DNA from: Haliotis cracherodii
Taxonomy: Eukaryota
Assembly: GCF_022045235.1 (NCBI RefSeq)
Contig: NW_027266275.1
Span: 73,780,001 to 73,844,000 of the forward strand
Length of the DNA: 64,000 nt
Direction of reading: 5' to 3'
Shown: positions 1 to 64,000 of the stretch, piece after piece
Layout of the letters: every line of letters begins with the position of its first letter
Position numbering within the stretch: position 1 is the stretch's first letter
Translations under genes and position numbers: made by a program
Notes under the pieces: model-generated
Databases searched by the model: none
What the model was told of the DNA's origin: nothing
Seen by the model: the letters and a program-made list of their open reading frames with translations, nothing else

Positions 1-707
1 AACATGGAAACAGTTTTGTAATGGAATCCCTGATCATGCTGTTACAGATGCGAAGCCAGGTAAAAACGCGTTTTGTTCAACACCTACTGTATAAAAAGCC
101 TGGCTGCACAGGTTGGTCCACTGAAAGCCTACTGAACATTTCTAGGTACCATGTAATCCCAAATTATAGTGGGTAAAAAACTAGAGGTACTAAGAACAGT
201 ATGGTATATGCTTATTGTAACCAATGATTGCTTTAATACGTTTCATTCACACATAAAACTGAGCATATTTAGTGTAGTGCCTTTTAATGATTTCTACATG
301 TAAATCCAGTAAAGATCTGTCAACCAGGACAGGACTTTTTACAAAATGGCTGTCACTCCCAAACTTGCTTTTAGTTACAAAATATTCTGGCTTGAGAACG
401 AAGTACTGCATTGATATCACTTTTTTTTTTCTTAACTCCCTTGCATCTTACTGTAAGTTTAAGGCAATGCACATCCCTGCTCATATCAACTGGCATTTAG
501 TAATCCAAACTGTTAAGGTTAGTAGCCAACTACGGATCACAGTTGATTATTTATAAAATGTTTTGGAATGGTGTACTATTTGGTTAGATATCTGCATCAG
601 TATATATATATACATATATATAGAAGTGACTTATATAGTGACTTATATATATAAGTGACTTGTATAACATTTTAGCAAGTGTTTACCATGGAGTGATATA
701 TTACAGG

Positions 708-1259
708 TAGGGCTGGGATGGGTAAGTCGACACTCGGGTCCGGTGGGTCCTGAGTACGACCAGGGTACCCACAGGACTAACTGGACCCGTGGTTAGTCAC
801 GTGATATATTGTTTAATGACAAAAATTATCTAAAACTCTATGATTACACTACAAGTCACTAATGTTCGCATTTCTTTCTGACTATGCACGGGGCGGTCGG
901 GTAGCCTAGTGGTTGAAGCGTTCGCTCGTCACGCCGAAGACCCGGGTTTGATTCCCGACATGGGTACAATGTGTGAAGCCCATTTCTGGTGTCCCCTCGC
1001 CGTGATATTGCTGGAATATTGCTAAAAGCGGCGTAAAACCATACACACACTCTGACTATGCACCCATTCCTTCTGACTTTTATATGTTTGAATAAAGAAA
1101 CAATTTTCAGTCAACTTAAGTGTATGCATGACCAGATCATTTTATTCCCAATCGGACAGTTTGTCGCTATCTCATGAGACCTACAATGGGTACCTGGGTA
1201 GGGACGGGTAAAAGGGGGGTGGGTACAGGGTTAGTAAATTTGGACTGGTCCCAGCCCTA
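708..1259. mobile_element. hAT-like non-autonomous MITE with a nested SINE
   Basis: TIRs TAGGGCTGGGA (708) / TCCCAGCCCTA (ends 1259); 8-bp TSD ATTACAGG / GTTACAGG with 1 mismatch. Confidence 0.7.
890..1050 (+). mobile_element. tRNA-derived SINE, family A
   Basis: A box TAGCCTAGTGG, B-box-like GGTTTGATTCC, 3' tail GCTGGAATATTGCTAAAAGCGGCGTAAAACC; 13-bp TSD TCTGACTATGCAC at 877-889 and 1051-1063; near-identical copy at 10798. Confidence 0.9.
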
Positions 1260-2634
1260 GTTACAGGGTATTCTGTGTAAAGCTTCTGTTAACCAGAATG
1301 TCGTCCCTAAAGATGCTACGATGGATCCCTGATCGTTACATACTCATGTCGTGTTTCTTATAGATACATGCCGACCTGATGCTTGTTGGCTCTGAGTGTT
1401 GTAATGCATTGATATTTTGGTTAATCTTACAGCCCTATTTACTGACATTTTGTCTAGCAATGTGTCTAGTAGACCTGAGTATTTGTCAGACTTGGAGTAA
1501 TGACTCTAAGTCCATGCGTATTATCTCAATCTTGAATTAACCCATTAATGATCCCATTGCTAGAATTGGATAACACTTGTTTATACCAGCTTTGCTAAAA
1601 AGTTGGCCCAAGATTGGTATAGCAGCTGACTTGTTCCTTTTTATCTGGAGCAATGCCATTGATCTTCTGCTGTTCTTTGTACCTGTTGGTGTCTAGAGAG
1701 TGTCTCGGTGATAAGTGCAGTTGTTCAGGGATGATTTGGAAATGTCTCCATATGCATCTGCGTGTGACCTGAGTGCAGATTGATGCTATGTAACTGATAG
1801 TAATAACAAACATGGTATTAATACTTGGCAAGACTCCACTTTGTATTTATGGGCTGATTACTGAGTGAGTCTACGAACCAGCAAGTAGAAGAGTGTGTGG
1901 TGGACCCGTATCGGTGATGATGAAGTTGCTGTGGGACTGTGTGGCAGGATTATTACAGGACGGGGCATGTGACAGTGTGGAAAGATTGTGGTAAATGATA
2001 CTCAGTGGTGATACCGATTACATGGCATTAGACCGACAAACTGGGAGATAACATCCTGATTCAGTGATCCTAAGTGCAGCTTCAGGAGAGAGCATGACCA
2101 GGGAATGACAGTTCTTGTATGATGATGGATAGTGGAAGCGGTGGATGAAGATCCTTGGTAGAGGCGTTATCTTATTGCTGCATGATGTTTTTGTGGGTGA
2201 CAACTGGAAGTTGTTTGTTGTGACTGGAAGGTGCAGACAGGATTATGCTGTGGTACTGTCTTGTGATACCGCTTGCCTGAAATACCAGCAGTGCTTTGGT
2301 GTGGTGTGCCAGCTCCCCTGCATCGCCTCCCCCCCACCTCCCCTACCCACCCCAACAGCCCTCCTCGAAGTGTTAATCACTTACCTTCCTGCACCAATGT
2401 TTCTTTTACACTTTTATGATCAGAGAGTCTCGACTGTACTGCGAACTCTATCTTTTCTAGAAATAGATGTAAAGTAAAATTGATTAGTGTAAATAAGTAC
2501 TTTTTCTTCTGAGTGGTACAGACAGTGGTTCCCTCAGATATATGGTAAGATTTCATAGCTTTGAATATGTGTTGTGAGCCCTGTGAGCAGATGCCCTGGT
2601 CCTGTTGTCAAATTAACTGCATGATCACATCTCT

Positions 2635-2865
2635 CAGGGTAGAGTAGGTCTTCAGCAACCCATGCTTGCCGTAAAAGGTGACTATGCTTGTTGTAAAAGG
2701 CAACTAACGGGATTGGGTGGTCAGGTTCGCTGACTTGGTTGATGCATGTCATCGATCCCAAATGCGTGACTTGATGCTCATGATATCAATCACTCGATTA
2801 TTTACAGACCGCTGTCATAAAGCTGGAGTATTTCTGAGTGTGGCATTAAACAACTAACCAACCAA
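2635..2865 (+). mobile_element. SINE-like interspersed repeat, family B
   Basis: GGTAGAATAGGTCTTCAGCAACCCATGC...GGTGGTCAGGCTCGCTGACTTGG...ATTTACAGACCGCCGTCA core recurs at about 6213, 23140, 25745(-), 38424, 41260(-), 44170(-) and 50000. Confidence 0.8.
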
Positions 2866-2984
2866 ATCTCAGCTGACAAGGTTTTATGTGTTTTGTGGAA
2901 ACACTAGGGTAGACACTCGCACCTTAATGGAATGGTTCAAGCTTGTGTTCATTTTGATATATGGCATGGTGCATGTCCTAACTG

Positions 2985-3420
2985 TAGGGCTGCAACGAAT
3001 ACACTGTGAGGAAAATATGATTGATATCACAAATATAGGGTAACGAATGCGAATATTAATTTACGAATACAATAACAAGTCAGCAGTTGATGTATTATTT
3101 GTTATATTCAGTGAAACATAAACAACATAAATTATTTGACATGGTTGGTTAATTATTAATATATTATGCATTCACATTACTGCACTTATCCAGGTACTGG
3201 TATCTGCTCAAATACGACAATGACCAATGACCAAAATACTATCAAATTAAATATCATAAGAGTGTTGTCTTTGAAGAAATCTATGCATGTAATATGTTCT
3301 TATGGATATTTTTAGGTTCAGGTTATGTAAATGCACATGCTTGCATATTCATCAATATTTGAATCTAGTGGCCACGAATAACAAATTCAATTCAAACACG
3401 AGTGAATTGTAACAGCCCTA
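2985..3420. mobile_element. hAT-like MITE
   Basis: TIRs TAGGGCTG / CAGCCCTA; 8-bp TSD CCTAACTG / CCTAATTG. Confidence 0.7.
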
Positions 3421-5017
3421 CCTAATTGACAAGCAATGTTTATGTCTACATAATTACCACTTACTGTCAAGTAATAACAAGTTATTGCCATGTGTTTATG
3501 GTTGTTTTGGTTGATCAATTTACCAATAAGCTAGAAGGCATGTATACATACAGAAAACCATGATGTGAAACATATTTTGAGAATAGGGTCATGAAATGGA
3601 TATGAATTGATAAAGTCAACAAGCTGATCCTGGCTAGATGCTTTTAAGAATTATTTCAAATAAAAATGTATTGAACTGATATTGATGTAGGCGTCATAAC
3701 ATCTTGAGAGTGGAATTGAATTGATGGGTTTTCAGAAATAAATTATGACACCAAAACTCTTTAATACTAGAATAATAGAACATTTGGGTGTCATTTCAAG
3801 TTGTGTATTGATTCAGCAGCTGTCGTTAGGGATATGGTTTCATCACGCATCACAGCACACTGTAAATCATAATACTCGCTAGTATAAACGAGGCTTGCAA
3901 ATATTCAGTCATGGTTGAATGTTAAATATATTTCCAAAGGTTAAATCCCCCTGTCCTATGCATGATGCATGGGATAACTCTACACCGCATACATTTCTTT
4001 ACAGTCAGGTGATAATCCCAGTGTTTGTTTGTGTATGTCAAATATGAAATGCATTCACAAATTATTATAACTTTACTAGACACCATAATTTCGAAAATTG
4101 ATTTCTTCAATTATTTTTTTACAGAGTTATGGCCCTTGCACCATGCTTTTCAACTTGCTGCATAGTGTCTGCAACGGGGACAAATTTTCTCAGAAACTGC
4201 TGATGTTACATGAATGAACTTTACATGCTTATCTATGAGATATTTGTGGTGACTGTGTTCAAAAAGTGATCCTGTAAATTACTTTTCCAGAGGAGGGGCC
4301 TCTTGTGTGTATTACTTTCACATTTAATCATTTTTTTCTGATAACATAAATATGATGAAGGGACCCTAGTGCATATGTCTTCTAAGGCTTTGTAGGACTC
4401 TTTTTTATAGTTAATATTTACTACTATATAACCAAACAAAATTCTAATGTGCCCCATGGCGTGGGATAGTGATACCGCTGTTGTGTTGTTACTATAAAAC
4501 ATAAATTGGGAAATTAGTTTCCTCAGCCAAGCCAAGGCATTACCAGGCCTTAAAGTTCTTTCTCTTGCTAGGGAGCGGCCTGGCTCCTAATATATTGCCC
4601 TGGTTGTCTAAAGGGACAAATTCAGAAATAAGTCAAAATGGAGTTTCACTGAAGAGATGCCAACATTATCACTGTGGTACATAGACATAAATACAAGAAA
4701 GTCATTTGAATAACAGCAGCATTCGCTTGAGTAAGAGAGTATTCATGTTATTTTTTTTAAAGTAACATTTTCTGAGTAAAGTACAGATTCTTGTACTTTT
4801 TTGGTTGAGTCCCATCCGGAATTCAAACCTACACTGCCAGTCTCAGTGAGGTCAGCACATAAAGTCTGCTATCTAAGCCACTCTGCCACCGGCGCTTCCA
4901 CAAAATGAAAGTCTGACAACTGGCAGTCCAAATCACGCGCTTTGTGTACCCCTCTGACAAGTGTGACCACTTTCTATATGGCATTGTGTGTTCATAAGAG
5001 AGTATTTATTAGAATTT

Positions 5018-5522
5018 CAGAGCTCCAGATAAGCTGCGTATCTGCGTAAAATACGCATCAGAAATGCAGAAATACGCAGTAAAATAAAATCCAGGCGTAT
5101 CAAATACGCTACAAACATTACAGATACACTACAAAAATATAACTTGTGCGTATCATCAAAATATTGTGAAATAACCCTGCGTATTCGATTAGTAAATCAG
5201 CAACTTATTTTGAAATTATAAACGGGCATTCCGTCAACCTTGCCAAACTCCTAGATGACAGTTACATCATGATCATTTGCCATCACACTTTCTTGTGGAA
5301 GTATCGTGGTATTTTTGAGTCCTACAAAGCTCTCTAACCCAAACGACACCAGTTTGCAGGGACTAGATGAATAGTGTTTTTAATATTTAACTTAAATACC
5401 CACATGTGTAAAAACTAGTGGGTAACAGAAATTTGAATACGCAGATAGAATTACTGATACCCAACGATTTTAAAATGCATGTGTAAAATACCCACAACAC
5501 CAAAAGCTTATCTGGAGCTCTG
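5018..5522. mobile_element. non-autonomous DNA transposon (MITE)
   Basis: perfect 18-bp TIRs CAGAGCTCCAGATAAGCT / AGCTTATCTGGAGCTCTG; GAATTT on both flanks; subterminal ATACGC/GCGTAT repeats. Confidence 0.8.
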
Positions 5523-6212
5523 GAATTTTTTAAGTTTACAGGAGACAAATCTGCTGAGGTTTCTTAGCACTGGGACTTTAGGAGTACGAAAAAGTTGTTG
5601 ACAGTTTTTAAGAAAGCGCTGACGATCAGTTTCCAAATGTGTACACTCAAAGAAGTAGTGAAATTCACTAGTAAACGACAGTAGTACTACAAAGTGGACA
5701 GATCCTATCAACTTAGAGTAAATCTATCCATCAAATGATAGAGGAAAGAGGAGTAGGAGAAATGTTAGCTCACAGTGTGGTGTTTATTGCTATAGTTCAA
5801 CAAGGTCCAGCGACACCATTAACACAACATATTCAAGTAAACAGCAGCTGTGTGCGTTGTTTTCACAAGGGACAAAAGCTGTGTGTTTTATTTTCACAAG
5901 TGACAAAACTGTGTACATGTTGTTTTTAACAAGTAATCTGGCCTAGGGTTGGCTATGTGGAAAATCCTCTGCTTAACCTATGTCAGTTGTGTTGACAAAT
6001 TTCTGTTTATGACCTATATTTATTTGTATGTAAATGTGTTTTTAGAACTGTCTTACTTATATCAACATGGCCACATGAACTAAAAAATTGTTAGGAATAC
6101 AAATTTAGTGTTGTATCGACCTGTTTGTAAACTTGATAATACATTGGCCTGCTTTTTTTTATGTCAATAACATAAGATATGTCTTTTTGTGTGATTCTTA
6201 TGATTTCTCTCA

Positions 6213-6450
6213 CCCGTGAAGGTCCAGGGTAGAATAGGTCTTCAGCAACAGCTTGTTGTAAGAGGCGACTAATGGGATCGGGTGGTCAGGCTCGCTGACT
6301 TGTTTGATCATGTCATCGTTTCCCAATTGCATGGAATGTTCATGATGTCGGTCACTGGATTGCCTTGTCCAGACTCGATTATCTACAGACCTCCGTCATA
6401 TAGTTGGAATATTACTAAGTGAGGCGTTCATCAACAAACAAACAAACAAA
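6213..6450 (+). mobile_element. family B SINE-like repeat
   Basis: CCCGTGAAGGTCCAGGGTAGAATAGGTCTTCAGC head and (CAAA)n tail. Confidence 0.8.
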
Positions 6451-7179
6451 ATACAATTTTTATATTTAACATGTTGAATAGACTCCATGTCCAGCTTGAG
6501 TCTACCCTGGCGTGTAAATAGGAGTGAGATCCTGAAAATTAGGACAGATTAATCTGATCCTGCCGATAGGGAATCTGATTAGCTCTTTTATAGTATTAGT
6601 TACATAGACCACAAGCAGGCGTTACGGGAATGTATAGTGTCAAAGGTTGAGGGGTGGACACAAACGTATTGCACCCCTCAAATGACACTTTACAAATTTA
6701 TCACTACAAGTTCACAAGTTGCAAGGAATTTTGTTGGTGAAATATTTTATGTGACAATATTAGATTTTTTTCGTGTCCCCTGTAGGACAGGGAGTCTTAA
6801 AGTATGAAAAGTCCTGATGTGTGTGAAGGCTGCTTGGCTGACTAGCATGGGCTTCTTTATGACAGTAAGTGGCCAATCAGATACCTAGATTTTGTGATGA
6901 GTAATGAGTATGCATGTTATAAATCAGTAAAAATTAACATCGTAATTGTTTAATTCTGAACCTTGGAATACTTTCAATTTAGGGTACAAAGGATACACAT
7001 CTTAGTTTCCAAATAGTTCCAAACCTTATGAAAACATTCACATAAATGTTAATCCCTAATATGGTTGGTCAACACAACCTAACCTTGTTGTGATTGGTCA
7101 ACTTACCCAAACCATGGTATAACACATATCATTTAGTATAAATATCGGTCCGGAATTAAGTGTCTTATCCATAAAACAA

Positions 7180-7183
<4 letters not shown>

Positions 7184-7235
<52 letters not shown>
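7184..7235. repeat. (CT)n microsatellite
   Basis: about 26 CT units seen directly. Confidence 0.95.
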
Positions 7236-7239
<4 letters not shown>

Positions 7240-8160
7240 AGCCCTAAATACCCCCTTAAAACTACTACTCACTTCACATCAGACACAATACCCAAACATG
7301 ACAGACACTCGGATCATAACTCACGCTGACATATCCGACATATCTGACAAGGACACGCCTACACCTGTGGAAGCATACAACAGTTCTGACTGGGCACCTG
7401 AAACCCTCATTCCTGACGGCTATGGAAATAATATTCCTCAAGCCTCCTCCATCCCCACCCAACCAATTTTCCCCAACCAAGAATCTTACATAGCAGGAAC
7501 TAAAATTAAACAAATATTCCAAGTCACTGTAAATAGCTCCATTACTAACTGGCAATTATTCACCCGAGGCGTCATACGAATGCACCCCAGAGAAACTGAT
7601 GAGGACCTCAATTTATACACCAAGGAAGCTAACTCTAACCCAGATAACCACTCACAACCGGAAATAAGTAGCACCCGTAGGATCAATCTACCAGAGACGG
7701 CAAAACCTTCCCAACCCCCATCGTCATCATAACTTTTTAAAAAACATCTAAACATCCAGAAGCCCCCCAAACAATCTCTTTTGGCCCTCACACCAACCTA
7801 AAAGTTAAACCACATATTAAACAAGTAAAACAATGAGCACCAACTGCTTACAATACAACCACACTGCCAAACAATGCAAATTCCCAAAAACTAAATGCAA
7901 GAACCGACTGCCCAGGCACATGCATGCCCTGGAACATACATTGTAAATCTATAAAACACTCCTCACTCTCCAACCAGTGCCCACATAGACATAATCCACA
8001 TATAGCCTGCATACAAGAAAAAAAATTCTCTGCTAGATCTAAATTTACCCTTCCAAACTATAACTAAGAACTGACCGAGCCAAAACTAACCCAGGTAGAG
8101 CCAGAGGCGACCTCATCATATACGTCAGGGAAGACATAAGCTGCAAAGAAAACATTTGAT

Positions 8161-8280
8161 TCACCTGATGAAGGAGTAAGCATATACTCCCAAACGTTGT
8201 GTTTCGTCATAATAAAGAAGTTGACATCCAAAAATTCTCTTTCTTATGTGTATCACTTCTAAATGCCATTCAAAGACTTA
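8161..8280 (+). mobile_element. Penelope-like terminal repeat fragment with a degenerate hammerhead motif
   Basis: CTGATGA-AGGAGTA-agcata-TACTCC-CAAAC; the same repeat occurs three times at 18967-19220. Confidence 0.5.
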
Positions 8281-8386
8281 TTGTATCAAAGCCAAAATGT
8301 GTGTCTTGATGGCCCAGTCATCTGAGCTGCTGCAATTCACTGTGCAACATTGCACGCTTTTGGTTGTGCTACATGACGGGGGAGTA

Positions 8387-9080
8387 TGTAGCAGGGCGTG
8401 GAGTCATCCCACAGATGACATCTTTACCTTGTCAGCTTGCTGACGGGGTTAACCTCTTTGGTCATGTGGACAAGGTGTCCGACCTGTGATGAGAAGGTCC
8501 GTGGTTCGAATCCCATCATGGGACTTAGAAATTATATGGCCGCTACATTGGCGCCCAACGTGGGGCTGATCATGTTCATATTAAATTTAAGCAAAATAAG
8601 CCTCAGTACCCTACTATGCAGCCGGGACGTGCCTTCTGTTGACGGGGGAGTATGTAGCAGGGCGTGGAGTCATCCCACGGATGACATCCTTACCTTGTCA
8701 GCTTGCTGACGGGGTTAACCTCTTTGGTCATGTGGACAAGGTGTCCGACCTCTGATGAGAAGGTCCGTGGTTCGAATCCCATCACGGGACTCAGAAATTA
8801 TATGGCCGCTACATTGGCGCCCAACGTGGGGTTGAGCACGTTCATATTAAATTTAAGCAAAATAAGCCTCAGTACCCTACTATGCGGCCCGGGACGTGCC
8901 TTCTGTTGATGGGGGAGTATGTAGCAGGGCATGGAGTCATCCCACAGATGACATCCTTACCTTGTCAGCTTGCTGACGGGGTTAACCACTTTGGTCATGT
9001 GGACAAGGTGTCCGACCTCTGATGAGAAGGTCCGTGGTTCGAATCCCATCATGGGACTCCGAAATTTTATGGCCGCTACA
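8387..9080 (+). mobile_element. tandem miniature LTR retrotransposon (TRIM) with tRNA-like LTRs: LTR-int-LTR-int-LTR
   Basis: three ~161-bp LTRs TGTAGC...GCTACA (8387-8547, 8653-8813, 8920-9080); PBS TGGCGCCCAACGTGGGG after LTR1 and LTR2; GGGGGAG polypurine tract before each LTR; A box TGGTCATGTGG and B box GGTTCGAATCC inside each LTR. Confidence 0.85.
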
Positions 9081-9806
9081 GTTGCAATATCCTCAGTAAT
9101 GGTCGTGGGGTTGAATCCCAGATTCACCCAGATTATGTTTCTATGTTTGTAAGCACCATACCTGTGGTAGTCGGCACAACCAGATGACATAATGTGACGT
9201 AACTGCAGTGTTATATCATACTCACGCAAGATTAGGTGTTGAAAGTTCTTATCTTGAGGCCTTGCATTAAGTCTATCATCTGTTTATTCCAGGGAAATCT
9301 TTGATATACTTCTTAGCTCACCTGCACCAAGGCTTTGTATCAAGACAAATTTGTCTTATTGAAAGTACAAGGCTTGGGCAATGGGCAGTCATGGCAAGTT
9401 TGATTCTTGATTTTCAACCCAAAATTTGTTTGTTTGCTTACTTCAGTTTTATGATGTAGATGAGTGACGAGGGTTGATTGATAGTACATATAATTATTTA
9501 AATATGCTTACCAACAATGACTGTAAAAGAAGTACTTTTCTAAAAATATTAGCTTGCCGATGATGCAGCTGTCAAATCAGCCGTTTCAATCAGATGGGGT
9601 TTATTGTGATTTGATGCCTCTGATTGACCAATCAAAATCGAGTGTTTTCCAAATTCATGGTGGAATGTTTAATATGTTTAGCTGAATATGGACAAATGTG
9701 CTAAATTGAGTCCCTCTATCTATCCACATGAATATTAGCAATATTGCTTTATAATCATCCTTAAAGCCAGTGAGTTTATTATGTATTGGAGAAAACACGC
9801 TCACGA

Positions 9807-9909
9807 GGTTTTGGTAGACAGAGCATGCCCTGGGGAGATGGAAAAACCAGTAGGGCGAAGCCCCAGTGGTTTTTCCCGACCCCCAAGGCATGCTCTGTCT
9901 ACCAAAACC
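9807..9909. repeat. ~100-bp imperfect palindrome, probably the core of a non-autonomous element
   Basis: GGTTTTGGTAGACAGAGCATGCC...GGGC-GAA-GCCC...GGCATGCTCTGTCTACCAAAACC. Confidence 0.8.
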
Positions 9910-10797
9910 GAGGGAAAGTGTTTTTCCATGCTTATAAACCGAAAAAAGAAACTTAAAACAACATTTATCAACATTTTTATGTTTCCATGAACCTATGAAA
10001 CGCTCGTAAAATATCTGTTGCTGGCGTACGGATCTTGAAAAGGACTTTCTAAAAACCAGTGAGGCTTATCAACACCTCTGTAGCCTCGTGGTACACTCAC
10101 TGGGCTACAGATATGAAGGTTGCGAGTTCGATCCTCGGGAATATAAAGAAAACATTTGTCATTTGATTTTACATTTCATGACATGTTACAATCTGAATGG
10201 AAGTTATATTAATAAAATACCCAGGACATTATATAAAATCCCTGGGATATTATGTAAAATCCCAGGGACATTACAACGTCCCTGTTTATGAGATTTAACC
10301 CGACTGGAAAGTAAAACCTCACAATAGGTTTTAATGCCTATAGAAAGAAGTCTCTTACTTAATAGCGATCCCAATGAATAGGTTTATAAATATACATCAG
10401 TATATTACAAGTTATTTTGAGCTAGATATTTGTTTTGACACAGGTTATGAGTCAGGCAATAACCTGGAATAAATATAGTACAATAACTGGAGGAAGGAGA
10501 GGTCAGACAGTTTGTATTGTCTGTGGGTGTACAGGATGCATCAAACTGAAAAAGATTTATTAAAAATATCTACTAGCTGTGAAAATTCCCTGGATGTTCC
10601 TGGTGTGACTGTGTGTGGGCTTCATGTGTGTGGCTCATACTGGGCTTCAACAAGGGATTGCTTTATGGCTGTGTTCAAGACAGTGGTATTGTTACTGTCT
10701 GTTTAGAAAAAAAGCTTTGTCGAGGATATTGACAGACTAAAGAAAACTGTTCATTCATTTGTGTATCATACTTCATTGTTCATTACATACTGGTTAA

Positions 10798-10963
10798 GGG
10801 GCGGTCGGGTAGCCTAGTGGTTAACGCGTTCGCTCGTCACGCCGAAAACCCGGGTTCGATTCCCGACATGGGTACAATGTGTGAAGCCCATTTCTGGTGT
10901 ACCCGGCCGTGATATTGCTGGAATATTGCTAAAAGCGGCGTAAAACCATACTCACTCACTCAC
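10798..10963 (+). mobile_element. tRNA-derived SINE, family A
   Basis: A/B boxes, (CTCA)n tail, 14-bp TSD TACATACTGGTTAA. Confidence 0.9.
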
Positions 10964-11352
10964 TACATACTGGTTAAAAACAAAAAAATACTTCTTTTAT
11001 GATCATGCTTGACACTTTTTGTTTTGAGAATATCCCACATACTTCCTTCTTCATATTGATCAGTGTTGTTGGAAATTAGAGAGTCTTTGACACAAAATAC
11101 TTTCTCTTGATCTCCCTGTTTAATGAGTTGTTCAGACTAAATTGCAATGTAACCACTATTCTTGTTGGCTTGCAGGGTTTTCCTGGATTGGAGCATCTGT
11201 ATGGCAAGTCACTGTAGAACAAAACCTTCCAGGAGCACCAAAACCTCAAAGCTTAAAAGTATTCTGCACCTGAGCAGGCCAATGACTAAATTATGCCTCT
11301 CCACCCTCTTCTCAATCTATACTGCCGAGTTCTTTAGTAGTAATTCTTTAAT

Positions 11353-14194
11353 ATGGCAGAGACTAAAAACTTATCTGTGCCTCGGTCCCGCCACCAGTCG
11401 GCTGAGAGCAGCACGAGCTGTAACACGGAGCACTCCGACAGCTCCTCCTCGTCTGACAGCTCCGTGGAAAGTCTCCCACATGCTCCAGATGGTGGATGGG
11501 GCTGGGTGGTTGTGCTAGGGGCTTTCATAATCTCTGTTGTTTGTGATGGTTGTGCATTTTCCTTCGGAGTCTTGTATACAGAACTTTTAGACCACTTTGG
11601 CGAAAGTAAAAGTAAAACATCATGGGTTGGCTCTCTCTTTGTCGGGGTTCCACTGATTTGTGGACCTCTAGCCAGTGCACTGGTGACCAAATTTGGATGT
11701 CGGAAAATGACAATAGTTGCAGGATTTGTCACATCGGCTGGATTCATCCTCAGTTCGTTTGGAAACTCAATAGAGATGCTGTGCATAACATTTGGATTGG
11801 TTGCAGGAGTAGGTATGTCTTTCTGCTATGTCACTACGGTAGTTATAGTGGCTTTTTACTTTGAACAAAAGAGAGCTCTTGCAACAGGACTAGCTGTGTG
11901 TGGCTCAGGAATAGGAACGTTCATAATTGCTCCTTTGACGGAATATTTGATTGACGAATATGGGTGGAGAGGCACTGTGCTTATTCTGGGAGGCGTGCTC
12001 TTGAACATCATTGTTTGTGGAGCTTTGTTCCGACCACTGAAGTTTACCAGAGCAGAAAGAAGAAGGAGGGCACTGGAACAGTTCGACAAGTTATCCCGAA
12101 CCATTTCGCGCCAAAGCCTGCCCTCACGAGGCCGTAGTCGCTATAGCAGTGAAGTAAGTCACTCAGACAGCTCTGGAGAAGAGACCAAAGACAACCAAAT
12201 TGAACTTGAACAAATATGTCATTCTCAAGTGCAGCTCCCAACTTATGTCAATTCAGACCAAAAGACCGAAATTCCACAAGAGGTTCTTGCCAAATTTCGT
12301 AAAAATGGTTCAAACATCGAACAAACACTTCAAAGATTCTTCCATAGTCTGAATTTCACAGTGACTGATGAGCAGATAAAGACTGCAGAATTATTGACAG
12401 TAACAAGTGATGATCAGATTGTGTTCATGACACAAGAACCTCAGGAAAATAAACTCACCAATGGTGTGTCCAATACAAGCAATGATATTCACCCAAATCG
12501 CCACAAACAGCATCCTCATCGGGGACATGGGGTGTGGCAACGTAAGACACCCGTGAAACCCAGCAAGATGGTGCAGTACCTTCCCCTCTATAGGAAGGAC
12601 ATCTTCTATCGGGGAAACCTCCTTAAATTGTCAGGAACACACTACAGATCCAGCAGCTGCCCAGAGCTCTACATAAGTTCATTTGATGATGATGAAGATG
12701 AGGATGAGGATGATATATTTGAGATATGTCCTCTTTGCAAGATTCTCCGCTTGTCAAAACAAGTGAAGAGGGTGATGAAAACAATGTTTGATGTGAAGAT
12801 TCTCGGTAACCCTTTGTTTTTAGTATTTGCGATCTCCAACTTTATTCTTTATTTCTGGTATGATGTACCATATGTTTTCATGGCTGATAGGGCAACAGAG
12901 CTGGGTATATCAGAGGAGAAGGCATCGCTGATAATCTCCGTGATTGGCATAGTCAACACATTTGGCCAGGTGCTGTACGGATACCTGGGTGACAAGAACC
13001 TCAGCCTCAACCTGCTGTATGCTGTGTCCTGCATCCTGTCCGGGGTCAGTGTCCTGCTGGTGCCGCTGATGCAATCCTACTGGTACATGTGCACCCTAGC
13101 GGGCAGCTTTGGCTTCTTCATCGGCTCCAACTACGCCCTGACCACAGTCATGCTGGTGGAGTTCCTGGGGATAGATAAACTGACCAACGCCTGCGGATTG
13201 CTGATGATGATTCAGGGAATTGCCAATCTGATTGGACCCCCTGTTGCTGGTAAGTGGAACCTTTTATACTCAGCATATGAGGATTTTTCTTAATTCTTGT
13301 TGGGTGAAGCTGATTTCTGGTGCCCCTCTGTGATATGTCTGGAATGTTGCTAAAAGTCAAAGCGGCATAAAACCGTACTCACTCACTAATTCTTGTTGTT
13401 ATTTGCTTATGTTTAAACATAATTATTTGAAACCTAATGTGACAGTATTAAATGTGAATATATTTTAGCTCACCTGACGAAAAGTCACGCCACCTGCTTA
13501 TATGGTGTCCGTTTAGGGCAGCAGCATCTGTAAACATCTTCTCAGAACCCCCTGTACCAATGAAGCTGAAACTTCTCATATCCACCAATGATGACATAGC
13601 AACCATACTGAAAATTATATTTATGGCATTACTCAGTCATTTGTGTTAACATTAATGAAATGTGCACCTTTTTGTGAACTTGTTGTGTCATAGAATGTAA
13701 GAGAAATTCTTTCTCAAGATGACCCTAAGTGAACCATGCCTCCCTGTCTTGTTCAAACCTGTATTTTTGGGGACAATTTCTTTTTCTCGATAAAATCTCA
13801 TCCCCTGCCAGAATATCAAATAGAATATGGTTGTTCCCTTAGTAGATTTAAATTGTCTATGGATGGTAATCAAAACTAATGTGTCTACCATATCTACAGA
13901 CAAGCAGAGAAAAATTGGTAAGGAGCTTTATGGATATGATGGCCACTGTTGTCTCCCACAGGTTGGATGTATGATGAAACGAAGAGTTACGATGCCACGT
14001 TCTATGCTGCTGGTGCTTTCATCATCATAGCTGGAGCCATGCTGCTTGTCATCAAGTGTCTGAAGCGAGTGAGGAAGTGGCAGCGGATGCGTCACTACAA
14101 CCGAGATATTGTAGTGAAGGCATCCTCGAGTGGGAGGCGGGTGCACATACAGGAACCCAGCTGTGTGGTAGTGGAGATTGAGTCTGTAGTGTGA
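11353..14194 (+). CDS. SLC16 monocarboxylate transporter (MCT12/14-like), ~709 aa; coding exons 11353-13249 and 13962-14194
   Basis: PDGGWGWVVV MCT motif, YFEQKRALATGLAVCGSG, two 6-TM bundles with a long central loop; GTAAGT donor at 13250 and CAG acceptor at 13961 join in frame (PPVAG-WMYD). Confidence 0.92.
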
Positions 14195-14404
14195 GCTCAC
14201 CTGTCAGTTTAGTTCACCTGTAGTTCACCTATAGTTTACCCATAGTTCACCCAGTAGCTAAATACACCTGTGTGTTTGGTACCCATACCAGATAAGTACA
14301 CCTGTCACATGATACACCTGTGAAGTAGGTTCTCAGCAATATGTTCTGATGACTGTCTCAGGGATATGTGGTTGTGTGCTGACCGAGGATAAGACACTCG
14401 GTAC

Positions 14405-14590
14405 TGTGGGTGCATGCCACATGGTCTTGGATGAGGCCATGGTGACTTGTGAGTTGCATGACACATGGTCTCGGGTGTTGTCATGGTGACGTGAGTTGCA
14501 TGCCACATGGTCTCGGGTGTTGTCATGGTGACGTGAGTTACATGCCACATGGTCTCTGGTGAGGTCATTGTGTCGTGTCAGTTGCATGGT
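14405..14590. repeat. ~42-bp tandem repeat just downstream of the MCT stop codon
   Basis: CATGCCACATGGTCTCGGGTGTTGTCATGGTGACGTGAGTTG, about 4 copies. Confidence 0.85.
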
Positions 14591-15619
14591 TTAGAATGAG
14601 GCTGTGGGTATCTCAAGTTTGTTATAATAGTACTTGTCTCAGATCTCACTTTAAATGATATGTCTCACATTATGTACCCTAACAGCTAGCTGATTTTTAA
14701 TCATACTATTGTGTATTGACTGTAAAGTCATATAGACCATAGGTCAAGTGAGTTTATATAATGGGCTACTTGTTTGAAATCTGTTCACAAAACTTTGGTT
14801 CCATTTCCATCTATTCCTTCAGAAACATGGGAAGGCTTCTCATATGGGTATTACATAGTTCAACTCAACATTCATATTCTGTTTTGGTCTGCAGACCATA
14901 AGTTTTGTCTTTGATTAACCAGAACATATACTGGTTAGCACTATTTTTTGTATTTTATTTTATTGATATTGACAGAAGTATTGTTTGGTGCTTAAAGCTG
15001 TTATTGTTACACAGATGCTGACTTCTTTGTGTTTAATGCCATTGTTTATGATAATTATTATCATGCTTGTGTTGCAAGAAAATTTCACTTTAGTTAATGT
15101 CTTTGTTATTTTACTCACCCTGAGCAATTGGTGTGATGACAGGGAACCTTTATCTCTTGTCAATCAAGCCTTTTTAGATTTTTTTAATGAAGCTATTGTA
15201 TGTTTTATCTTTAGATCATGAGAGCTTGTTCAAGCGATTCCTCTCTGTGTTTTAGGACTGTATCTCTGACATCTTTGGCTTTAAGATATTCACCTACCTA
15301 TCTCGAGAAAAAATATCAAAATACCTGTCCTTCTTGCCATCTTTATTTTATCTCAAGTGTTGTCGATAAGTGAATAGCGGTTTGTTCTTAAGCTTAATTG
15401 ACACATGTTTTATATCTTATTTCAATGATGATGACAAAGCTTTAGAAGCAGCAAACATTTTTTAAGTTTGTGAAGTCAATCAATAGTGTCTCCCTTTTCC
15501 GATTCCAAAGAGCCGACAAATCAAATGTACTCTCTATGAGTCAAATCTGTTGCAACATGATCTATTCTTCACATTTTTTTACTTATCATTGCTTGTTTCC
15601 TCCTCTTCAAGACTTAAGT

Positions 15620-15901
15620 GAGTGAGTGAGTGAGTGGGGTTTAACGCCGCTTTTGACAGTATTCCAGTTATATCACAGTGTGACAGCTTAATGTGGGAGG
15701 AAAGCCCCAAGTGATGCAGGTCTCAGACGTTTACCACTTCGGTGAAACCCATTAGCATGGGTGTGGTGCTGACAGACCTAGAAACATAATCGGGGCGAAC
15801 CAGGATTTGAACCCACAATCATAGGTTTCTGGCCTGCCCAAGGGACGCAACTCTGCACAGCGAATCGCCGCGCCTTAGACAACTGAGCCACCCGTGCCCC
15901 C
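15620..15901 (-). mobile_element. tRNA-derived SINE, family C
   Basis: flanking direct repeat CTTCAAGACTTAAGTGAG; (TGAG)n tail; homologous copies at 29706-29984 and 49592-49860. Confidence 0.85.
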
Positions 15902-17789
15902 CTTCAAGACTTAAGTGAGAGCAAAAATTGAATATCCTTTATCTCTGAAAATGAATGACACATTAGTAATAGGTGTCCATTTTAAATATGGGGGGATATG
16001 GGTAGACCAGTTCTCTAAGGTGCCACAGTGCACTGTTCAGAGTTGCATCCCTAAGGCTTGCCAGAATCTTATGATCGTGGGTTTGAATCTTTGCCCGAAT
16101 TGTGGTTCTAGGTTTGTCAGTTTGTTTGAGCTACTGTTCAAAGTTTTTAAATCTAACTCACTCATGTCAATCACAGTGAAGCATGTTCTGTTGGTCTGTC
16201 CCACAACCATCAGAACATGTAAAGATCCCATTCTCTAGTTGGATAAGAGACATTTTCAGTAATGTGGTTTTAGTATCTCACTATGAATATTAATCATCAT
16301 AATTATCAGGCGATGTTTTCTCTTGTGTTCAGGATCAAGCTCTAATTTGATGTTGATCTGAAATTTTCTTACTTTGGACATGTACTGATATAAGGATTGT
16401 TGCATATCCCACATAAATCTCTCCATAATAAGTTTGTTATCTTTCATGTTACCCAGTATTCTACTACCTTCTTGTTGTATGTTGTGCATGCTAATCTCAC
16501 TGGCAGAAGATTTGGTAGATGACAGTACCAGTGGTGGTCAAACCAGTTTGCCAGTTTAGAATAGGGCAATTTATACACAGTATTCTGAAAGTGCAGGATC
16601 TGTTGGCTTATTGGGTATTTTACATTAATGGCCTCTACCTGCTACCTGAAACATTTCATCCAAACCCATCCCTTGAACCATAAAGATATGTACGAAATGA
16701 ACATACATGTACTTGTTTCATGAAGTAATTTTGTCCATTGCCAGAAAACTCTTGATTTGATCAGGTTGTCTGATGACATATTGCTTAGAAAACAGTTAAG
16801 AGCTGTCAGAAAGCAATGGACCATCAGTACTGGAGTGCAGTATGGCCTGTTTATTATGTCTACATTTAACATTTGCAGGGATACATTATGAGCTGTTAAT
16901 AGGTATGGACATGTTTGTTTGCTTATGCCCCCAGTACGTCCCAGCACATACATTCCTGGTTGACAACCACATCCTCTCCCCTCCCCCAAACCACACCCAC
17001 ATTCACTCATACCCCATTAAGATCTCCTTCTGACTAAAGCAGATGTTACTCTGTGGAAAATCTGATCTGAGGACATTTTGCCATATTCAGTAGGTGTGTT
17101 GTCCAACATTTTCCTGTGTTTACGTTGCAACCTGGGCCCCTTTCCACAAAGCTATCTTAAAGCTATGGTGGTCATAACACCCATACTTAACATAGACTTA
17201 CCACAGTCGGAGCTAAGATTGCTTTGTTGAACTGGGCACTGATCATGTTGTTGGTTCATGTAACAATTTCATTTATTGATGACTTCATTTTCAAGGAAAA
17301 TAAAAAAAAAAAATTTTTGCATCATGCATCAAAATTGCCATTACAGTTAAAGTAGATTCATTAGAAGAAAGATATTCATAGTGATGCAATGCATATACTG
17401 CCGGGTATATGTGGAATGATGCAATTGTTTGGCTCTGTGTAGGGAACAGAATACACTAGAGAGCGTGTATACAAACGAACAGTGACACTGATCAGTGCTG
17501 TGTTCACTGCATGAATGATACATGTTTCAAGAAATATTTCTCTATTCCAAATATGCAAAAAAAAAACCTAGGCCAGAGAAATGCAAGTCTGATCATGTTC
17601 CTTCAACTTAACCTTAGTCAGGACTATTTCTGTCACACTCTACTGTGACCTGTCACAATGGTGTCTTGAATTCCGTGTTCTTACATCTCTTTTCATCTAA
17701 TGCACTTTCTCATTCACATTCTAGTGTACTATAGCACTGTGGTAGGGAGGTAGCTTTCTCTTCATATTATGTACATATTGCATAAAAAT

Positions 17790-18430
17790 GTTGTTTGGGT
17801 AGCTCTCCTATGTGAGTGCTGGACACATCAGTTGTTTGACTAGCTATACTGTGAGAGTGATGGTCAGCTCAGTTGTTTGACTAGCTCTGCTGTATGAGTG
17901 TGTCACATCAGTTGTTTGACTATCTCTGCTGTGTGAGTGGTGGATACATCAGTTGTTTGACTAGCTCTACTGTGAGTGGTGGACACATCAGTTGTTTGAC
18001 TAGCTCTGCTGTATGAGTGGTGGATACATCAGTTGTTTGACTAGCTCTACTGTGAGTGGTGGACACATCAGTTGTGTGACTAGCTCTGCTGTATGAGTGG
18101 TGGATACATCAGTTGTTTGATTAGCTCTGCTGTATGAGTGGTGGATACATCAGTTGTTTGACTAGCTCTACTGTATGAGTGTTGGTTCGATAAGATGTTT
18201 GACTCCCTCTACTGTGAGAGTGATGGTCAACTCAGTTGTTTGACTAGCTCTGCTGTATGAGTGGTGGACACATCAGTTGTTTGACTAGCTCTGCTGTATG
18301 AGTGGTGGATACATCAGTTGTTTGACTAGCTCTACTGTATGAGTGTTGGTTCGATAAGATGTTTGACTCCCTCTACTGTGAGAGTGATGGTCAACTCAGT
18401 TGTTTGACTAGCTCTGCTTTATGAGTGTGA
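17790..18430. repeat. ~40-bp minisatellite with higher-order structure
   Basis: ACATCAGTTGTTTGACTAGCTCTGCTGTATGAGTGGTGGA, about 15 copies; a variant unit (TTCGATAAGATG) recurs at an interval of ~164 bp. Confidence 0.9.
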
Positions 18431-18966
18431 GTCACCCAGAAAGAGAGTATAAATCTCATAATTTAGTAAAGGTATTTAATCCCACGTGTAGCTGATTTGG
18501 TGTTATCGTCTTGCATTTATTCATATGTTGTTTATCTTAATTCCGAGGCCTTTTTCAAAAATATGTTTTGAGTTTATTGTGTCTAAAAGGAAGTCCTATT
18601 TTGATTTGAATTTGTTAGCTGAATACATGTCTTTTTGAGACACTGGGACTCTGATAACATCTTCTTCAGTGAGTTAGTGCCAAACAGTCCTTCCAGATTA
18701 GATAGTCTTTGAGTAGCACTCCAGGAGGAGAGCCGTTATTCCATTACTTGGTGTTTGCAATATTTTTCTGTCCCTGTAACCTTCACCTTCTTATATTCAG
18801 TCTGGTTAAACCATAAATGTATATGCATGTGTCAATGAATTGTGTATACCATGAAATGGGTATTATGATTTCTGAAGGATATCACATGAATTAGTTTGAG
18901 CTGGAATTGTATAAATGCAAACTAAAATGATGGGCTGAAAAACATCAGAGCATCAGGAAGAGAATT

Positions 18967-19220
18967 TATGGATGTCAACTTCTGTATTATGAGGAACATA
19001 GCATTTTGGAGCATATACTTACTCCTTCATCAAGAGATGGATGTCAACTTCTTTATTATGAAGGACACAACGTTTCAGAGTATATATATACTTACCCCTT
19101 CATCAGGTGATGAAGGAGTAAGTATGTACTCTGAAACATTGTATTCATCATAATAAAGAAGTTGACATCCATAGATTCTCTTCCTTATGTGTATCACTTC
19201 TCAATGCCATTCAAAGACTT
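18967..19220. mobile_element. Penelope-like terminal repeats in inverted arrangement
   Basis: two minus-strand copies then one plus-strand copy of the 8161-8280 repeat. Confidence 0.55.
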
Positions 19221-21672
19221 GATCAGAGCATCAGCTTGTTATGTAGATCAGAAACCACAATGGTATTACTTTGTTGCATTTCTAGGTAGTCCAAGCTCAA
19301 GTTTGGATGCAAATTGTATTGCAAGTTTTACATGTGAGTTTTGTTGAGAAACACTACAGAATTGTGACAGTCATTCTCCCGGTGTTAAGATAAGATAAGA
19401 TGAGACTTTATTTTGCCAAGGCAATATGAATTTCCCTTGGGATAATCATGTCTTATCTTATCTTCTCTTAAGGAGTTCCTTGTTCCTCTCTGCCACTTGG
19501 AGGATACTATAGAAAACTTCCACACAATGTAATGAACTCATCTCACCATTCTGATCATCCTCTCCTGAAGAACATCAGAACAAAGCAAAGAAAACATTTC
19601 CACAGCTATTTAAAAAAAAAAATTGTTTTCTTGAGGAAAGATTTTAACTAGACTTGGTGTTATCTTAAGTTCTTAAATGCAAGTTAAGCTACACTGGCTG
19701 TACATCATGGTACATAGGGGTGAAGGTTTGGTCATGTGGTTTTTAGAAAAGACACTCTAGGGTTGCATAAGATTAAATTTTGACATAAATTCAGTGTTAA
19801 TATTGGACCAACAGCTGAGCATGGCCTCAAGCAAATAATCTAGTTCTTATTTCTGATGACCGTTTCATTTATGTTCCTTTGCTTCCAGTGGAACAGTTTG
19901 ACCAGTTAATTATTGTAAGAGGCAGTTCATTGTATTGAAATATAGGGATTTTCAGTGGTGTTTTCCATGTGCTTTTTTAGACAGGGTAGTGAGTGATCTG
20001 GTGGGAGATGTGATGATGTGACAGTGTGTGGAAGGCTGATCTCAGAGGTTATTGGTGGATAGATCTGTGTTGTGAAGATGGCTGTAGATCTGACTGATGG
20101 TTGTACTGTTGATAGCGGACATCAGGATGTCAGCTAGATGGATGTGAGATCTCTCAGGAAATTGTGATGGTGTCTTGCCTTCAGAGCTAAAGCTGTGTTA
20201 TATAACTTGAACATATTGCAGAACAGGTCATTCCAATGTACAAGTTTGTCCTTGCTTTTGCTACTGCTAAGTAGAGAGGTTGTCATAAGTGACCTTTTAT
20301 AGCTGTTTTCTGTATGCACATACCCATGAACTGTCCTTTAATAATTGTAAGTGGAAATGTTAGTATAACTATAGAGTTGTCTCTGGTTATCTATCAATAA
20401 CTGTAACTTTAGTTCGCATTTTTTACTAAGCCATTGAAAATAGAATATGAGGAAGAGTTCAAAATTGATTGGAACCAGAGGAATAGAAAGTATTAAGAGC
20501 ATAATATGTCTTAGTCTTTTAGGGTAGGTGAGATAGTGAAATATTTTGTGTTTGCTGAAACTGTGAAATGTTCAATGATGCTATTTTACTGCCTTAACCA
20601 TATATGCCTGTGGCTTGGCTATCTCGCCTTGCTGAGCGCCAGGTGCCCTTGCTTGCTCACCCGCTACTGTGATACCAGAACTCTCTCTGTGAAATGCTTC
20701 ATTTCATTATCTGTACCTCAAAAAGCCTCTGCATGGTATAGGACAAGCACAGGCATCTTATGTTTTGTCTGAAATTTGATTGTGAAAAACTTGCATGTTC
20801 TGCTTTATGTCACACAAGTCAGACTGATTGGTTAAAATGCAACTTCAATAATGTTCTGTTAGCATCTACATTCTTTGTTTGTTGTGTGAAGTAGGCGTGG
20901 TTGTTGATGAAGCGGCCATTGTCTATTCTGCATCCACAGATGCTTATTATCCTGTCGCTGCTTAGCTAGAAACTGGGAATGTTATAAATGGAGACAGTCC
21001 GAGTGAGACACCCCGAGTGCTTTTGTCTCAAGAGGAGCTGTGATATGGTCCAGAAGGTGACGTGATCATCAGACGTATAGTGTTTTAGTGCTGGTTATGT
21101 ACCAAGCAGGGAAATGTCACATCACAGACGTGATTGACACATGAGATGCGATGTCAGGGTAGCAAGATAAGTATGACTTACGTAGCCGGATTTGTATTTT
21201 TCTATCACTGCATAGTTGTGTTGGTAAGCAATCCTGATGTACACATATGACTGTTATGCTGCAGCTCTCTGGTCCTAGAATGTCCTTTACCAGCCCTGCT
21301 GTGTATATATTGTACATCACCATCCTTGTGCCAACACCATCAGTGAATGGTACAGTGTTCCTGTTCATGGTTAGAATAGAGTTTTCCTTGACAGCTCATT
21401 GCTGTGTCACCAGGGTGCCATTGTACAAAGCGATCTTAGCACTAAGGTGATCATAACTCCCATACCTTAATATAGACTTACAACAGTCGTAACGCTAAGG
21501 TTGTTTTGTACGGTACAGTGGCACCTAGGTCTTATTCGACATGTTATTGGTGTAAGTCATACCAAAGTTGAAGTGGAGTGCTTTGTAACTTTACAAACAC
21601 AAAAATTTATATACCTTGTCTCGTCTTGGTGATCTAGGTCTGTTTTACACTATGGGAGTTACAATGGTCTTA

Positions 21673-21795
21673 ACAGGGCATAGGTACAATGGACACAGGG
21701 CATAGGTACAGTGGAGAGGGCATTGGTACAATGGACACAGGGCATAGGTACAATGGACACAGGGAATAGGTACAATGGACGCAGGGCATAGGTTC
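21673..21795. repeat. 21-bp tandem repeat
   Basis: ACAGGGCATAGGTACAATGGAC, 5-6 copies. Confidence 0.85.
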
Positions 21796-22395
21796 ACAGG
21801 GAGCTGTCAGTTCGCGGGGCAGAACTATTTTGTTATGCATCGAAGTTGTTGAACATGTTGAACATGTTTATTATGTTTGTTTTAGTGTTGTTACTTTATT
21901 ATTTTGTACCCAAGGGGGCATAATGTATTTGTGGATGACAATGGGGTTTCCAGTTATTCAACAGTATGACTTGTATAACATTTTATTTAACCAGGTTGTT
22001 TATTAGAATATATAAACAATTTGCTGTGTTATATCCATTTCTAACTTTTCACTTCAACTTGTGAAATCCAAGTGCATATCCCTGTACAATACTTACTACT
22101 TGTTTTATTGTCTTATGAGAATAAACTTTAAAGGCAGCCTGCTTTGTTTTGGTCTTCATCCTACTGGTAGTGTTGTGGTAGTGGTAGCCTAGTGGTTAGA
22201 TTGTTCAGTCATCATACAGAAGATATGTTACCCAACCTGCATGCTCTGTGTGAAGCCTGTCTGTGGTGTACCCTCCTTGATAATGTTGATATGTTGTTAA
22301 AGGCTGTGTAAGACCATGCTTCCTCCCTTGACCTATAGTGTTTTATACCAACTGCTCAAGAGGTGTCAGTGGTATCCTGGACATTTGTAATAATG

Positions 22396-22545
22396 AGGGC
22401 GGTGGGGTAGCCCTGTGGTTACAGCATCTGCTCGTCACCCTAAAGACCTGGGTACAACTTGTAAAGCCCATTACTGGTGTCCCGTGTCCCCCCACAGTGA
22501 TATTGCTGGAATATTGCTAAAATCGGCGTAAAGCCATACTCACTA
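22396..22545 (+). mobile_element. degenerate family A SINE
   Basis: same head and tail as the 890 copy; further fragments near 13300, 22170 and 22570(-). Confidence 0.7.
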
Positions 22546-23352
22546 TTGTAATAATGAGACTAATGTTAGTTCCGGAATCAAACCTGGGTCTTCGGCGTGA
22601 CGAGCGAACGCTTTAACCACAAGGCTACCCGACCACTCCTTCGTTTGTTGTAAGATCTGAGGAGGGGATCTAGTGCTTAATTCGGTACATTGACTGGTTC
22701 CATGTCCTATGGAGTAGATGGCATCTCATGCCTTCAGCCACTGGTTTCTCTGGACTAGTCTGGCTATAACTGGACTCTGGCGTAAAACAGCATTCACTCA
22801 CAATGGTAAGTTAGCAGATGATATCTTTTAAAGGAATATACTTTTATTTACAGGGTCTGTTAGGAAAAGTCCTCTTCGAATCACCACACCAGTCAGTCAG
22901 CGCAGGGAATGAGTGTAGTTGGGGGAATAAGGTAAACATTAAGAAAGTCCATGGATGTTGAAAAAGGAAGTTTATGGTATGATCCCAAACAGGTCACCGA
23001 TTTGTCGAGTGTTAAATTATCTAGATGAGGTGAGCTTCTGTACCTGTGTTACCCTTGATGTACCATACAATAGCAAGTACATGGATACAAAGTTTGTTAT
23101 TCCTTCTAATGTCTTGATGTAGTTTCCTTAACCATTATCAGCCTGTGAAGATCCGTGGTAGAATAGGTCTTCAGCAACCCATACTTGCTATTCATGTCAT
23201 CGTATCCCAATTGTGTTAATCGATGCTCATGATGTCAATCAATGGATTGTCTGGTCCAGAATAGATTATTCCAGACTACCGTCATATAGCTCGAATATTG
23301 TTGAATGCAACGTTAAACAACAAACAAACCATAACCCTTATCAATATGTGTC

Positions 23353-23353
<1 letters not shown>

Positions 23354-23384
<31 letters not shown>

Positions 23385-23386
23385 GA

Positions 23387-23418
<32 letters not shown>

Positions 23419-23427
23419 TAGTAGTAT
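23354..23427. repeat. compound microsatellite (ATT)n(GCA)n(GTA)n
   Basis: seen directly. Confidence 0.95.
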
Positions 23428-23870
23428 TTTTACAAATGAATTCTGTACATCCTACATCAAAACCATCTTTAAACAGGTTCGAAAATGTCTATTTCGGTGG
23501 TCATATTGACATCATATATCTCTTTCTGAGACTTATTCAGTTAGGATGCCATAAAAGGATTTGTTTTAAGCAACATTGATGGACACTTGAAGGGATGATC
23601 CCTGCAAAGTTTAAACATTGTATACGCAACGGTTTAAGAGAAAATGGCAAACGTGATCGTCATATTGAAACAACAGCAGGCATACATCTGTACAACAATA
23701 GTACTTTAATAACACTATTTTTATATATTAGAACGTCCACAAATAGTGTGTGCCTGTTTTCATGTGCACAAAAGTAACATCAATAATGGAGGAAGGTTGC
23801 ATTCGATGACAAGCATCTGGCGACGCCTGAATCGTGTTGCCAGTAGGTGTCACTTGATGGCTATCCAGCA

Positions 23871-26800
23871 TCACCTCGAGACGACGTCTGGAGCGTCAGT
23901 AGCAACATGTGGAGAGTGATGAGTGCAACGTCTTATCTTCACCTTTGACAGAAGTCCGTAGAGCACGCCACACCCAATCATACATCCTCCGGCGGCATAG
24001 AAGGTGTTGTCATAATTCCCCGACCCGTCATACAGCAACCCTGTGGAACACGCACACATATGAGTGTCAACACTCGGCCCTACATTGCCAGATACCCCGC
24101 ATCTTTTCAAGTTATAAGGCATATGCCTTAAATTGAAAGAGTCTGGTTTTACTCCGGGGTTGGGGAAACTACAAAGCCACACCATTTTCGTCCTGTGACA
24201 CCCATTTGTCCCTCAACATGATAACATTATAGGTTAATTACAGTTAAGTATTGATCTGCGTCCCTTATAGTCTAAGAAATGTCTATTACCATCAGCCAGG
24301 GTTGGTAGCCTAAATAATATAGAAGTGCATTTCCCTGATTGTGATAGTGTATCTGTCATAATTCTTGACTACATTCCTTACTAAAACATCTATAACATAT
24401 TTAGCAGTGTTAATTTCACCATTACGAAGAAGTTTATTTGCAATGAATTTTCAGTGGTTAATGGCTGTGTACCTCTTATGATGAGCATTGACTTAATATT
24501 ATTTCAAATTACAAAGAAATGACATTTCATAATTTTGAGTTGGCATTGGTCTCAGTAAATGGCTGGCTTCTTTAGTTATATTTCAATAGTTTCTGAAGTT
24601 CTTTTTTTCCCCCAGCGATTGATATTGGTATGGAGAACTTTGTTGTCCAGGGAGAGAACTCTGTCTAATTTTCCTTACGGGTTTCAAGTAGAGTCTAGAG
24701 TTATACTCGAGTAATAACATGGCCTTAGACACAAGGAAAGAATCCGGGCCTTCGGTTTATCGAGCGAATGCTTTAATCCCTAAGCTACCCCACCGCCCCA
24801 TATGAATTATAAAACTTACACTTGATCCTAGATATAAACGTTTCAACAACAAACATATGGAAGCCCTAGGTAGAATTTAGTGCGACTCAGTCGGTGCATT
24901 GTTGGACTGGTTTCACAACTACGGCTGCCGTAAATCCCACGCCGCAGCACTACTTTACATCAGCTGTAGTCTTAAAATAGCTTTGTGAACCGGGATCTGG
25001 TTTCCAAACGGTTAGTGAGTGAGTTGGGGTTAACGTCACTTAGAACAGATTTCGGCTATATCACGGCGTGTCATCTTGGAGTGTGAGGAAAGGCCAAAGC
25101 GATGCAAGTAGTATAACTTTGATAAACCTCACGAACACGTGTTTGTGTTGACACACCTAGAATCCCTGTCAGGGATATAACTTAGAAAAGTGAATTACGA
25201 CACCTTTTGTCAGCAGGGCGACATGGCGACGAGGGGTGACATGGAGGTGTTCGACGTTAACCAAAAAGAAAGCTGCTTTCTCGAGCTTTACGACAATAGT
25301 TTCAAACTGGCGACTTCCATGCCAGACTATACTTTGAAAATTTATTTTGACCAAATTCTCAATTCAAAATTCGAATCCTGAACAAAAGAACATTCTGGAA
25401 TGTCTCAATAGATGGCCGAGATTGTATCGCAGTACATTCCGCGAGCTTTGTCACGTCTTGTCCGTTGATGTTTATCTCATATTGAAGCGAGAGATTGAAG
25501 AAGATTTTGATGGGATCAGTCGTACAGCTCGTAAATGTCGTTCGGAATACACCGAGTTAACCTTTTCGAGGTTGCATGATTAGAAAACAAATTTTGACAG
25601 TAACTTTCCTGATCTGGTAAGCGACGCACTGATTGGTCGGATGACAGGTTGTTCTGACGTGATCCGGGTTATATATATTGTTTTATTCCTTTTTATTTCC
25701 AAAGGGAGGCATGGGAGAATGTACAAGGGTTGAAAGGTTTGGTTTGTATTAGTTTGTTTGTATGTAGTTTTACGCCACACTATTCCAGCTATATGACGGC
25801 GGTCTGTAAATAATCGAGTCTGGACCAGACAATCCAGTGGTTGACATCATGAGCATCGATCCAGCAATTGGGATACGATGACATGCACCAACCAAGTCAG
25901 CGAACCTGACCACCCGATCCCGTTAGTCGCCTCTTACGACTAGCATAGTCGCCTTTTACGGCAAGCATGGGTTGCTGACGACCTATTCTACCCCGGACCT
26001 TCACGAGTCGGGAGTTGAAAGGAGATTATTAATAAAGGAAATAGTTATGATGGGGGCAGACAATGTTCACATTCATTGATTTATCACACAACCGTATCGT
26101 TTACGTCCTTGCACAAGTAGTAGTGTCCTTGGATAACAGTCATGGTACACACATCAGTGTTACTGTTGTTTAGCGGGACAAGTGGGATACATAAAAGGAG
26201 ACAGCAAACTATATCAACATCTGTCTGGTTTAGGAGAGAAGCACCGAGTTCGCTAGGACCGATGCTCATGACCAGCCAGAGGTTGTTTCGTTCAGCTGTT
26301 TTCTTATCACACTTGCACACACTATGAATAAGAAGGTTAGAAAACTTCTCAGATCTTTATTTGGCGGTAAGGATAACTAAGATCTGATTTTAATGAGATG
26401 GACTCACTGAAAACGTATTAAAAAGTAAAAGACTATGAATATATCATTTGCTGATGTTTTCATCATAATTTCGTCTACCCAACACAAGATGCCAAGTGAT
26501 AAGTAAACCCCTCTTTATTCAAATAACTGTTTCCGCACCCAACATCCCAGAAAGGATTTCAGTGACACAAACATGAACTGATCCAACCCAGTACCTTGAG
26601 GTACTCATGATCACCAGACACCTACCTGCAATGGGTGGGCCTAGCAATTCCCCGAAGCCCTTCAGAGTTATGATGTAGCCATACGCCGAGCTGAGCCGCC
26701 CGGAGCCTAGGATATCCACCAGCATCACTAGATTCATGGAGTCTGCAGGCGCTGAGGACAACCCAAACACAGCTGCCAAAATTGCAAGTGGTGTGAACGT

Positions 26801-28306
26801 AGAGAATAGGGGCATAAGTGTCAGGGCTGTGCCAGAGAGAGCTGCAGTGACACAATACATGGCGGTCTTGTTAATGTTGCGGATATCCATTAGAGATCCA
26901 AAGAGGAGGCAGCCAACTAACTGCGAAGCGCCTATGATGGATAGGAGAAAGGAAGCGTTCTTCTTGTCCACGCCTTGTTCTATGGCCTTGTCAGAAAGGT
27001 ACACGTAGGGAATGCCGACCCAGAGGTTGAAGACAAAGACAGCAAACGTGTAGAGCAGATACTTAGGGTTTGTGAAAACATGAAGGCTCAAGTTTGAACA
27101 ACAGGCTTTCAAGACTGCCTTCAAATAGCTTCCATTCTTTATATCGAAGTGTTTCTCTTTGTCCGTGGTGACATCATTTTCATTGCAGTAGCTTTGAAGA
27201 ATAGAGGGTGAAATATGTTCCGTAGGATATGTGGTTTCGCCGACAAAATGTTCAAATTTTTCATGCGTAGGTATGGTAGAAATACTATCTTGATTTTTCA
27301 CTCGGGTTCTCTCCGTTCTCGGTGGTGAAGCTGGCTGAAATAGGGCACCACATACACAGACATTCAGCATGATAGCAGACAGAATCATCAACGTCCCTCT
27401 CCACCCATAGGTCACCAACAAGTTCTCAAACACTATGGGCATAAACACCGTCCCCATCCCTGCGCCACACTCCGCGATGCCAGACACCAGACCCAGCTTA
27501 CTGCTGAAATGATGATCGAGAATCACGGAACATGCTAGGTAAGGAAAAGAAGCTCCTATCCCGGCCAGACAGCCAAACGTCAGGTACATCAGACCCAGCG
27601 ACTGTACAAATACGCTAGCCAGTATTCCAAGTGCTGTGACGACTCCTCCAACCATGGCCGTAATCCGACATCCAAGTTTGATAGCGATGAGACTTGCCAC
27701 AGCTCCGCCGATAAGAGGAAGAGAGACAAACAGCGAACCAACTAATGCCACACTGCTTTTTGAAGCCCCGAAATATTTCCAAATGTCGGTGAAGAGTACA
27801 CCGAAGGCGTTGAAAGACCCCTCGAGTATGAAATGGGTGAAGAAAGATCCAATTACAATTAGATACTTCCAGTGAGGCCTGCATGTCTTAGTGAGTTTGG
27901 GGGTAGATCCATTACCATCACAGTCCCACGTTGCTGGTCGTGTTGTCTCCTCTACTGACAGTGTAGCTGGGGAAGAACGACCATTGGGTATGTCATCTGA
28001 AGGCGACTCCACCATGGTGATGTCTGTTGTTCCTAATGTAGACTCGGCTGTACACTCCTCTTCCTGGTCAGACAACTCAGTACTTTCTCGGAGATGTGAC
28101 TTCCCCAATGCAGTGGTCTTGATGTTCAATGTGAGCAATGTGTTGGTTCCATCTTGTTTTTCTTCAGCTGTTAACGAATCATCATTGAAAGGAGCTGGTG
28201 CCTTTTCTATGCCCTGGTCCCCCTTGTCCAGTTCACAGAGAGCCAGTGCTGCAGTGGGGACCTCGTTGTCCTGTCCCACTCGAGGCTGACCAGTGCCGTC
28301 CTCCAT
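23871..28306 (-). CDS. second SLC16 monocarboxylate transporter paralogue, ~616 aa; coding exons 28306-26626 and 24040-23871
   Basis: MFS/MCT TM pattern (FGVLFTDI, YGWRGTLMIL, LLGPPIAG); GTAGGT donor at 26625 and CAG acceptor at 24041 give in-frame PPIAG-LLYD; same intron position as the first MCT. Confidence 0.88.
25745..26010 (-). mobile_element. family B SINE-like repeat in the MCT intron
   Basis: reverse complement of the family B core. Confidence 0.8.
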
Positions 28307-29096
28307 GTGTCGGCACGACGGTGAGGAGAGAAGGACTATGGGCTACCATGTAGGTCAATTCCTATACACTGTGACATCCTCGCTGAGCTGGAGGACGTGA
28401 CTGGCATGATGGACTCTGTGCATTGCATTTGTAATGAAAGTTGATACGAGTTTATCAGTCATTCAATTTTTAGGGGCCGACCATTTGATATTCAGGTCGG
28501 GGGTGGGTGGGGGATATCAACAAAAAGGAATTGTCATTGAACATACTTGAAAAAAATCATGCTTCAGACACCTTCAGACACAGGATGTGATTGGTTTAAA
28601 AACATCAGCTCAAGTTGAATAAATGAATAGTCGGCCCGTATAGTACATTATAGTCCATGAAACACACATGCGAATCTGAAATGTTGCATTGTAGAAACCG
28701 ATATTTAACAAGGTCTTCTGAAACACAAAGGTGTATGATGCCATCTCTTTTGGTTTTCATGTTATGTTGTTATATACATGTTGTGGTGTATTTGTTTATT
28801 TAGTTGGCACTGTAAGATCCCATGATTCACAATGAGATGGTCTAGCTTTGGTTGATAGTGGTCTATAGCCTGGTTTTAATTTATGAGAACTAATCTACTG
28901 AAATAGGTTTGTTTTATATCTAAACTGTGATATTACCTTACTGTTTTACTGTCCTCCATCGACAGGTCTTAAATTATAGTAACTACCCTGTTCTCATCGC
29001 GATATGGTTGCAATATTGCCAATGCGATGTAAAATTTTAACTCACTCACTCACTCATTGTTTATTTAGTTCCATCTTCCCGAGGTAAGGGCGTTAA

Positions 29097-29437
29097 CTGA
29101 CTGTAAAAGACCAGTTTCCACCCTTGCCGAACTAGAATGGAATTTCGTGGCTCGATTGTGGCGCCACCAGTGGCTATTAAGAGTAATGCCCCTTCCATAT
29201 CCCTCCTATTGACCAATCAGATTCCGCCTTTCGTATCAACTGCATTTGCTTCAGACAAAATGGCTGCGCCCAGTCAAGACGATCTGATCAATAATCAAGA
29301 TCTAAAAAACTGGTCTTACCTGGCGAGGTGCATCATATCACTTGGGCACATTGATTTGGCCAATATGTCAAGCCACAATATAACTCCGGAATCCCAGCCT
29401 ACTTCGGCAAGGGTGAAAACTGGACTTCTATAGTCAG
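29097..29437. mobile_element. TTAA-flanked MITE
   Basis: ~35-bp imperfect TIRs CTGACTGTAAAAGACCAGTTTCCACCCTTGCCGAA / TTCGGCAAGGGTGAAAACTGGACTTCTATAGTCAG; TTAA on both sides. Confidence 0.75.
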
Positions 29438-29705
29438 TTAACACCTTTGCCTTGGGACGATGATTTCGTTCGGTTGGACCTTTGACTTTTATGTACCACT
29501 TGTCTCTTATTGCAGTCATGTTCACACTATATTTTTAAAAAGTGAGCTTAATGTCTGAGAAAGGCCCAAATTGTTGCAGCTCTTTCTTGGTGAAAACTAA
29601 ACTAACATTTAATCCATGAAACAAAGTTGTGAATTGGTTTAAGTAAATTTATTCTACAGAGGAACACATCAATATTGTAGGAACCCTAAAATCTCTTCAT
29701 TTCAG

Positions 29706-29984
29706 AGTGAGTGAGTGAGTTGGGTTTAACGCCGCTTTTAACAGTATTCCAGTAATATCGCGGCGTCTCAGCTTAATGTGGGAAGAAAGCCCGAAGTGAT
29801 GCAGGTCTCAGACGTTTACCACTTCGGTGAAACCCACGAGCACGGGTATGGTGCTGACAAACCTAGAAACATAATCGGGGTGAACCGGGATTCGAACCAA
29901 TCATAGGTTTCTGGCGTGCCCAAGGGACGCAACTCTGCACAGCGAATCGCGGAGCCTTAGACGACTGGGCCACCCGTGCCCCCC
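29706..29984 (-). mobile_element. family C SINE
   Basis: close match to the 15620 copy; flanking ATTTCAGAG repeat. Confidence 0.85.
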
Positions 29985-30859
29985 TTAATTTCAGAGCTGA
30001 AAAGGGGATGAGTATAGGAGTGTAGTTCAGAGAAGAGAATGAGAGTGGAATGGATGTAAATATATAGACCTCCCTGGTTAGAAAGCCACCCTGGTAATAA
30101 TGTCATGTTTTTCTCAGAACGGATTTCTGCAGTGCAAAATTCCCCGGTAATTCCCTGGTCATAATGTCATTTTTTGTTTAATTTTGACAACAAATAAGCA
30201 ATGCAGTAAATCAATTAGAGATAATTCCCTCTTCTAAATAAAAAAACTAATTGCATAGGTCTAACTGATTTCACAACTGATCCTCACTCAGAGAGTCTAA
30301 TTCCTGAGCAGTTGTCACACGTTAACATTCATTTCCTGCAACCTACAACAAGACACCTACAACCCTTGATGCTATTGTCACCCATGCATTCAGGTTCCAG
30401 TACTGTCAACTCTACTTAATCATCTGATAGGCTGTATTGACAATCCACTGCCCCCAATGAAGATGATAGAAGACCACCACCATCAACGTCTACGTGCAAC
30501 CACTACAACATGGGGTGTTGAGAAGCACTGAGTCACAAGCCAATCCAAAATCTGGGGCTTTGGAGCAGTGCTCATACTTGATTGAAACACTGGCACAATT
30601 ATCGGCTGGTTACAGGTAGACTTGTGTCTTAGACGCGTTTTCAAATTAAAATTGTCCACATTTCACCCAAGGATTGGCAATGTGTATGATGAAGTCTTGT
30701 TTGAAAAAATATCTTGGATTGAATGGGTGTGTCTTGGTTCCTATTTAATCATGGTAGTTAGGTCTGGTTTTCACCGCCCTGGTTATAAAGCCACCGTGGT
30801 TATAATGCCATCCTGGTTATAATGCCATATTTTAGCAAGAAACTCCGCTTTTGGGTTCT

Positions 30860-31880
30860 GTTTGGGGTGACTAGGTCTCTGGGCATATTCCATACAAATC
30901 CGTACAAAGAGAGATGTATCGCTGGGTCCAGCAAGTGTACCACCAAAATCTCTGTCTCAAAGATTACCCACAATCCTTAATAATATCAAGGAAGGACTTT
31001 CTTTTTATTCACAGACAGTATTTGAGACAAGTGGAATTAATACCATGTGGATTTTCAAAAAGGACATGCTTGGCCTTTTGTAATCCCATAAAGCACCGAG
31101 TTCAATTCTGTCAAACATTTCACTTTTCAACTTTGCACACCTCTATCAAACATAAGAAACCCCACACATCTTCAGAGGTTCAGGACAGTTTATCAAAAAT
31201 GAAAGCAAATGCCGTGTGAAGTTTCCTGAGAAGACAATATGTGAAACGCTGGACTTTCTCACTGATATCATCTATGTAAACTGTGTGGGGAAGACAAGAA
31301 GTAAGAATACACCAATTGTGCCCCTTCTTGCCGATCTGTGTCTTTATGAATGAATATGATTCGGAATTTCTGCTCAGACTGGCAAAGTCAAAACAAGGTT
31401 TCATATTTAGATTCAGAGTGACAAAACGCTCTCCACATGACCATGACAAGAGGGGTAATTTGACTTTACACAGTAGACAACTTTCCCTTTACGTAGAGCA
31501 ATACTCCAGCTTTTGGTGTCCAATTTTCACAACTTCTGAGGTACAATTGATCTTTCTAGGAAGATTTCAGAGAGCGCCATACGATTCTTGATCAAAAGTT
31601 GTTTGACCACGGTTATAACAATTAAAGACTTTTTTTTATAGTTTTTAAAAAGTTTAATGCTAGACATGTGGAGGACATGTCCAAATTTGACGCATCAAAT
31701 ATGATGTCCGATGCAATTCCCTATCTTGACTTGTAACATATATTCCCGTATTGTTTCTTTCAGATGAACACTTGACTTGCTTTTGCATGTGTTTGTGACG
31801 GGTGCCGCCGGTGTGTCAGGATGCGCTCCCCTTTTCACGAACACCCGGTATCATCACCTTTTGGTAGTGGTTCATAAACA
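30860..31880 (+). mobile_element. degenerate Penelope-like reverse transcriptase relic
   Basis: frameshifted remnants such as CPFLPICVFMNEYDSEFLLRLAKSK resemble the PLE RT 'CAPLLADLFLYSYE' region. Confidence 0.45.
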
Positions 31881-32199
31881 CATGCTCATGATAAAGTTGG
31901 AATCAGCAGAAATGTAGTGTAGTGTTTCATTGCACGATAAACAACGACCACGAGTCGAATATTTCTTTTATCATATATCAACTCCATGCACAGCCCCTTT
32001 AAGGATGATGATAAAATGTACAAACTAAATAATTACCCGTATTTTACATATGCCGCCTCCCTCAATAAATTATAATCATGAAGTTCATAATGGGCAATTC
32101 CCGCACATTCTCACAATCCTCACGTCGATTTCCTGCACCTTTTCTCCTAATACCGATTGTCAGATCTCTCCCGCTTTTGGATGCGATCTTTAGGCCATC

Positions 32200-32560
32200 G
32201 CGTTTTTCGGCGTTGCCCAGCTACATCTATGGGGAGCAACTCACAAGACTCTCTCGTCTCAAAAATAATATAGTCCAATATATGACATCATCAAGTCAAG
32301 CGTATGTTCGAATCTCCTGAAAAGGCGCCATGATAGAACATTGTTCTATCGTGAAATAAACCACAATTCGTTCTTCATTGTTCTTTGTGATTTATCGCTT
32401 AGCTATCTTATATTTCAAGATAAAAACATTTTTCGTCATTACGTCATTTCTGGAGATTCGAACATACGCTTGACTTGATGACGTCGTAAATTGCACGATG
32501 CTATTTTTGGGAGGGTAGTGAGTTGTCCCCTTTAGATGTAGCTTGGCTATGCTGTCCGGA
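32200..32560. repeat. long inverted repeat, MITE-like
   Basis: ATCAAGTCAAGCGTATGTTCGAATCTCC at ~32290 is inverted at ~32452-32480, and the flanking arms are also complementary. Confidence 0.7.
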
Positions 32561-32934
32561 TACATGTTAATTGTAATCCACATGTTCATAAAATAGACTT
32601 GTCCGACACGACCGAGATCGGATTGTATTTTGTTGTTGTTGTTGCTTTAAGTGTTAAAGAGGTCGCCTTCTGCCACAGCAATTTCGGCTGACCTGTCGCT
32701 CTTTGGGACTCCTGTGTGTGAGTAGGGTACACATATCTGTTGCGAGTTTGGTATTCACAGAATGTCTGTTGTTGCATTGATATGATTTATATTTTCGTAT
32801 ATTGATATAATTTCATTTTTATCTTTGGCTGCTCTGTTTATATACGTTTGAGTAACTGTCCATCTCTCAGAAATAGAGTTAGTTTGGCCTTCGCTATTGC
32901 ATCTCTGTTGATCGGGGACATAGACGCGAGGACA

Positions 32935-33500
32935 ATGAGTGAGTGAGTGAGTTAAAGTTTAACGTCACATCGGCAATATTTCAGCCATATCTTGACGAAA
33001 CAAAATTTGACATAAACGATATATATTAAGCTGTATAACATTCTGCCGACAAAGGGCAGTATAAAAACTAGCATATCACAGATTTCGTAAAACTAGTTTG
33101 ATAACTATCTTAACCATTCGACAACACATTATAAAAACGGGCTATAGATCGCAACCAACTAAATGTTGACCACCGCGCTGGGGACCATGGGGACTTACAG
33201 TACTTTTGCTACCTGCATGGACCTCAGTCGTGGTCTTACATACACTCTCAGGGGAACAATAACTTTTCACTACTTTCAACCCCTTCGAGGATATTTCCAC
33301 TAACAATCTCAGTTACTGATTTATTCAACCAATTGTAAAAATGAATATATCTATTTACAAAACATTGCAATCAAAATTTATGAATCAATTTAATTTCCTT
33401 TAAAAAAAACAGAAATTAAACGAGAACTTATCTGTTTAAAAAGATCCTTGATGCCTGAAACTTTGAAATATTGATCCCTTGTGATGGAAAAATCACTGCA
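32935..33500 (-). mobile_element. 3' end of the I/Nimb-type LINE (second copy)
   Basis: reverse-complement similarity to 35600-36270, including the GCTGAAATATTGCCGATGTGACG...(ACTC)n tail. Confidence 0.55.
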
Positions 33501-34789
33501 GTCAAGGCGAGCACAATGAACTATCTCCGATGAACTATGCTGATAGAGTTGCACATCTTCTTGGAGAGTATTAATTAATCTTAGCTTGTCTTTCGTGCAT
33601 CCCTGTTCACAGTAAAATGGGTTGACAATATTATGCTTGTGGTTTTTTTTTTAAAGTGCTAAAATAGATAAATGAATGAATGAAGAAAAATTGTATTTCT
33701 GTTTCAATTTCGTGCATCCAAGTAAAATGGGTTGGTCGACAGTCATGCCTACTTTGTGTAACTAGCAAAGTCACTCATCCCTGACCATACCTGGGTTGTC
33801 TAATAGCTACTGTTTACTTGTTTATTAATTAGACGAAGCAGGTTGATACCATTTAAATAAGGTAAAAAAATTAAAGCTTGTAAAACAATTAGCATCATTA
33901 AATAGTCTGTTAATACTGTTAATATACCATATAAAAAAACGACCCGTGGTCGTGTTTATCGTACAATAAAACACTGCAGGAGAATTCAATAAATCACTCG
34001 GGCCGTATTTCGTCGCTCTATAAACAACTTCCCATTGTCATGAATTAATGATAATCAGGGCGAATTTACTATCATAGGATTCTGACACGAACGCCCTTGT
34101 CATCGTAGACTTTACTCTAGCATTATAGTGAGTGAGTGAGTGAGTTGGGTTTAACACCGCTTTTAACAGTATTACAGTTATATCACGGCGTTCTATCATT
34201 ACACGCTGACGCGCCCCGATATGTCTGCAATGTGTCCCAAGTGGAGTTATACTCTACTCACTCACTCAACAGTCCCTAGTTAAGATATGGAGACACATTC
34301 TATCAGCGCAGCAAACGACGAGCAAGTTGAGCCATGGTCAAGTTGTAAATAGTTCAGCATCCCTGCTACCCACCCACCACGGGGTGTCACAAGGACAATG
34401 TTGTAAGCCAGTAGGTTTCCGACTGGCAGCACCAAGGATACTTGGATCGTATACTCAATTAATGAAATATCAATTTATCCACCGCCTTCTGGGCATAAGG
34501 CATTTTAAATAGTACACAAGATCTGCAATGTAAAGACAATTCAAAAATATTTTTTGTGCAAATACAATTATTAATGCATAGGGCTCGGCATGACCAACTG
34601 ATTGCTAAGACCGGGCCCATCCTACCACCCGTCTAGGCGAGGTAAGGGTCAAAGTGGTGTGTTGGACTGAGGAACACTATTGTCGGTTCCGGCGTCCTCA
34701 ACCACCAGACTCTCTTCCACTGCCGACACAGGGGCGCAACCCGCGGCATTCGGATTAGACCCAACATTACAACTGCCAATATAGTTTTA

Positions 34790-36270
34790 GATAATGTTTC
34801 TCCTTTCGGGCTTTTGTTGTCTCTTCCTTGGCAACTTATCAGACCGGAAGTAGACTTTACTCTTACACAGTTTAAAAAATCAGACCCAAATCAATTAATA
34901 TACCAACAAGAATATATAGAAGTTAGAATATGAATCCCAGCGTTACATTTATACAGATGAATGCAAGGACGGTAGCACGGTCTCCAGTGTTGCTGTCATT
35001 GGATCAAAAACCATAGCATGCCGATTACCTGACCATAGCTCAATCTTCACAGATGAAGCCAAAGCCATTTTAACGGTTTTCGAATATATTCAAAAACAAT
35101 CTAGCAGTAAACGGTTCATCATCTTTTCAGATTCACTTTCTTGTCTACGGGCAATAAAATCGAGTTCTTCAAGTCATCCATTCATATTAGATATTTTAGA
35201 ATTGTTCAATGACCTTGCAACTCCTCAATACGACATCGTCTTTTGCTGGTTGCCCAGTCATGTTGGAATCACGGGTAACACTATGGCTTATGCTGCAGCA
35301 AAAGCAGCTCTCAACAAATCTGTGACACCACTTCTTATACCATACAGTGACTACAAACCTTAAATTAGATGCTATATCAAAGACCTTATCAAAGGAAGAG
35401 GGACTCCCAAGTAGGTACTAATAAATTACATGCAATAAAACCTATCGGTTACACTTACTTGGGTTGTCAGTCCAGATTTGAAGAGGTCATTATGCGACGA
35501 TGTCGTATTGGCCATTCGCGTTATACGCATGAATATTTATTAAAAGGTGAAGATCACCATTCTGTGTCCCTTGTGATGACAGAATCAGTCTCAAGCATGT
35601 CCTGCTTGACTGTTGAATTTTCCATCACAAGGGATACTTATGTCCTGGTTTCATCCATCAAGGATCTTTTTTTTAATCAAGTACACATTTAATTCTTGGT
35701 TTTTAAAAAGAAATAGAGTTAATAGATACATTTTGATAATATGTATTGTGAAAAGTATGTGATTTTAATTTGGTAAAATGATTATATAACTGTGTTTGTT
35801 AGTGGCTGTACCTTCAAAGGGGGTTGAAGTAACGTAAAATAATTGTCCCCCTGAGAGGGTACGTAAGCCCTACTTCATTCAGAGTATATTTCATTTTCCT
35901 GGATTTTAATCGTAGAATTCTTGTTTTTTAACGCTTTGGCTTACACTTAGTGTCAATCACCAGTAGCCTGCGGGATGGTGTAAATTCTGTCGGGGTACCA
36001 TGCAGGAAGCAGATGTACCATAAGTCCCCGTGGTCCCTTGTATTGCAGGTGATCTCTAGCCCAGGTTTATAATGTATTGTTTGGAATAGTCAGTTTTTTT
36101 AAAATGGTAACATGCAAGTTTGAAATCTATAACTGTGATAGTCTAGTTATTTCACTGTCCTTTGTCGACAGATTATATAGTCTATATTTATATATTATTC
36201 CTGTACAACTTGATTTATTCATGCTATGGCTGAAATACTGCCGATGTGACTATAAATCTTAACTCACTTG
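34790..36270 (+). mobile_element. 5'-truncated I/Nimb-clade LINE relic (RNase H domain and 3' UTR)
   Basis: translation YTDECKDG...SIFTDEAKAI...FIIFSDSLSCLRAI...FCWLPSHVGITGN matches LINE RNase H motifs; RCRIGHSRYTHEYLL downstream; stops and frameshifts. Confidence 0.8.
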
Positions 36271-37827
36271 TACAATATTCCCTCAAAATTACAAGACGCT
36301 GGTAGAATAGGTGTTATCGTTCTTGTTTGAAGCGACATCTGGTGTTCATGTTCATGGTGACATCTAGTGTGGCGTTAAACAACAAACAAGAAAAACGCTC
36401 TCCATTGTAGTCATTGTGTGAGGAAAGCCTGAAATGATGCAGGTCGGACACGTAGAGCACTGGTGAAACCAGTCAGAAGGAGCGTGGTGCTTACAAGTTG
36501 TGATCTGGGACTCAAACCCAGGATCAGGGATCCGGGCACCACAAAGGGAAGTGACAGCAAATTGCGGCGGCACCAGGTAACAACTTGACAACATAGCTAA
36601 TTTTAAAACTTTATTAAAAACAAATGTACAAATGTCATGATGGAAATCACCAAGTAATCACGCATTTAAACAGCCGCGTGTTTTACAAGATGTTACAACG
36701 AGACAATGAAAGGAGCATAAAACATGTATATATTTGTGGATTTGGACTGCTTTAAGCAGAATATCAGATAATCAGACATTGTGAAACACTTCCTCCTCTT
36801 CTCAAGATACGTTTATACTTATTGAATGTTTGACTATCTATCTCTCTATATATGGAACATGTATCGTCATTAATATCACTGGAATTTGCAATGACAAGGG
36901 TAAAATGTGACCCATATGAACGTTTTGAGTCGTTTGTACAAGGAACTTATATAGTTTGAATAATCTCTATGCTTGTTAAGAAGGTATCAAATGAATACAT
37001 CCAGAGCAGCATGGCTCAACCACATCTGTATATATCCATTCTCATGACAGGCCGAAAGAGTTTCAAAATTAATATGACAAATGCAGAATTTGAAGCATGG
37101 CTGAAACCTTAACTATAAACATTAAACCTATGAGTTCCGACTGTCAAAATTAACGTTTGATCAGTGCTTATTTGTATTCAGATGTATATATCCAGGGCAG
37201 CATGGCTCCACCACACCTGTATATATCCATCCTCATAACAGACCAAATGCATTTCATGACGTTTTTGGAGTAAGTGGTGACAGAACACGGACGTAAGAAT
37301 TACAACTGACTTTGGAAGACAAAACTAATCAAGGGGAAGGGGTTTGAATTGGAGAAGGACTTAGTTAACTGTATCAACTGATATCTATGTAGTCAGCATC
37401 CTTTTGTAACTATGACCATACAGACTGTAGTGTTGTAGTCTTCAGTGTGACAAACACAGATATGGGAGCAGCATGGCTATTGGGACACTCCAATCCATGA
37501 GAGTTCATTTACGTTGTGGAGGAAGGAAGCTGGGTCCACACTAGTCCTGTTGGAGAGAGAGAGATACATTCGTTTTATATGAATGCAGATGGACGATGGT
37601 TAAACATGCATATATATATTCATATGTCTATTATATACACCGAAACATTTGTTTTACTATTGGAGCAGGACTGAACAACCTTCTTGCAGGTCGGAGTGAC
37701 AGATCATCTGTTCTGAGGGATTAATTTGTCCCGAGCCTTGACAAGGACGTTCAACATTATTTCACTAGGTACATAATGCGTCATTATAAATATATAACCA
37801 CAGTTTTATCACTAGTAGAGGCATCAT

Positions 37828-37936
37828 GGCCCACTTGCATATAGCGATGTTAGCGCTTCGACTATCGTAAGCCTATGTTAAAGTGTGGGAGTTACGATCA
37901 TCTTAGCGCTAAGATCGTTTTGTGCAAGTGGGCCCA
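37828..37936. mobile_element. ~110-bp palindromic MITE
   Basis: GGCCCACTTGCA...TGCAAGTGGGCC; related copies near 17134-17240 and 21413-21530. Confidence 0.65.
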
Positions 37937-38423
37937 TGTCAGTTCCAATAACAGATTGACTACGTCACACACACAAAACAAGTAATGGCGTCATTATTCA
38001 TCATATGCAAGCCATTACTTGATATGAGGTGACGTTGCTTTGGTACGCTTCGCAAACAATGAAAACAATGGAATGACGTAGACAATTAGCATGAAGAAGA
38101 AATTGTATTGCTAAGGGAGAATTACTTGAAATAAGTGCACCAGTACCCTTGCCCCTATGGATAATATGCTATACTACTATTTGGTATCACGATGTGGCTA
38201 ATGATATATGACAGGGCTGTAGTATTAGTGCCACAGTGTAAAATGTAGCATCTACGTAGAAGAAGGTATTGTCTACCATCAAATTATCGCACTATTTTAG
38301 ACACGTAATAATGAGAGGAGAGACTCACACTTTTTGCGGAGTTATATATCAACCATAACATGATTGAAGCCGAAGAAATCAATCGAATATGTTGATAGTC
38401 ATGATTTCTTCATTAAAGAAAGG

Positions 38424-38705
38424 CCCCGTGAAGATCCGGGTTAGAATAGGTCTTCAGCAACCCATGCTTATCCCCGTGAAGATCCGGGTAGAATAGGTTT
38501 TCAGCAACCCATGCGTGCCGTAAGAGGCGACTAACGGGATCGGGTGGTCAGGCTAGCTGACTTCGTTGATGCATGTCATCGATCCAAATTGCGTGGATCG
38601 ATGCTCATGATGTCAATCACTAGATTGTCTGGTCCAGACTCGATTATTTACAGACCGCCGTCATAAAGCTGGAATATTGGCGAGTGCGGCGTAAAACAAC
38701 CAACC
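38424..38705 (+). mobile_element. family B SINE-like repeat with duplicated head
   Basis: CCCCGTGAAGATCCGGG...CAACCCATGC occurs twice in tandem before the body. Confidence 0.8.
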
Positions 38706-39237
38706 ATTACAGAAAGTAGGTTTATGAGGTAAAACGTGAATATGAAAGAGTGAGAATTATCCAAACTATAGAAACTAATCCAAACCAATACCCGTCATCA
38801 CCCAGTGAAGCACTGAAGGACCAATTCTGCAGTTTGTGTTTTTATTTCAGTGCTGACAGTTTGACAGTTTGAAATGATCGGAGTATGTTCTAAAAATACG
38901 GAAAAGGCCAAATGAAAATATACATGCTGCCAAACATTCAATTAAATTAACAGTACTTACGTCATCGGCTACACATAAACGTTGGTATAAACTAGTGTCC
39001 AACTAGGGTCGCAACGTCACAAGACAAAAATCACTGAGTAACGATATGTATACCATATGAACTCGGATACGCAGCTGAAAGTCTCCTTTACACATAGCTG
39101 AAAGTGTGATGGTAATATGTTTGGAGACTGACACTTACACGCTTCAATCTGTGTTGAGCCACCGTGACTACTGCAACTGATATACAATCAATACTACAGA
39201 CAAACTGCAGCGACCGAAGTTTTTACACTCACCATTA

Positions 39238-39440
39238 GAGCGGTAGACGGGTGCGGTAGACGGGTGCGGTAGACGGGAGCGGTAGAAGGGAGCGGTAGAA
39301 GGGAGCGGTAGAAGGGAGCGGTGACGGGTGCGGTAGACGGGTGCGGTAGACGGGAGCGGTGACGGGTGCGGTAGACGGGTGCGGTAGACGGGAGCGGTGA
39401 CGGTTGCGGTAGACGGGTGCGGTAGACGGAAAGCGGGGGC
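39238..39440. repeat. 12-13-bp GC-rich tandem repeat
   Basis: GCGGTAGACGGGT / GCGGTAGAAGGGA, about 15 copies. Confidence 0.95.
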
Positions 39441-39464
39441 AAGGATGCCTGTACAAGTACAAAT

Positions 39465-42400
39465 TGAGATCAGATGTCATTCCTCACACACAGGAACACG
39501 AACTTAGAATTTAACTGACCAAAAGATAGGTAGGAAGTTTTGTCATTCTAAAGAAAGTTGTTTCGAACAGTCTGTAAGTGAGCCTAATAACTGTTAACCA
39601 TCAAATAAGTGCAGCTTGAAACTTACCTTGTCACTTAGTTCTGTTCAACATCCATCCACGTCAGTGGTAGACTGATACTGCCAACATCATACTATGGCAC
39701 CGCACATGATTAGGAATATCCTCCTTAACTCATGAATGTTAACCGCAATATTTCGCTGAGGTGACGTTTTAACCAAAAGCAAGATACTAGTGAGATATGA
39801 CACGCTCATTTTAAATCACGTACATACTTTCACAACAATCCCCTGACTGAAGACGGTTGACCAAATACAATTACCCTAGAAAATGCTTGTGAATACAACC
39901 GAGTCATCGTTCAACTAGAAAGTGTTAGCGGGTGTTTCAGGTAGAACTGTGAGCCATGAAACATCCCTCAACACCTCAGAGCTGCCGAGTCATCAGGAGG
40001 TACACATGGACACCACCAGGGACTTGTAAGTGGACGATGTGTCTAAAGCAGGACGTTGTGGAAAGGTTTGGATATACAGATAATAATACGACCAACATGT
40101 TAAGTTGGCATCTTTGCATCACGCTGGTTATGTGAAGATTGAAGAAATGGTTTATTTTGTTTAGTAATAAGATACATGGATATCGAGTATACCAGAGGGT
40201 GTCAATTCCTGCACATGAAGCGGTGTAATTGGAGGATGTTGGAGAAGGTAGCCTGTCAACACACCTGAAGAAGAAACAAAGTTTCGTTAATTTCTCAATT
40301 ATTCAATCCATTTTATAAACAAACATGACGACCAATTCACATACGCGGGGCCGTTTTTAAAGTTTTGGTTGATAGTGGACAGACAAATAATGTCGGAAAT
40401 GCACGCACTTATATGACAACTGTTCAAGGGAAATATACAGCAGGAATTCAATCTTTATACATTAAGAATTAATTCCTACAGTATAAATGACTCGTTTAAA
40501 GCTTCAGTTTTACTTACTGCATCTGAGGAGGCAACACCAGATGGCATGGGCGCTGAAGGAGGAATGACTCGGTGACCAATGGACTGTTGACGGTGAGACC
40601 AATGGTTAAGGATGGTGGAAACTGGATAGACGGTAACTACGCCTGGCAACTGAAGTACTAGTGATAAGGAGATTTTCGTTAAGATATATGAAAGAGGCAA
40701 TTAACAAACCACCGGAATAGGAACATATATTACTTGGCAACGTATACACTTATCTACTTACACCAAGTTAAGAAACTATAACTTTGTTTACGATGAGACC
40801 ATGGACAACTGGAGATGTTTACTGTCTTGGTGAGTCCGGATTAGTTTGGTAACAGTTTGATAAATTTGGGCTGAGTATGTCGGGTGAGGTACCTCAGGCA
40901 GGTGGCAGTGCAGGCAGGTGACAGTTCAGGCTGGCAGCAACTGAGGCAGGGGACTGGTGGCAACTGAGGCTGGTGGCAACTGAGGCTGGTGGCAGGAAGC
41001 AACCGAGGCACCTGGCAAATGAGGTATGTGGCAACTGAGGCTGAAAGAGGCAAAAAGACCATCTTTAGAATTTAGAAATTTTCCAATCACAATATCATAT
41101 ACTTGTTCCTCTTTGACGAGGTGTATGGAATTGGAGTTTCTGGGACATTTAAGGAATGTAGAGTTACCATTGCATGTGGAAAGGTGAGGGGGTGAATGAA
41201 AAGCGAACAGTGGTCGATGGGATGGTAGAATGATCAACATGAGTACAATCACACATGTGTTTATTTGTTTGTTGTTTAACGGCACATTCAGCAATATTCC
41301 AGCTATATGACTGCGGTCTGTAAATAATCGAGTCTAGACCAGGCAATCCAGTTGTTGTTGAAGACCTATTCTACCCCGGATCTTCACTGGCCATCACACA
41401 TGTGACTGGACCCGATTGTATTCAACAACCATAAGGTACTGGGTTACCTATTCTGCACATAGAATAACGCTATTAAATGTGGGTGAGTGGATGAGGCCAA
41501 TGCTCGCTAAATGCACTGTCTGTTCCCAATACAGATATTTATTATCCAAACATACACTCGCGTGATAACATCTATTTTTATTATGTGGATATTATTAATT
41601 GCCCACTGTGTCTTAGGCTGTAGGTGCAATGGAGTGGCGTCTCTTGATGTTTACAGTCTTCATTGTGTATATAAAGTATCCAGTTAAATTGCAGGGATCT
41701 AGTGTTCATATACTCACCATAGACTAGAGCTAGGGCCTGTTAGGCGGGCGTGGTAGGCCGGCGTGGTGTACATCTGCGACAAACGTCCCTGTGAAAGTAC
41801 AGATCGTGATCAGATGCAGGAACACAAACAGAACTGAATTGACGAAAGGCGTGTCGGGTAAAGAAAAAGATAGGAAGTTTTGTACTTCTTAAGAAAGTTC
41901 TTAGGAAGAGTCTGTCCATAGAATTTAGAATTGAAATTATGAACACGGTGTTCTATAAGTCTGGGAGTTCTGAATGTCTTAAGACAGTTGTTTGGAAGAG
42001 CCAGTCTATAAAGTAAGTTACACTATTTAACCATCAAATAAGCACAGTTTGGAACTTACCTTGTCACTTAATTCTGTTCAAGAATCATCCATCTTCGTTG
42101 AAGACTGATACAGCCAACATCCTTCCACAACACCGCACATGATTAGGAATATCCTTAACTCATGAATGTTAACCGAAATATTTTGTTGAGGTGACGCTTT
42201 AACCCATCGGACACACAAGTAAGATCTGACACGCTCATTTCAATGCGCTTATTAAAATCTTTCACAACAATCCCGACTGAAGACGGTTGACCAAATACAA
42301 TTACCCAAGAAAATGCTTGTGAATACAACCGAGTCATCGTTCAACTAGAAAGTGTTAGCGGGTGTTTCAGGTAGTAATGTGAGCCATGAAACATGAAACA

Positions 42401-43700
42401 CCCCTCAACACCTCAGAGCTGCCGAGTCATCAGGAGGTACATATGGACACCGCCAGGGACTTGTAAGTGGACGATGTGTCTAAAGCAGGACGTTGTGGAA
42501 AGGTTTGGATATACAGATAATGATAAGACCAACATGTTAAGTTGGCATCTTTGGATCACGCTATTTTATTTAGTGATAAGATACATGGACATCGAGCGTA
42601 TCAGGGGGCATCAATTCCTGCACATGAAGCGGTGTAATTGACTGATGTTGGAGAAGTAGCCTGTCAACACACCTGAAGAAGAAACAATATTTTGTTAATT
42701 ACAGAAATATTCAATCACCTCTTTAAACAACCATGACGATCGGATCACGTTTGTGTCCTTCGTGAAGTTGTTTATAGTGGACGGAAGAGTATCTGGAAAG
42801 TATGTACTAACATAACCACTGCCAAAGTGAGCTGTAAATCAGAAAAACAATCTTGCTTTAAAACAACAGGAAAATGTTTGCCCTAAAAAATTAATAGCTG
42901 GAGTTTAAATGATTCGTTTATAAGTTGCAAATGTGGTCGCCAATGGCAGCTTGTGGCCACAGAGGCTGGTCACCTATCGCTGCCATTTTCTGATGAACGC
43001 AGTCTGGTCGTTATTTCGATGTCTGAAGTGGTAAGAAGATTTTCGTTAACATATGTAGAAACAGATCATGTTAATGCCAGGTGATGATAAACCTAGAAAC
43101 AATCATGTCAAATCAGGATTCGAACACGAAATCATAGATAACGTGGACGTCTGTGGGAGGCAGAGTCACCTTTGCCTGTGTTGTAGAACGCCTAGTCCGC
43201 AATGTGACAGCTAATATTTTCTAACAAGCAAACTGGTCGATGGGATGGTAGAATGATCAAAGTGAGTACAATCACACATGTGACTGGCCCTAATTGTATT
43301 CAACAACCATAAGGTACTGGGTTACCTATTCTGCCCAGGGTCGCCCCGAGAGCATATAGGACATAAAGAACCCTGTCAAATGTTAGTGAGTGGGTGAGGC
43401 CAATGCTCGCTAAATGCAATGTGTTCCAAAAGGAGGGGAATGGAGTATACATGATTCGTTTATAACTTTATTTCACTTACGGCATTTGGGGATGTAACTC
43501 CAGATTAACCTGGTCGCCAGTGGCAGGTCTTGTTCAAGGAGGCTGGTCACCTATCGCTGGCGTTTCCTTATAAACTTAGCCTGGTCGTTGGTAACTACGC
43601 CTGAAGTGGTAAGGAGATTTTCGTCAACATATGTAGAAACAGACCATTTAAACACAAGGATGGACAATCCTGTTCTTTGACCAAGATACACAATCTACTT
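39465..43700. repeat. local tandem duplication of a ~2.0-2.4-kb unit
   Basis: 39470-40330 matches 41800-42740; 41213-41520 matches 43234-43420; 40630-40760 matches 43590-43700. Confidence 0.8.
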
Positions 43701-44251
43701 CTACAAGCATCTACCAACACTAATTTCCGAAACATACAAGTATGGGTTGCCGCAGGCCACTACTGACCCGGATGTTCGCGGGGCTAAACGTGGGCGAGTG
43801 AGTGAGTGCCTGTATATCATTATTCCACCAATATCAGGGCGGATACCAAGAATGGGCTGAACACATGGGATAACAACGTAGGTTTTTCGTGAGTGAGAAG
43901 CCAGCGGTTTAGACACGAGGCTAACCCACGTAGAATTGGTCGATCTGTTGATTACTCCCTTTGTAAATGATACATCTGGACACATTGGGTCAACTTACTT
44001 GTCATGCCTCCTCCAAGGGTCATCTGAAAAGCACCTGCCGGCTTGCGGACGCGTCCCCTACTCTGTAATGAAACAAACAATAATTAGACCATTACTCAGC
44101 AACTGGGTACACAGTCCCAATTATTAAAACGATACAAAACCTAAATCATGTTCCTATTGCGGAGGGTGGCTGTCGGTTCGTTTATATAACGCCGCGCTCA
44201 GTAATATTCTAGGTATATGATGGCGGTCTGTAAATGATCGAGCCTGGAACA

Positions 44252-44607
44252 AGAGGTGAGGTGAGGTGAAATTGGGTTTAACGTTGCGTCCAAGATTATT
44301 GCACTTATATAGCAACGTGCATGTACGTGTGTTTTTGTGTGGCTGCTTGTACTAGCCCGGACTGATGCCGATTTATAGTGCTAGCACACTGAGATACCAT
44401 GCCGCAGTTTAACATGAATACCCCACTCAGACACAGTATACTGACTCCGAGCCGACCAGTCCTTGTTTTAGCCCCTCAATGCCGAACGCCAGATAGGGTA
44501 GCATCAAGTACCATCTTTTAACGTCTTTTAGTATGACGCGGCCGGGGATCGAACCCCGGACCTTCCGCTCTCCGGGCGGACGCTCTACCACTAGACCACG
44601 GAGGCGG
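44252..44607 (-). mobile_element. tRNA-derived SINE (family D) nested in a family B copy (~44170-44780)
   Basis: head GACCGCCTCCGTGGTCTAGTGG...GGTTCGATCCCC; 14-bp TSD TCGAGCCTGGAACA at 44238 and 44608. Confidence 0.85.
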
Positions 44608-45773
44608 TCGAGCCTGGAACAGACAATTCATTGATTGACATTCACGCAACTGGGATACGATGACATGTTACTGAGCCTGACCACCCGATCCCGTTAGTCG
44701 CCTCTTAAAAGCACAGTCTTCATTTATGGCAAGCATTGGTTGTTGAAGATCTACTTTATGGCGGATGTTCACGGGTTTTGTGGACAGTGAGTTGGGGTAT
44801 ATTGCATGGTCGGAGTATATCAGTGTTATAGTGAAGTATCGGCTTAAAGTGAGACCAGCTTCTAGTTTAAAAAGGAACAGTCACCGTTACACTTAACATT
44901 GTAATAATAAAGATACTAATAATGTATCGATGGTGTTCCTATTGTAGAAAGTGAGTGAGTTTGGGTGTATTGTTCAAGTATATTAATGCAACATTTGAGA
45001 ACATTGTTCTTGATTTAGATCTCGAAAATTTTCAAGCTTGCTGTTGAGACTGACATATTTGAATTCCACTTACAATGAAAGATAGATGTTCTACATATTC
45101 TGTATCGGATTCCTAGTCTGAATTAAGGATCACGTTCATTCTAAAAAAATAGCTAATATCATACAATTAAAACTATTATTTCTATCATACAGAGTAATAG
45201 CATTGCTATTACAAGAAACGTCCGTCTATCTATATGTTAATAAAACAAGAAATACCAATGCTTTTAGCATGTGTTTGGGGACATATCGGTTATTACGGTG
45301 GGGAATCAGTTTAATGTGGGACAAGCGTCTCGTGGAAGCTAGCTTCGACAATCAGCACGACTAACACTGTACATGGAAATACGTGAGTGTGTGGGTTTTA
45401 CCACAGCTTTGAACAGTCTTCTAGTTAGTGTAGGATGAACACCCGAGGCCTCAGACGTTTACATCATTGGTGGAAGCCACGAGTATGGCGCTGAGAAACA
45501 TAGAAATAATCGGTGCGAAACGGGATTCGAACCCACGTTCACAGGTTTTTGGCATGATTAAGGAACTCTGCACAGCCAATTGCGACACCTTAGATGACTG
45601 GACCGCTCATGCCCCCGAATGTGACAATGAAACACTAACGCTCTGTCGGATTGTTCCATGAACTGATGACAGCGCATTAGGAGTGTTTGTTGTAGTTGCA
45701 TTACGAAGGTACGGCAAAATGCAAATCGGTGCTTGACAAACCAGTACTTCTACAATCGTTAGGTAATGAAGTC

Positions 45774-47813
45774 TCAATAACAAATGAAGCGAAATCTCAC
45801 CGAAGTCCTCTGTGCCTCATCTAATATACGTAGTAGGGTCTGGTAGGGTTGTTGTTGTTGCTGTTGTTGCTGTTGGCGTTGTTGCCGTCGAGCGATACTC
45901 TGTTGTTCCTCTCTCCAATGTTGTTGATGTTGTTGCCGTTGTTGCCGTTGTTGCTGCTGCCTTAACAGGTTGATCGTTCTCTGTCTTTGCCTCTGATCTC
46001 TCCTCAAGTTGTTATTGGTGACCTGATTCTGAGAAAAAAATACTCATTGATAGATGAATAGTATAATATTTTATAAAGATGAAATAACCATTTGTTGTAA
46101 TTATACACACAGTGCAGTGATTCACATCATGAGCATCGATCTACACAATTGGGATACGAGGGCATGCATCAACCAAGTCAGCGAGCCTGACCACCCGATC
46201 CCGTTAGTCACCTCTCGATTACTTATAGACCGCCGTCATATGGTTGGAACGGGTGACTGTTCCTATTTAACGTCATATCGGTGAGACCTCAGCCATATCG
46301 TGACGAGTTATACATTTGATACATATATTCAGACTATAAAAACCTGACATCGATGGACAGTATAATAATACCCCAGTAATATATTGTTATGGTTGTATGC
46401 GAGTTCTATATATCAATATATATAACAATAGCTACAATACCTACAATACCTACATAGAATAATCACAGTTGGAACCGTCTGTGTCGACAAAGTGGCAAGA
46501 GTCACTGCCGTCCCAGGTGCTGCTGAGGTAGATGGAACCGCGGAGGTAGATGGAACCGCCGAAGTCGCCATAGTTGTTGCCTGTGCTGTCGTTGCTGTCG
46601 CCGTCGCTGTTGATGTTGCTGTGGACGTTGATGTCGACGGGACACCCTAAGAAGGAATGTAAGAGTTGACATTATCTACTTATGAACACACAGACAGTGC
46701 ATGTGTTCGTTATACATATTGTGTAGCGTGCCTGGACAAACTCCAGGTGGCCCAAACAACTGTTTCCCAATAAGCATGCCTGTTACCGACCCTAAAACAT
46801 ACCTCGTTTCTTCAAGGAGATTTACATTTAACAACATATAGCTATAACGCTGACAATAAAACAACACTTAGTCATCAATGTGAGTTATGAACTGAATGGC
46901 AAATCCTTCATTTTGCCTTAGCTCATTTCCTGAGTACCTGAACACTGAAATACAAATCCATGAGGTCATCTCTCGTTCTCATAAATTTGAAGTTCCGAGA
47001 ACTGATAACAATTCATCGAGTAGTTCTGTTAATAGTCGAAGAGAATATCGCGCGGTTCAGAGACTCGATTACGTCACTGTGCAGACGGAAGACGTATAAC
47101 CAACACTGTATGTAGCCTGTGTCAACATCAAGATGTCGCGCCATCACAAGACTAGTATGCTGTTCACATCGGTGTCAAACATAAATTCATTCTGTATCTG
47201 ACTTACATGTGCCTTTAGCCTCCTGTTTTCCTCTTTCAGTAGACGGTTCTCCTCAAGGACTCGCCGGTTCTCCTCATGGAGTCGTCGGTTCTCCTCGCGG
47301 AGCTGGAGGAGCTCAGCCTCGACAAGCTGCCACACAACAAATGTAAGATGTCAGCCTATTGCATTTGTAATGCTTCATATTTTGCCCACCCTGCGTAAAT
47401 AGGCTTAAAACCCCTCTAACCCACCCAATAGTCAAATAAACACAACACACGACACATGGGAGTAAGACAGTAGGCATGTACACAGAACTAGTAGGCGTGT
47501 ATAGAAAGGGTTGAAGCAGTTAATCAAACCAAAACTATTGTGTTAACTCACATTCAATGGCGCCGCACCCCGATGACGTGCCACTGTTGTCCTCCTCGTT
47601 GATGCCGATGTGGTCGTCATCGGGGTGGCAAAGGGCGTCGAGGAAGTAGAAACCCTTGACGTTGACGGTGTCTGGTCAGATGCCTGCGGCTGGGTCGACT
47701 GGCTAGACTGGCTAGACTGGGGTGTCTGCTGCTGGGTCGACTTGGTAGACTGGGTAGACTGAGTCGCCTGCTGTTGGGTCGCTCCGGGTGCCTGCGGGGC
47801 TAAACCAAGTGAT
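45774..47813 (-). CDS. 3' part of a putative multi-exon Thr/Ser/Gln-rich coiled-coil protein gene; 5' exons not found
   Basis: exons 47813-47552, 47326-47207, 46646-~46467 and 46028-45774 have AG/GT boundaries and splice in phase 0 without stops; EENRRLH heptad repeats. Confidence 0.5.
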
Positions 47814-49083
47814 CTGAGAAAACTGTACATGTTTCCTAGAAATCTTGAAATAATCGCTATAAATACTATTGACAATGGAAAATCGCAGAGATCATTAAAC
47901 GAGATGCAACTGTGGAAGCAACCATGTTTTATAGTCCAACCTGAAGGAGCAACCATTTGATGTCAAGGGGGTGGGAGGTCGGGGATTGGGGAGCTTGATT
48001 GGTTTGAGGTTAGATCACTTTACACAGACATTTGACTATACAATACCCACTTTCTGTAGGAAAAGGGCACATAGCTGTTTTCAGTAAAACAGGGCCTGGG
48101 GTCTTGTTTTAGAAAATATTGCTCACCCCACCCCCCTCAACCCCGTCAATAAGATGGTTGTTCCCATAGTCCCATTCAAACCAGCAAGCACGTGCCCAGG
48201 GACTATTAGGATATTCAGGGACAAGCAACTGAAAGTGTGTAGATTGACGTAGTCTCGTGATGCTCATGCATGTTGCCAAGTCACCAGCCCTTGAAACAAT
48301 GGGGAGCCGTCACCAACCTCCATGCAACGACGCTCTGGCTGGACATGTCGAACGTGCTCTACTCGAGTATCAGGCCTTGCACCTTTCATGGGACATCAGC
48401 CAGACAGTGGAAATCAACATGTGTTAAAACATCTCACACTTAATGTTTTACAAATAACATCATTTGCAGTTGATCGTTCTTGATCATTATCCATGTTTCA
48501 ACGTCCATTGTCCAAAGGCTATCGTAAAATTCAGTCAGTATTGTTAGAATAGCTGTACTTTCCATGCTTTTCCTAACCGGCGTGCATAACACATTAGTAA
48601 ACTTTATTATCAGTGGTACGGATTTCATTAAAGCAAATTTTCAGAAATAACCAGATTGATACTAACTTTTATATTTGATTTGACAGGGATCCCTACAAGT
48701 AAGTACTTTAACTTACAAGGGGACGGTGGGGTAACCCATGGGATATAACATTCGCTCGGCAAGCCGAAGATCGGTTCGATTCCCCTCATTGGTGGACCGC
48801 CTACGTGGTCTTGTGGTTGGTTGGCTGGTTGTTTAACGCCGCACTCAGCAATATTAAAGCTATATGACAGCAGTTTTCTACCCTGGATATTACTGGTCAG
48901 TGTTGTGGTAAAACGTCTGTCCGGGGAGCCAAAGGTCGTGATTACTATCCCCGGCGGCGTCATACCAAAAGACGTTAAAAGATGGTACATGATGTTACCA
49001 TGGCGCTCGGCATTCAGGGGCTAAAACAGTGTCTAGCACGATAAAATCGGCATTAGTACAGACCATTACAAGCAAGCAAGCAA

Positions 49084-49129
<46 letters not shown>

Positions 49130-49591
49130 AAGGACGTCGCTTTCTTAGTGCAATAATCTTGAACGCGACGTTAAGCCCCTTTTCACATTACCTCCTCTTT
49201 ATTTGATTCATTTTCAATACAATAACTTTTAAAAATATCGATTTTTGAGTAGAAAGTCTGATCTTGTGAGATGTATTGAGAGATTACAGACATGTTACAG
49301 ACATGGGTTTTAAATGTAAATTTGTGTTATTTATAGAGAGAATAGCGTGAATTGGTCGTTTAGCGTAATATAATCCGTGGTCGTTTAGCGTAATATAATA
49401 TTGTGGCGCAGACGGTGTTATCCTGTTTAATTTGTGATAATATTTGATATGTTTCTGTGTTCAGTAAATTTTGACGTAAGTCTCCCACTTTCATTGTGAA
49501 CTGTCAGCAATCTGAACAGCCAAACCAGTTGCTGCCAGAATGATGTACCACTACCGTCGCTACCACCACTACTACTAAACCACTGTTACTA

Positions 49592-49860
49592 CGGGGGCAC
49601 CGATGGCCCAGTCGTCTAAGGCGTCGCGATTCGCTGATTAGAGTTGCGTCCCTTGGGCACGCCAGAAACCTATGATTGTGGTTTCGAATCCCGGTAAGGC
49701 CAAATTATGTATCTAGGTTTGTCAGCACCATACCCGTGCTCGTGGGTTTCACCGAAGTGGTGAACGTCTGAGACCTGCATCACTTCGGGCTTTCCGCCCA
49801 CATTAAGCTGACACGCCGCGATATAACTTGAATACTGTTAAAAGCGGCCAACTCACTCAC
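49592..49860 (+). mobile_element. family C SINE
   Basis: GGGGGCACCGATGGCCCAGTCGTCTAAGG head and ACTCACTCAC tail. Confidence 0.85.
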
Positions 49861-49998
49861 TGTTTCTACGACAAACGCTACCACCAACACCACAACCACT
49901 ACCTCTACACCACCGTCACCACGACTACCACCACCACCACCATTATTACTACTACTGCAACTATAACTACTACTACTACAACAAGTGACAACCACCCA

Positions 49999-50270
49999 CC
50001 CGTGAAGATCCGGGGTAGAATAGGTCTTCAGTAACCAATGCTTGTCGTAAATGGCGACAATGCTTGTCGTTAGAGGCGACTAAGGAATCGGGTGGTCAGG
50101 CTCGCTGACTTGGTTGATGCATGTCATCGTATTCCAATTGCGTGGAACGATGGTCATGATGTCAATCACTGGATTGTCTGGTTCAGCCTCGAGTATTTAC
50201 AGACCGCCGTGATATAGCTGGGCTATTGCTAAGTGCAGCGATAAACAAGAAATAAACAAAAAAACAAACA
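49999..50270 (+). mobile_element. family B SINE-like repeat followed by a degenerate CA-rich tract (50300-50490)
   Basis: family B core. Confidence 0.8.
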
Positions 50271-50639
50271 TAAGACGCGTCGGCGTAATGCATGATACAC
50301 AATACCACACCACACCACAACCATAAGCAAACACATAAGCACCACAATACACCATGCATACAACACATACAAACACATACACATCACACCACACATACAT
50401 ACATAGACACTACACACATGCACACCACAATACACCATACATACAAACCAAGCACATACACACCACACCCTACCACACCACACCCTACTGGTAAATATAT
50501 TTAAAGTAAGCCGTCCCAACAACTTAAACCACAAATAAAAATTACATCACTGTCCATTGCCAATCCTCTACGCTTGTTATTCAATTTATCTCCTGAACAA
50601 TTCCCATCACGGTGGAAACTAGCTGACGCAATGCCTGGG

Positions 50640-51040
50640 TACAAAAATGGAGATAAATCCCACCCTTCCAAAGACAGGCATATTTCACTTGTCTTGGAAA
50701 AATATTTGAAAGAATGTGTAATATATTTCTAGAAAATAAACTACTTTCCAAATATAAGTCGGGATTCATCCCAAACAATTGTAATCAACAGATGGAAATT
50801 TATCATCACATTTGTAATTCGCTTGAGGATTATAATTATTTTTGTATGTTTTGTGATATGTCTGAGGCATTCCACAGGGTATTGCACAGCGGTATATCGC
50901 CTAAACGACAACAATATGTTATTACTGGTAAATTGTCAGCTTGGTATCGTAGTTATCTGTCACATAGTTGCCAAAAAGTATTTAGAAATGGTAGATTATC
51001 AAGTAAATAATTTACCAAATCAGGGACCCCACAGTGCTGG
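50640..51040 (+). mobile_element. CR1/L2-type LINE reverse transcriptase fragment
   Basis: LLSKYKSGF...FCDMSEAFHRVLHSG resembles QxGF...DxSKAFDRV RT motifs; followed by (CT)n at ~51055-51121. Confidence 0.65.
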
Positions 51041-51053
51041 TGCTAGTGCTAGG

Positions 51054-51125
<72 letters not shown>

Positions 51126-51718
51126 TCTCACACTCACACACCATGGAGAGTGAGTGGATGTATTATGTCATATTTCCTAATTGGTACTAATTATTGTTTG
51201 TTATTGCAGTGAACATTGCCAGAACAACATCCCCAGAAATAGAAGGTGGATCATATGATACGGGTGATTCTGACTTCTTCACTCCGGATTTGGAGTTGAG
51301 TAACACTTGATCAATCTGTCAACACAAAGTTGTACTCCTGACAAAGGCATCCACTTGGCAAGGACATACCATTGGAGGTTGGGAACACCAAGCATGAAAA
51401 CTGTCCCTATACTTTGTGTTGGAGTGTCATTTGTTAACATTCCTTGCGGTCACATTCTTCATAATGGACAAGGATAATGAAACTGTATTGTTCACAGACA
51501 CGGCAATAATAACGACGGCGATAACTGGATTAGTCAACGCATTGGACATTATTGAAAACATCGTCATCATCTTCATCATTGCCAAGACGCCTGCCGTGAG
51601 ATGATTCTCTGGAGCTCTCATGGTAAACCATGCTGGAGCTGACGTCATTCAGGAAAGTATCATTCAGACTGTCATATTTTTGTTTGTTATTCGTCCTGGA
51701 ATGGTTCAATTTGACATA

Positions 51719-52239
51719 AGTAGTTGTGTACTGTAGTGTGGAACCACCTCAGGATTATGGAACCGCTCAGGATTATGGAACCAAGATGGCGGCACATCCT
51801 CTGTGACGTCACTTCCGGTCACGTGACCTGCGCAGTGCATGATGGGACTCTGCGCGTGCGCCTCCAAGATGGCGTCGCTTCCGTTTCCGGTGGCGTGCGC
51901 CTCCAAGAGGGCGTGGCTTCCGTGTCCGGTGGCGCGCGCCTCCAAGAGGGCGTCGCTTCCGTGTCCGGAGTCGCGCGCCTCCAAGAGGGGCGTCGCTTCC
52001 GTGTCCGGAGGCGCGCGCCTCCAAGAGGGTGGCGCTTCCGTGTCCGGTGGCGCGCGCCTCCAGGGGTGGCGGTGGTGGAGGGAGGGAGGGAGGGAGGGAG
52101 GGAGGGTGGTGGTGATGAAGGGAGGAAGGAAAGGAGGAAAGGAGGAGGAGACGGGTTCATGGTTTGGTTTGGAGGGTCGTCAAAGCAAAGGAGGAAAGTT
52201 GTCTTTCGGGAGAGATGGGTGGCCCTGAAAAGGGCCGTT
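51719..52239 (+). repeat. left TIR (521 bp) with ~6 internal 38-39-bp GC-rich repeats
   Basis: reverse complement of 62598-63118; mirror ORFs in the ORF track give identical translations. Confidence 0.95.
52201..52239 (-). terminator. histone-type 3' stem-loop and putative HDE ending the CCHC gene
   Basis: minus strand AACGGCCCTTTTCAGGGCCACCCA...CCGAAAGAC; stem-loop at 52221-52236, 133 nt after the stop. Confidence 0.8.
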
Positions 52240-52369
52240 GGAAAACAAACTGGAAACTGGAAACTGAAAACGACAGGAAACGTCAGGAACACTGGAACAC
52301 TGGAACACTGGAAAAACTGCAAACGATGGGACACTGGTAAAAAACAGTGGGGTAGCATGGTCCCATGCG

Positions 52370-52972
52370 TTAGTCACTTTGTTCAGATGATCTCTCTTCT
52401 TCATCCTCTACTTCCATCTCATCCTCGGACTGAAGGTGTCGTCGGCGCTTTGAAGCGTGCTTTCTTGAGAGGCTTCTGGCCCGTTTTCTTTTCTCTACAA
52501 GAGGTGTGATGTCCGCCCGGAGTTGTGCGAGGCATTCTTTTAGGTCGAGGACATCGACGTGCACGTCTTCGATGAGATGAACCACTTGTGTCACGGGTGT
52601 CACGGGTGTCACGGGTGCCACGGGTGTCGACGTGGACGGTGTTGCTGACGTTTTCTTTCGACTGGGTTCTGGGCAATCTGCAGCGAAATGACCCAGGGCT
52701 TGACAGTTGTAACAGTGGTCCAGGCGATGGGGAGTCTTCTTTCGACTGGGTTCTGGGCAATCTGCAGCGAAATGACCCATGGCTTCACAGTTGTAACAGG
52801 GACCCAGGTTCCGATTCTCCTGCTTCTCTTGACTGTTCATCTTCGGACAGACATAGTGACGGTGACCTTGAGTGCCACACTCGAGGCATGTCACTTCAGG
52901 GCAGTACAGGTAACTGTGACTGTCGGTCTGGCACTTCATACAACTGTATCGAGCTGGCATGATGGGTTTCAT
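52370..52972 (-). CDS. zinc-knuckle protein (4x CX2CX4HX4C), 200 aa, with basic NLS-like and acidic tail
   Basis: CMKCQTDSHSYLYC, CLECGTQGHRHYVC, CYNCEAMGHFAADC, CYNCQALGHFAADC; TATA cassette upstream. Confidence 0.85.
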   Translation of the reverse strand: MKPIMPARYSCMKCQTDSHSYLYCPEVTCLECGTQGHRHYVCPKMNSQEKQENRNLGPCYNCEAMGHFAADCPEPSRKKTPHRLDHCYNCQALGHFAADCPEPSRKKTSATPSTSTPVAPVTPVTPVTQVVHLIEDVHVDVLDLKECLAQLRADITPLVEKRKRARSLSRKHASKRRRHLQSEDEMEVEDEEERSSEQSD

Positions 52973-53019
52973 AGAATGCAGTGTGTGTGTGTGTGAGTGG
53001 CTTCGCTCTTGTTTTGTTT

Positions 53020-53285
53020 TTTTATAGGAGAGGTACTGACATCCTGCTTCCTGATTGGTTCCCCAGGCCGCGCCCCCGATTGGTTCGTTTCAGGGCCTGG
53101 TCTGCACCTCGGTTTTCCAAAACGGACCGACCCCTGTGTTTCTTTTCCATAGGAAATGGATTTTACCATGGGAGAGAAAGCACAACCCCGGTTCGACCAT
53201 TCAGAGTCCCGCATGACCCGAGCACGGTCTCTGATTGGTCGACAACCCAGGCTTCGGATTGGTCCAATTTCGATCCGGTTTTTTT
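53020..53285 (-). promoter_or_regulatory. promoter cassette copy 1 (multi-CCAAT + TATA) for the CCHC gene
   Basis: CCAATC x4 and CTATAAAA; homologous to the copies at 56050, 60679 and 61937. Confidence 0.75.
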
Positions 53286-53494
53286 TATCGGGGTGTGCAT
53301 TTCGATCCTGTTTTGTTTTTCTTCATCCTACAGACCACAGAACACGACTATGAGTTTTTAAAAAAAATTTAATCCCCTCGCTCACATGAACCAACACCAC
53401 AAAACAAAAAGTCACAGGATGAGGGGACCGTCCCTGTGACTTTTGTGAACACTGGGGGTATGAACGTCTGTACACTTTGAAAAAAGAAACGTTG

Positions 53495-54007
53495 TCACTT
53501 GGGGTGAACAAGACACTCGACTCTTCTCTTCCGTGCTTCTTGGGACACCAAACGTCTGTATTTTTCGTTCACTTCTCCATCAGGACAAAACACACACAAG
53601 TATTCGCAGGGCACTTTGGCGTGCTTCAGATGTTCTTTCCAGGGTTGGTCTGTGGCTTCCCATTGGCGGAGTGCCACACCGCAGCAATAACAGGTCACAC
53701 AGTCACCTTGTCCTGGATAGAAATAGCCAGCCATGGCCATGTCATACGGGGTCTGGGTCATCTGTTGAGGCCACGTTTTAAAAGATCTCAGACGTTCTTG
53801 AAATGAATCATAGTGAGGATGAGAAGGATGACACAGGGTGTAAGAAGGAAAAGGTCCCTCCAGAATGTCACTGAGTCGCCACGTGTCGTCCCTAAAGAGG
53901 GAACGTTTTCTCGCTTCTTGTTCTCTCGCCTTTTCAGACACCCACTCGGAATCGGTGACGACATCTCGGGAGGATGACATGACATTCATAGAACGTCTTT
54001 GCTCCAT
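53495..54007 (-). CDS. single-BIR (IAP/survivin-like) protein, 170 aa
   Basis: RLRSFKTWP...AGYFY...VTCYCC...W...D.PWKEH...C BIR signature; CATAAAA and TCAGT upstream (54057, 54027). Confidence 0.88.
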   Translation of the reverse strand: MEQRRSMNVMSSSRDVVTDSEWVSEKAREQEARKRSLFRDDTWRLSDILEGPFPSYTLCHPSHPHYDSFQERLRSFKTWPQQMTQTPYDMAMAGYFYPGQGDCVTCYCCGVALRQWEATDQPWKEHLKHAKVPCEYLCVFCPDGEVNEKYRRLVSQEARKRRVECLVHPK

Positions 54008-54755
54008 GATGACGGGGACTTCACTGAAAGAAGGTCTGAGGGTTCGCCTGCTTTTATGAAACTCTCCACCCTACTCCCTTCCACCTCCTCCTTCACCTCC
54101 TCCACCTCATCACGTGACGTCATCCTGTGTTTGGGTTGACGGACACACGGCATGATTCGTGACACGATCCATGACATGACATGGTACACGGGGAGGGGGT
54201 GTGGGGATCGATGCGTACTGGAATGACCGACACCAGGCAGCTGATCTTTCAAGCATGGCCTTTCTCTTTTATCTATTTTTATTTTAATTTTACACTTGGG
54301 TGTGCACTGACATGACAGATGCACAGACAGACAGACAGACAGACAGACGGACAGACAGACAACGTCAACGACATCTCAACTCAACCTCTACCCTCGGTTC
54401 GGCACTCTATTGGAGTTGAGATCAATCAAGACACAAAGAGTCAGTTCAATCAATCACTGTTTAATCATGAAAAAACCCAATCACAACCAGATACAATGGA
54501 AATACGAAAAGTCAATGGAGGAGGGAGTGCTTTGCATGTCCCTACAACAACCACAACCACAACAACAACAACAATAACGCGACAACGTTTTCCTCTTCCA
54601 TCTTCAAGCCCATAAGAGGTGGTCCTCCCTCAACCCTGTGAGAGGTCCATCCGTTCAACACGTACAGTCTATGGTCTCCCTGAAACAGACATGACACATC
54701 ACTTGATCACGGTTGCAGCTTACGTGTTGACAAGTTCTTCGAGTGAAGAGGAGGA

Positions 54756-55846
54756 TCACCATAAGATGTGATCCTCAGCAGATGTGATAGGCATGTCATC
54801 ATGTGTCATTATGCGGTCATAGGTCAACATACTACAAGTACAGTCTATGAGCTCCAGACCACAGGTATGACACATCACTTGCCCGCTGTTGCAACTGATG
54901 TATCTTAACATGTTGTTGTGTCGGCAAATACGACATCCGCGTTGTAGGGGAGTGAGTTGAGCTTCTCCATAAGGATCCAGGTCAACGTCGTTGTCATCCA
55001 CATCATCATCATCATCTTCATTATCGTCGCAAACCAGGGGCGTACCTGAGGAGTAGACATGAACATCTTCCGGGGATGTTGGTGACCAAGAAGCCTCAAG
55101 CAGGGGGAGCGTGTCCAGATCCATGGAAGGGAGAGTGGCCAGCTTGAGCGCTTCATGATCCTCACGGTCACCCGTCGCCATCGTCACAGCAGGGGCATTC
55201 GGTGAATAGGTGGGCTCCCGAGGGGTTTGTTCCCACCACTGTTCTAGCACGCCCTGGACTGAACTGACATCAGGGGTCCTGTCAATCATAGGACAGAGTC
55301 CATTTATCATAGGAATAGGTCATGAATATGAATCACATCAAGAATGACTGAGACAAAGAAGAGCAAGGGTACTTACAGCTGTTCTTGAGGAGAGATCTTC
55401 AGAGATAATTTCTTCCGTGATCGTCTTTTTGCAGGCGTTGCAGGTTTCAAAAAGGATGTCCCCATCGTTTCGATGTCTGTGGTCGCTGCAGCCGTTGTTG
55501 CTGTTGCTGCTGTGGTGGTGGTGGTGGTGGTGGGTGTTGCTGCTGCTGTGGGGATCACAATGACTGTGGGCTTGCTTGTCTTTTTCTTCTGGATCTTCTT
55601 TATCGTCTTCTTCGATGTGCCTTTCTCGGGTTCAGTCAGCTTCCTCATCTTTGAACGTATCTGTTCGCACATCAGGTTGTCGCCCTTCGCACGTAACTTG
55701 GCGTACGCGTCGTCGGTCTTCATCTTTAAACACAGCAAGTCGTACACTTCACCCCACAGTTCAGCAGTCATGTCACCGTTCCCATCTCCACTGCTTCCTT
55801 GGCCACTCATGTCGCTTCGCGTCTTGTCATTCAATCGTTTCGACAT
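54756..55846 (-). CDS. spliced ~330-aa E1A-like (Oncoid-like) protein; exons 55846-55377 and 55278-54756
   Basis: GTAAGT donor at 55376 and TTGACAG acceptor at 55279 join two ORFs in frame; LVCDD plus acidic run plus GCRIC...MCHTC zinc finger. Confidence 0.6.
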
Positions 55847-56049
55847 GATGTTGTCCGGATGTTCTGTTCGTTGTTGTTTCTTTTCAAGTCTTCACGGAGG
55901 TGCGTCAACACTTGATGGTACTCTCTCCAAACACGTGTTTCTTCCAGATAAAACGCCAACAACCAACACAACGTGAGGAACATCAATCAGAGGGGGACGA
56001 TGTGGTTGCTTGGTCCGTTCAGTGAAAAGTGATGACCGGAGAGCATCGG

Positions 56050-56290
56050 GCGTATTAAAAGCCACGGAGGTCCTGCTTTCTGATTGGTCCGTTCCGGTGT
56101 CTGGTCTGAGTCTCCATTTTTCCAAACTGGACCGACCCTTGTGTTTCTTTTCCATAGGGTTAGGCTTGTAGCGTGAGAGAGAAAGCACAACCTCGGTTCG
56201 ACCAATCAGAGCCCACCATGGCTCGAGCACGGTCTCTGATTGGTCGACAACCCAGGCTTCGGATTGGTCCGATTTCGATCCGTTTTTTTT
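56050..56290 (-). promoter_or_regulatory. promoter cassette copy 2, upstream of the E1A-like gene
   Basis: GGATCGAAATCGGACCAATCCGAAGCCTGGGTTGTCGACCAATCAG core; CCAAT x4. Confidence 0.7.
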
Positions 56291-56349
56291 TTTTTTTTCT
56301 GTAAGGGGTTCATGTCGATTCAGTTTCGATCCCTTGTCATGCAAAAAAA

Positions 56350-59300
56350 TTATAGAAAGTCGTCTCTGTACCCAAAGGGGAGCGTGTCTACAGGTAGGCC
56401 TGTGGTGTCGTCGTAGACGACACGTCGCTTGTCGTACACGGTACGATAGTCTTTTCGGGTGGGACGGGTCACGAGTGCGTTTTCGTGCCGAGGTCCTTTT
56501 CGAATGATCTGATGAGGGTAATCCAAACTGATTTTCTCTTCCTCCTCTTTCCCAGACCGTTGTCCCAGTATCAGTCCTTTCATGGTGTCAAAGTTGAGAT
56601 GGCGTTGGTTTCGGTAATTCAAAGTGAACCCTCGCACTTTGCAGGTCGTGCGCGTTCCATCGGGCCTGGGGTTCATTAACTCATAGCCATAGTTTTTGGG
56701 ACCTCCTGACACAAACGTCTTGATGGTGTTTCCGTCCAGTTCATCCGTAAACTCACCCAACGAATGACCCAGCTCTGGATTCGCGTCGTGGGGTCGATGA
56801 ATGTAAATGACGCTGTCCGTGTCAAAGTACAAGACCCTGCGGCCCACCAGGGCAAGGGTCTCGTACAGCTTGAGACGTGCTTGGGCGGTGACCCAAGCAG
56901 CGATGGCGACATTGAAATGAGAATGAGGGGTTTGGAATTCTTTCCGCTGGGTATAGGTCACATCCACCATGTGTTCGTTGACAACGGTCACATCCTCGAT
57001 GGTATTGCGGTCATCCCTCCACAAGGCAAAGTACTGTGCAGGATCGTTCATATAGACGTTCTGACTGTAGTCTACCCGTTGCCCAAACTTGCCCCAGAGC
57101 GAATTCAGTTGCATCTTGGCAATCGTGCGGCGTCCTGGATTTTTTTCGATGCGGTCCTTGTCCAACCGAATGCCTTCTTTGTCGTAGATCTCCTGGATGT
57201 AAGCGTCGTGATCCGTACATCCTTCGGGGTATCCGCTGGCTTCGAGCTTCTCCTTGAAATGTCGATCGATGTAAGTGTCAAAGAGTCCCACTTGCTGGGT
57301 GTCGGGGTCATGCTGTGCAAAGGTGTCAAAATGCCAAACGTCGTAGATCTGAAGCACCCGGTAGTCATACTTCTTCACGGCTTCCTGGAGTTCTACGGTG
57401 GCGTACGTCCCCACCCATGACCTCTCTTCGTCCGTGTGCTCGCAGGGGGAGTCTGACCGGGTATCGGCACACGTACGGCACAAAGGACAGAGCAGTTTGC
57501 CACCCGATCTGTAAGGCAGTAGCGGATGGTAGAGTCGTTTCGGGGGTAGGACACGGCATTGGATCAGGCCTTTCAGTTCAAACAACGTGTCCACAGGGGG
57601 TTGATGGAGAAGGGTCGGGTGTCCCGTGGGAAACGCTCCGATCTTACAAATGTAGGGATAAAGGGAACAAATATCAATGTACTTGATGGTTTCACCTTCT
57701 TGGGCTTCGTAGCATAATCGCGTGGCATTGGTGCGTCCTCCATAGAAGGTGTCGCGAGGGTTGAGCGGCCCGGGGACGTGACGACAGTGGGGTCCCTGCA
57801 AGAAAGCACGTAGAGCGGAGTCCTCCCGTTGCATTTTCGTAAATTCGTGCTCCCACAGGGCGACGACCCGTTTCACCTCAGGGTGTTGACTCAAGAGACT
57901 CAAGCGGTAGTGGGTGTCGGTGTAACGGGCTCCCAACGACGTGCCCAGGACGGGATGCGGTTCTCCACGTCGGGTCTTGTGACAGGTCTTGCACCCATGC
58001 CAGAAACAGCCCAGGAATTCGTAGACGGTGCCTGTCGCTGGATCGTACCCATCCACGCTGTACCGATGTTGGCCCTCTCCACAGGTGAACTCTTTTTCAC
58101 CGCCATTCCTGGCGTGCTGGAGGTGCAGATGGGGGTCCCTTTCCATCAGAGAGTGGAGCCAGTGCATACAGGCCTGGGAATAGTTTCTCTTGGGTTGGTA
58201 GCCTTGAGGTGGAAGAATGGCGATGGTATTGGGTTTCAGGTCGTGTTTTCGGAAGGATTTCATGGTGAACGCAGCAGCTGTCATCACTTCCACAAAGGGA
58301 TCCATGCCCACCGAGTGGATGGCGTTCTGTCGGAAGTCGGCGCATCCCCGTCTCAAAATGTCCACATCGCTCTGGCAGTAAGCTAAAAGTTCTTCTTGTA
58401 AGTCGAACAAGGCTCCTTCTTGCACTTTTTGGGTATGCCACTGGAGGAAGGCTGAGCGTTCCGCGGGAGACATGCCATCGGGATCGTACGTGACGGCTGG
58501 TGGATAGGGACCTCTGTAGGTCTGATTGACTCTCGTATTGAAAAAGTGTGGAAAGTACCCTTTCTTCGTTTCTTTCAGCCCAAAGCTCTTGGGAAAGGCT
58601 TTCAGGGGGTAAGGGATGAAATTTAAGCTGTCTTCGAAACACAGTCGTCCCAGGGTCATCTGCAAAATGTGTTGGCCATGTCGAATCTTGGTGGGGAGTG
58701 TCACCAGGAGGGGGGACAGGCCCTTCAGGATTAAGTGTAAATCATAGGATCGTGCATTGTGGGCCATCACATAAATGCGATCCTCCTTCGGGACTGTATG
58801 GCAGGAGGTGTTCTTGTTCTTTGGCTTCTTTGTATTCTCCACTTCCATGGCCTCTTCCACTTCCTCCACCTCTTCCGTCTCCTCCGCCTCCTGCTGGGGT
58901 GATGCATGCCGTTGACGTTTGGTAGCGTCCTTTCTTGAGGGGGTGCCATCCCGTTTTCTTTTTTTCCCCAGGGGGGCTGTTGTCCCCTTGCGTGTGCTGC
59001 CCTCCTCTTCCTCCGGGTTGGGCTTCTTCTTGGGTATTTCACACAACGTGGTCAACCACACACACACATCATGTCGCGTGGTGGGCCCTCGAAACACGAT
59101 CTCACGGCTGGGACCATACCCTTCTTCTCTCCATGGGCAGTGTTCGAACAAGTTCTTACTCACTTCACTGATGCATCGTCCACATCCTAGTTGCACCACG
59201 CACAAATTTGGAATGTGCTCCCCCGTGTCTTGCATGCATTCAAAATCGTAGAAGACGTATTGGACGTCGTCTCGTACGTGATGTTGTTCCTCTTCCCCCT

Positions 59301-60597
59301 CCTTCTCCGTTTCCTCTCCCCCCTCCCCCTCCTCCTCCCCCTCCTCGTTTTCTTCACGGAGAGACGTCATGTAACAGCGATGGTCTGGGGTCATGGGTTC
59401 TCGGCACACCAAGCAGGGATGTTCTTCGTCGAAGCACTCGTGGTGAACCATGGGGGTCTCCAAGACGCGGACCAGCTGAAAACAGTTCGGGCACCTGTGA
59501 ATCGATTGACAGGCGCTGGGTTTTCCCTCTGACGGTGACTGGAGATGTCGGGTGTAACACGTTGGATTGGGGAACCAACCTTGACATGTCAAGCAAGGGA
59601 TCCCGAGCTCTTCCTGGGGTCCGCAATAGCTAGAGTAGAAGCAGCGGTGACAGCGGTATTCCTTGGTGCAGGGATGTTTTTCGGGATGGTCGTAACGTTT
59701 GTCGCAGCGTTCGCAGTAATGGTCAGACCCGTAAAAAGCGGACATGGAAGTGATGACATCGTAGTGCTGATCATGATGGTATAGATGCAGCACCCTGGCG
59801 TGAGGTGGAGCCTCATCACACTTGTACAACAGTCTCTGACCCACCTCTTGACTGTAGACTTTCAGTTGATAATGCAGGAGGGTCAAGGCCCGTCCCACGC
59901 GTGCGAGGTCGTCCAGCCCCCGACAGGGACCTTCAGGCAGGCCAAGGCGTCGAAACAAGGCCCGTGCCCGTAGGCCTTGAACGTCGACGCGATTCGTTCT
60001 CGTCAGTCTCACTAACTGGGCTTTCCATGCTGGGGTCAGAGGATGGGGTTTGTGGGCATAATGCTGTGCCACCACCAGGGCCCGTGCCAAACAGGATTGA
60101 TCTTCGTTCTTGATCCGTACGATGCACCTTTTGCGTGTTAAAAAAGCTTCGAGTCCAATCACGTTTTTCACCCGGGGAGCACCACTGCCCGATCCTAACC
60201 TGTCGGGATCTGCGACGTGTACTAAAGTCACATCCATGGTGGCATCGATGTTCAGGTCTTTGTTGGACTGTTGGACTTTTTCCACGGCCTGCAAAATATC
60301 TGGCCCATGGAGATCTTCAAAACGTCGAAAGGGAATCCGTATGGGGGTGTTCAAAGCGGGATGATCGATACCTAGACCAATACGATCTCCCTTCTGACCT
60401 GACGTCTGTTCATAAAAGTCATCGATCACCCTGTCAAATAAAGCTGGCAGTTCCAGGGGGACGCGTTCCGGTGGTACGGTGTCCAAGTAGTCTGGGTTGA
60501 AAGTCAAACGATAGGTATGATTAGCAGTTCTTAACCGTCTGGAGCGGGTGGTATCTTTCCTCTCCAAACGATAGGGCGTACTTTGGTTGCTCGTCAT
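56350..60597 (-). CDS. polB: protein-primed family B DNA polymerase, 1415 aa, with N-terminal TP/OTU-like region and inserted Vsr-like nuclease motif
   Basis: Exo I YDFEC, Exo II HNARSYD, Exo III YCQSDV, YGGRT, DICSLYP, KMQLNSLWGKFGQ, YFDTDS, GPKNY; uninterrupted ORF. Confidence 0.95.
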   Translation of the reverse strand: MTSNQSTPYRLERKDTTRSRRLRTANHTYRLTFNPDYLDTVPPERVPLELPALFDRVIDDFYEQTSGQKGDRIGLGIDHPALNTPIRIPFRRFEDLHGPDILQAVEKVQQSNKDLNIDATMDVTLVHVADPDRLGSGSGAPRVKNVIGLEAFLTRKRCIVRIKNEDQSCLARALVVAQHYAHKPHPLTPAWKAQLVRLTRTNRVDVQGLRARALFRRLGLPEGPCRGLDDLARVGRALTLLHYQLKVYSQEVGQRLLYKCDEAPPHARVLHLYHHDQHYDVITSMSAFYGSDHYCERCDKRYDHPEKHPCTKEYRCHRCFYSSYCGPQEELGIPCLTCQGWFPNPTCYTRHLQSPSEGKPSACQSIHRCPNCFQLVRVLETPMVHHECFDEEHPCLVCREPMTPDHRCYMTSLREENEEGEEEGEGGEETEKEGEEEQHHVRDDVQYVFYDFECMQDTGEHIPNLCVVQLGCGRCISEVSKNLFEHCPWREEGYGPSREIVFRGPTTRHDVCVWLTTLCEIPKKKPNPEEEEGSTRKGTTAPLGKKRKRDGTPSRKDATKRQRHASPQQEAEETEEVEEVEEAMEVENTKKPKNKNTSCHTVPKEDRIYVMAHNARSYDLHLILKGLSPLLVTLPTKIRHGQHILQMTLGRLCFEDSLNFIPYPLKAFPKSFGLKETKKGYFPHFFNTRVNQTYRGPYPPAVTYDPDGMSPAERSAFLQWHTQKVQEGALFDLQEELLAYCQSDVDILRRGCADFRQNAIHSVGMDPFVEVMTAAAFTMKSFRKHDLKPNTIAILPPQGYQPKRNYSQACMHWLHSLMERDPHLHLQHARNGGEKEFTCGEGQHRYSVDGYDPATGTVYEFLGCFWHGCKTCHKTRRGEPHPVLGTSLGARYTDTHYRLSLLSQHPEVKRVVALWEHEFTKMQREDSALRAFLQGPHCRHVPGPLNPRDTFYGGRTNATRLCYEAQEGETIKYIDICSLYPYICKIGAFPTGHPTLLHQPPVDTLFELKGLIQCRVLPPKRLYHPLLPYRSGGKLLCPLCRTCADTRSDSPCEHTDEERSWVGTYATVELQEAVKKYDYRVLQIYDVWHFDTFAQHDPDTQQVGLFDTYIDRHFKEKLEASGYPEGCTDHDAYIQEIYDKEGIRLDKDRIEKNPGRRTIAKMQLNSLWGKFGQRVDYSQNVYMNDPAQYFALWRDDRNTIEDVTVVNEHMVDVTYTQRKEFQTPHSHFNVAIAAWVTAQARLKLYETLALVGRRVLYFDTDSVIYIHRPHDANPELGHSLGEFTDELDGNTIKTFVSGGPKNYGYELMNPRPDGTRTTCKVRGFTLNYRNQRHLNFDTMKGLILGQRSGKEEEEKISLDYPHQIIRKGPRHENALVTRPTRKDYRTVYDKRRVVYDDTTGLPVDTLPFGYRDDFL

Positions 60598-60678
60598 GAT
60601 AGCGATGTGTGTCTGATGAACGCCTGTACTCTAAGAGGGTCTGAACGTCTGATGGATGGACAACCCTTCCCCAAAACA

Positions 60679-60980
60679 GGATCGAAATCGGACCAATCCG
60701 AAGCCTGGATTGTCGACCAATCAGAAGACAGCCTCGACCAATCAGAACACAGCACCCGACCCGAGTTGTGCTTTCTCTCCCATGGTAAAATCCATTTCCT
60801 ATGGAAAAGAAACACAGGGGTCGGGTCGTTTTGGAAAACCGAGGTGCAGGCCAGGCCCCGAAACGAACCAATCGGTGCGTTGCGTTTTGGACCAACCAGG
60901 AAGCAACCCATTTCGATCCGGTTCTTCCCCCATAAAACAAGAGTGGATTCGAATGGGTCAGTGTCACTTGTAAAATTGAT
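60679..60980 (+). promoter_or_regulatory. promoter cassette copy 3, between divergent polB and BIR genes
   Basis: CCAAT x4, CATAAAA at 60931, TCAGT initiator at 60958. Confidence 0.75.
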
Positions 60981-60995
60981 GTGATAAAATCAAGA

Positions 60996-61454
60996 ATGGC
61001 TGAAACAAAGAAGAGTGGTACGACGACGACGACGCGTGGCGAAGATGTGGGAATGGAGGGTACAGATACTCGTGGATGTTGGAGTAAGAGTCATGCCGAG
61101 GAGGCGGTGTCACTGCTCAGTCAAACGCCATCGCACTATTATCTGCGCTTTGAAAGAAGGCTCGCTTCGTTTGAGACGTGGCCCACGCAAATGTATCAGA
61201 CTGCTGAAGAGATGGCTCATGCGGGCTTTGTCTACACTCAGGGTGCCGATGGTGTGTGCTGTTTCCAATGTGGTGTGCGGCTGAGACAATGGGCACCCCA
61301 CGACAATCCTTGGGCGGCACATCACAAGTGGTCCCCAGACTGCGATTACCTCAAGCTAACCGGGCTGGTGAAACACCAGAAGCAACTACAACTACACTAT
61401 CTCTGCGAAGAGAAACAGAGGTACACGAATGACGTAGCAGAGCCGGCTGCCTAG
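60996..61454 (+). CDS. second single-BIR (IAP-like) protein, ~152 aa
   Basis: RRLASFETWP...AGFVY...VCCFQC...W...DNPWAAH...PDC; first ATG after the initiator is at 60996. Confidence 0.88.
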   Translation: MAETKKSGTTTTTRGEDVGMEGTDTRGCWSKSHAEEAVSLLSQTPSHYYLRFERRLASFETWPTQMYQTAEEMAHAGFVYTQGADGVCCFQCGVRLRQWAPHDNPWAAHHKWSPDCDYLKLTGLVKHQKQLQLHYLCEEKQRYTNDVAEPAA

Positions 61455-61514
61455 GAGGACGACGTTTCCCGTGTCCTGCGTTCCCGTTCAAGTTCCCGTT
61501 CAAGTTCCTGTTCA

Positions 61515-61556
61515 TACGGCCCTTTTCAGGGCCACCCATCTCACCCAAAAGACAAC
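61515..61556 (+). terminator. histone-type 3' stem-loop and putative HDE ending BIR gene 2
   Basis: ACGGCCCTTTTCAGGGCCACCCA...CCAAAAGAC; stem-loop at 61518-61533, 63 nt after the stop. Confidence 0.8.
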
Positions 61557-61936
61557 TTTCTACCTTTGCTTTGCCAACCCCAACCCCAATTTGAAAACAC
61601 ACACACACACACACACACAGGGCACGACGTTTGCATGGCAACACACAAAGTACATGACGTTCACATCGTGACACGAAGTCCATGACGTGTGCAAACTTAA
61701 CGTCACGTAGGTGTATCGATCTTTCTCTATTCATCTCAATACGACACTACTCAATACACACACACACACAGGACACCACGTTTTGCCTGACATTCCGATT
61801 GGCATGGGAGTGACACACACGTACATCACGTAGGCATTCCCACGTTCATGTCTACCGATGAAGGTCCACCTTCCTTTAGCATTCAGACGACCGTCTACCT
61901 CAAAAAAATACCTAGGCTACCCAAGAAGAAAAAAAA

Positions 61937-62240
61937 CCGGATCGAAATCGGACCAATCCGAAGCCTGGGTTGTCGACCAATCAGAAGCGGCGCTCGGACC
62001 ATGGCGGGCTCTGATTGGCCGAACCGGGGTTGTGCTTTCTCTCCCATGGTAAAATCCATTTCCAACGGAAAAGAAACACAGGGGTCGGTCCGTTTTGGAA
62101 AACCGAGGTGCTGACCAGGCCCCGGAACGAACCAATCGGAGCTGCGGCCTGGCGAACCAACCAGGAGGGAGGATGTCAGTACCTCTCCTATAAAACAACA
62201 GTGGATTCGAGTGGTTCAGTGTCACTTGTAAAATTGATTT
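61937..62240 (+). promoter_or_regulatory. promoter cassette copy 4
   Basis: CCAAT/ATTGG x4, TATAAAA at 62189, TCAGT at 62216. Confidence 0.78.
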
Positions 62241-62257
62241 AAAAAGAAAGCATCATC

Positions 62258-62590
62258 ATGAGCAACAGCAACAACAACAACAGCAACAACATCAAGTCTG
62301 AAAACTGGGATTTAGAAATCGCCACAGTGAAACAACCTGTGCCCCTGTGGAAAGAAGCATCACCACCACCACCATGGTCTCCAGCATGGCAATGCGACAG
62401 ATGCCAAGGGGGCCTGCCTGTGTACGCCCTTGGTACAAGGGCACGGGATGGGACTTTCGAATGTGTGTACTGCGGCACTGTGCTGAAGGACACCTACGCG
62501 CGTCGGTTAACGCACACCGGTAGGTGTCCTGTCAGACGTCAAATGAAAGTTCACCCGTGCCTTTGCACCATGGCGTGCACATGCATGTAA
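62258..62590 (+). CDS. small Cys-rich zinc-ribbon protein, 110 aa
   Basis: CDRC-x19-CVYC and a C-terminal H/C cluster; bracketed by a promoter cassette and a stem-loop. Confidence 0.65.
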   Translation: MSNSNNNNSNNIKSENWDLEIATVKQPVPLWKEASPPPPWSPAWQCDRCQGGLPVYALGTRARDGTFECVYCGTVLKDTYARRLTHTGRCPVRRQMKVHPCLCTMACTCM

Positions 62591-62597
62591 ATATCAA

Positions 62598-62637
62598 AAC
62601 GGCCCTTTTCAGGGCCACCCATCTCTCCCGAAAGACA
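62598..62637 (+). terminator. histone-type 3' stem-loop and putative HDE ending the Zn-ribbon gene
   Basis: AAAACGGCCCTTTTCAGGGCCACCCA...CCGAAAGAC; stem-loop at 62601-62616, 10 nt after TAA. Confidence 0.8.
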
Positions 62638-63118
62638 ACTTTCCTCCTTTGCTTTGACGACCCTCCAAACCAAACCATGAACCCGTCTCCTCCTCCTTTC
62701 CTCCTTTCCTTCCTCCCTTCATCACCACCACCCTCCCTCCCTCCCTCCCTCCCTCCCTCCACCACCGCCACCCCTGGAGGCGCGCGCCACCGGACACGGA
62801 AGCGCCACCCTCTTGGAGGCGCGCGCCTCCGGACACGGAAGCGACGCCCCTCTTGGAGGCGCGCGACTCCGGACACGGAAGCGACGCCCTCTTGGAGGCG
62901 CGCGCCACCGGACACGGAAGCCACGCCCTCTTGGAGGCGCACGCCACCGGAAACGGAAGCGACGCCATCTTGGAGGCGCACGCGCAGAGTCCCATCATGC
63001 ACTGCGCAGGTCACGTGACCGGAAGTGACGTCACAGAGGATGTGCCGCCATCTTGGTTCCATAATCCTGAGCGGTTCCATAATCCTGAGGTGGTTCCACA
63101 CTACAGTACACAACTACT
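62598..63118 (-). repeat. right TIR (521 bp)
   Basis: inverted copy of 51719-52239. Confidence 0.95.
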
Positions 63119-63849
63119 GACATACACCTTCGACTTGCCCTACCTAGTATCAGTGGCGTGGTCTCTCACAGCGTAAGTGCCCTTTCAGTAAACCTGTACC
63201 TGGCTATATGCAGACAGCAGCAGTATAAGCGCTTAGTGATATGGAAACGGGTCTTTGCCTTCATGGCTTGTTCCTGGACCATCAACATTGCGATCGGCAG
63301 CCTGTACCATGTTGTGCCGTCAGTTTACACAGCTGACCTCAAGTCACGTTCAGATATCCTGTACATGGATATAACGCCCTCCAACTGTTGGTTCTATCTT
63401 CTGCTGGTTTTCAACATACTGCTCATCGCAAATTTCACAGCAGGGTCTTGCTACCTGTGAATTCGTTCTTTTATGAAATGTCCTACCATGTCCACCATAG
63501 GTCCTCACAACATGAATAAGCTGCAGCTTTCTCAGATGATCCCCATCATGACCATCATCTACCTCCTCACCTTCATCCCCATCTATATCATCATCTCCGC
63601 CAAGGTTCAGATACATGGTGTCAAGGCAGTTTTCTGGGTTGTTAACTCTTCCTAGTACGTCCTCAAGATGTTTCTTTACTTCAAGTTGTACAGACCTTTC
63701 AGGGAGACGGCGAGGGCTATTTGCTGCCACTCCTGTCAGAACCGTGTAGGTCCAACACAATAGTAACAAGGTGGCACTGTCCAAACTACTGGGAACAAGT
63801 GAGCTGACAGCCATTTTGAAACACAGTTAAGTCTAGTACATAGCGGAAT

Positions 63850-64000
63850 TTAGTACCGTCTGGTGTCTCGTACCTAGCGGTGTGTAGTACCTACTGGTGT
63901 CTAGTACCTACTGGTGCCTCGTCCCTAGTGGTGTCTAGTACCTACTGGTGCCTCGTCCCTAGTGGTGTCTAGTACCTACTGGTGTCTAGTCCCTAGTGGT
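63850..64000. repeat. 16-17-bp tandem repeat running off the window end
   Basis: GGTGTCTAGTACCTACT / GGTGCCTCGTCCCTAGT units. Confidence 0.85.

Follow-up and report, generated by a model that had tools for sequence, protein, structure and literature searches.

Why should genes of a mobile element end in the 3' signal of replication-dependent histone mRNAs? The question is raised by a Polinton-type element of 11.4 kb, with PolB as its sole Polinton core gene, that lies in the 64,000-nucleotide stretch of Haliotis cracherodii DNA analysed here (the window; Table 1). An earlier note on this DNA had reported three exact copies of the histone hairpin, each behind a short ORF, and had read them as histone mimicry. 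The three copies were confirmed, and their distances from the stops of the CCHC, BIR2 and Cys-rich genes (133, 63 and 10 nt) were reproduced from the ORF ends. The intervals between stop and hairpin are indeed free of AATAAA, of which the element contains two, at 60437 on the plus strand and 54278 on the minus strand. Shuffling gave no hairpin match in 100 shuffles, even allowing two mismatches. Scored with the Rfam Histone3 model (RF00032, gathering score 34), 3/3 element hairpins exceed the cut-off, by 0.6-2.4 bits, with host core histones at 34.3-38.8 bits; so do 4/4 hairpins in the partner and satellite loci described below.

Table 1. Features of the polymerase-bearing element, in coordinates of the window.
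Feature	Position	Strand	Remarks
Left target-site duplication (6 bp, GACATA)	51713..51718		
Left terminal inverted repeat, 521 nt	51719..52239		starts AGTAGT; contains 39-nt subrepeats, downstream element and hairpin
Histone-type 3' signal 1	52196..52241	-	hairpin 52221-52236, ACCCA; AAAGA 14 nt after stem; Rfam 36.4 bits
Zinc-knuckle (CCHC) ORF, 200 aa, hairpin gene	52370..52972	-	Pfam zf-CCHC
Promoter module copy 1	53015..53286	-	GGATCG motif, CCAAT boxes, TATA
Second kind of 3' module (hairpin + ATTAAA), behind BIR1	53303..53475	-	common to protease 3' end of partner element
BIR1, single-BIR ORF, 170 aa, without histone hairpin	53495..54007	-	Pfam BIR
AATAAA, ~470 nt past predicted spliced gene	54278..54283	-	sole one on minus strand of element
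Predicted two-exon gene, 330 aa, without histone hairpin	54756..55846	-	putative 98-nt GT-AG intron at 55376-55279; no protein family matched in Pfam search
Promoter module copy 2, upstream of spliced gene	56118..56297	-	3' end diverged
Polymerase (PolB) gene	56350..60597	-	PF03175, E 1e-33
Promoter module copy 3, between divergent polymerase and BIR2 genes	60673..60987	+	H3-like paired CCAAT boxes
BIR2, single-BIR IAP-like ORF, 152 aa, hairpin gene	60996..61454	+	Pfam BIR
Histone-type 3' signal 2, internal	61513..61558	+	hairpin 61518-61533; Rfam 34.6 bits
Promoter module copy 4, with TATA	61929..62230	+	start region matches host H3 at 19/21 nt
Cys-rich ORF (putative Zn-finger), 110 aa, hairpin gene	62258..62590	+	
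Histone-type 3' signal 3	62596..62641	+	hairpin 62601-62616; Rfam 35.6 bits
Right terminal inverted repeat, 521 nt	62598..63118		ends ACTACT
Right target-site duplication (6 bp, GACATA)	63119..63124		

The genes themselves are not histone genes as far as a Pfam search of the ORFs can tell, since it returned no histone family. Two of the protein labels first given to the hairpin genes, CCHC and BIR, are upheld by Pfam; the third, 'Zn-ribbon', rests on CxxC pairs with no family above cut-off, and a database search found no homologue of this 110-aa protein. The frames are open, as the term 'intronless' implied, although this is read from DNA and not from transcripts. Two of the hairpins lie within the perfect inverted repeats, 3 nt from their inner edge. 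Many copies of the element are young, and in the terminal repeats, where two of the three hairpins lie, end-to-end copying could preserve them without selection.

The likeness to host histone genes extends beyond the hairpin. Host H1 genes have exactly the same 16-nt hairpin, with AAAGA again 14 nt after the stem; the four host core histone ends differ in the third stem pair, which is U-A, and in their gap of 13 nt. In four dispersed host H1-type genes, the first 140 nt past the stop contain no hairpin. What the sequence supports of the proposed mimicry is a full histone-type 3' signal, matching host H1, conserved and gene-linked. Each hairpin gene is also preceded by a copy of a repeated CCAAT/TATA promoter module. 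At the Zn-finger gene, the match of the start region to host H3 beats 3000/3000 shuffles and 300/300 host controls, and of 24 promoter comparisons with host histone genes, H3 alone reached p<0.05, with no significant likeness to H2A, H2B or H4. The module also lies upstream of the spliced, AATAAA-ending gene and is therefore not specific to hairpin genes. As for the processing machinery, the host encodes an SLBP RNA-binding domain; its U7 snRNA was not found with RF00066, and a U7 pattern search gave 5 matches versus 6 in the control, none of them convincing.

We propose that the family acquired a histone-gene expression cassette, with a CCAAT/TATA promoter on the 5' side and a stem-loop and downstream element on the 3' side, that would serve short accessory genes. 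Host SLBP would bind the hairpin transcripts and the U7 snRNP would cut them just past ACCCA, leaving no poly(A), and they would accumulate alongside histone mRNAs in S phase, in cleaving embryos and in oocytes. Other 3' signals would end the virion genes, the spliced gene and the polymerase gene, the last of which carries no histone-type hairpin signal in the element sequence. Since the polymerase and structural genes have no hairpin, S-phase coupling by this means would be limited to the small accessory genes; the benefit could be, for instance, that replicating cells make a BIR protein that counters apoptosis. That the transcripts of the hairpin genes are processed by host SLBP and U7 is, in our judgment, quite probable.

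Alternatively, the hairpin might serve to bind SLBP or to make polymerase II pause, with most transcripts polyadenylated at a site downstream of it and no strict S-phase coupling. Poly(A) tails are, after all, also described on histone mRNAs of oocytes and of some tissues (PMC5100578, PMC11997800), and the host H1 3' region has an AATAAA shortly past the downstream element. However, AATAAA is absent within 260 nt downstream of each of the three hairpin-gene stops, and the downstream element is conserved together with its exact spacing, something that SLBP binding alone would not need. We consider this outcome unlikely.

The signal was also compared across copies. The host genome contains 319 exact matches to the hairpin signal. 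Among the 30 examined, the AAAGA core, which lay outside the search pattern used to collect the matches, is invariant in 21/21 haplotypes, and 29/40 downstream columns vary (p ~0.02, kin not corrected). When cassettes were found through their downstream part alone, the exact hairpin was present in 11/12 neighbouring ones, one further match being non-homologous, and a downstream-anchored search found a hairpin at 52 of 65 places, 45 of them exact (by eye). Copies of the Zn gene at pS 0.22-0.42 retain it. Judging from these sequences, even diverged subfamilies keep the hairpin signal, and its position is tied to genes rather than to ends. It is improbable that histone-gene DNA was captured once and carried passively in the repeats and an internal duplication with no function. 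Such carriage would fit the many element copies that are 99% identical, the single changes seen in 7/52 hairpins and the 2/65 places that lost the hairpin alone (by eye). It would also fit the internal copy, which had been presented as a stem-loop kept intact in diverged surroundings: internal it is, but not a lone hairpin, as it has 65 nt in common with the repeat copy, at 91% identity, and its 5' side alone is unrelated. Against passive carriage, the variants shared by subfamilies fall in the spacer and downstream columns and never in AAAGA; the BIR2 3' UTR varies between 60 and 328 nt across copies, yet the signal stays behind the stop; and a satellite of the family retains only one hairpin cassette, that of an 86-aa protein, with frames open in both copies.

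This 86-aa gene is the fourth hairpin gene, found in two other element types with the same promoter family and with the hairpin 46-47 nt past the stop. Its product belongs to no Pfam or PHROG family and has six unnamed homologues, its best fold match (Z 6.4) being a lead only; none of the four accessory proteins has an exact-sequence match in the protein collection searched. Measured across copies, pN/pS is 0.36 for BIR2 as well as for the Zn gene, which places both under purifying selection; the CCHC gene (0.79) and the 86-aa gene (0.82) show little, with few copies compared. This selection disagrees with the idea that the RNA is a decoy or silencing handle that sequesters SLBP, or through which U7, pairing with the downstream element, represses the mobile element, and so does the arrangement of the signals, which are always in sense, 10-330 nt behind an ORF and with histone spacing. 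We regard this idea as very improbable, despite the human LTR12 described as repressed by U7 through HDE-like motifs and NF-Y/CCAAT boxes (PMC11417402), the CCAAT-rich promoters of the element, and the downstream element retained without a hairpin at one partner end.

That partner is a second element of 10.4 kb, with the same terminal repeats, that encodes an integrase, an ATPase, capsids and a protease, and no polymerase. Its integrase scores 45.7 bits (rve) and its A32 ATPase 27.6 bits, and the capsid model matches Sputnik, iridovirus and mavirus capsids (E 1e-15 to 1e-13), with no PDB sequence match. The minor capsid is assigned by position and by 34% identity to a sister gene, and the protease has a weak Pfam match only (E 0.037). 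None of the seven partner proteins matches the polymerase element, and PolB is unmatched in the partner. Among the candidates scored in the assembly (62/560 for polymerase, 95/378 for capsid), 0/48 capsid places lie within 25 kb of any of the 62 polymerase places; in two sister families the polymerase-capsid distance is 5.9 and 8.9 kb. The complementary gene content of the two elements, their common ends and the absence of close polymerase-capsid pairs among the scored candidates suggest a bipartite Polinton. Two shorter elements that were considered as a third coding segment turned out to be a partner derivative without capsid gene and a fold-back satellite. A complete member of the family could exist outside this assembly. 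With common terminal repeats, a polymerase half and an integrase/capsid half would need complementation in trans, and we infer that it occurs because polymerase-only copies, without an integrase, have target duplications.

The hairpin-less ends had been candidates for deletion copies of the polymerase element, which was rejected, for they belong to the partner. There, the first bases of a promoter module are joined directly to the spacer, so that promoter, ORF and hairpin are cleanly missing. The earlier statement that the terminal repeats double as 3'-processing signals fits the copy described here, yet a repeat can do without the hairpin: partners lack it at one end, and in the satellite it lies 2.8 kb inside. 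A role of the palindrome as DNA, as replication origin or integrase site, would suit hairpins at the inner edge of both repeats but is the least probable reading and largely refuted, given that partners hairpin-less at one end carry their own matching target duplications, that the end homology of the satellite stops before the hairpin, and that an internal hairpin copy exists.

In a wider scan, the canonical hairpin was absent in 93 polymerase-related loci and in 20 kb of a sister Polinton from the host genome. The scan covered 95 loci and 757 kb (93 polymerase-related metagenome or viral loci, most of them partial with 28/93 reaching 10 kb, and two sister-Polinton stretches) and gave two loose hairpins without histone flanks, versus 0.3 per shuffle. 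Viral contigs scanned with a single protein gave no match, and two hairpin pattern scans of such contigs gave 8 and 12 matches, mostly not histone-like and, judging by the ORFs shown, none in a Polinton. Over the loci scanned, then, the histone hairpin is not a general Polinton trait. Full-text literature searches, with supplements and Repbase entries outside their scope, returned no paper describing histone stem-loops in Polintons, nor one describing a bipartite Polinton.

How does this family compare with known systems? With metazoan replication-dependent histone genes it shares the hairpin, its flanks, the downstream element and the spacing (that of host H1), as well as the CCAAT/TATA promoter, an H3-like start region, short open frames and the lack of AATAAA; it differs in lying on a mobile element and in its products, which are BIR, CCHC, Cys-rich and unknown proteins. 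Among known cellular mRNAs, those of histones are presented as alone in lacking poly(A), and the same study reports that SLBP had no real non-histone target in HeLa cells (PMC4604434). With Polintons/Mavericks (adintoviruses, Polintoviricetes), the element shares a protein-primed PolB, long terminal repeats and a 6-bp target duplication, and the partner a rve-chromo integrase, A32 ATPase, double jelly-roll capsid and protease-like gene in sister-Polinton order. IAP homologues are listed as known Polinton cargo (PMC8502044). However, each half measures 10-12 kb, below the 13-25 kb range given for Polintons (10.1101/2023.08.22.554363), neither has the full gene set, with integrase, ATPase, capsids and protease off the PolB element, and close monopartite relatives lack the histone hairpin. 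Amplified Polinton copies without polB are described in Pieris mannii, according to that account with complete polB relatives in the same species (10.1101/2025.02.07.637071), whereas here polymerase-only and capsid-only types are both young and no complete member was found in the assembly. Bidnaviruses also have a bipartite genome and a Polinton-related PolB (PMC8502044, PMC4061559). Theirs is single-stranded DNA and parvovirus-like, whereas here we see integrated double-stranded halves with Polinton virion genes. To our knowledge, bidnaviruses have no integrase. The bracovirus histone H4, another possible comparison, would be a histone gene. HCMV, a DNA virus, is reported to need SLBP, and the part of that report available to us describes no viral hairpin-ended mRNA (PMC9169081).

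Beyond the first reading of this locus, our analysis adds a histone-like promoter cassette, and it suggests that a Polinton has split and that this element is its polymerase half. The whole picture, of a bipartite integrating Polinton and its satellite making poly(A)-minus non-histone accessory mRNAs through SLBP and U7, timed to replicating or embryonic cells, seems to us to have an even chance of being right. If true, it would be a natural exception to the histone-only rule, on a segmented double-stranded DNA virus-like genome. The hundreds of signals in one genome would then be natural non-histone substrates of SLBP and U7, which would allow asking whether processing works away from histone gene clusters. 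Separately, polymerase-only and capsid-only Polintons, both recently active, would show that the genome of an integrating lineage of double-stranded DNA viruses has become segmented.

The histone-type hairpins behind non-histone genes in this Polinton-type element are a real feature. The exact 16-nt hairpin occurs three times in the window and in none of 100 shuffles, and all three copies exceed the 34-bit cut-off of Rfam Histone3, a check proposed in an earlier note. That note had placed them behind CCHC, BIR and zinc-ribbon ORFs, and positions and distances hold: 133 nt past the stop of the CCHC ORF, 63 nt past that of the BIR ORF (BIR2, 152 aa, IAP-like) and 10 nt past that of the Cys-rich ORF (Zn). 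It was also right that no AATAAA separates stop from hairpin in these three genes, as a sequence scan of the element showed. The element's polymerase shares 91-99% identity with proteins assigned to Haliotis species, which makes an abalone host very likely. The window also holds two host frames, a tRNA-like sequence and a tandem repeat (see table).

The hairpin is restricted to short, unbroken accessory ORFs; the element's polymerase and BIR1 (170-aa, single-BIR) genes lack it. Two further ORFs join in frame over a 98-nt GT-AG intron into a predicted spliced gene of 330 aa, downstream of which lies the sole AATAAA on that strand. In hosts, intronless hairpin genes stand against spliced, polyadenylated ones, a division that the element, if the predicted splicing is right, mirrors. 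A second 3' module, a hairpin with a U-rich tail and ATTAAA, lies behind BIR1 here and behind the protease in the partner, a second element described below.

Among host histone genes, H1 appears to be the closest local counterpart of this 3' signal: its array carries exactly the element's 16-nt hairpin and a 14-nt gap to AAAGA, both found in 5/5 element cassettes compared, so that the comparison with host 3' ends suggested earlier gave a match. In the core quartet, stem position 3 is a U-A pair and the gap from stem to AAAGA is 13 nt. Since the 16-mer is common among molluscan histone genes, the match with H1, though the best locally, does not prove H1 to be the donor. Each of the three hairpin genes is preceded by a ~270-nt promoter module that contains a TATA box and several CCAAT boxes; the predicted spliced gene has a fourth copy upstream, whose 3' end has diverged. 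In 24 promoter comparisons with host histones H3 alone matched, through paired CCAAT boxes, and the Zn gene start region agrees with H3 at 19 of 21 nt, a score equalled by none of 3000 shuffles or 300 host stretches. An SLBP domain is present in the host; RF00066 and pattern searches of its genome found no U7 snRNA. The cassette (promoter module, short ORF, stem-loop, ACCCA, AAAGA element) probably directs SLBP binding and U7 cleavage: SLBP would bind the hairpin and U7 would cut, leaving mRNAs without poly(A) that would rise and fall along with histone mRNAs. Transcripts with mixed poly(A) ends are an unlikely alternative reading.

Genome-wide, hairpin plus ACCCA gives 319 matches, against none for the reversed control. 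Upstream of the first 30, those examined for ORFs, no histone ORF was found, and 19 have, by eye, a BIR2, CCHC or Zn ORF. AAAGA and its spacing, both outside the search pattern, are invariant in 21/21 haplotypes with 29 of 40 columns varying (simple p = 0.02, kinship ignored). The motif is conserved behind ORFs in related elements, in these haplotypes and in the family copies examined, a point on which the earlier note had made its reading depend. A downstream-anchored search gave 65 places (by eye) in its best 100 of 354 rows; among these matches listed, 45 have exact hairpins by eye and seven one change, with seven partner-type ends without hairpin, two hairpin-only deletions and four shortened copies. 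BIR2 (9 copies compared) and Zn (6 copies) both have a rough pN/pS of 0.36; CCHC (5 copies) gives 0.79 and an 86-aa partner gene (2 copies) 0.82, all values that include post-insertion decay. A hairpin persisting as a passive relic seems quite improbable, and one whose RNA serves as a decoy or silencing handle very improbable.

The seven hairpin-less ends belong to the partner. There, the first bases of the promoter module directly abut the spacer, which indicates that promoter, ORF and hairpin were lost together; at the opposite end stands the 86-aa gene, its promoter 70% identical and its hairpin 47 nt past the stop. Matching 6-bp target duplications flank five of six paired partner elements checked (four distinct insertions, two sharing flanks); the sixth matches only with one end 3 nt longer. 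In a fold-back satellite the 86-aa cassette, hairpin included, stands twice in inverted orientation, 2.8 kb in from the ends; by BLAST the satellite shares only these copies and the ends with the two elements. The hairpin is, on these comparisons, linked to genes rather than element ends. That it acts as DNA in the terminal repeat is very unlikely, because it travels with genes, partner ends without it still have matching target duplications, and the satellite copies are internal.

Integrase, ATPase, capsid and protease were all not found in the window element, whose polymerase recurs, 99-100% identical and in full open frame, in at least 21 places. The partner, with terminal repeats 93% identical, has an ATPase of A32 type and an integrase of rve-chromo type alongside a major capsid gene, a candidate for the minor capsid and a protease-like ORF; no polymerase was found in it. 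Its predicted capsid model (pLDDT 75.5) resembles double jelly-roll capsids (E 1e-15), and of 10 capsid copies at least 98% identical, 7 lack stops. Among scored places (one row per place at ~80% identity or above; 48/115 capsid and 62/69 polymerase rows), capsid and polymerase never fall within 25 kb of one another (nearest 88 kb), whereas 5.9 and 8.9 kb separate them in two sister families. Measured against one complete sister Polinton, the two halves are at about the same distance: identity is 56% for polymerase, 51% for capsid, 46% for ATPase and 41% for integrase. This suggests a Polinton split into a polymerase half and an integrase/capsid half. One study (10.1101/2025.02.07.637071) describes polymerase-less Polintons in a setting where complete relatives occur; here, in contrast, no complete member with polymerase and capsid appeared among the best scored candidates, though one may still exist. 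Bidnaviruses, according to PMC8502044, have bipartite genomes. The host genome also holds numerous copies of a third capsid family, at ~31% identity.

Features and their coordinates (unlabelled, window; G000:C, host genome; L, single loci or contigs read for comparison)
Feature	Position	Remarks
Window element	51719-63118	11,400 bp; 521-nt perfect terminal repeats; AGTAGT/ACTACT ends; 6-bp target duplication
Second 3' module	53303-53475; L197 6690-7001	common to both halves
Partner element	G000:C5:38614643-38625027 (L177, L190, L197, L178)	~10.4 kb; also 86-aa hairpin gene, three small virion-type genes
Partner derivative (L199)	G000:C34:64634450-64642820	8.3 kb; major capsid region gone; own target duplication
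Fold-back satellite (L198)	G000:C2:54225290-54234730	9.4 kb; same ends; target duplication
Sister Polinton (L075, L076)	G000:C4:10.27 Mb	polymerase, PC4, ATPase, integrase on one element; capsid gene just past 20 kb read
Host H1 genes	L170; L061	3.0-kb tandem array incl. 5S rRNA gene; separate from 4.25-kb core-histone quartet array
Noda-like virus hairpins	L205 2931-2976; L206 3996-4041	29 bits, below cut-off 34
Hairpin past capsid-like stop	L073 1212-1258 (-)	28.5 bits
Monocarboxylate-transporter (MFS)-like long host frames (named by eye)	11344-13293 (+); 26519-28342 (-)	
tRNA-like sequence	44534-44605 (-)	31.2 bits
17-nt tandem repeat	63816-64000	window end

The earlier note's proposed scan of other Polintons came back empty: the 93 polymerase-related loci examined from other organisms, with the complete relatives L078 and L083 among them, held no canonical hairpin, and neither did the 20 kb read of the sister Polinton in the same genome. 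The trait looks lineage-specific. Histone-like hairpins also occur near the ends of noda-like RNA virus contigs (Peptidase_A6 capsid, RdRP), 12 nt past the capsid stop, and 87 nt past a capsid-like stop in a 2.3-kb contig with a Rep-like ORF, where the downstream element is not clear and the hairpin may be chance. The accessible part of a 2026 preprint (10.64898/2026.10.14.759114) reports that no processing factors were found in large DNA viruses, and Polintons and transposons go unmentioned in it. No published report of histone stem-loops in Polintons, or of a bipartite Polinton, was found in full-text searches of the literature.

Read from sequence, two traits would be surprising here, histone-type 3' ends on non-histone genes and a split Polinton. 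Timing of expression to S phase or the embryo is about an even call. As the polymerase is without the signal, such coupling to histone mRNA would serve helper proteins: an IAP-like BIR protein, a zinc-knuckle protein and two small proteins of no named function.

Follow-up and report, generated by a model that had tools for sequence, protein, structure and literature searches.

The four promoter cassettes in the window (the whole 64,000-nucleotide stretch of Haliotis cracherodii DNA that we analysed) sit in an 11.4-kb Maverick/Polinton at positions 51719-63118. Judging from sequence comparison, we put at about two in three the probability that they are H3-derived promoter modules recombined inside the element, and that the window element is the polymerase half of a split Maverick. 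A 6-bp TSD and AGT-repeat termini are hallmarks of Maverick/Polintons. The window element has the 6-bp TSD GACATA on both flanks and 521-nt ITRs that are 100% complementary left to right, and 17 of 19 further copies of its family (family A) have a TSD. Its gene set consists of a protein-primed DNA polymerase B (pPolB) and cargo, with neither integrase nor capsid:

51713..51718, no strand: left TSD GACATA, read from the sequence
51719..52239, +: left ITR, starts AGTAGT, contains tandem repeats of 39 bp and the left stem-loop's hairpin
52196..52241, -: histone 3' stem-loop and purine-rich downstream element, RF00032 36.4 bits, 133 nt past the zinc-knuckle ORF stop
52370..52972, -: CCHC zinc-knuckle protein, 200 aa, cassette 1 cargo, PF00098 E 1e-12
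53020..53276, -: cassette copy 1, four forward CCAAT, TATAAAA, no H3-type leader
53303..53475, -: hairpin/ATTAAA 3' end behind BIR1, 84-89% to B copies, fold z -2.6
53495..54007, -: BIR1, single BIR domain, PF00653, no cassette, no stem-loop
54224..54284, -: relic of an ATPase upstream region, 89% to B
54756..55846, -: cassette 2 cargo, ORF 55373-55846 and ORF 54756-55310, predicted single spliced gene with intron 55279-55376
56050..56281, -: cassette copy 2, no canonical TATA
56350..60597, -: protein-primed DNA polymerase B, 1415 aa, PF03175 E 1e-33
60679..60995, +: cassette copy 3, CATAAAA, H3-type leader 60954-60974
60996..61454, +: BIR2, single BIR domain, cassette 3 cargo, PF00653 E 1e-22
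61513..61558, +: histone 3' stem-loop and downstream element, RF00032 34.6 bits, 63 nt past the BIR2 stop
61939..62257, +: cassette copy 4, TATAAAA, H3-type leader 62212-62232
62258..62590, +: Cys-rich ORF, 110 aa, cassette 4 cargo, no known family
62596..62641, +: histone 3' stem-loop and downstream element, RF00032 35.6 bits, 10 nt past the cassette 4 cargo stop, within the right ITR
62598..63118, -: right ITR, pairs with the left ITR
63119..63124, no strand: right TSD GACATA, read from the sequence

The ATPase ORF is absent from the window element, and an older copy (L142) has it at the place of the relic. The 3' end behind BIR1 is shared with the structural block of a second family, B (described below), at that block's own 3' end, and by alignment BIR1 and ORF2 of family B have a TATA, a leader and first codons in common.

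The first-pass annotation had described one cassette copied four times, each time pointing into an ORF. All four copies are present, with heads GGATCGAAAT at 53276(-), 56281(-), 60679(+) and 61939(+) (the last was earlier given as 61937), and each faces an ATG 304-435 nt from the cassette head. The roughly four CCAAT boxes per copy were recovered as 4/1, 3/1, 4/0 and 3/1 (forward/reverse, copies 1-4), and copies 3 and 4 contain one CCAAC variant each. TATAAAA lies at +251 in copies 1 and 4 and CATAAAA at +253 in copy 3, copy 2 having none, and in copies 3 and 4 TCAGT comes 27 nt past the start of the TATA, both as proposed. The idea of a single cassette copied four times holds for a shared block, with 173 of 524 columns invariant in the four-copy alignment with flanks and 86-95% identity between ungapped cassette pairs across 117-272 nt, but the copies are patchworks, mosaic of each other (segment identities 31-100%), and the H3-type leader is confined to copies 3 and 4. 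Segments of copy 4 that seemed closer to copy 1 did so because of two private changes in the copy 4 of the window. The cassette is not due to chance: the 11.4-kb element contains 15 ACCAATC and 7 GATCGAAA, compared with 10 and 0 in 51.7 kb of host flank, and the cassette-head pattern occurs 436 times genome-wide against 28 for the reversed control. All four cassette positions are kept in 17 of 20 young elements. Across 91 young cassette copies the motif columns vary less (29/300 vs 132/724, p 5e-4), in a test that was devised after the alignment was seen, to which CpG mutability may contribute and in which two copy-1 cassettes are filed as copy 3. The core dyad TTTCTCTCCCATGG ... CTATGGAAAAGAAA was rejected as a hairpin or recombination site, with a fold z of +0.5 and the sole mapped junction at the cassette head instead.

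The proposal that histone promoters are related to the cassette gained in strength when the comparison with those of the host was run, and it became a sequence match to the promoter and leader of host H3. The leaders of copies 3 and 4 agree with H3 at 18/21 and 19/21 nt, and the H3 match of both copies was reached in 0/300 shuffles. Global alignment to H3 over 130-135 nt gave z values of 5.9 and 6.5 for copies 3 and 4 and 11.2 for an old copy, L152 (0/500 shuffles each), and in the H4 and H1 comparisons z was at most 0.5 for all three. L152 matches the whole H3 5' UTR through the ATG (32/35), including a 26-nt exact run and 6 nt through the ATG, and is closer to H3 than the young copies are. 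The 21-nt leader pattern has 95 matches in the genome, 6 of them in the H3 array, and its control has 0; CCAAT pairs are 23-25 nt apart in the cassette and 24 nt apart in H3. Copies 1 and 2 did not match the region upstream of H3 (z -0.7 and -2.4), and with the leader left out copies 3 and 4 match H3 weakly (z 1.9 and 2.5; 26/500 and 11/500 shuffles). Copy 4 also matches H2A (z 3.0-3.2, 4/500 shuffles, among 65 comparisons), and the GGATCGAAA word common to the H2A/H2B spacer was not significant (82-125/300 shuffles). We consider it likely that the front of copies 3 and 4 was captured from host H3. That copy 3 is bidirectional and also drives polB, as was suggested earlier, has about even odds: the polB ATG lies 82 nt behind the cassette 3 head, and this head read backwards is TTTCGATCC, a word also found ahead of the TATA of BIR2, but copy 3 has no reverse TATA, the polB upstream region does not match histone promoters (z at most 2.2), and in the old copy L149 polB sits behind a forward cassette of its own.

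Three of the four cassette genes end in stem-loops, as first noticed in the annotation, and these score above the Rfam Histone3 gathering score (36.4, 35.6 and 34.6 bits). Their downstream elements have the same position as host histone HDEs and near-identical sequence, and no AATAAA was found between stop and downstream element at the stem-loop genes. A search for a host U7 RNA that would pair with the HDE found none, and viral contigs had 7 stretches that fit the stem-loop pattern, 0 of them above the Rfam cut-off. In replication-dependent histone mRNAs the stem-loop and HDE direct 3' processing (PMC6314538). Given the H3-like front of copies 3 and 4 and the histone-type stem-loop ends, the three genes with such ends are likely to be switched on with the histones during host DNA copying, and the RNAs of the stem-loop units are likely made in S phase with no poly(A) tails, so that these genes would behave like replication-dependent histone genes. 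The modular unit of promoter, cargo and stem-loop that had been envisaged fits three of the units, but not that of copy 2, which has no TATA and no stem-loop. The cassette 2 gene has poly(A)-type signals at its 3' end and is predicted to be one spliced, polyadenylated gene; the sites of its putative intron are GT/AG in 17/17 copies, with a length of 98 or 97, and the predicted joint was not among the 15 of 81 joints listed from contigs that cover the element; these come from three putative RNA runs and one run of another, unspecified kind, none of them on record as RNA, and were left out of the evidence.

The reading frames of the cargo are kept, as 28/28 indel types in six cargo ORFs preserve frame vs 11/22 in two control frames, and frameshifts were found in 0/18 genomic copies of the zinc-knuckle ORF, 0/29 of BIR2 and 0/21 of the 110-aa Cys-rich ORF. 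The dN/dS of shared changes is not low (2.5 for the zinc-knuckle ORF, 0.9 for ORF3), and polB frames exceed 1,300 aa in 12/20 stretches. The Cys-rich ORF has no Pfam match over the cut-off (best Atlas 0.86), and the cassette 2 cargo ORFs have no Pfam match. The suggestion that cargo could be swapped by recombination at the cassette found its example in L046, where the TSD is intact and the left arm is replaced by a cassette-4 unit joined at the cassette head; this is the 1 clean recombinant among 20 A elements read. Related elements do have different ORFs behind the cassette, namely polB in L149 and an 86-aa ORF in 6/7 of the B copies that were read. Cassette-to-cassette joints in contigs of runs guessed to be RNA or of unknown kind are possible assembly artefacts and were set aside. 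The mosaic copies and the L046 junction show that the module has been duplicated and re-homogenised by recombination within the linear genome; the route would be pairing of copies 1/2, which are inverted to 3/4, in displaced single strands during protein-primed replication, like the ITRs.

Other origins of the cassette have to be weighed. The histone likeness might be convergent mimicry, in which selection favoured identical factor sites and the same initiator, and not capture of H3 DNA. Such an origin would account for matches limited to short motifs and the leader with differing spacers, for the distal two thirds of the cassette having no host match, and for the element stem, GGCCCT/AGGGCC, which is that of H1 and from which the core-histone GGTCCT/AGGACC differs by a compensatory pair. 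We nonetheless hold it to be unlikely, as the long L152 run with its extension to the ATG exceeds the needs of a binding site, the spacing is colinear with H3 over about 125 nt, and the leader pattern, in the matches checked, is confined to elements and to the H3 array. Less probable still is that ITR expansion and gene conversion produced the four copies as a side effect, with only one or two working promoters and no co-regulation: the four positions persist in the young elements as counted above, every cassette precedes a frame-protected ORF, and motif columns are conserved among young copies, even if L046 shows wholesale copying of terminal units, copy 2 lacks both TATA and leader, old copies contain tandem or orphan cassettes, and 20 of 50 cassette-like matches have no recognised gene in 700 nt, partly as the 86-aa ORF of B was no valid query. 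Finally, the first-pass annotation had asked if the cassette could be a dispersed host repeat inserted regardless of genes. There were 625 candidates genome-wide at first look, but 30/30 top cassette matches lie within this element family, of 6 loci chosen because their cassette head is divergent, 5 are relics of the element (the sixth lacks a cassette and is in line with the control rate), and the orientation to the ORF is always the same in the window; the context of the matches read rules this origin out for practical purposes.

The second family, B (10.3 kb), has its termini, one stem-loop and a portion of the cassette in common with A; its genes include ATPase, integrase, capsid and protease. 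None of 7 B copies has polB between the ITRs; 5/7 have a clean 6-bp TSD and AGT termini, one has an extra terminal triplet and one is cut by the stretch edge. Five of the seven keep all ten ORFs at 97-100% near full length, one of the others having lost pVII/MCP and one being more diverged. The ATPase matches Pox_A32 (E 2e-6), the integrase is of the rve type with a chromodomain, and the protease matches Peptidase_C5 weakly (E 0.04). The MCP has an Atlas score of 0.98 to clusters where 14-30% of members carry DJR-like_dom and no PDB sequence match; a Pfam DJR-like search of the genome matched nowhere, with controls equally silent. Two further labels, penton and core protein, are presumed from motifs and position. 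Neither the window element nor any of 49 young A loci matches a B core protein, the zinc-knuckle start common to both families being the one B protein match. Young polB (young meaning at least 95%) lies within 25 kb of MCP in 0/51 cases among the best 142 of 350 polB candidates scored, and young MCP within 25 kb of polB in 0/10 among the best 131 of 301 MCP candidates scored. On a tree of the termini, those of A and B are mixed with each other (6 changes, against a mean of 5.7 after shuffling), and two identical sets span both families. The decayed old copies L148/149 and L150 contain both halves. The host genome also holds unrelated Mavericks, and no polB relatives were found in viral contigs.

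Since integrase, ATPase, capsid and protease are absent from A, this family alone is not an autonomous Polinton; A and B together make up the full Maverick/Polinton core gene set. Our best reading is a Maverick split into two co-dependent segments, each of which would provide in trans the functions missing from the other, a dependence suggested by the gene sets and by the mixing of the termini. Polintons that are non-autonomous are already known, and A and B could instead be independent derivatives of this sort, mobilised by an absent full-length master or by another Maverick family, which would leave the reading of the cassette unchanged. The old copies with both halves would be in line with this, as would an intact-looking sister Maverick family with all core genes (polB 54%, MCP 49-53%) and the many deletion derivatives, down to the mini-element L101 (ATPase and BIR only); our evidence comes from one assembly, and a full-length master may exist elsewhere in the species. 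We find this rather unlikely, though less so than mimicry, because pure parasites would hardly keep long polB frames and complete B gene sets at the rates given above, the two gene sets are exactly complementary, the termini of the sister family differ (its ITR has no match to A), and 0/61 young core-gene places are linked within the best-scored candidates. Going further along the split reading, one can picture, at somewhat less than even odds, an active animal Maverick turned into a two-segment integrating virus, with one segment for replication and one for packaging and integration, that exchanges termini and expresses accessory genes from captured H3 promoters and histone 3' ends, SLBP/U7-processed and confined to S phase, with the promoter as recombination joint at which cargo is reshuffled.

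Compared with known Maverick/Polintons (polintoviruses, adintoviruses), A is alike in its long ITRs, AGT-repeat ends, 6-bp TSD and pPolB, and B in its rve integrase with chromodomain, A32-like ATPase, double-jelly-roll capsid protein and adenain-like protease. Bidnaviruses are parvovirus-like and are not known to have integrase or a double-jelly-roll capsid. They resemble A and B in having two segments with matching termini (PMC8502044) and pPolB on one of them, whereas A and B both integrate with 6-bp TSDs. The latter source also describes IAP homologues as adintovirus accessory genes. Described Mavericks have pPolB and integrase in one element of typically 15-25 kb (PMC6431247, PMC5499653), whereas the young copies here measure 11.4 kb with polB alone and 10.3 kb without it. 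Yeast killer/helper plasmids of the pGKL1/pGKL2 type are two linear DNAs, one dependent on the other (PMC13348850), but they are cytoplasmic, capsid-less and non-integrating with one-way dependence, whereas the core-gene split of A and B would be mutual. Common termini and complementary essential genes are what A and B have in common with multipartite viruses or elements. Replication-dependent histone genes are similarly short and intronless, with a CCAAT/TATA promoter, a stem-loop and an element rich in purines (PMC6314538), and the leader of copies 3, 4 and L152 matches the host H3 gene; unlike them, the element units carry BIR, zinc-knuckle and unfamiliar proteins and lie in a mobile element and not in a histone cluster.

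In the openly accessible papers searched we found no report of histone stem-loops or H3-like promoters in Mavericks, or of split Mavericks. A published pipeline requires all core genes inside one 20-kb block (PMC10748475), and pipelines of this kind would overlook split elements. Replication-dependent histone mRNAs are the transcripts for which the stem-loop/U7 route is described; the element would take over the two ends of a histone gene to express cargo other than histones, and its units would be natural non-histone substrates for this route. If true, this shows a way in which a DNA parasite of the nucleus can couple its genes to the S phase of its host. With young split halves, old unsplit relics and common termini in one genome, the origin of segmented dsDNA genomes may become testable.

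The four cassette copies, each a repeated CCAAT/TATA module and likely promoter, lie within an element of an 11.4-kb Maverick/Polinton family that bears a protein-primed DNA polymerase B (polB), here family A. The element and its cassettes, the head being the distal end of each, are as follows.

51719-63118, body of element A; both ends are 521-nt perfect inverted repeats beginning AGTAGT
GACATA on both sides of the body, target-site duplication (TSD)
53276, minus strand, head of copy 1, before the zinc-knuckle ORF
56281, minus strand, head of copy 2, before a two-ORF gene
60679, plus strand, head of copy 3, before BIR2
61939, plus strand, head of copy 4, before a 110-aa Cys-rich ORF

The element has genes for a protein-primed polymerase of 1415 aa, for two BIR proteins (BIR1 has no cassette) and for a zinc-knuckle protein; its other ORFs have no assigned family. 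When 20 further elements were compared, 17 were collinear with it, two carried deletions and one was rearranged; a 6-bp TSD was present in 17 of 19 further A elements. Sequence evidence, as far as it goes, points to real genes behind the cassettes: all 28 indel types in six cargo ORFs have lengths divisible by three, whereas in two control frames 11 of 22 do. For shared changes the dN/dS of these ORFs is mixed, 0.3-2.5. Splice sites for the ORF pair behind copy 2 were present in 17 of 17 copies and the pair is predicted to form a single spliced, polyadenylated gene. Within the terminal repeats (51719-52070 and 62770-63118) we observed tandem repeats of 39 bp that include the words CAAGATGGCG and CGGAAG, as well as the palindromes GGTCACGTGACC and TGACGTCA, which we take to be YY1-, ETS-, E-box- and CRE-like. 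The insertion site (51401-51718 and 63119-63760) is a gene of one exon that has decayed, showing in-frame stops to either side of the element; its right part weakly matches 7tm_1 (E 0.004, under the cut-off). The host flank holds two long MFS transporter ORFs (11353-13293 and 26519-28306).

The first-pass annotation had described four promoter copies facing genes, three of which end in histone-type stem-loops, and this observation is confirmed: the copies lie at the places it gave, the CCAAT, TATA and TCAGT features were found, every copy faces an ATG, and three of the four genes terminate in Rfam Histone3 matches above the curated cut-off. The stem-loops are followed by downstream elements that resemble those of the host, and no AATAAA lies between the gene stops and these elements. 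The cassette motifs are far denser in the element than in the host flank. Genome-wide the cassette-head pattern occurred 436 times (28 for the reversed control) and the element-type stem-loop pattern 355 times (control 0). The alternative that the cassette is a dispersed host repeat fails, as all 30 best matches examined in context (40 scored, 625 candidates) fall within family A. The suggestion that copy 3 is bidirectional and also serves polB stands at about even odds.

The earlier reading of the element as modular units able to exchange cargo was largely upheld. The cassettes of the window are patchworks of one another: all copies are 96-100% alike in the first 46 alignment columns, copies 1 and 3 are 100% alike in columns 93-145 yet 40% in 47-92, copies 1 and 4 are 87% alike in columns 201-260, and one leader is common to copies 3 and 4 alone. 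A direct recombinant was now found at locus L046, where a further copy of the element's own cassette-4 unit stands in place of the entire left arm (3 mismatches and one gap over 1163 columns), with the junction in an A-tract immediately before the cassette head. The TSD of this element is intact and recombination therefore preceded integration. Related elements carry different ORFs behind the cassette, as expected for such swapping by the first-pass annotation: in locus L149 a full cassette with TATA is directed forward into polB, and the front of cassette 1 stands ahead of a different 86-aa ORF in a partner family lacking polB (family B). At locus L142 the copy-4 unit is located at the left end. 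Of 50 cassette-like matches in older and partner loci, 30 are followed on the same strand by a gene recognised as one of the element's. A second module pair swaps cargo as well: BIR1 has the TATA, leader and first codons, and also the 3' hairpin, that enclose the structural genes of family B. As a route for recombination we propose that inverted cassette copies pair in the displaced single strands of protein-primed replication.

The proposed histone link was examined against the host histone arrays and gained a candidate host source, histone H3, for copies 3 and 4, while copies 1 and 2 gave no match to H3 in the 130-135-nt alignment. The leader 3' of the TATA box agrees with the host H3 leader at 19/21 nt in copy 4 and 18/21 nt in copy 3, a match reached in 0 of 300 shuffles and the sole such result in 16 comparisons. 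A degenerate 21-nt leader pattern, whose control gave 0 matches, matched 95 places in 1.18 Gb. Six of these lie in the H3 array and one, of H3 type, in the old cassette of locus L152; the other 88 are of element type, many but not all of them tied to elements by position. The L152 cassette is only 70% like the young ones and matches the H3 UTR over 26 nt, followed by a 3-nt insertion and then 6 nt through the ATG. Alignment to H3 over 130-135 nt gave z values of 5.9 (copy 3), 6.5 (copy 4) and 11.2 (L152), and all three share with H3 two CCAAT boxes, spaced by about 24 nt, at a nearly equal distance from the initiator. We infer that the cassette front was captured from host H3. Convergence is a possible explanation of the likeness instead; with the leader removed the H3 signal is weak in the young copies, and the distal part (GGATCGAAA head, CCAAT dyad and 53-nt core) is without a significant host match. 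In the host (assembly contigs G000:C37 and C23 50.93-51.15 Mb) the 4.25-kb tandem unit of the core histones does not include H1, which lies in a separate 3.0-kb tandem array and whose stem is identical to that of the element.

Histone-type 3' ends were also observed elsewhere. Two intronless-looking SET-domain ORFs of about 300 aa (L084:3889-4782, G000:C56 40.23 Mb; L095:3892-4800, C67 53.73 Mb) are directly followed by a Histone3 stem-loop and downstream element; the loci are 78% alike across 1.7 kb, have no cassette and are possibly another non-histone gene family of this kind. The sister Maverick L147 (G000:C4 10.27-10.29 Mb) lacks the cassette and has its core genes complete within a single element; at L147:9270-9727 a BIR gene precedes a degenerate histone stem-loop, which scores 24.2 bits, below the cut-off, and has AATAAA behind it. 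A serpin fragment (PF00079) at L083/L126:3182-3517 may be additional captured cargo; it precedes a stem-loop of element type and lies upstream of an old cassette. L158, a small Rep-encoding, CRESS-like IMG/VR contig of 2319 nt, has a Histone3-like stem-loop (1212-1258) that scores 28.5 bits, below the cut-off, and lies about 85 nt past the stop of its second ORF.

Tracing isolated stem-loops led to family B, 10.3 kb long, whose terminal repeats are 89-91% identical to those of A and which also has the left stem-loop. It encodes an A32-like ATPase, an rve-chromo integrase, an adenain-like protease (weak match), a capsid protein close to double-jelly-roll clusters, and ORFs that presumably specify penton and core proteins. 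polB was absent from 7 of 7 B copies examined, and none of ten B core ORFs was found in the window or in 49 young A loci. Related loci include palindromic or miniature derivatives: L100 has a B-type terminal unit at both ends, and L101, with a 6-bp TSD, is 2.3 kb long and has the order ITR-ATPase-BIR-stem-loop-ITR.

Linkage was assessed over 68 major capsid protein (MCP) and 134 polB places, with split matches merged and MCP families below 44% dropped. Among the places listed, none of the 51 for polB at 95% or more had an MCP within 25 kb, and none of the 10 for MCP at that level lay near polB; five older polB-MCP pairs among them were linked, two being the sister family. Two linked relics of the A/B family contain the genes of both halves, interrupted by stops and frameshifts. 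A tree was built from 28 termini of A and 6 of B, three ends having been missed by the pattern. On it the A/B label needs 6 changes against a shuffled mean of 5.7, with at least 4 changes forced by strong branches, and two sets of identical termini include both A and B. Since the labels intermix like shuffled ones and identical sets span both families, A and B share a single pool of ends. We infer that A and B are mutually dependent; the main rival is a full-length master missing from this assembly.

IAP cargo is already known (PMC8502044). In searches of the open literature and in keyword passages of PMC8502044, PMC11071308, PMC6431247, PMC8097293 and PMC10748475 we found no description of a split Maverick, or of Mavericks with promoters or 3' ends of histone type. 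The element of the window behaves as a Maverick and is descended from one, but A alone, having no integrase or capsid genes, does not qualify as an autonomous Polinton. For histone mRNAs, a stem-loop plus the purine-rich downstream element (HDE) is described as directing SLBP/U7 cleavage, and decay once S phase ends (PMC6314538); the same processing and decay would apply to the stem-loop genes of the element.
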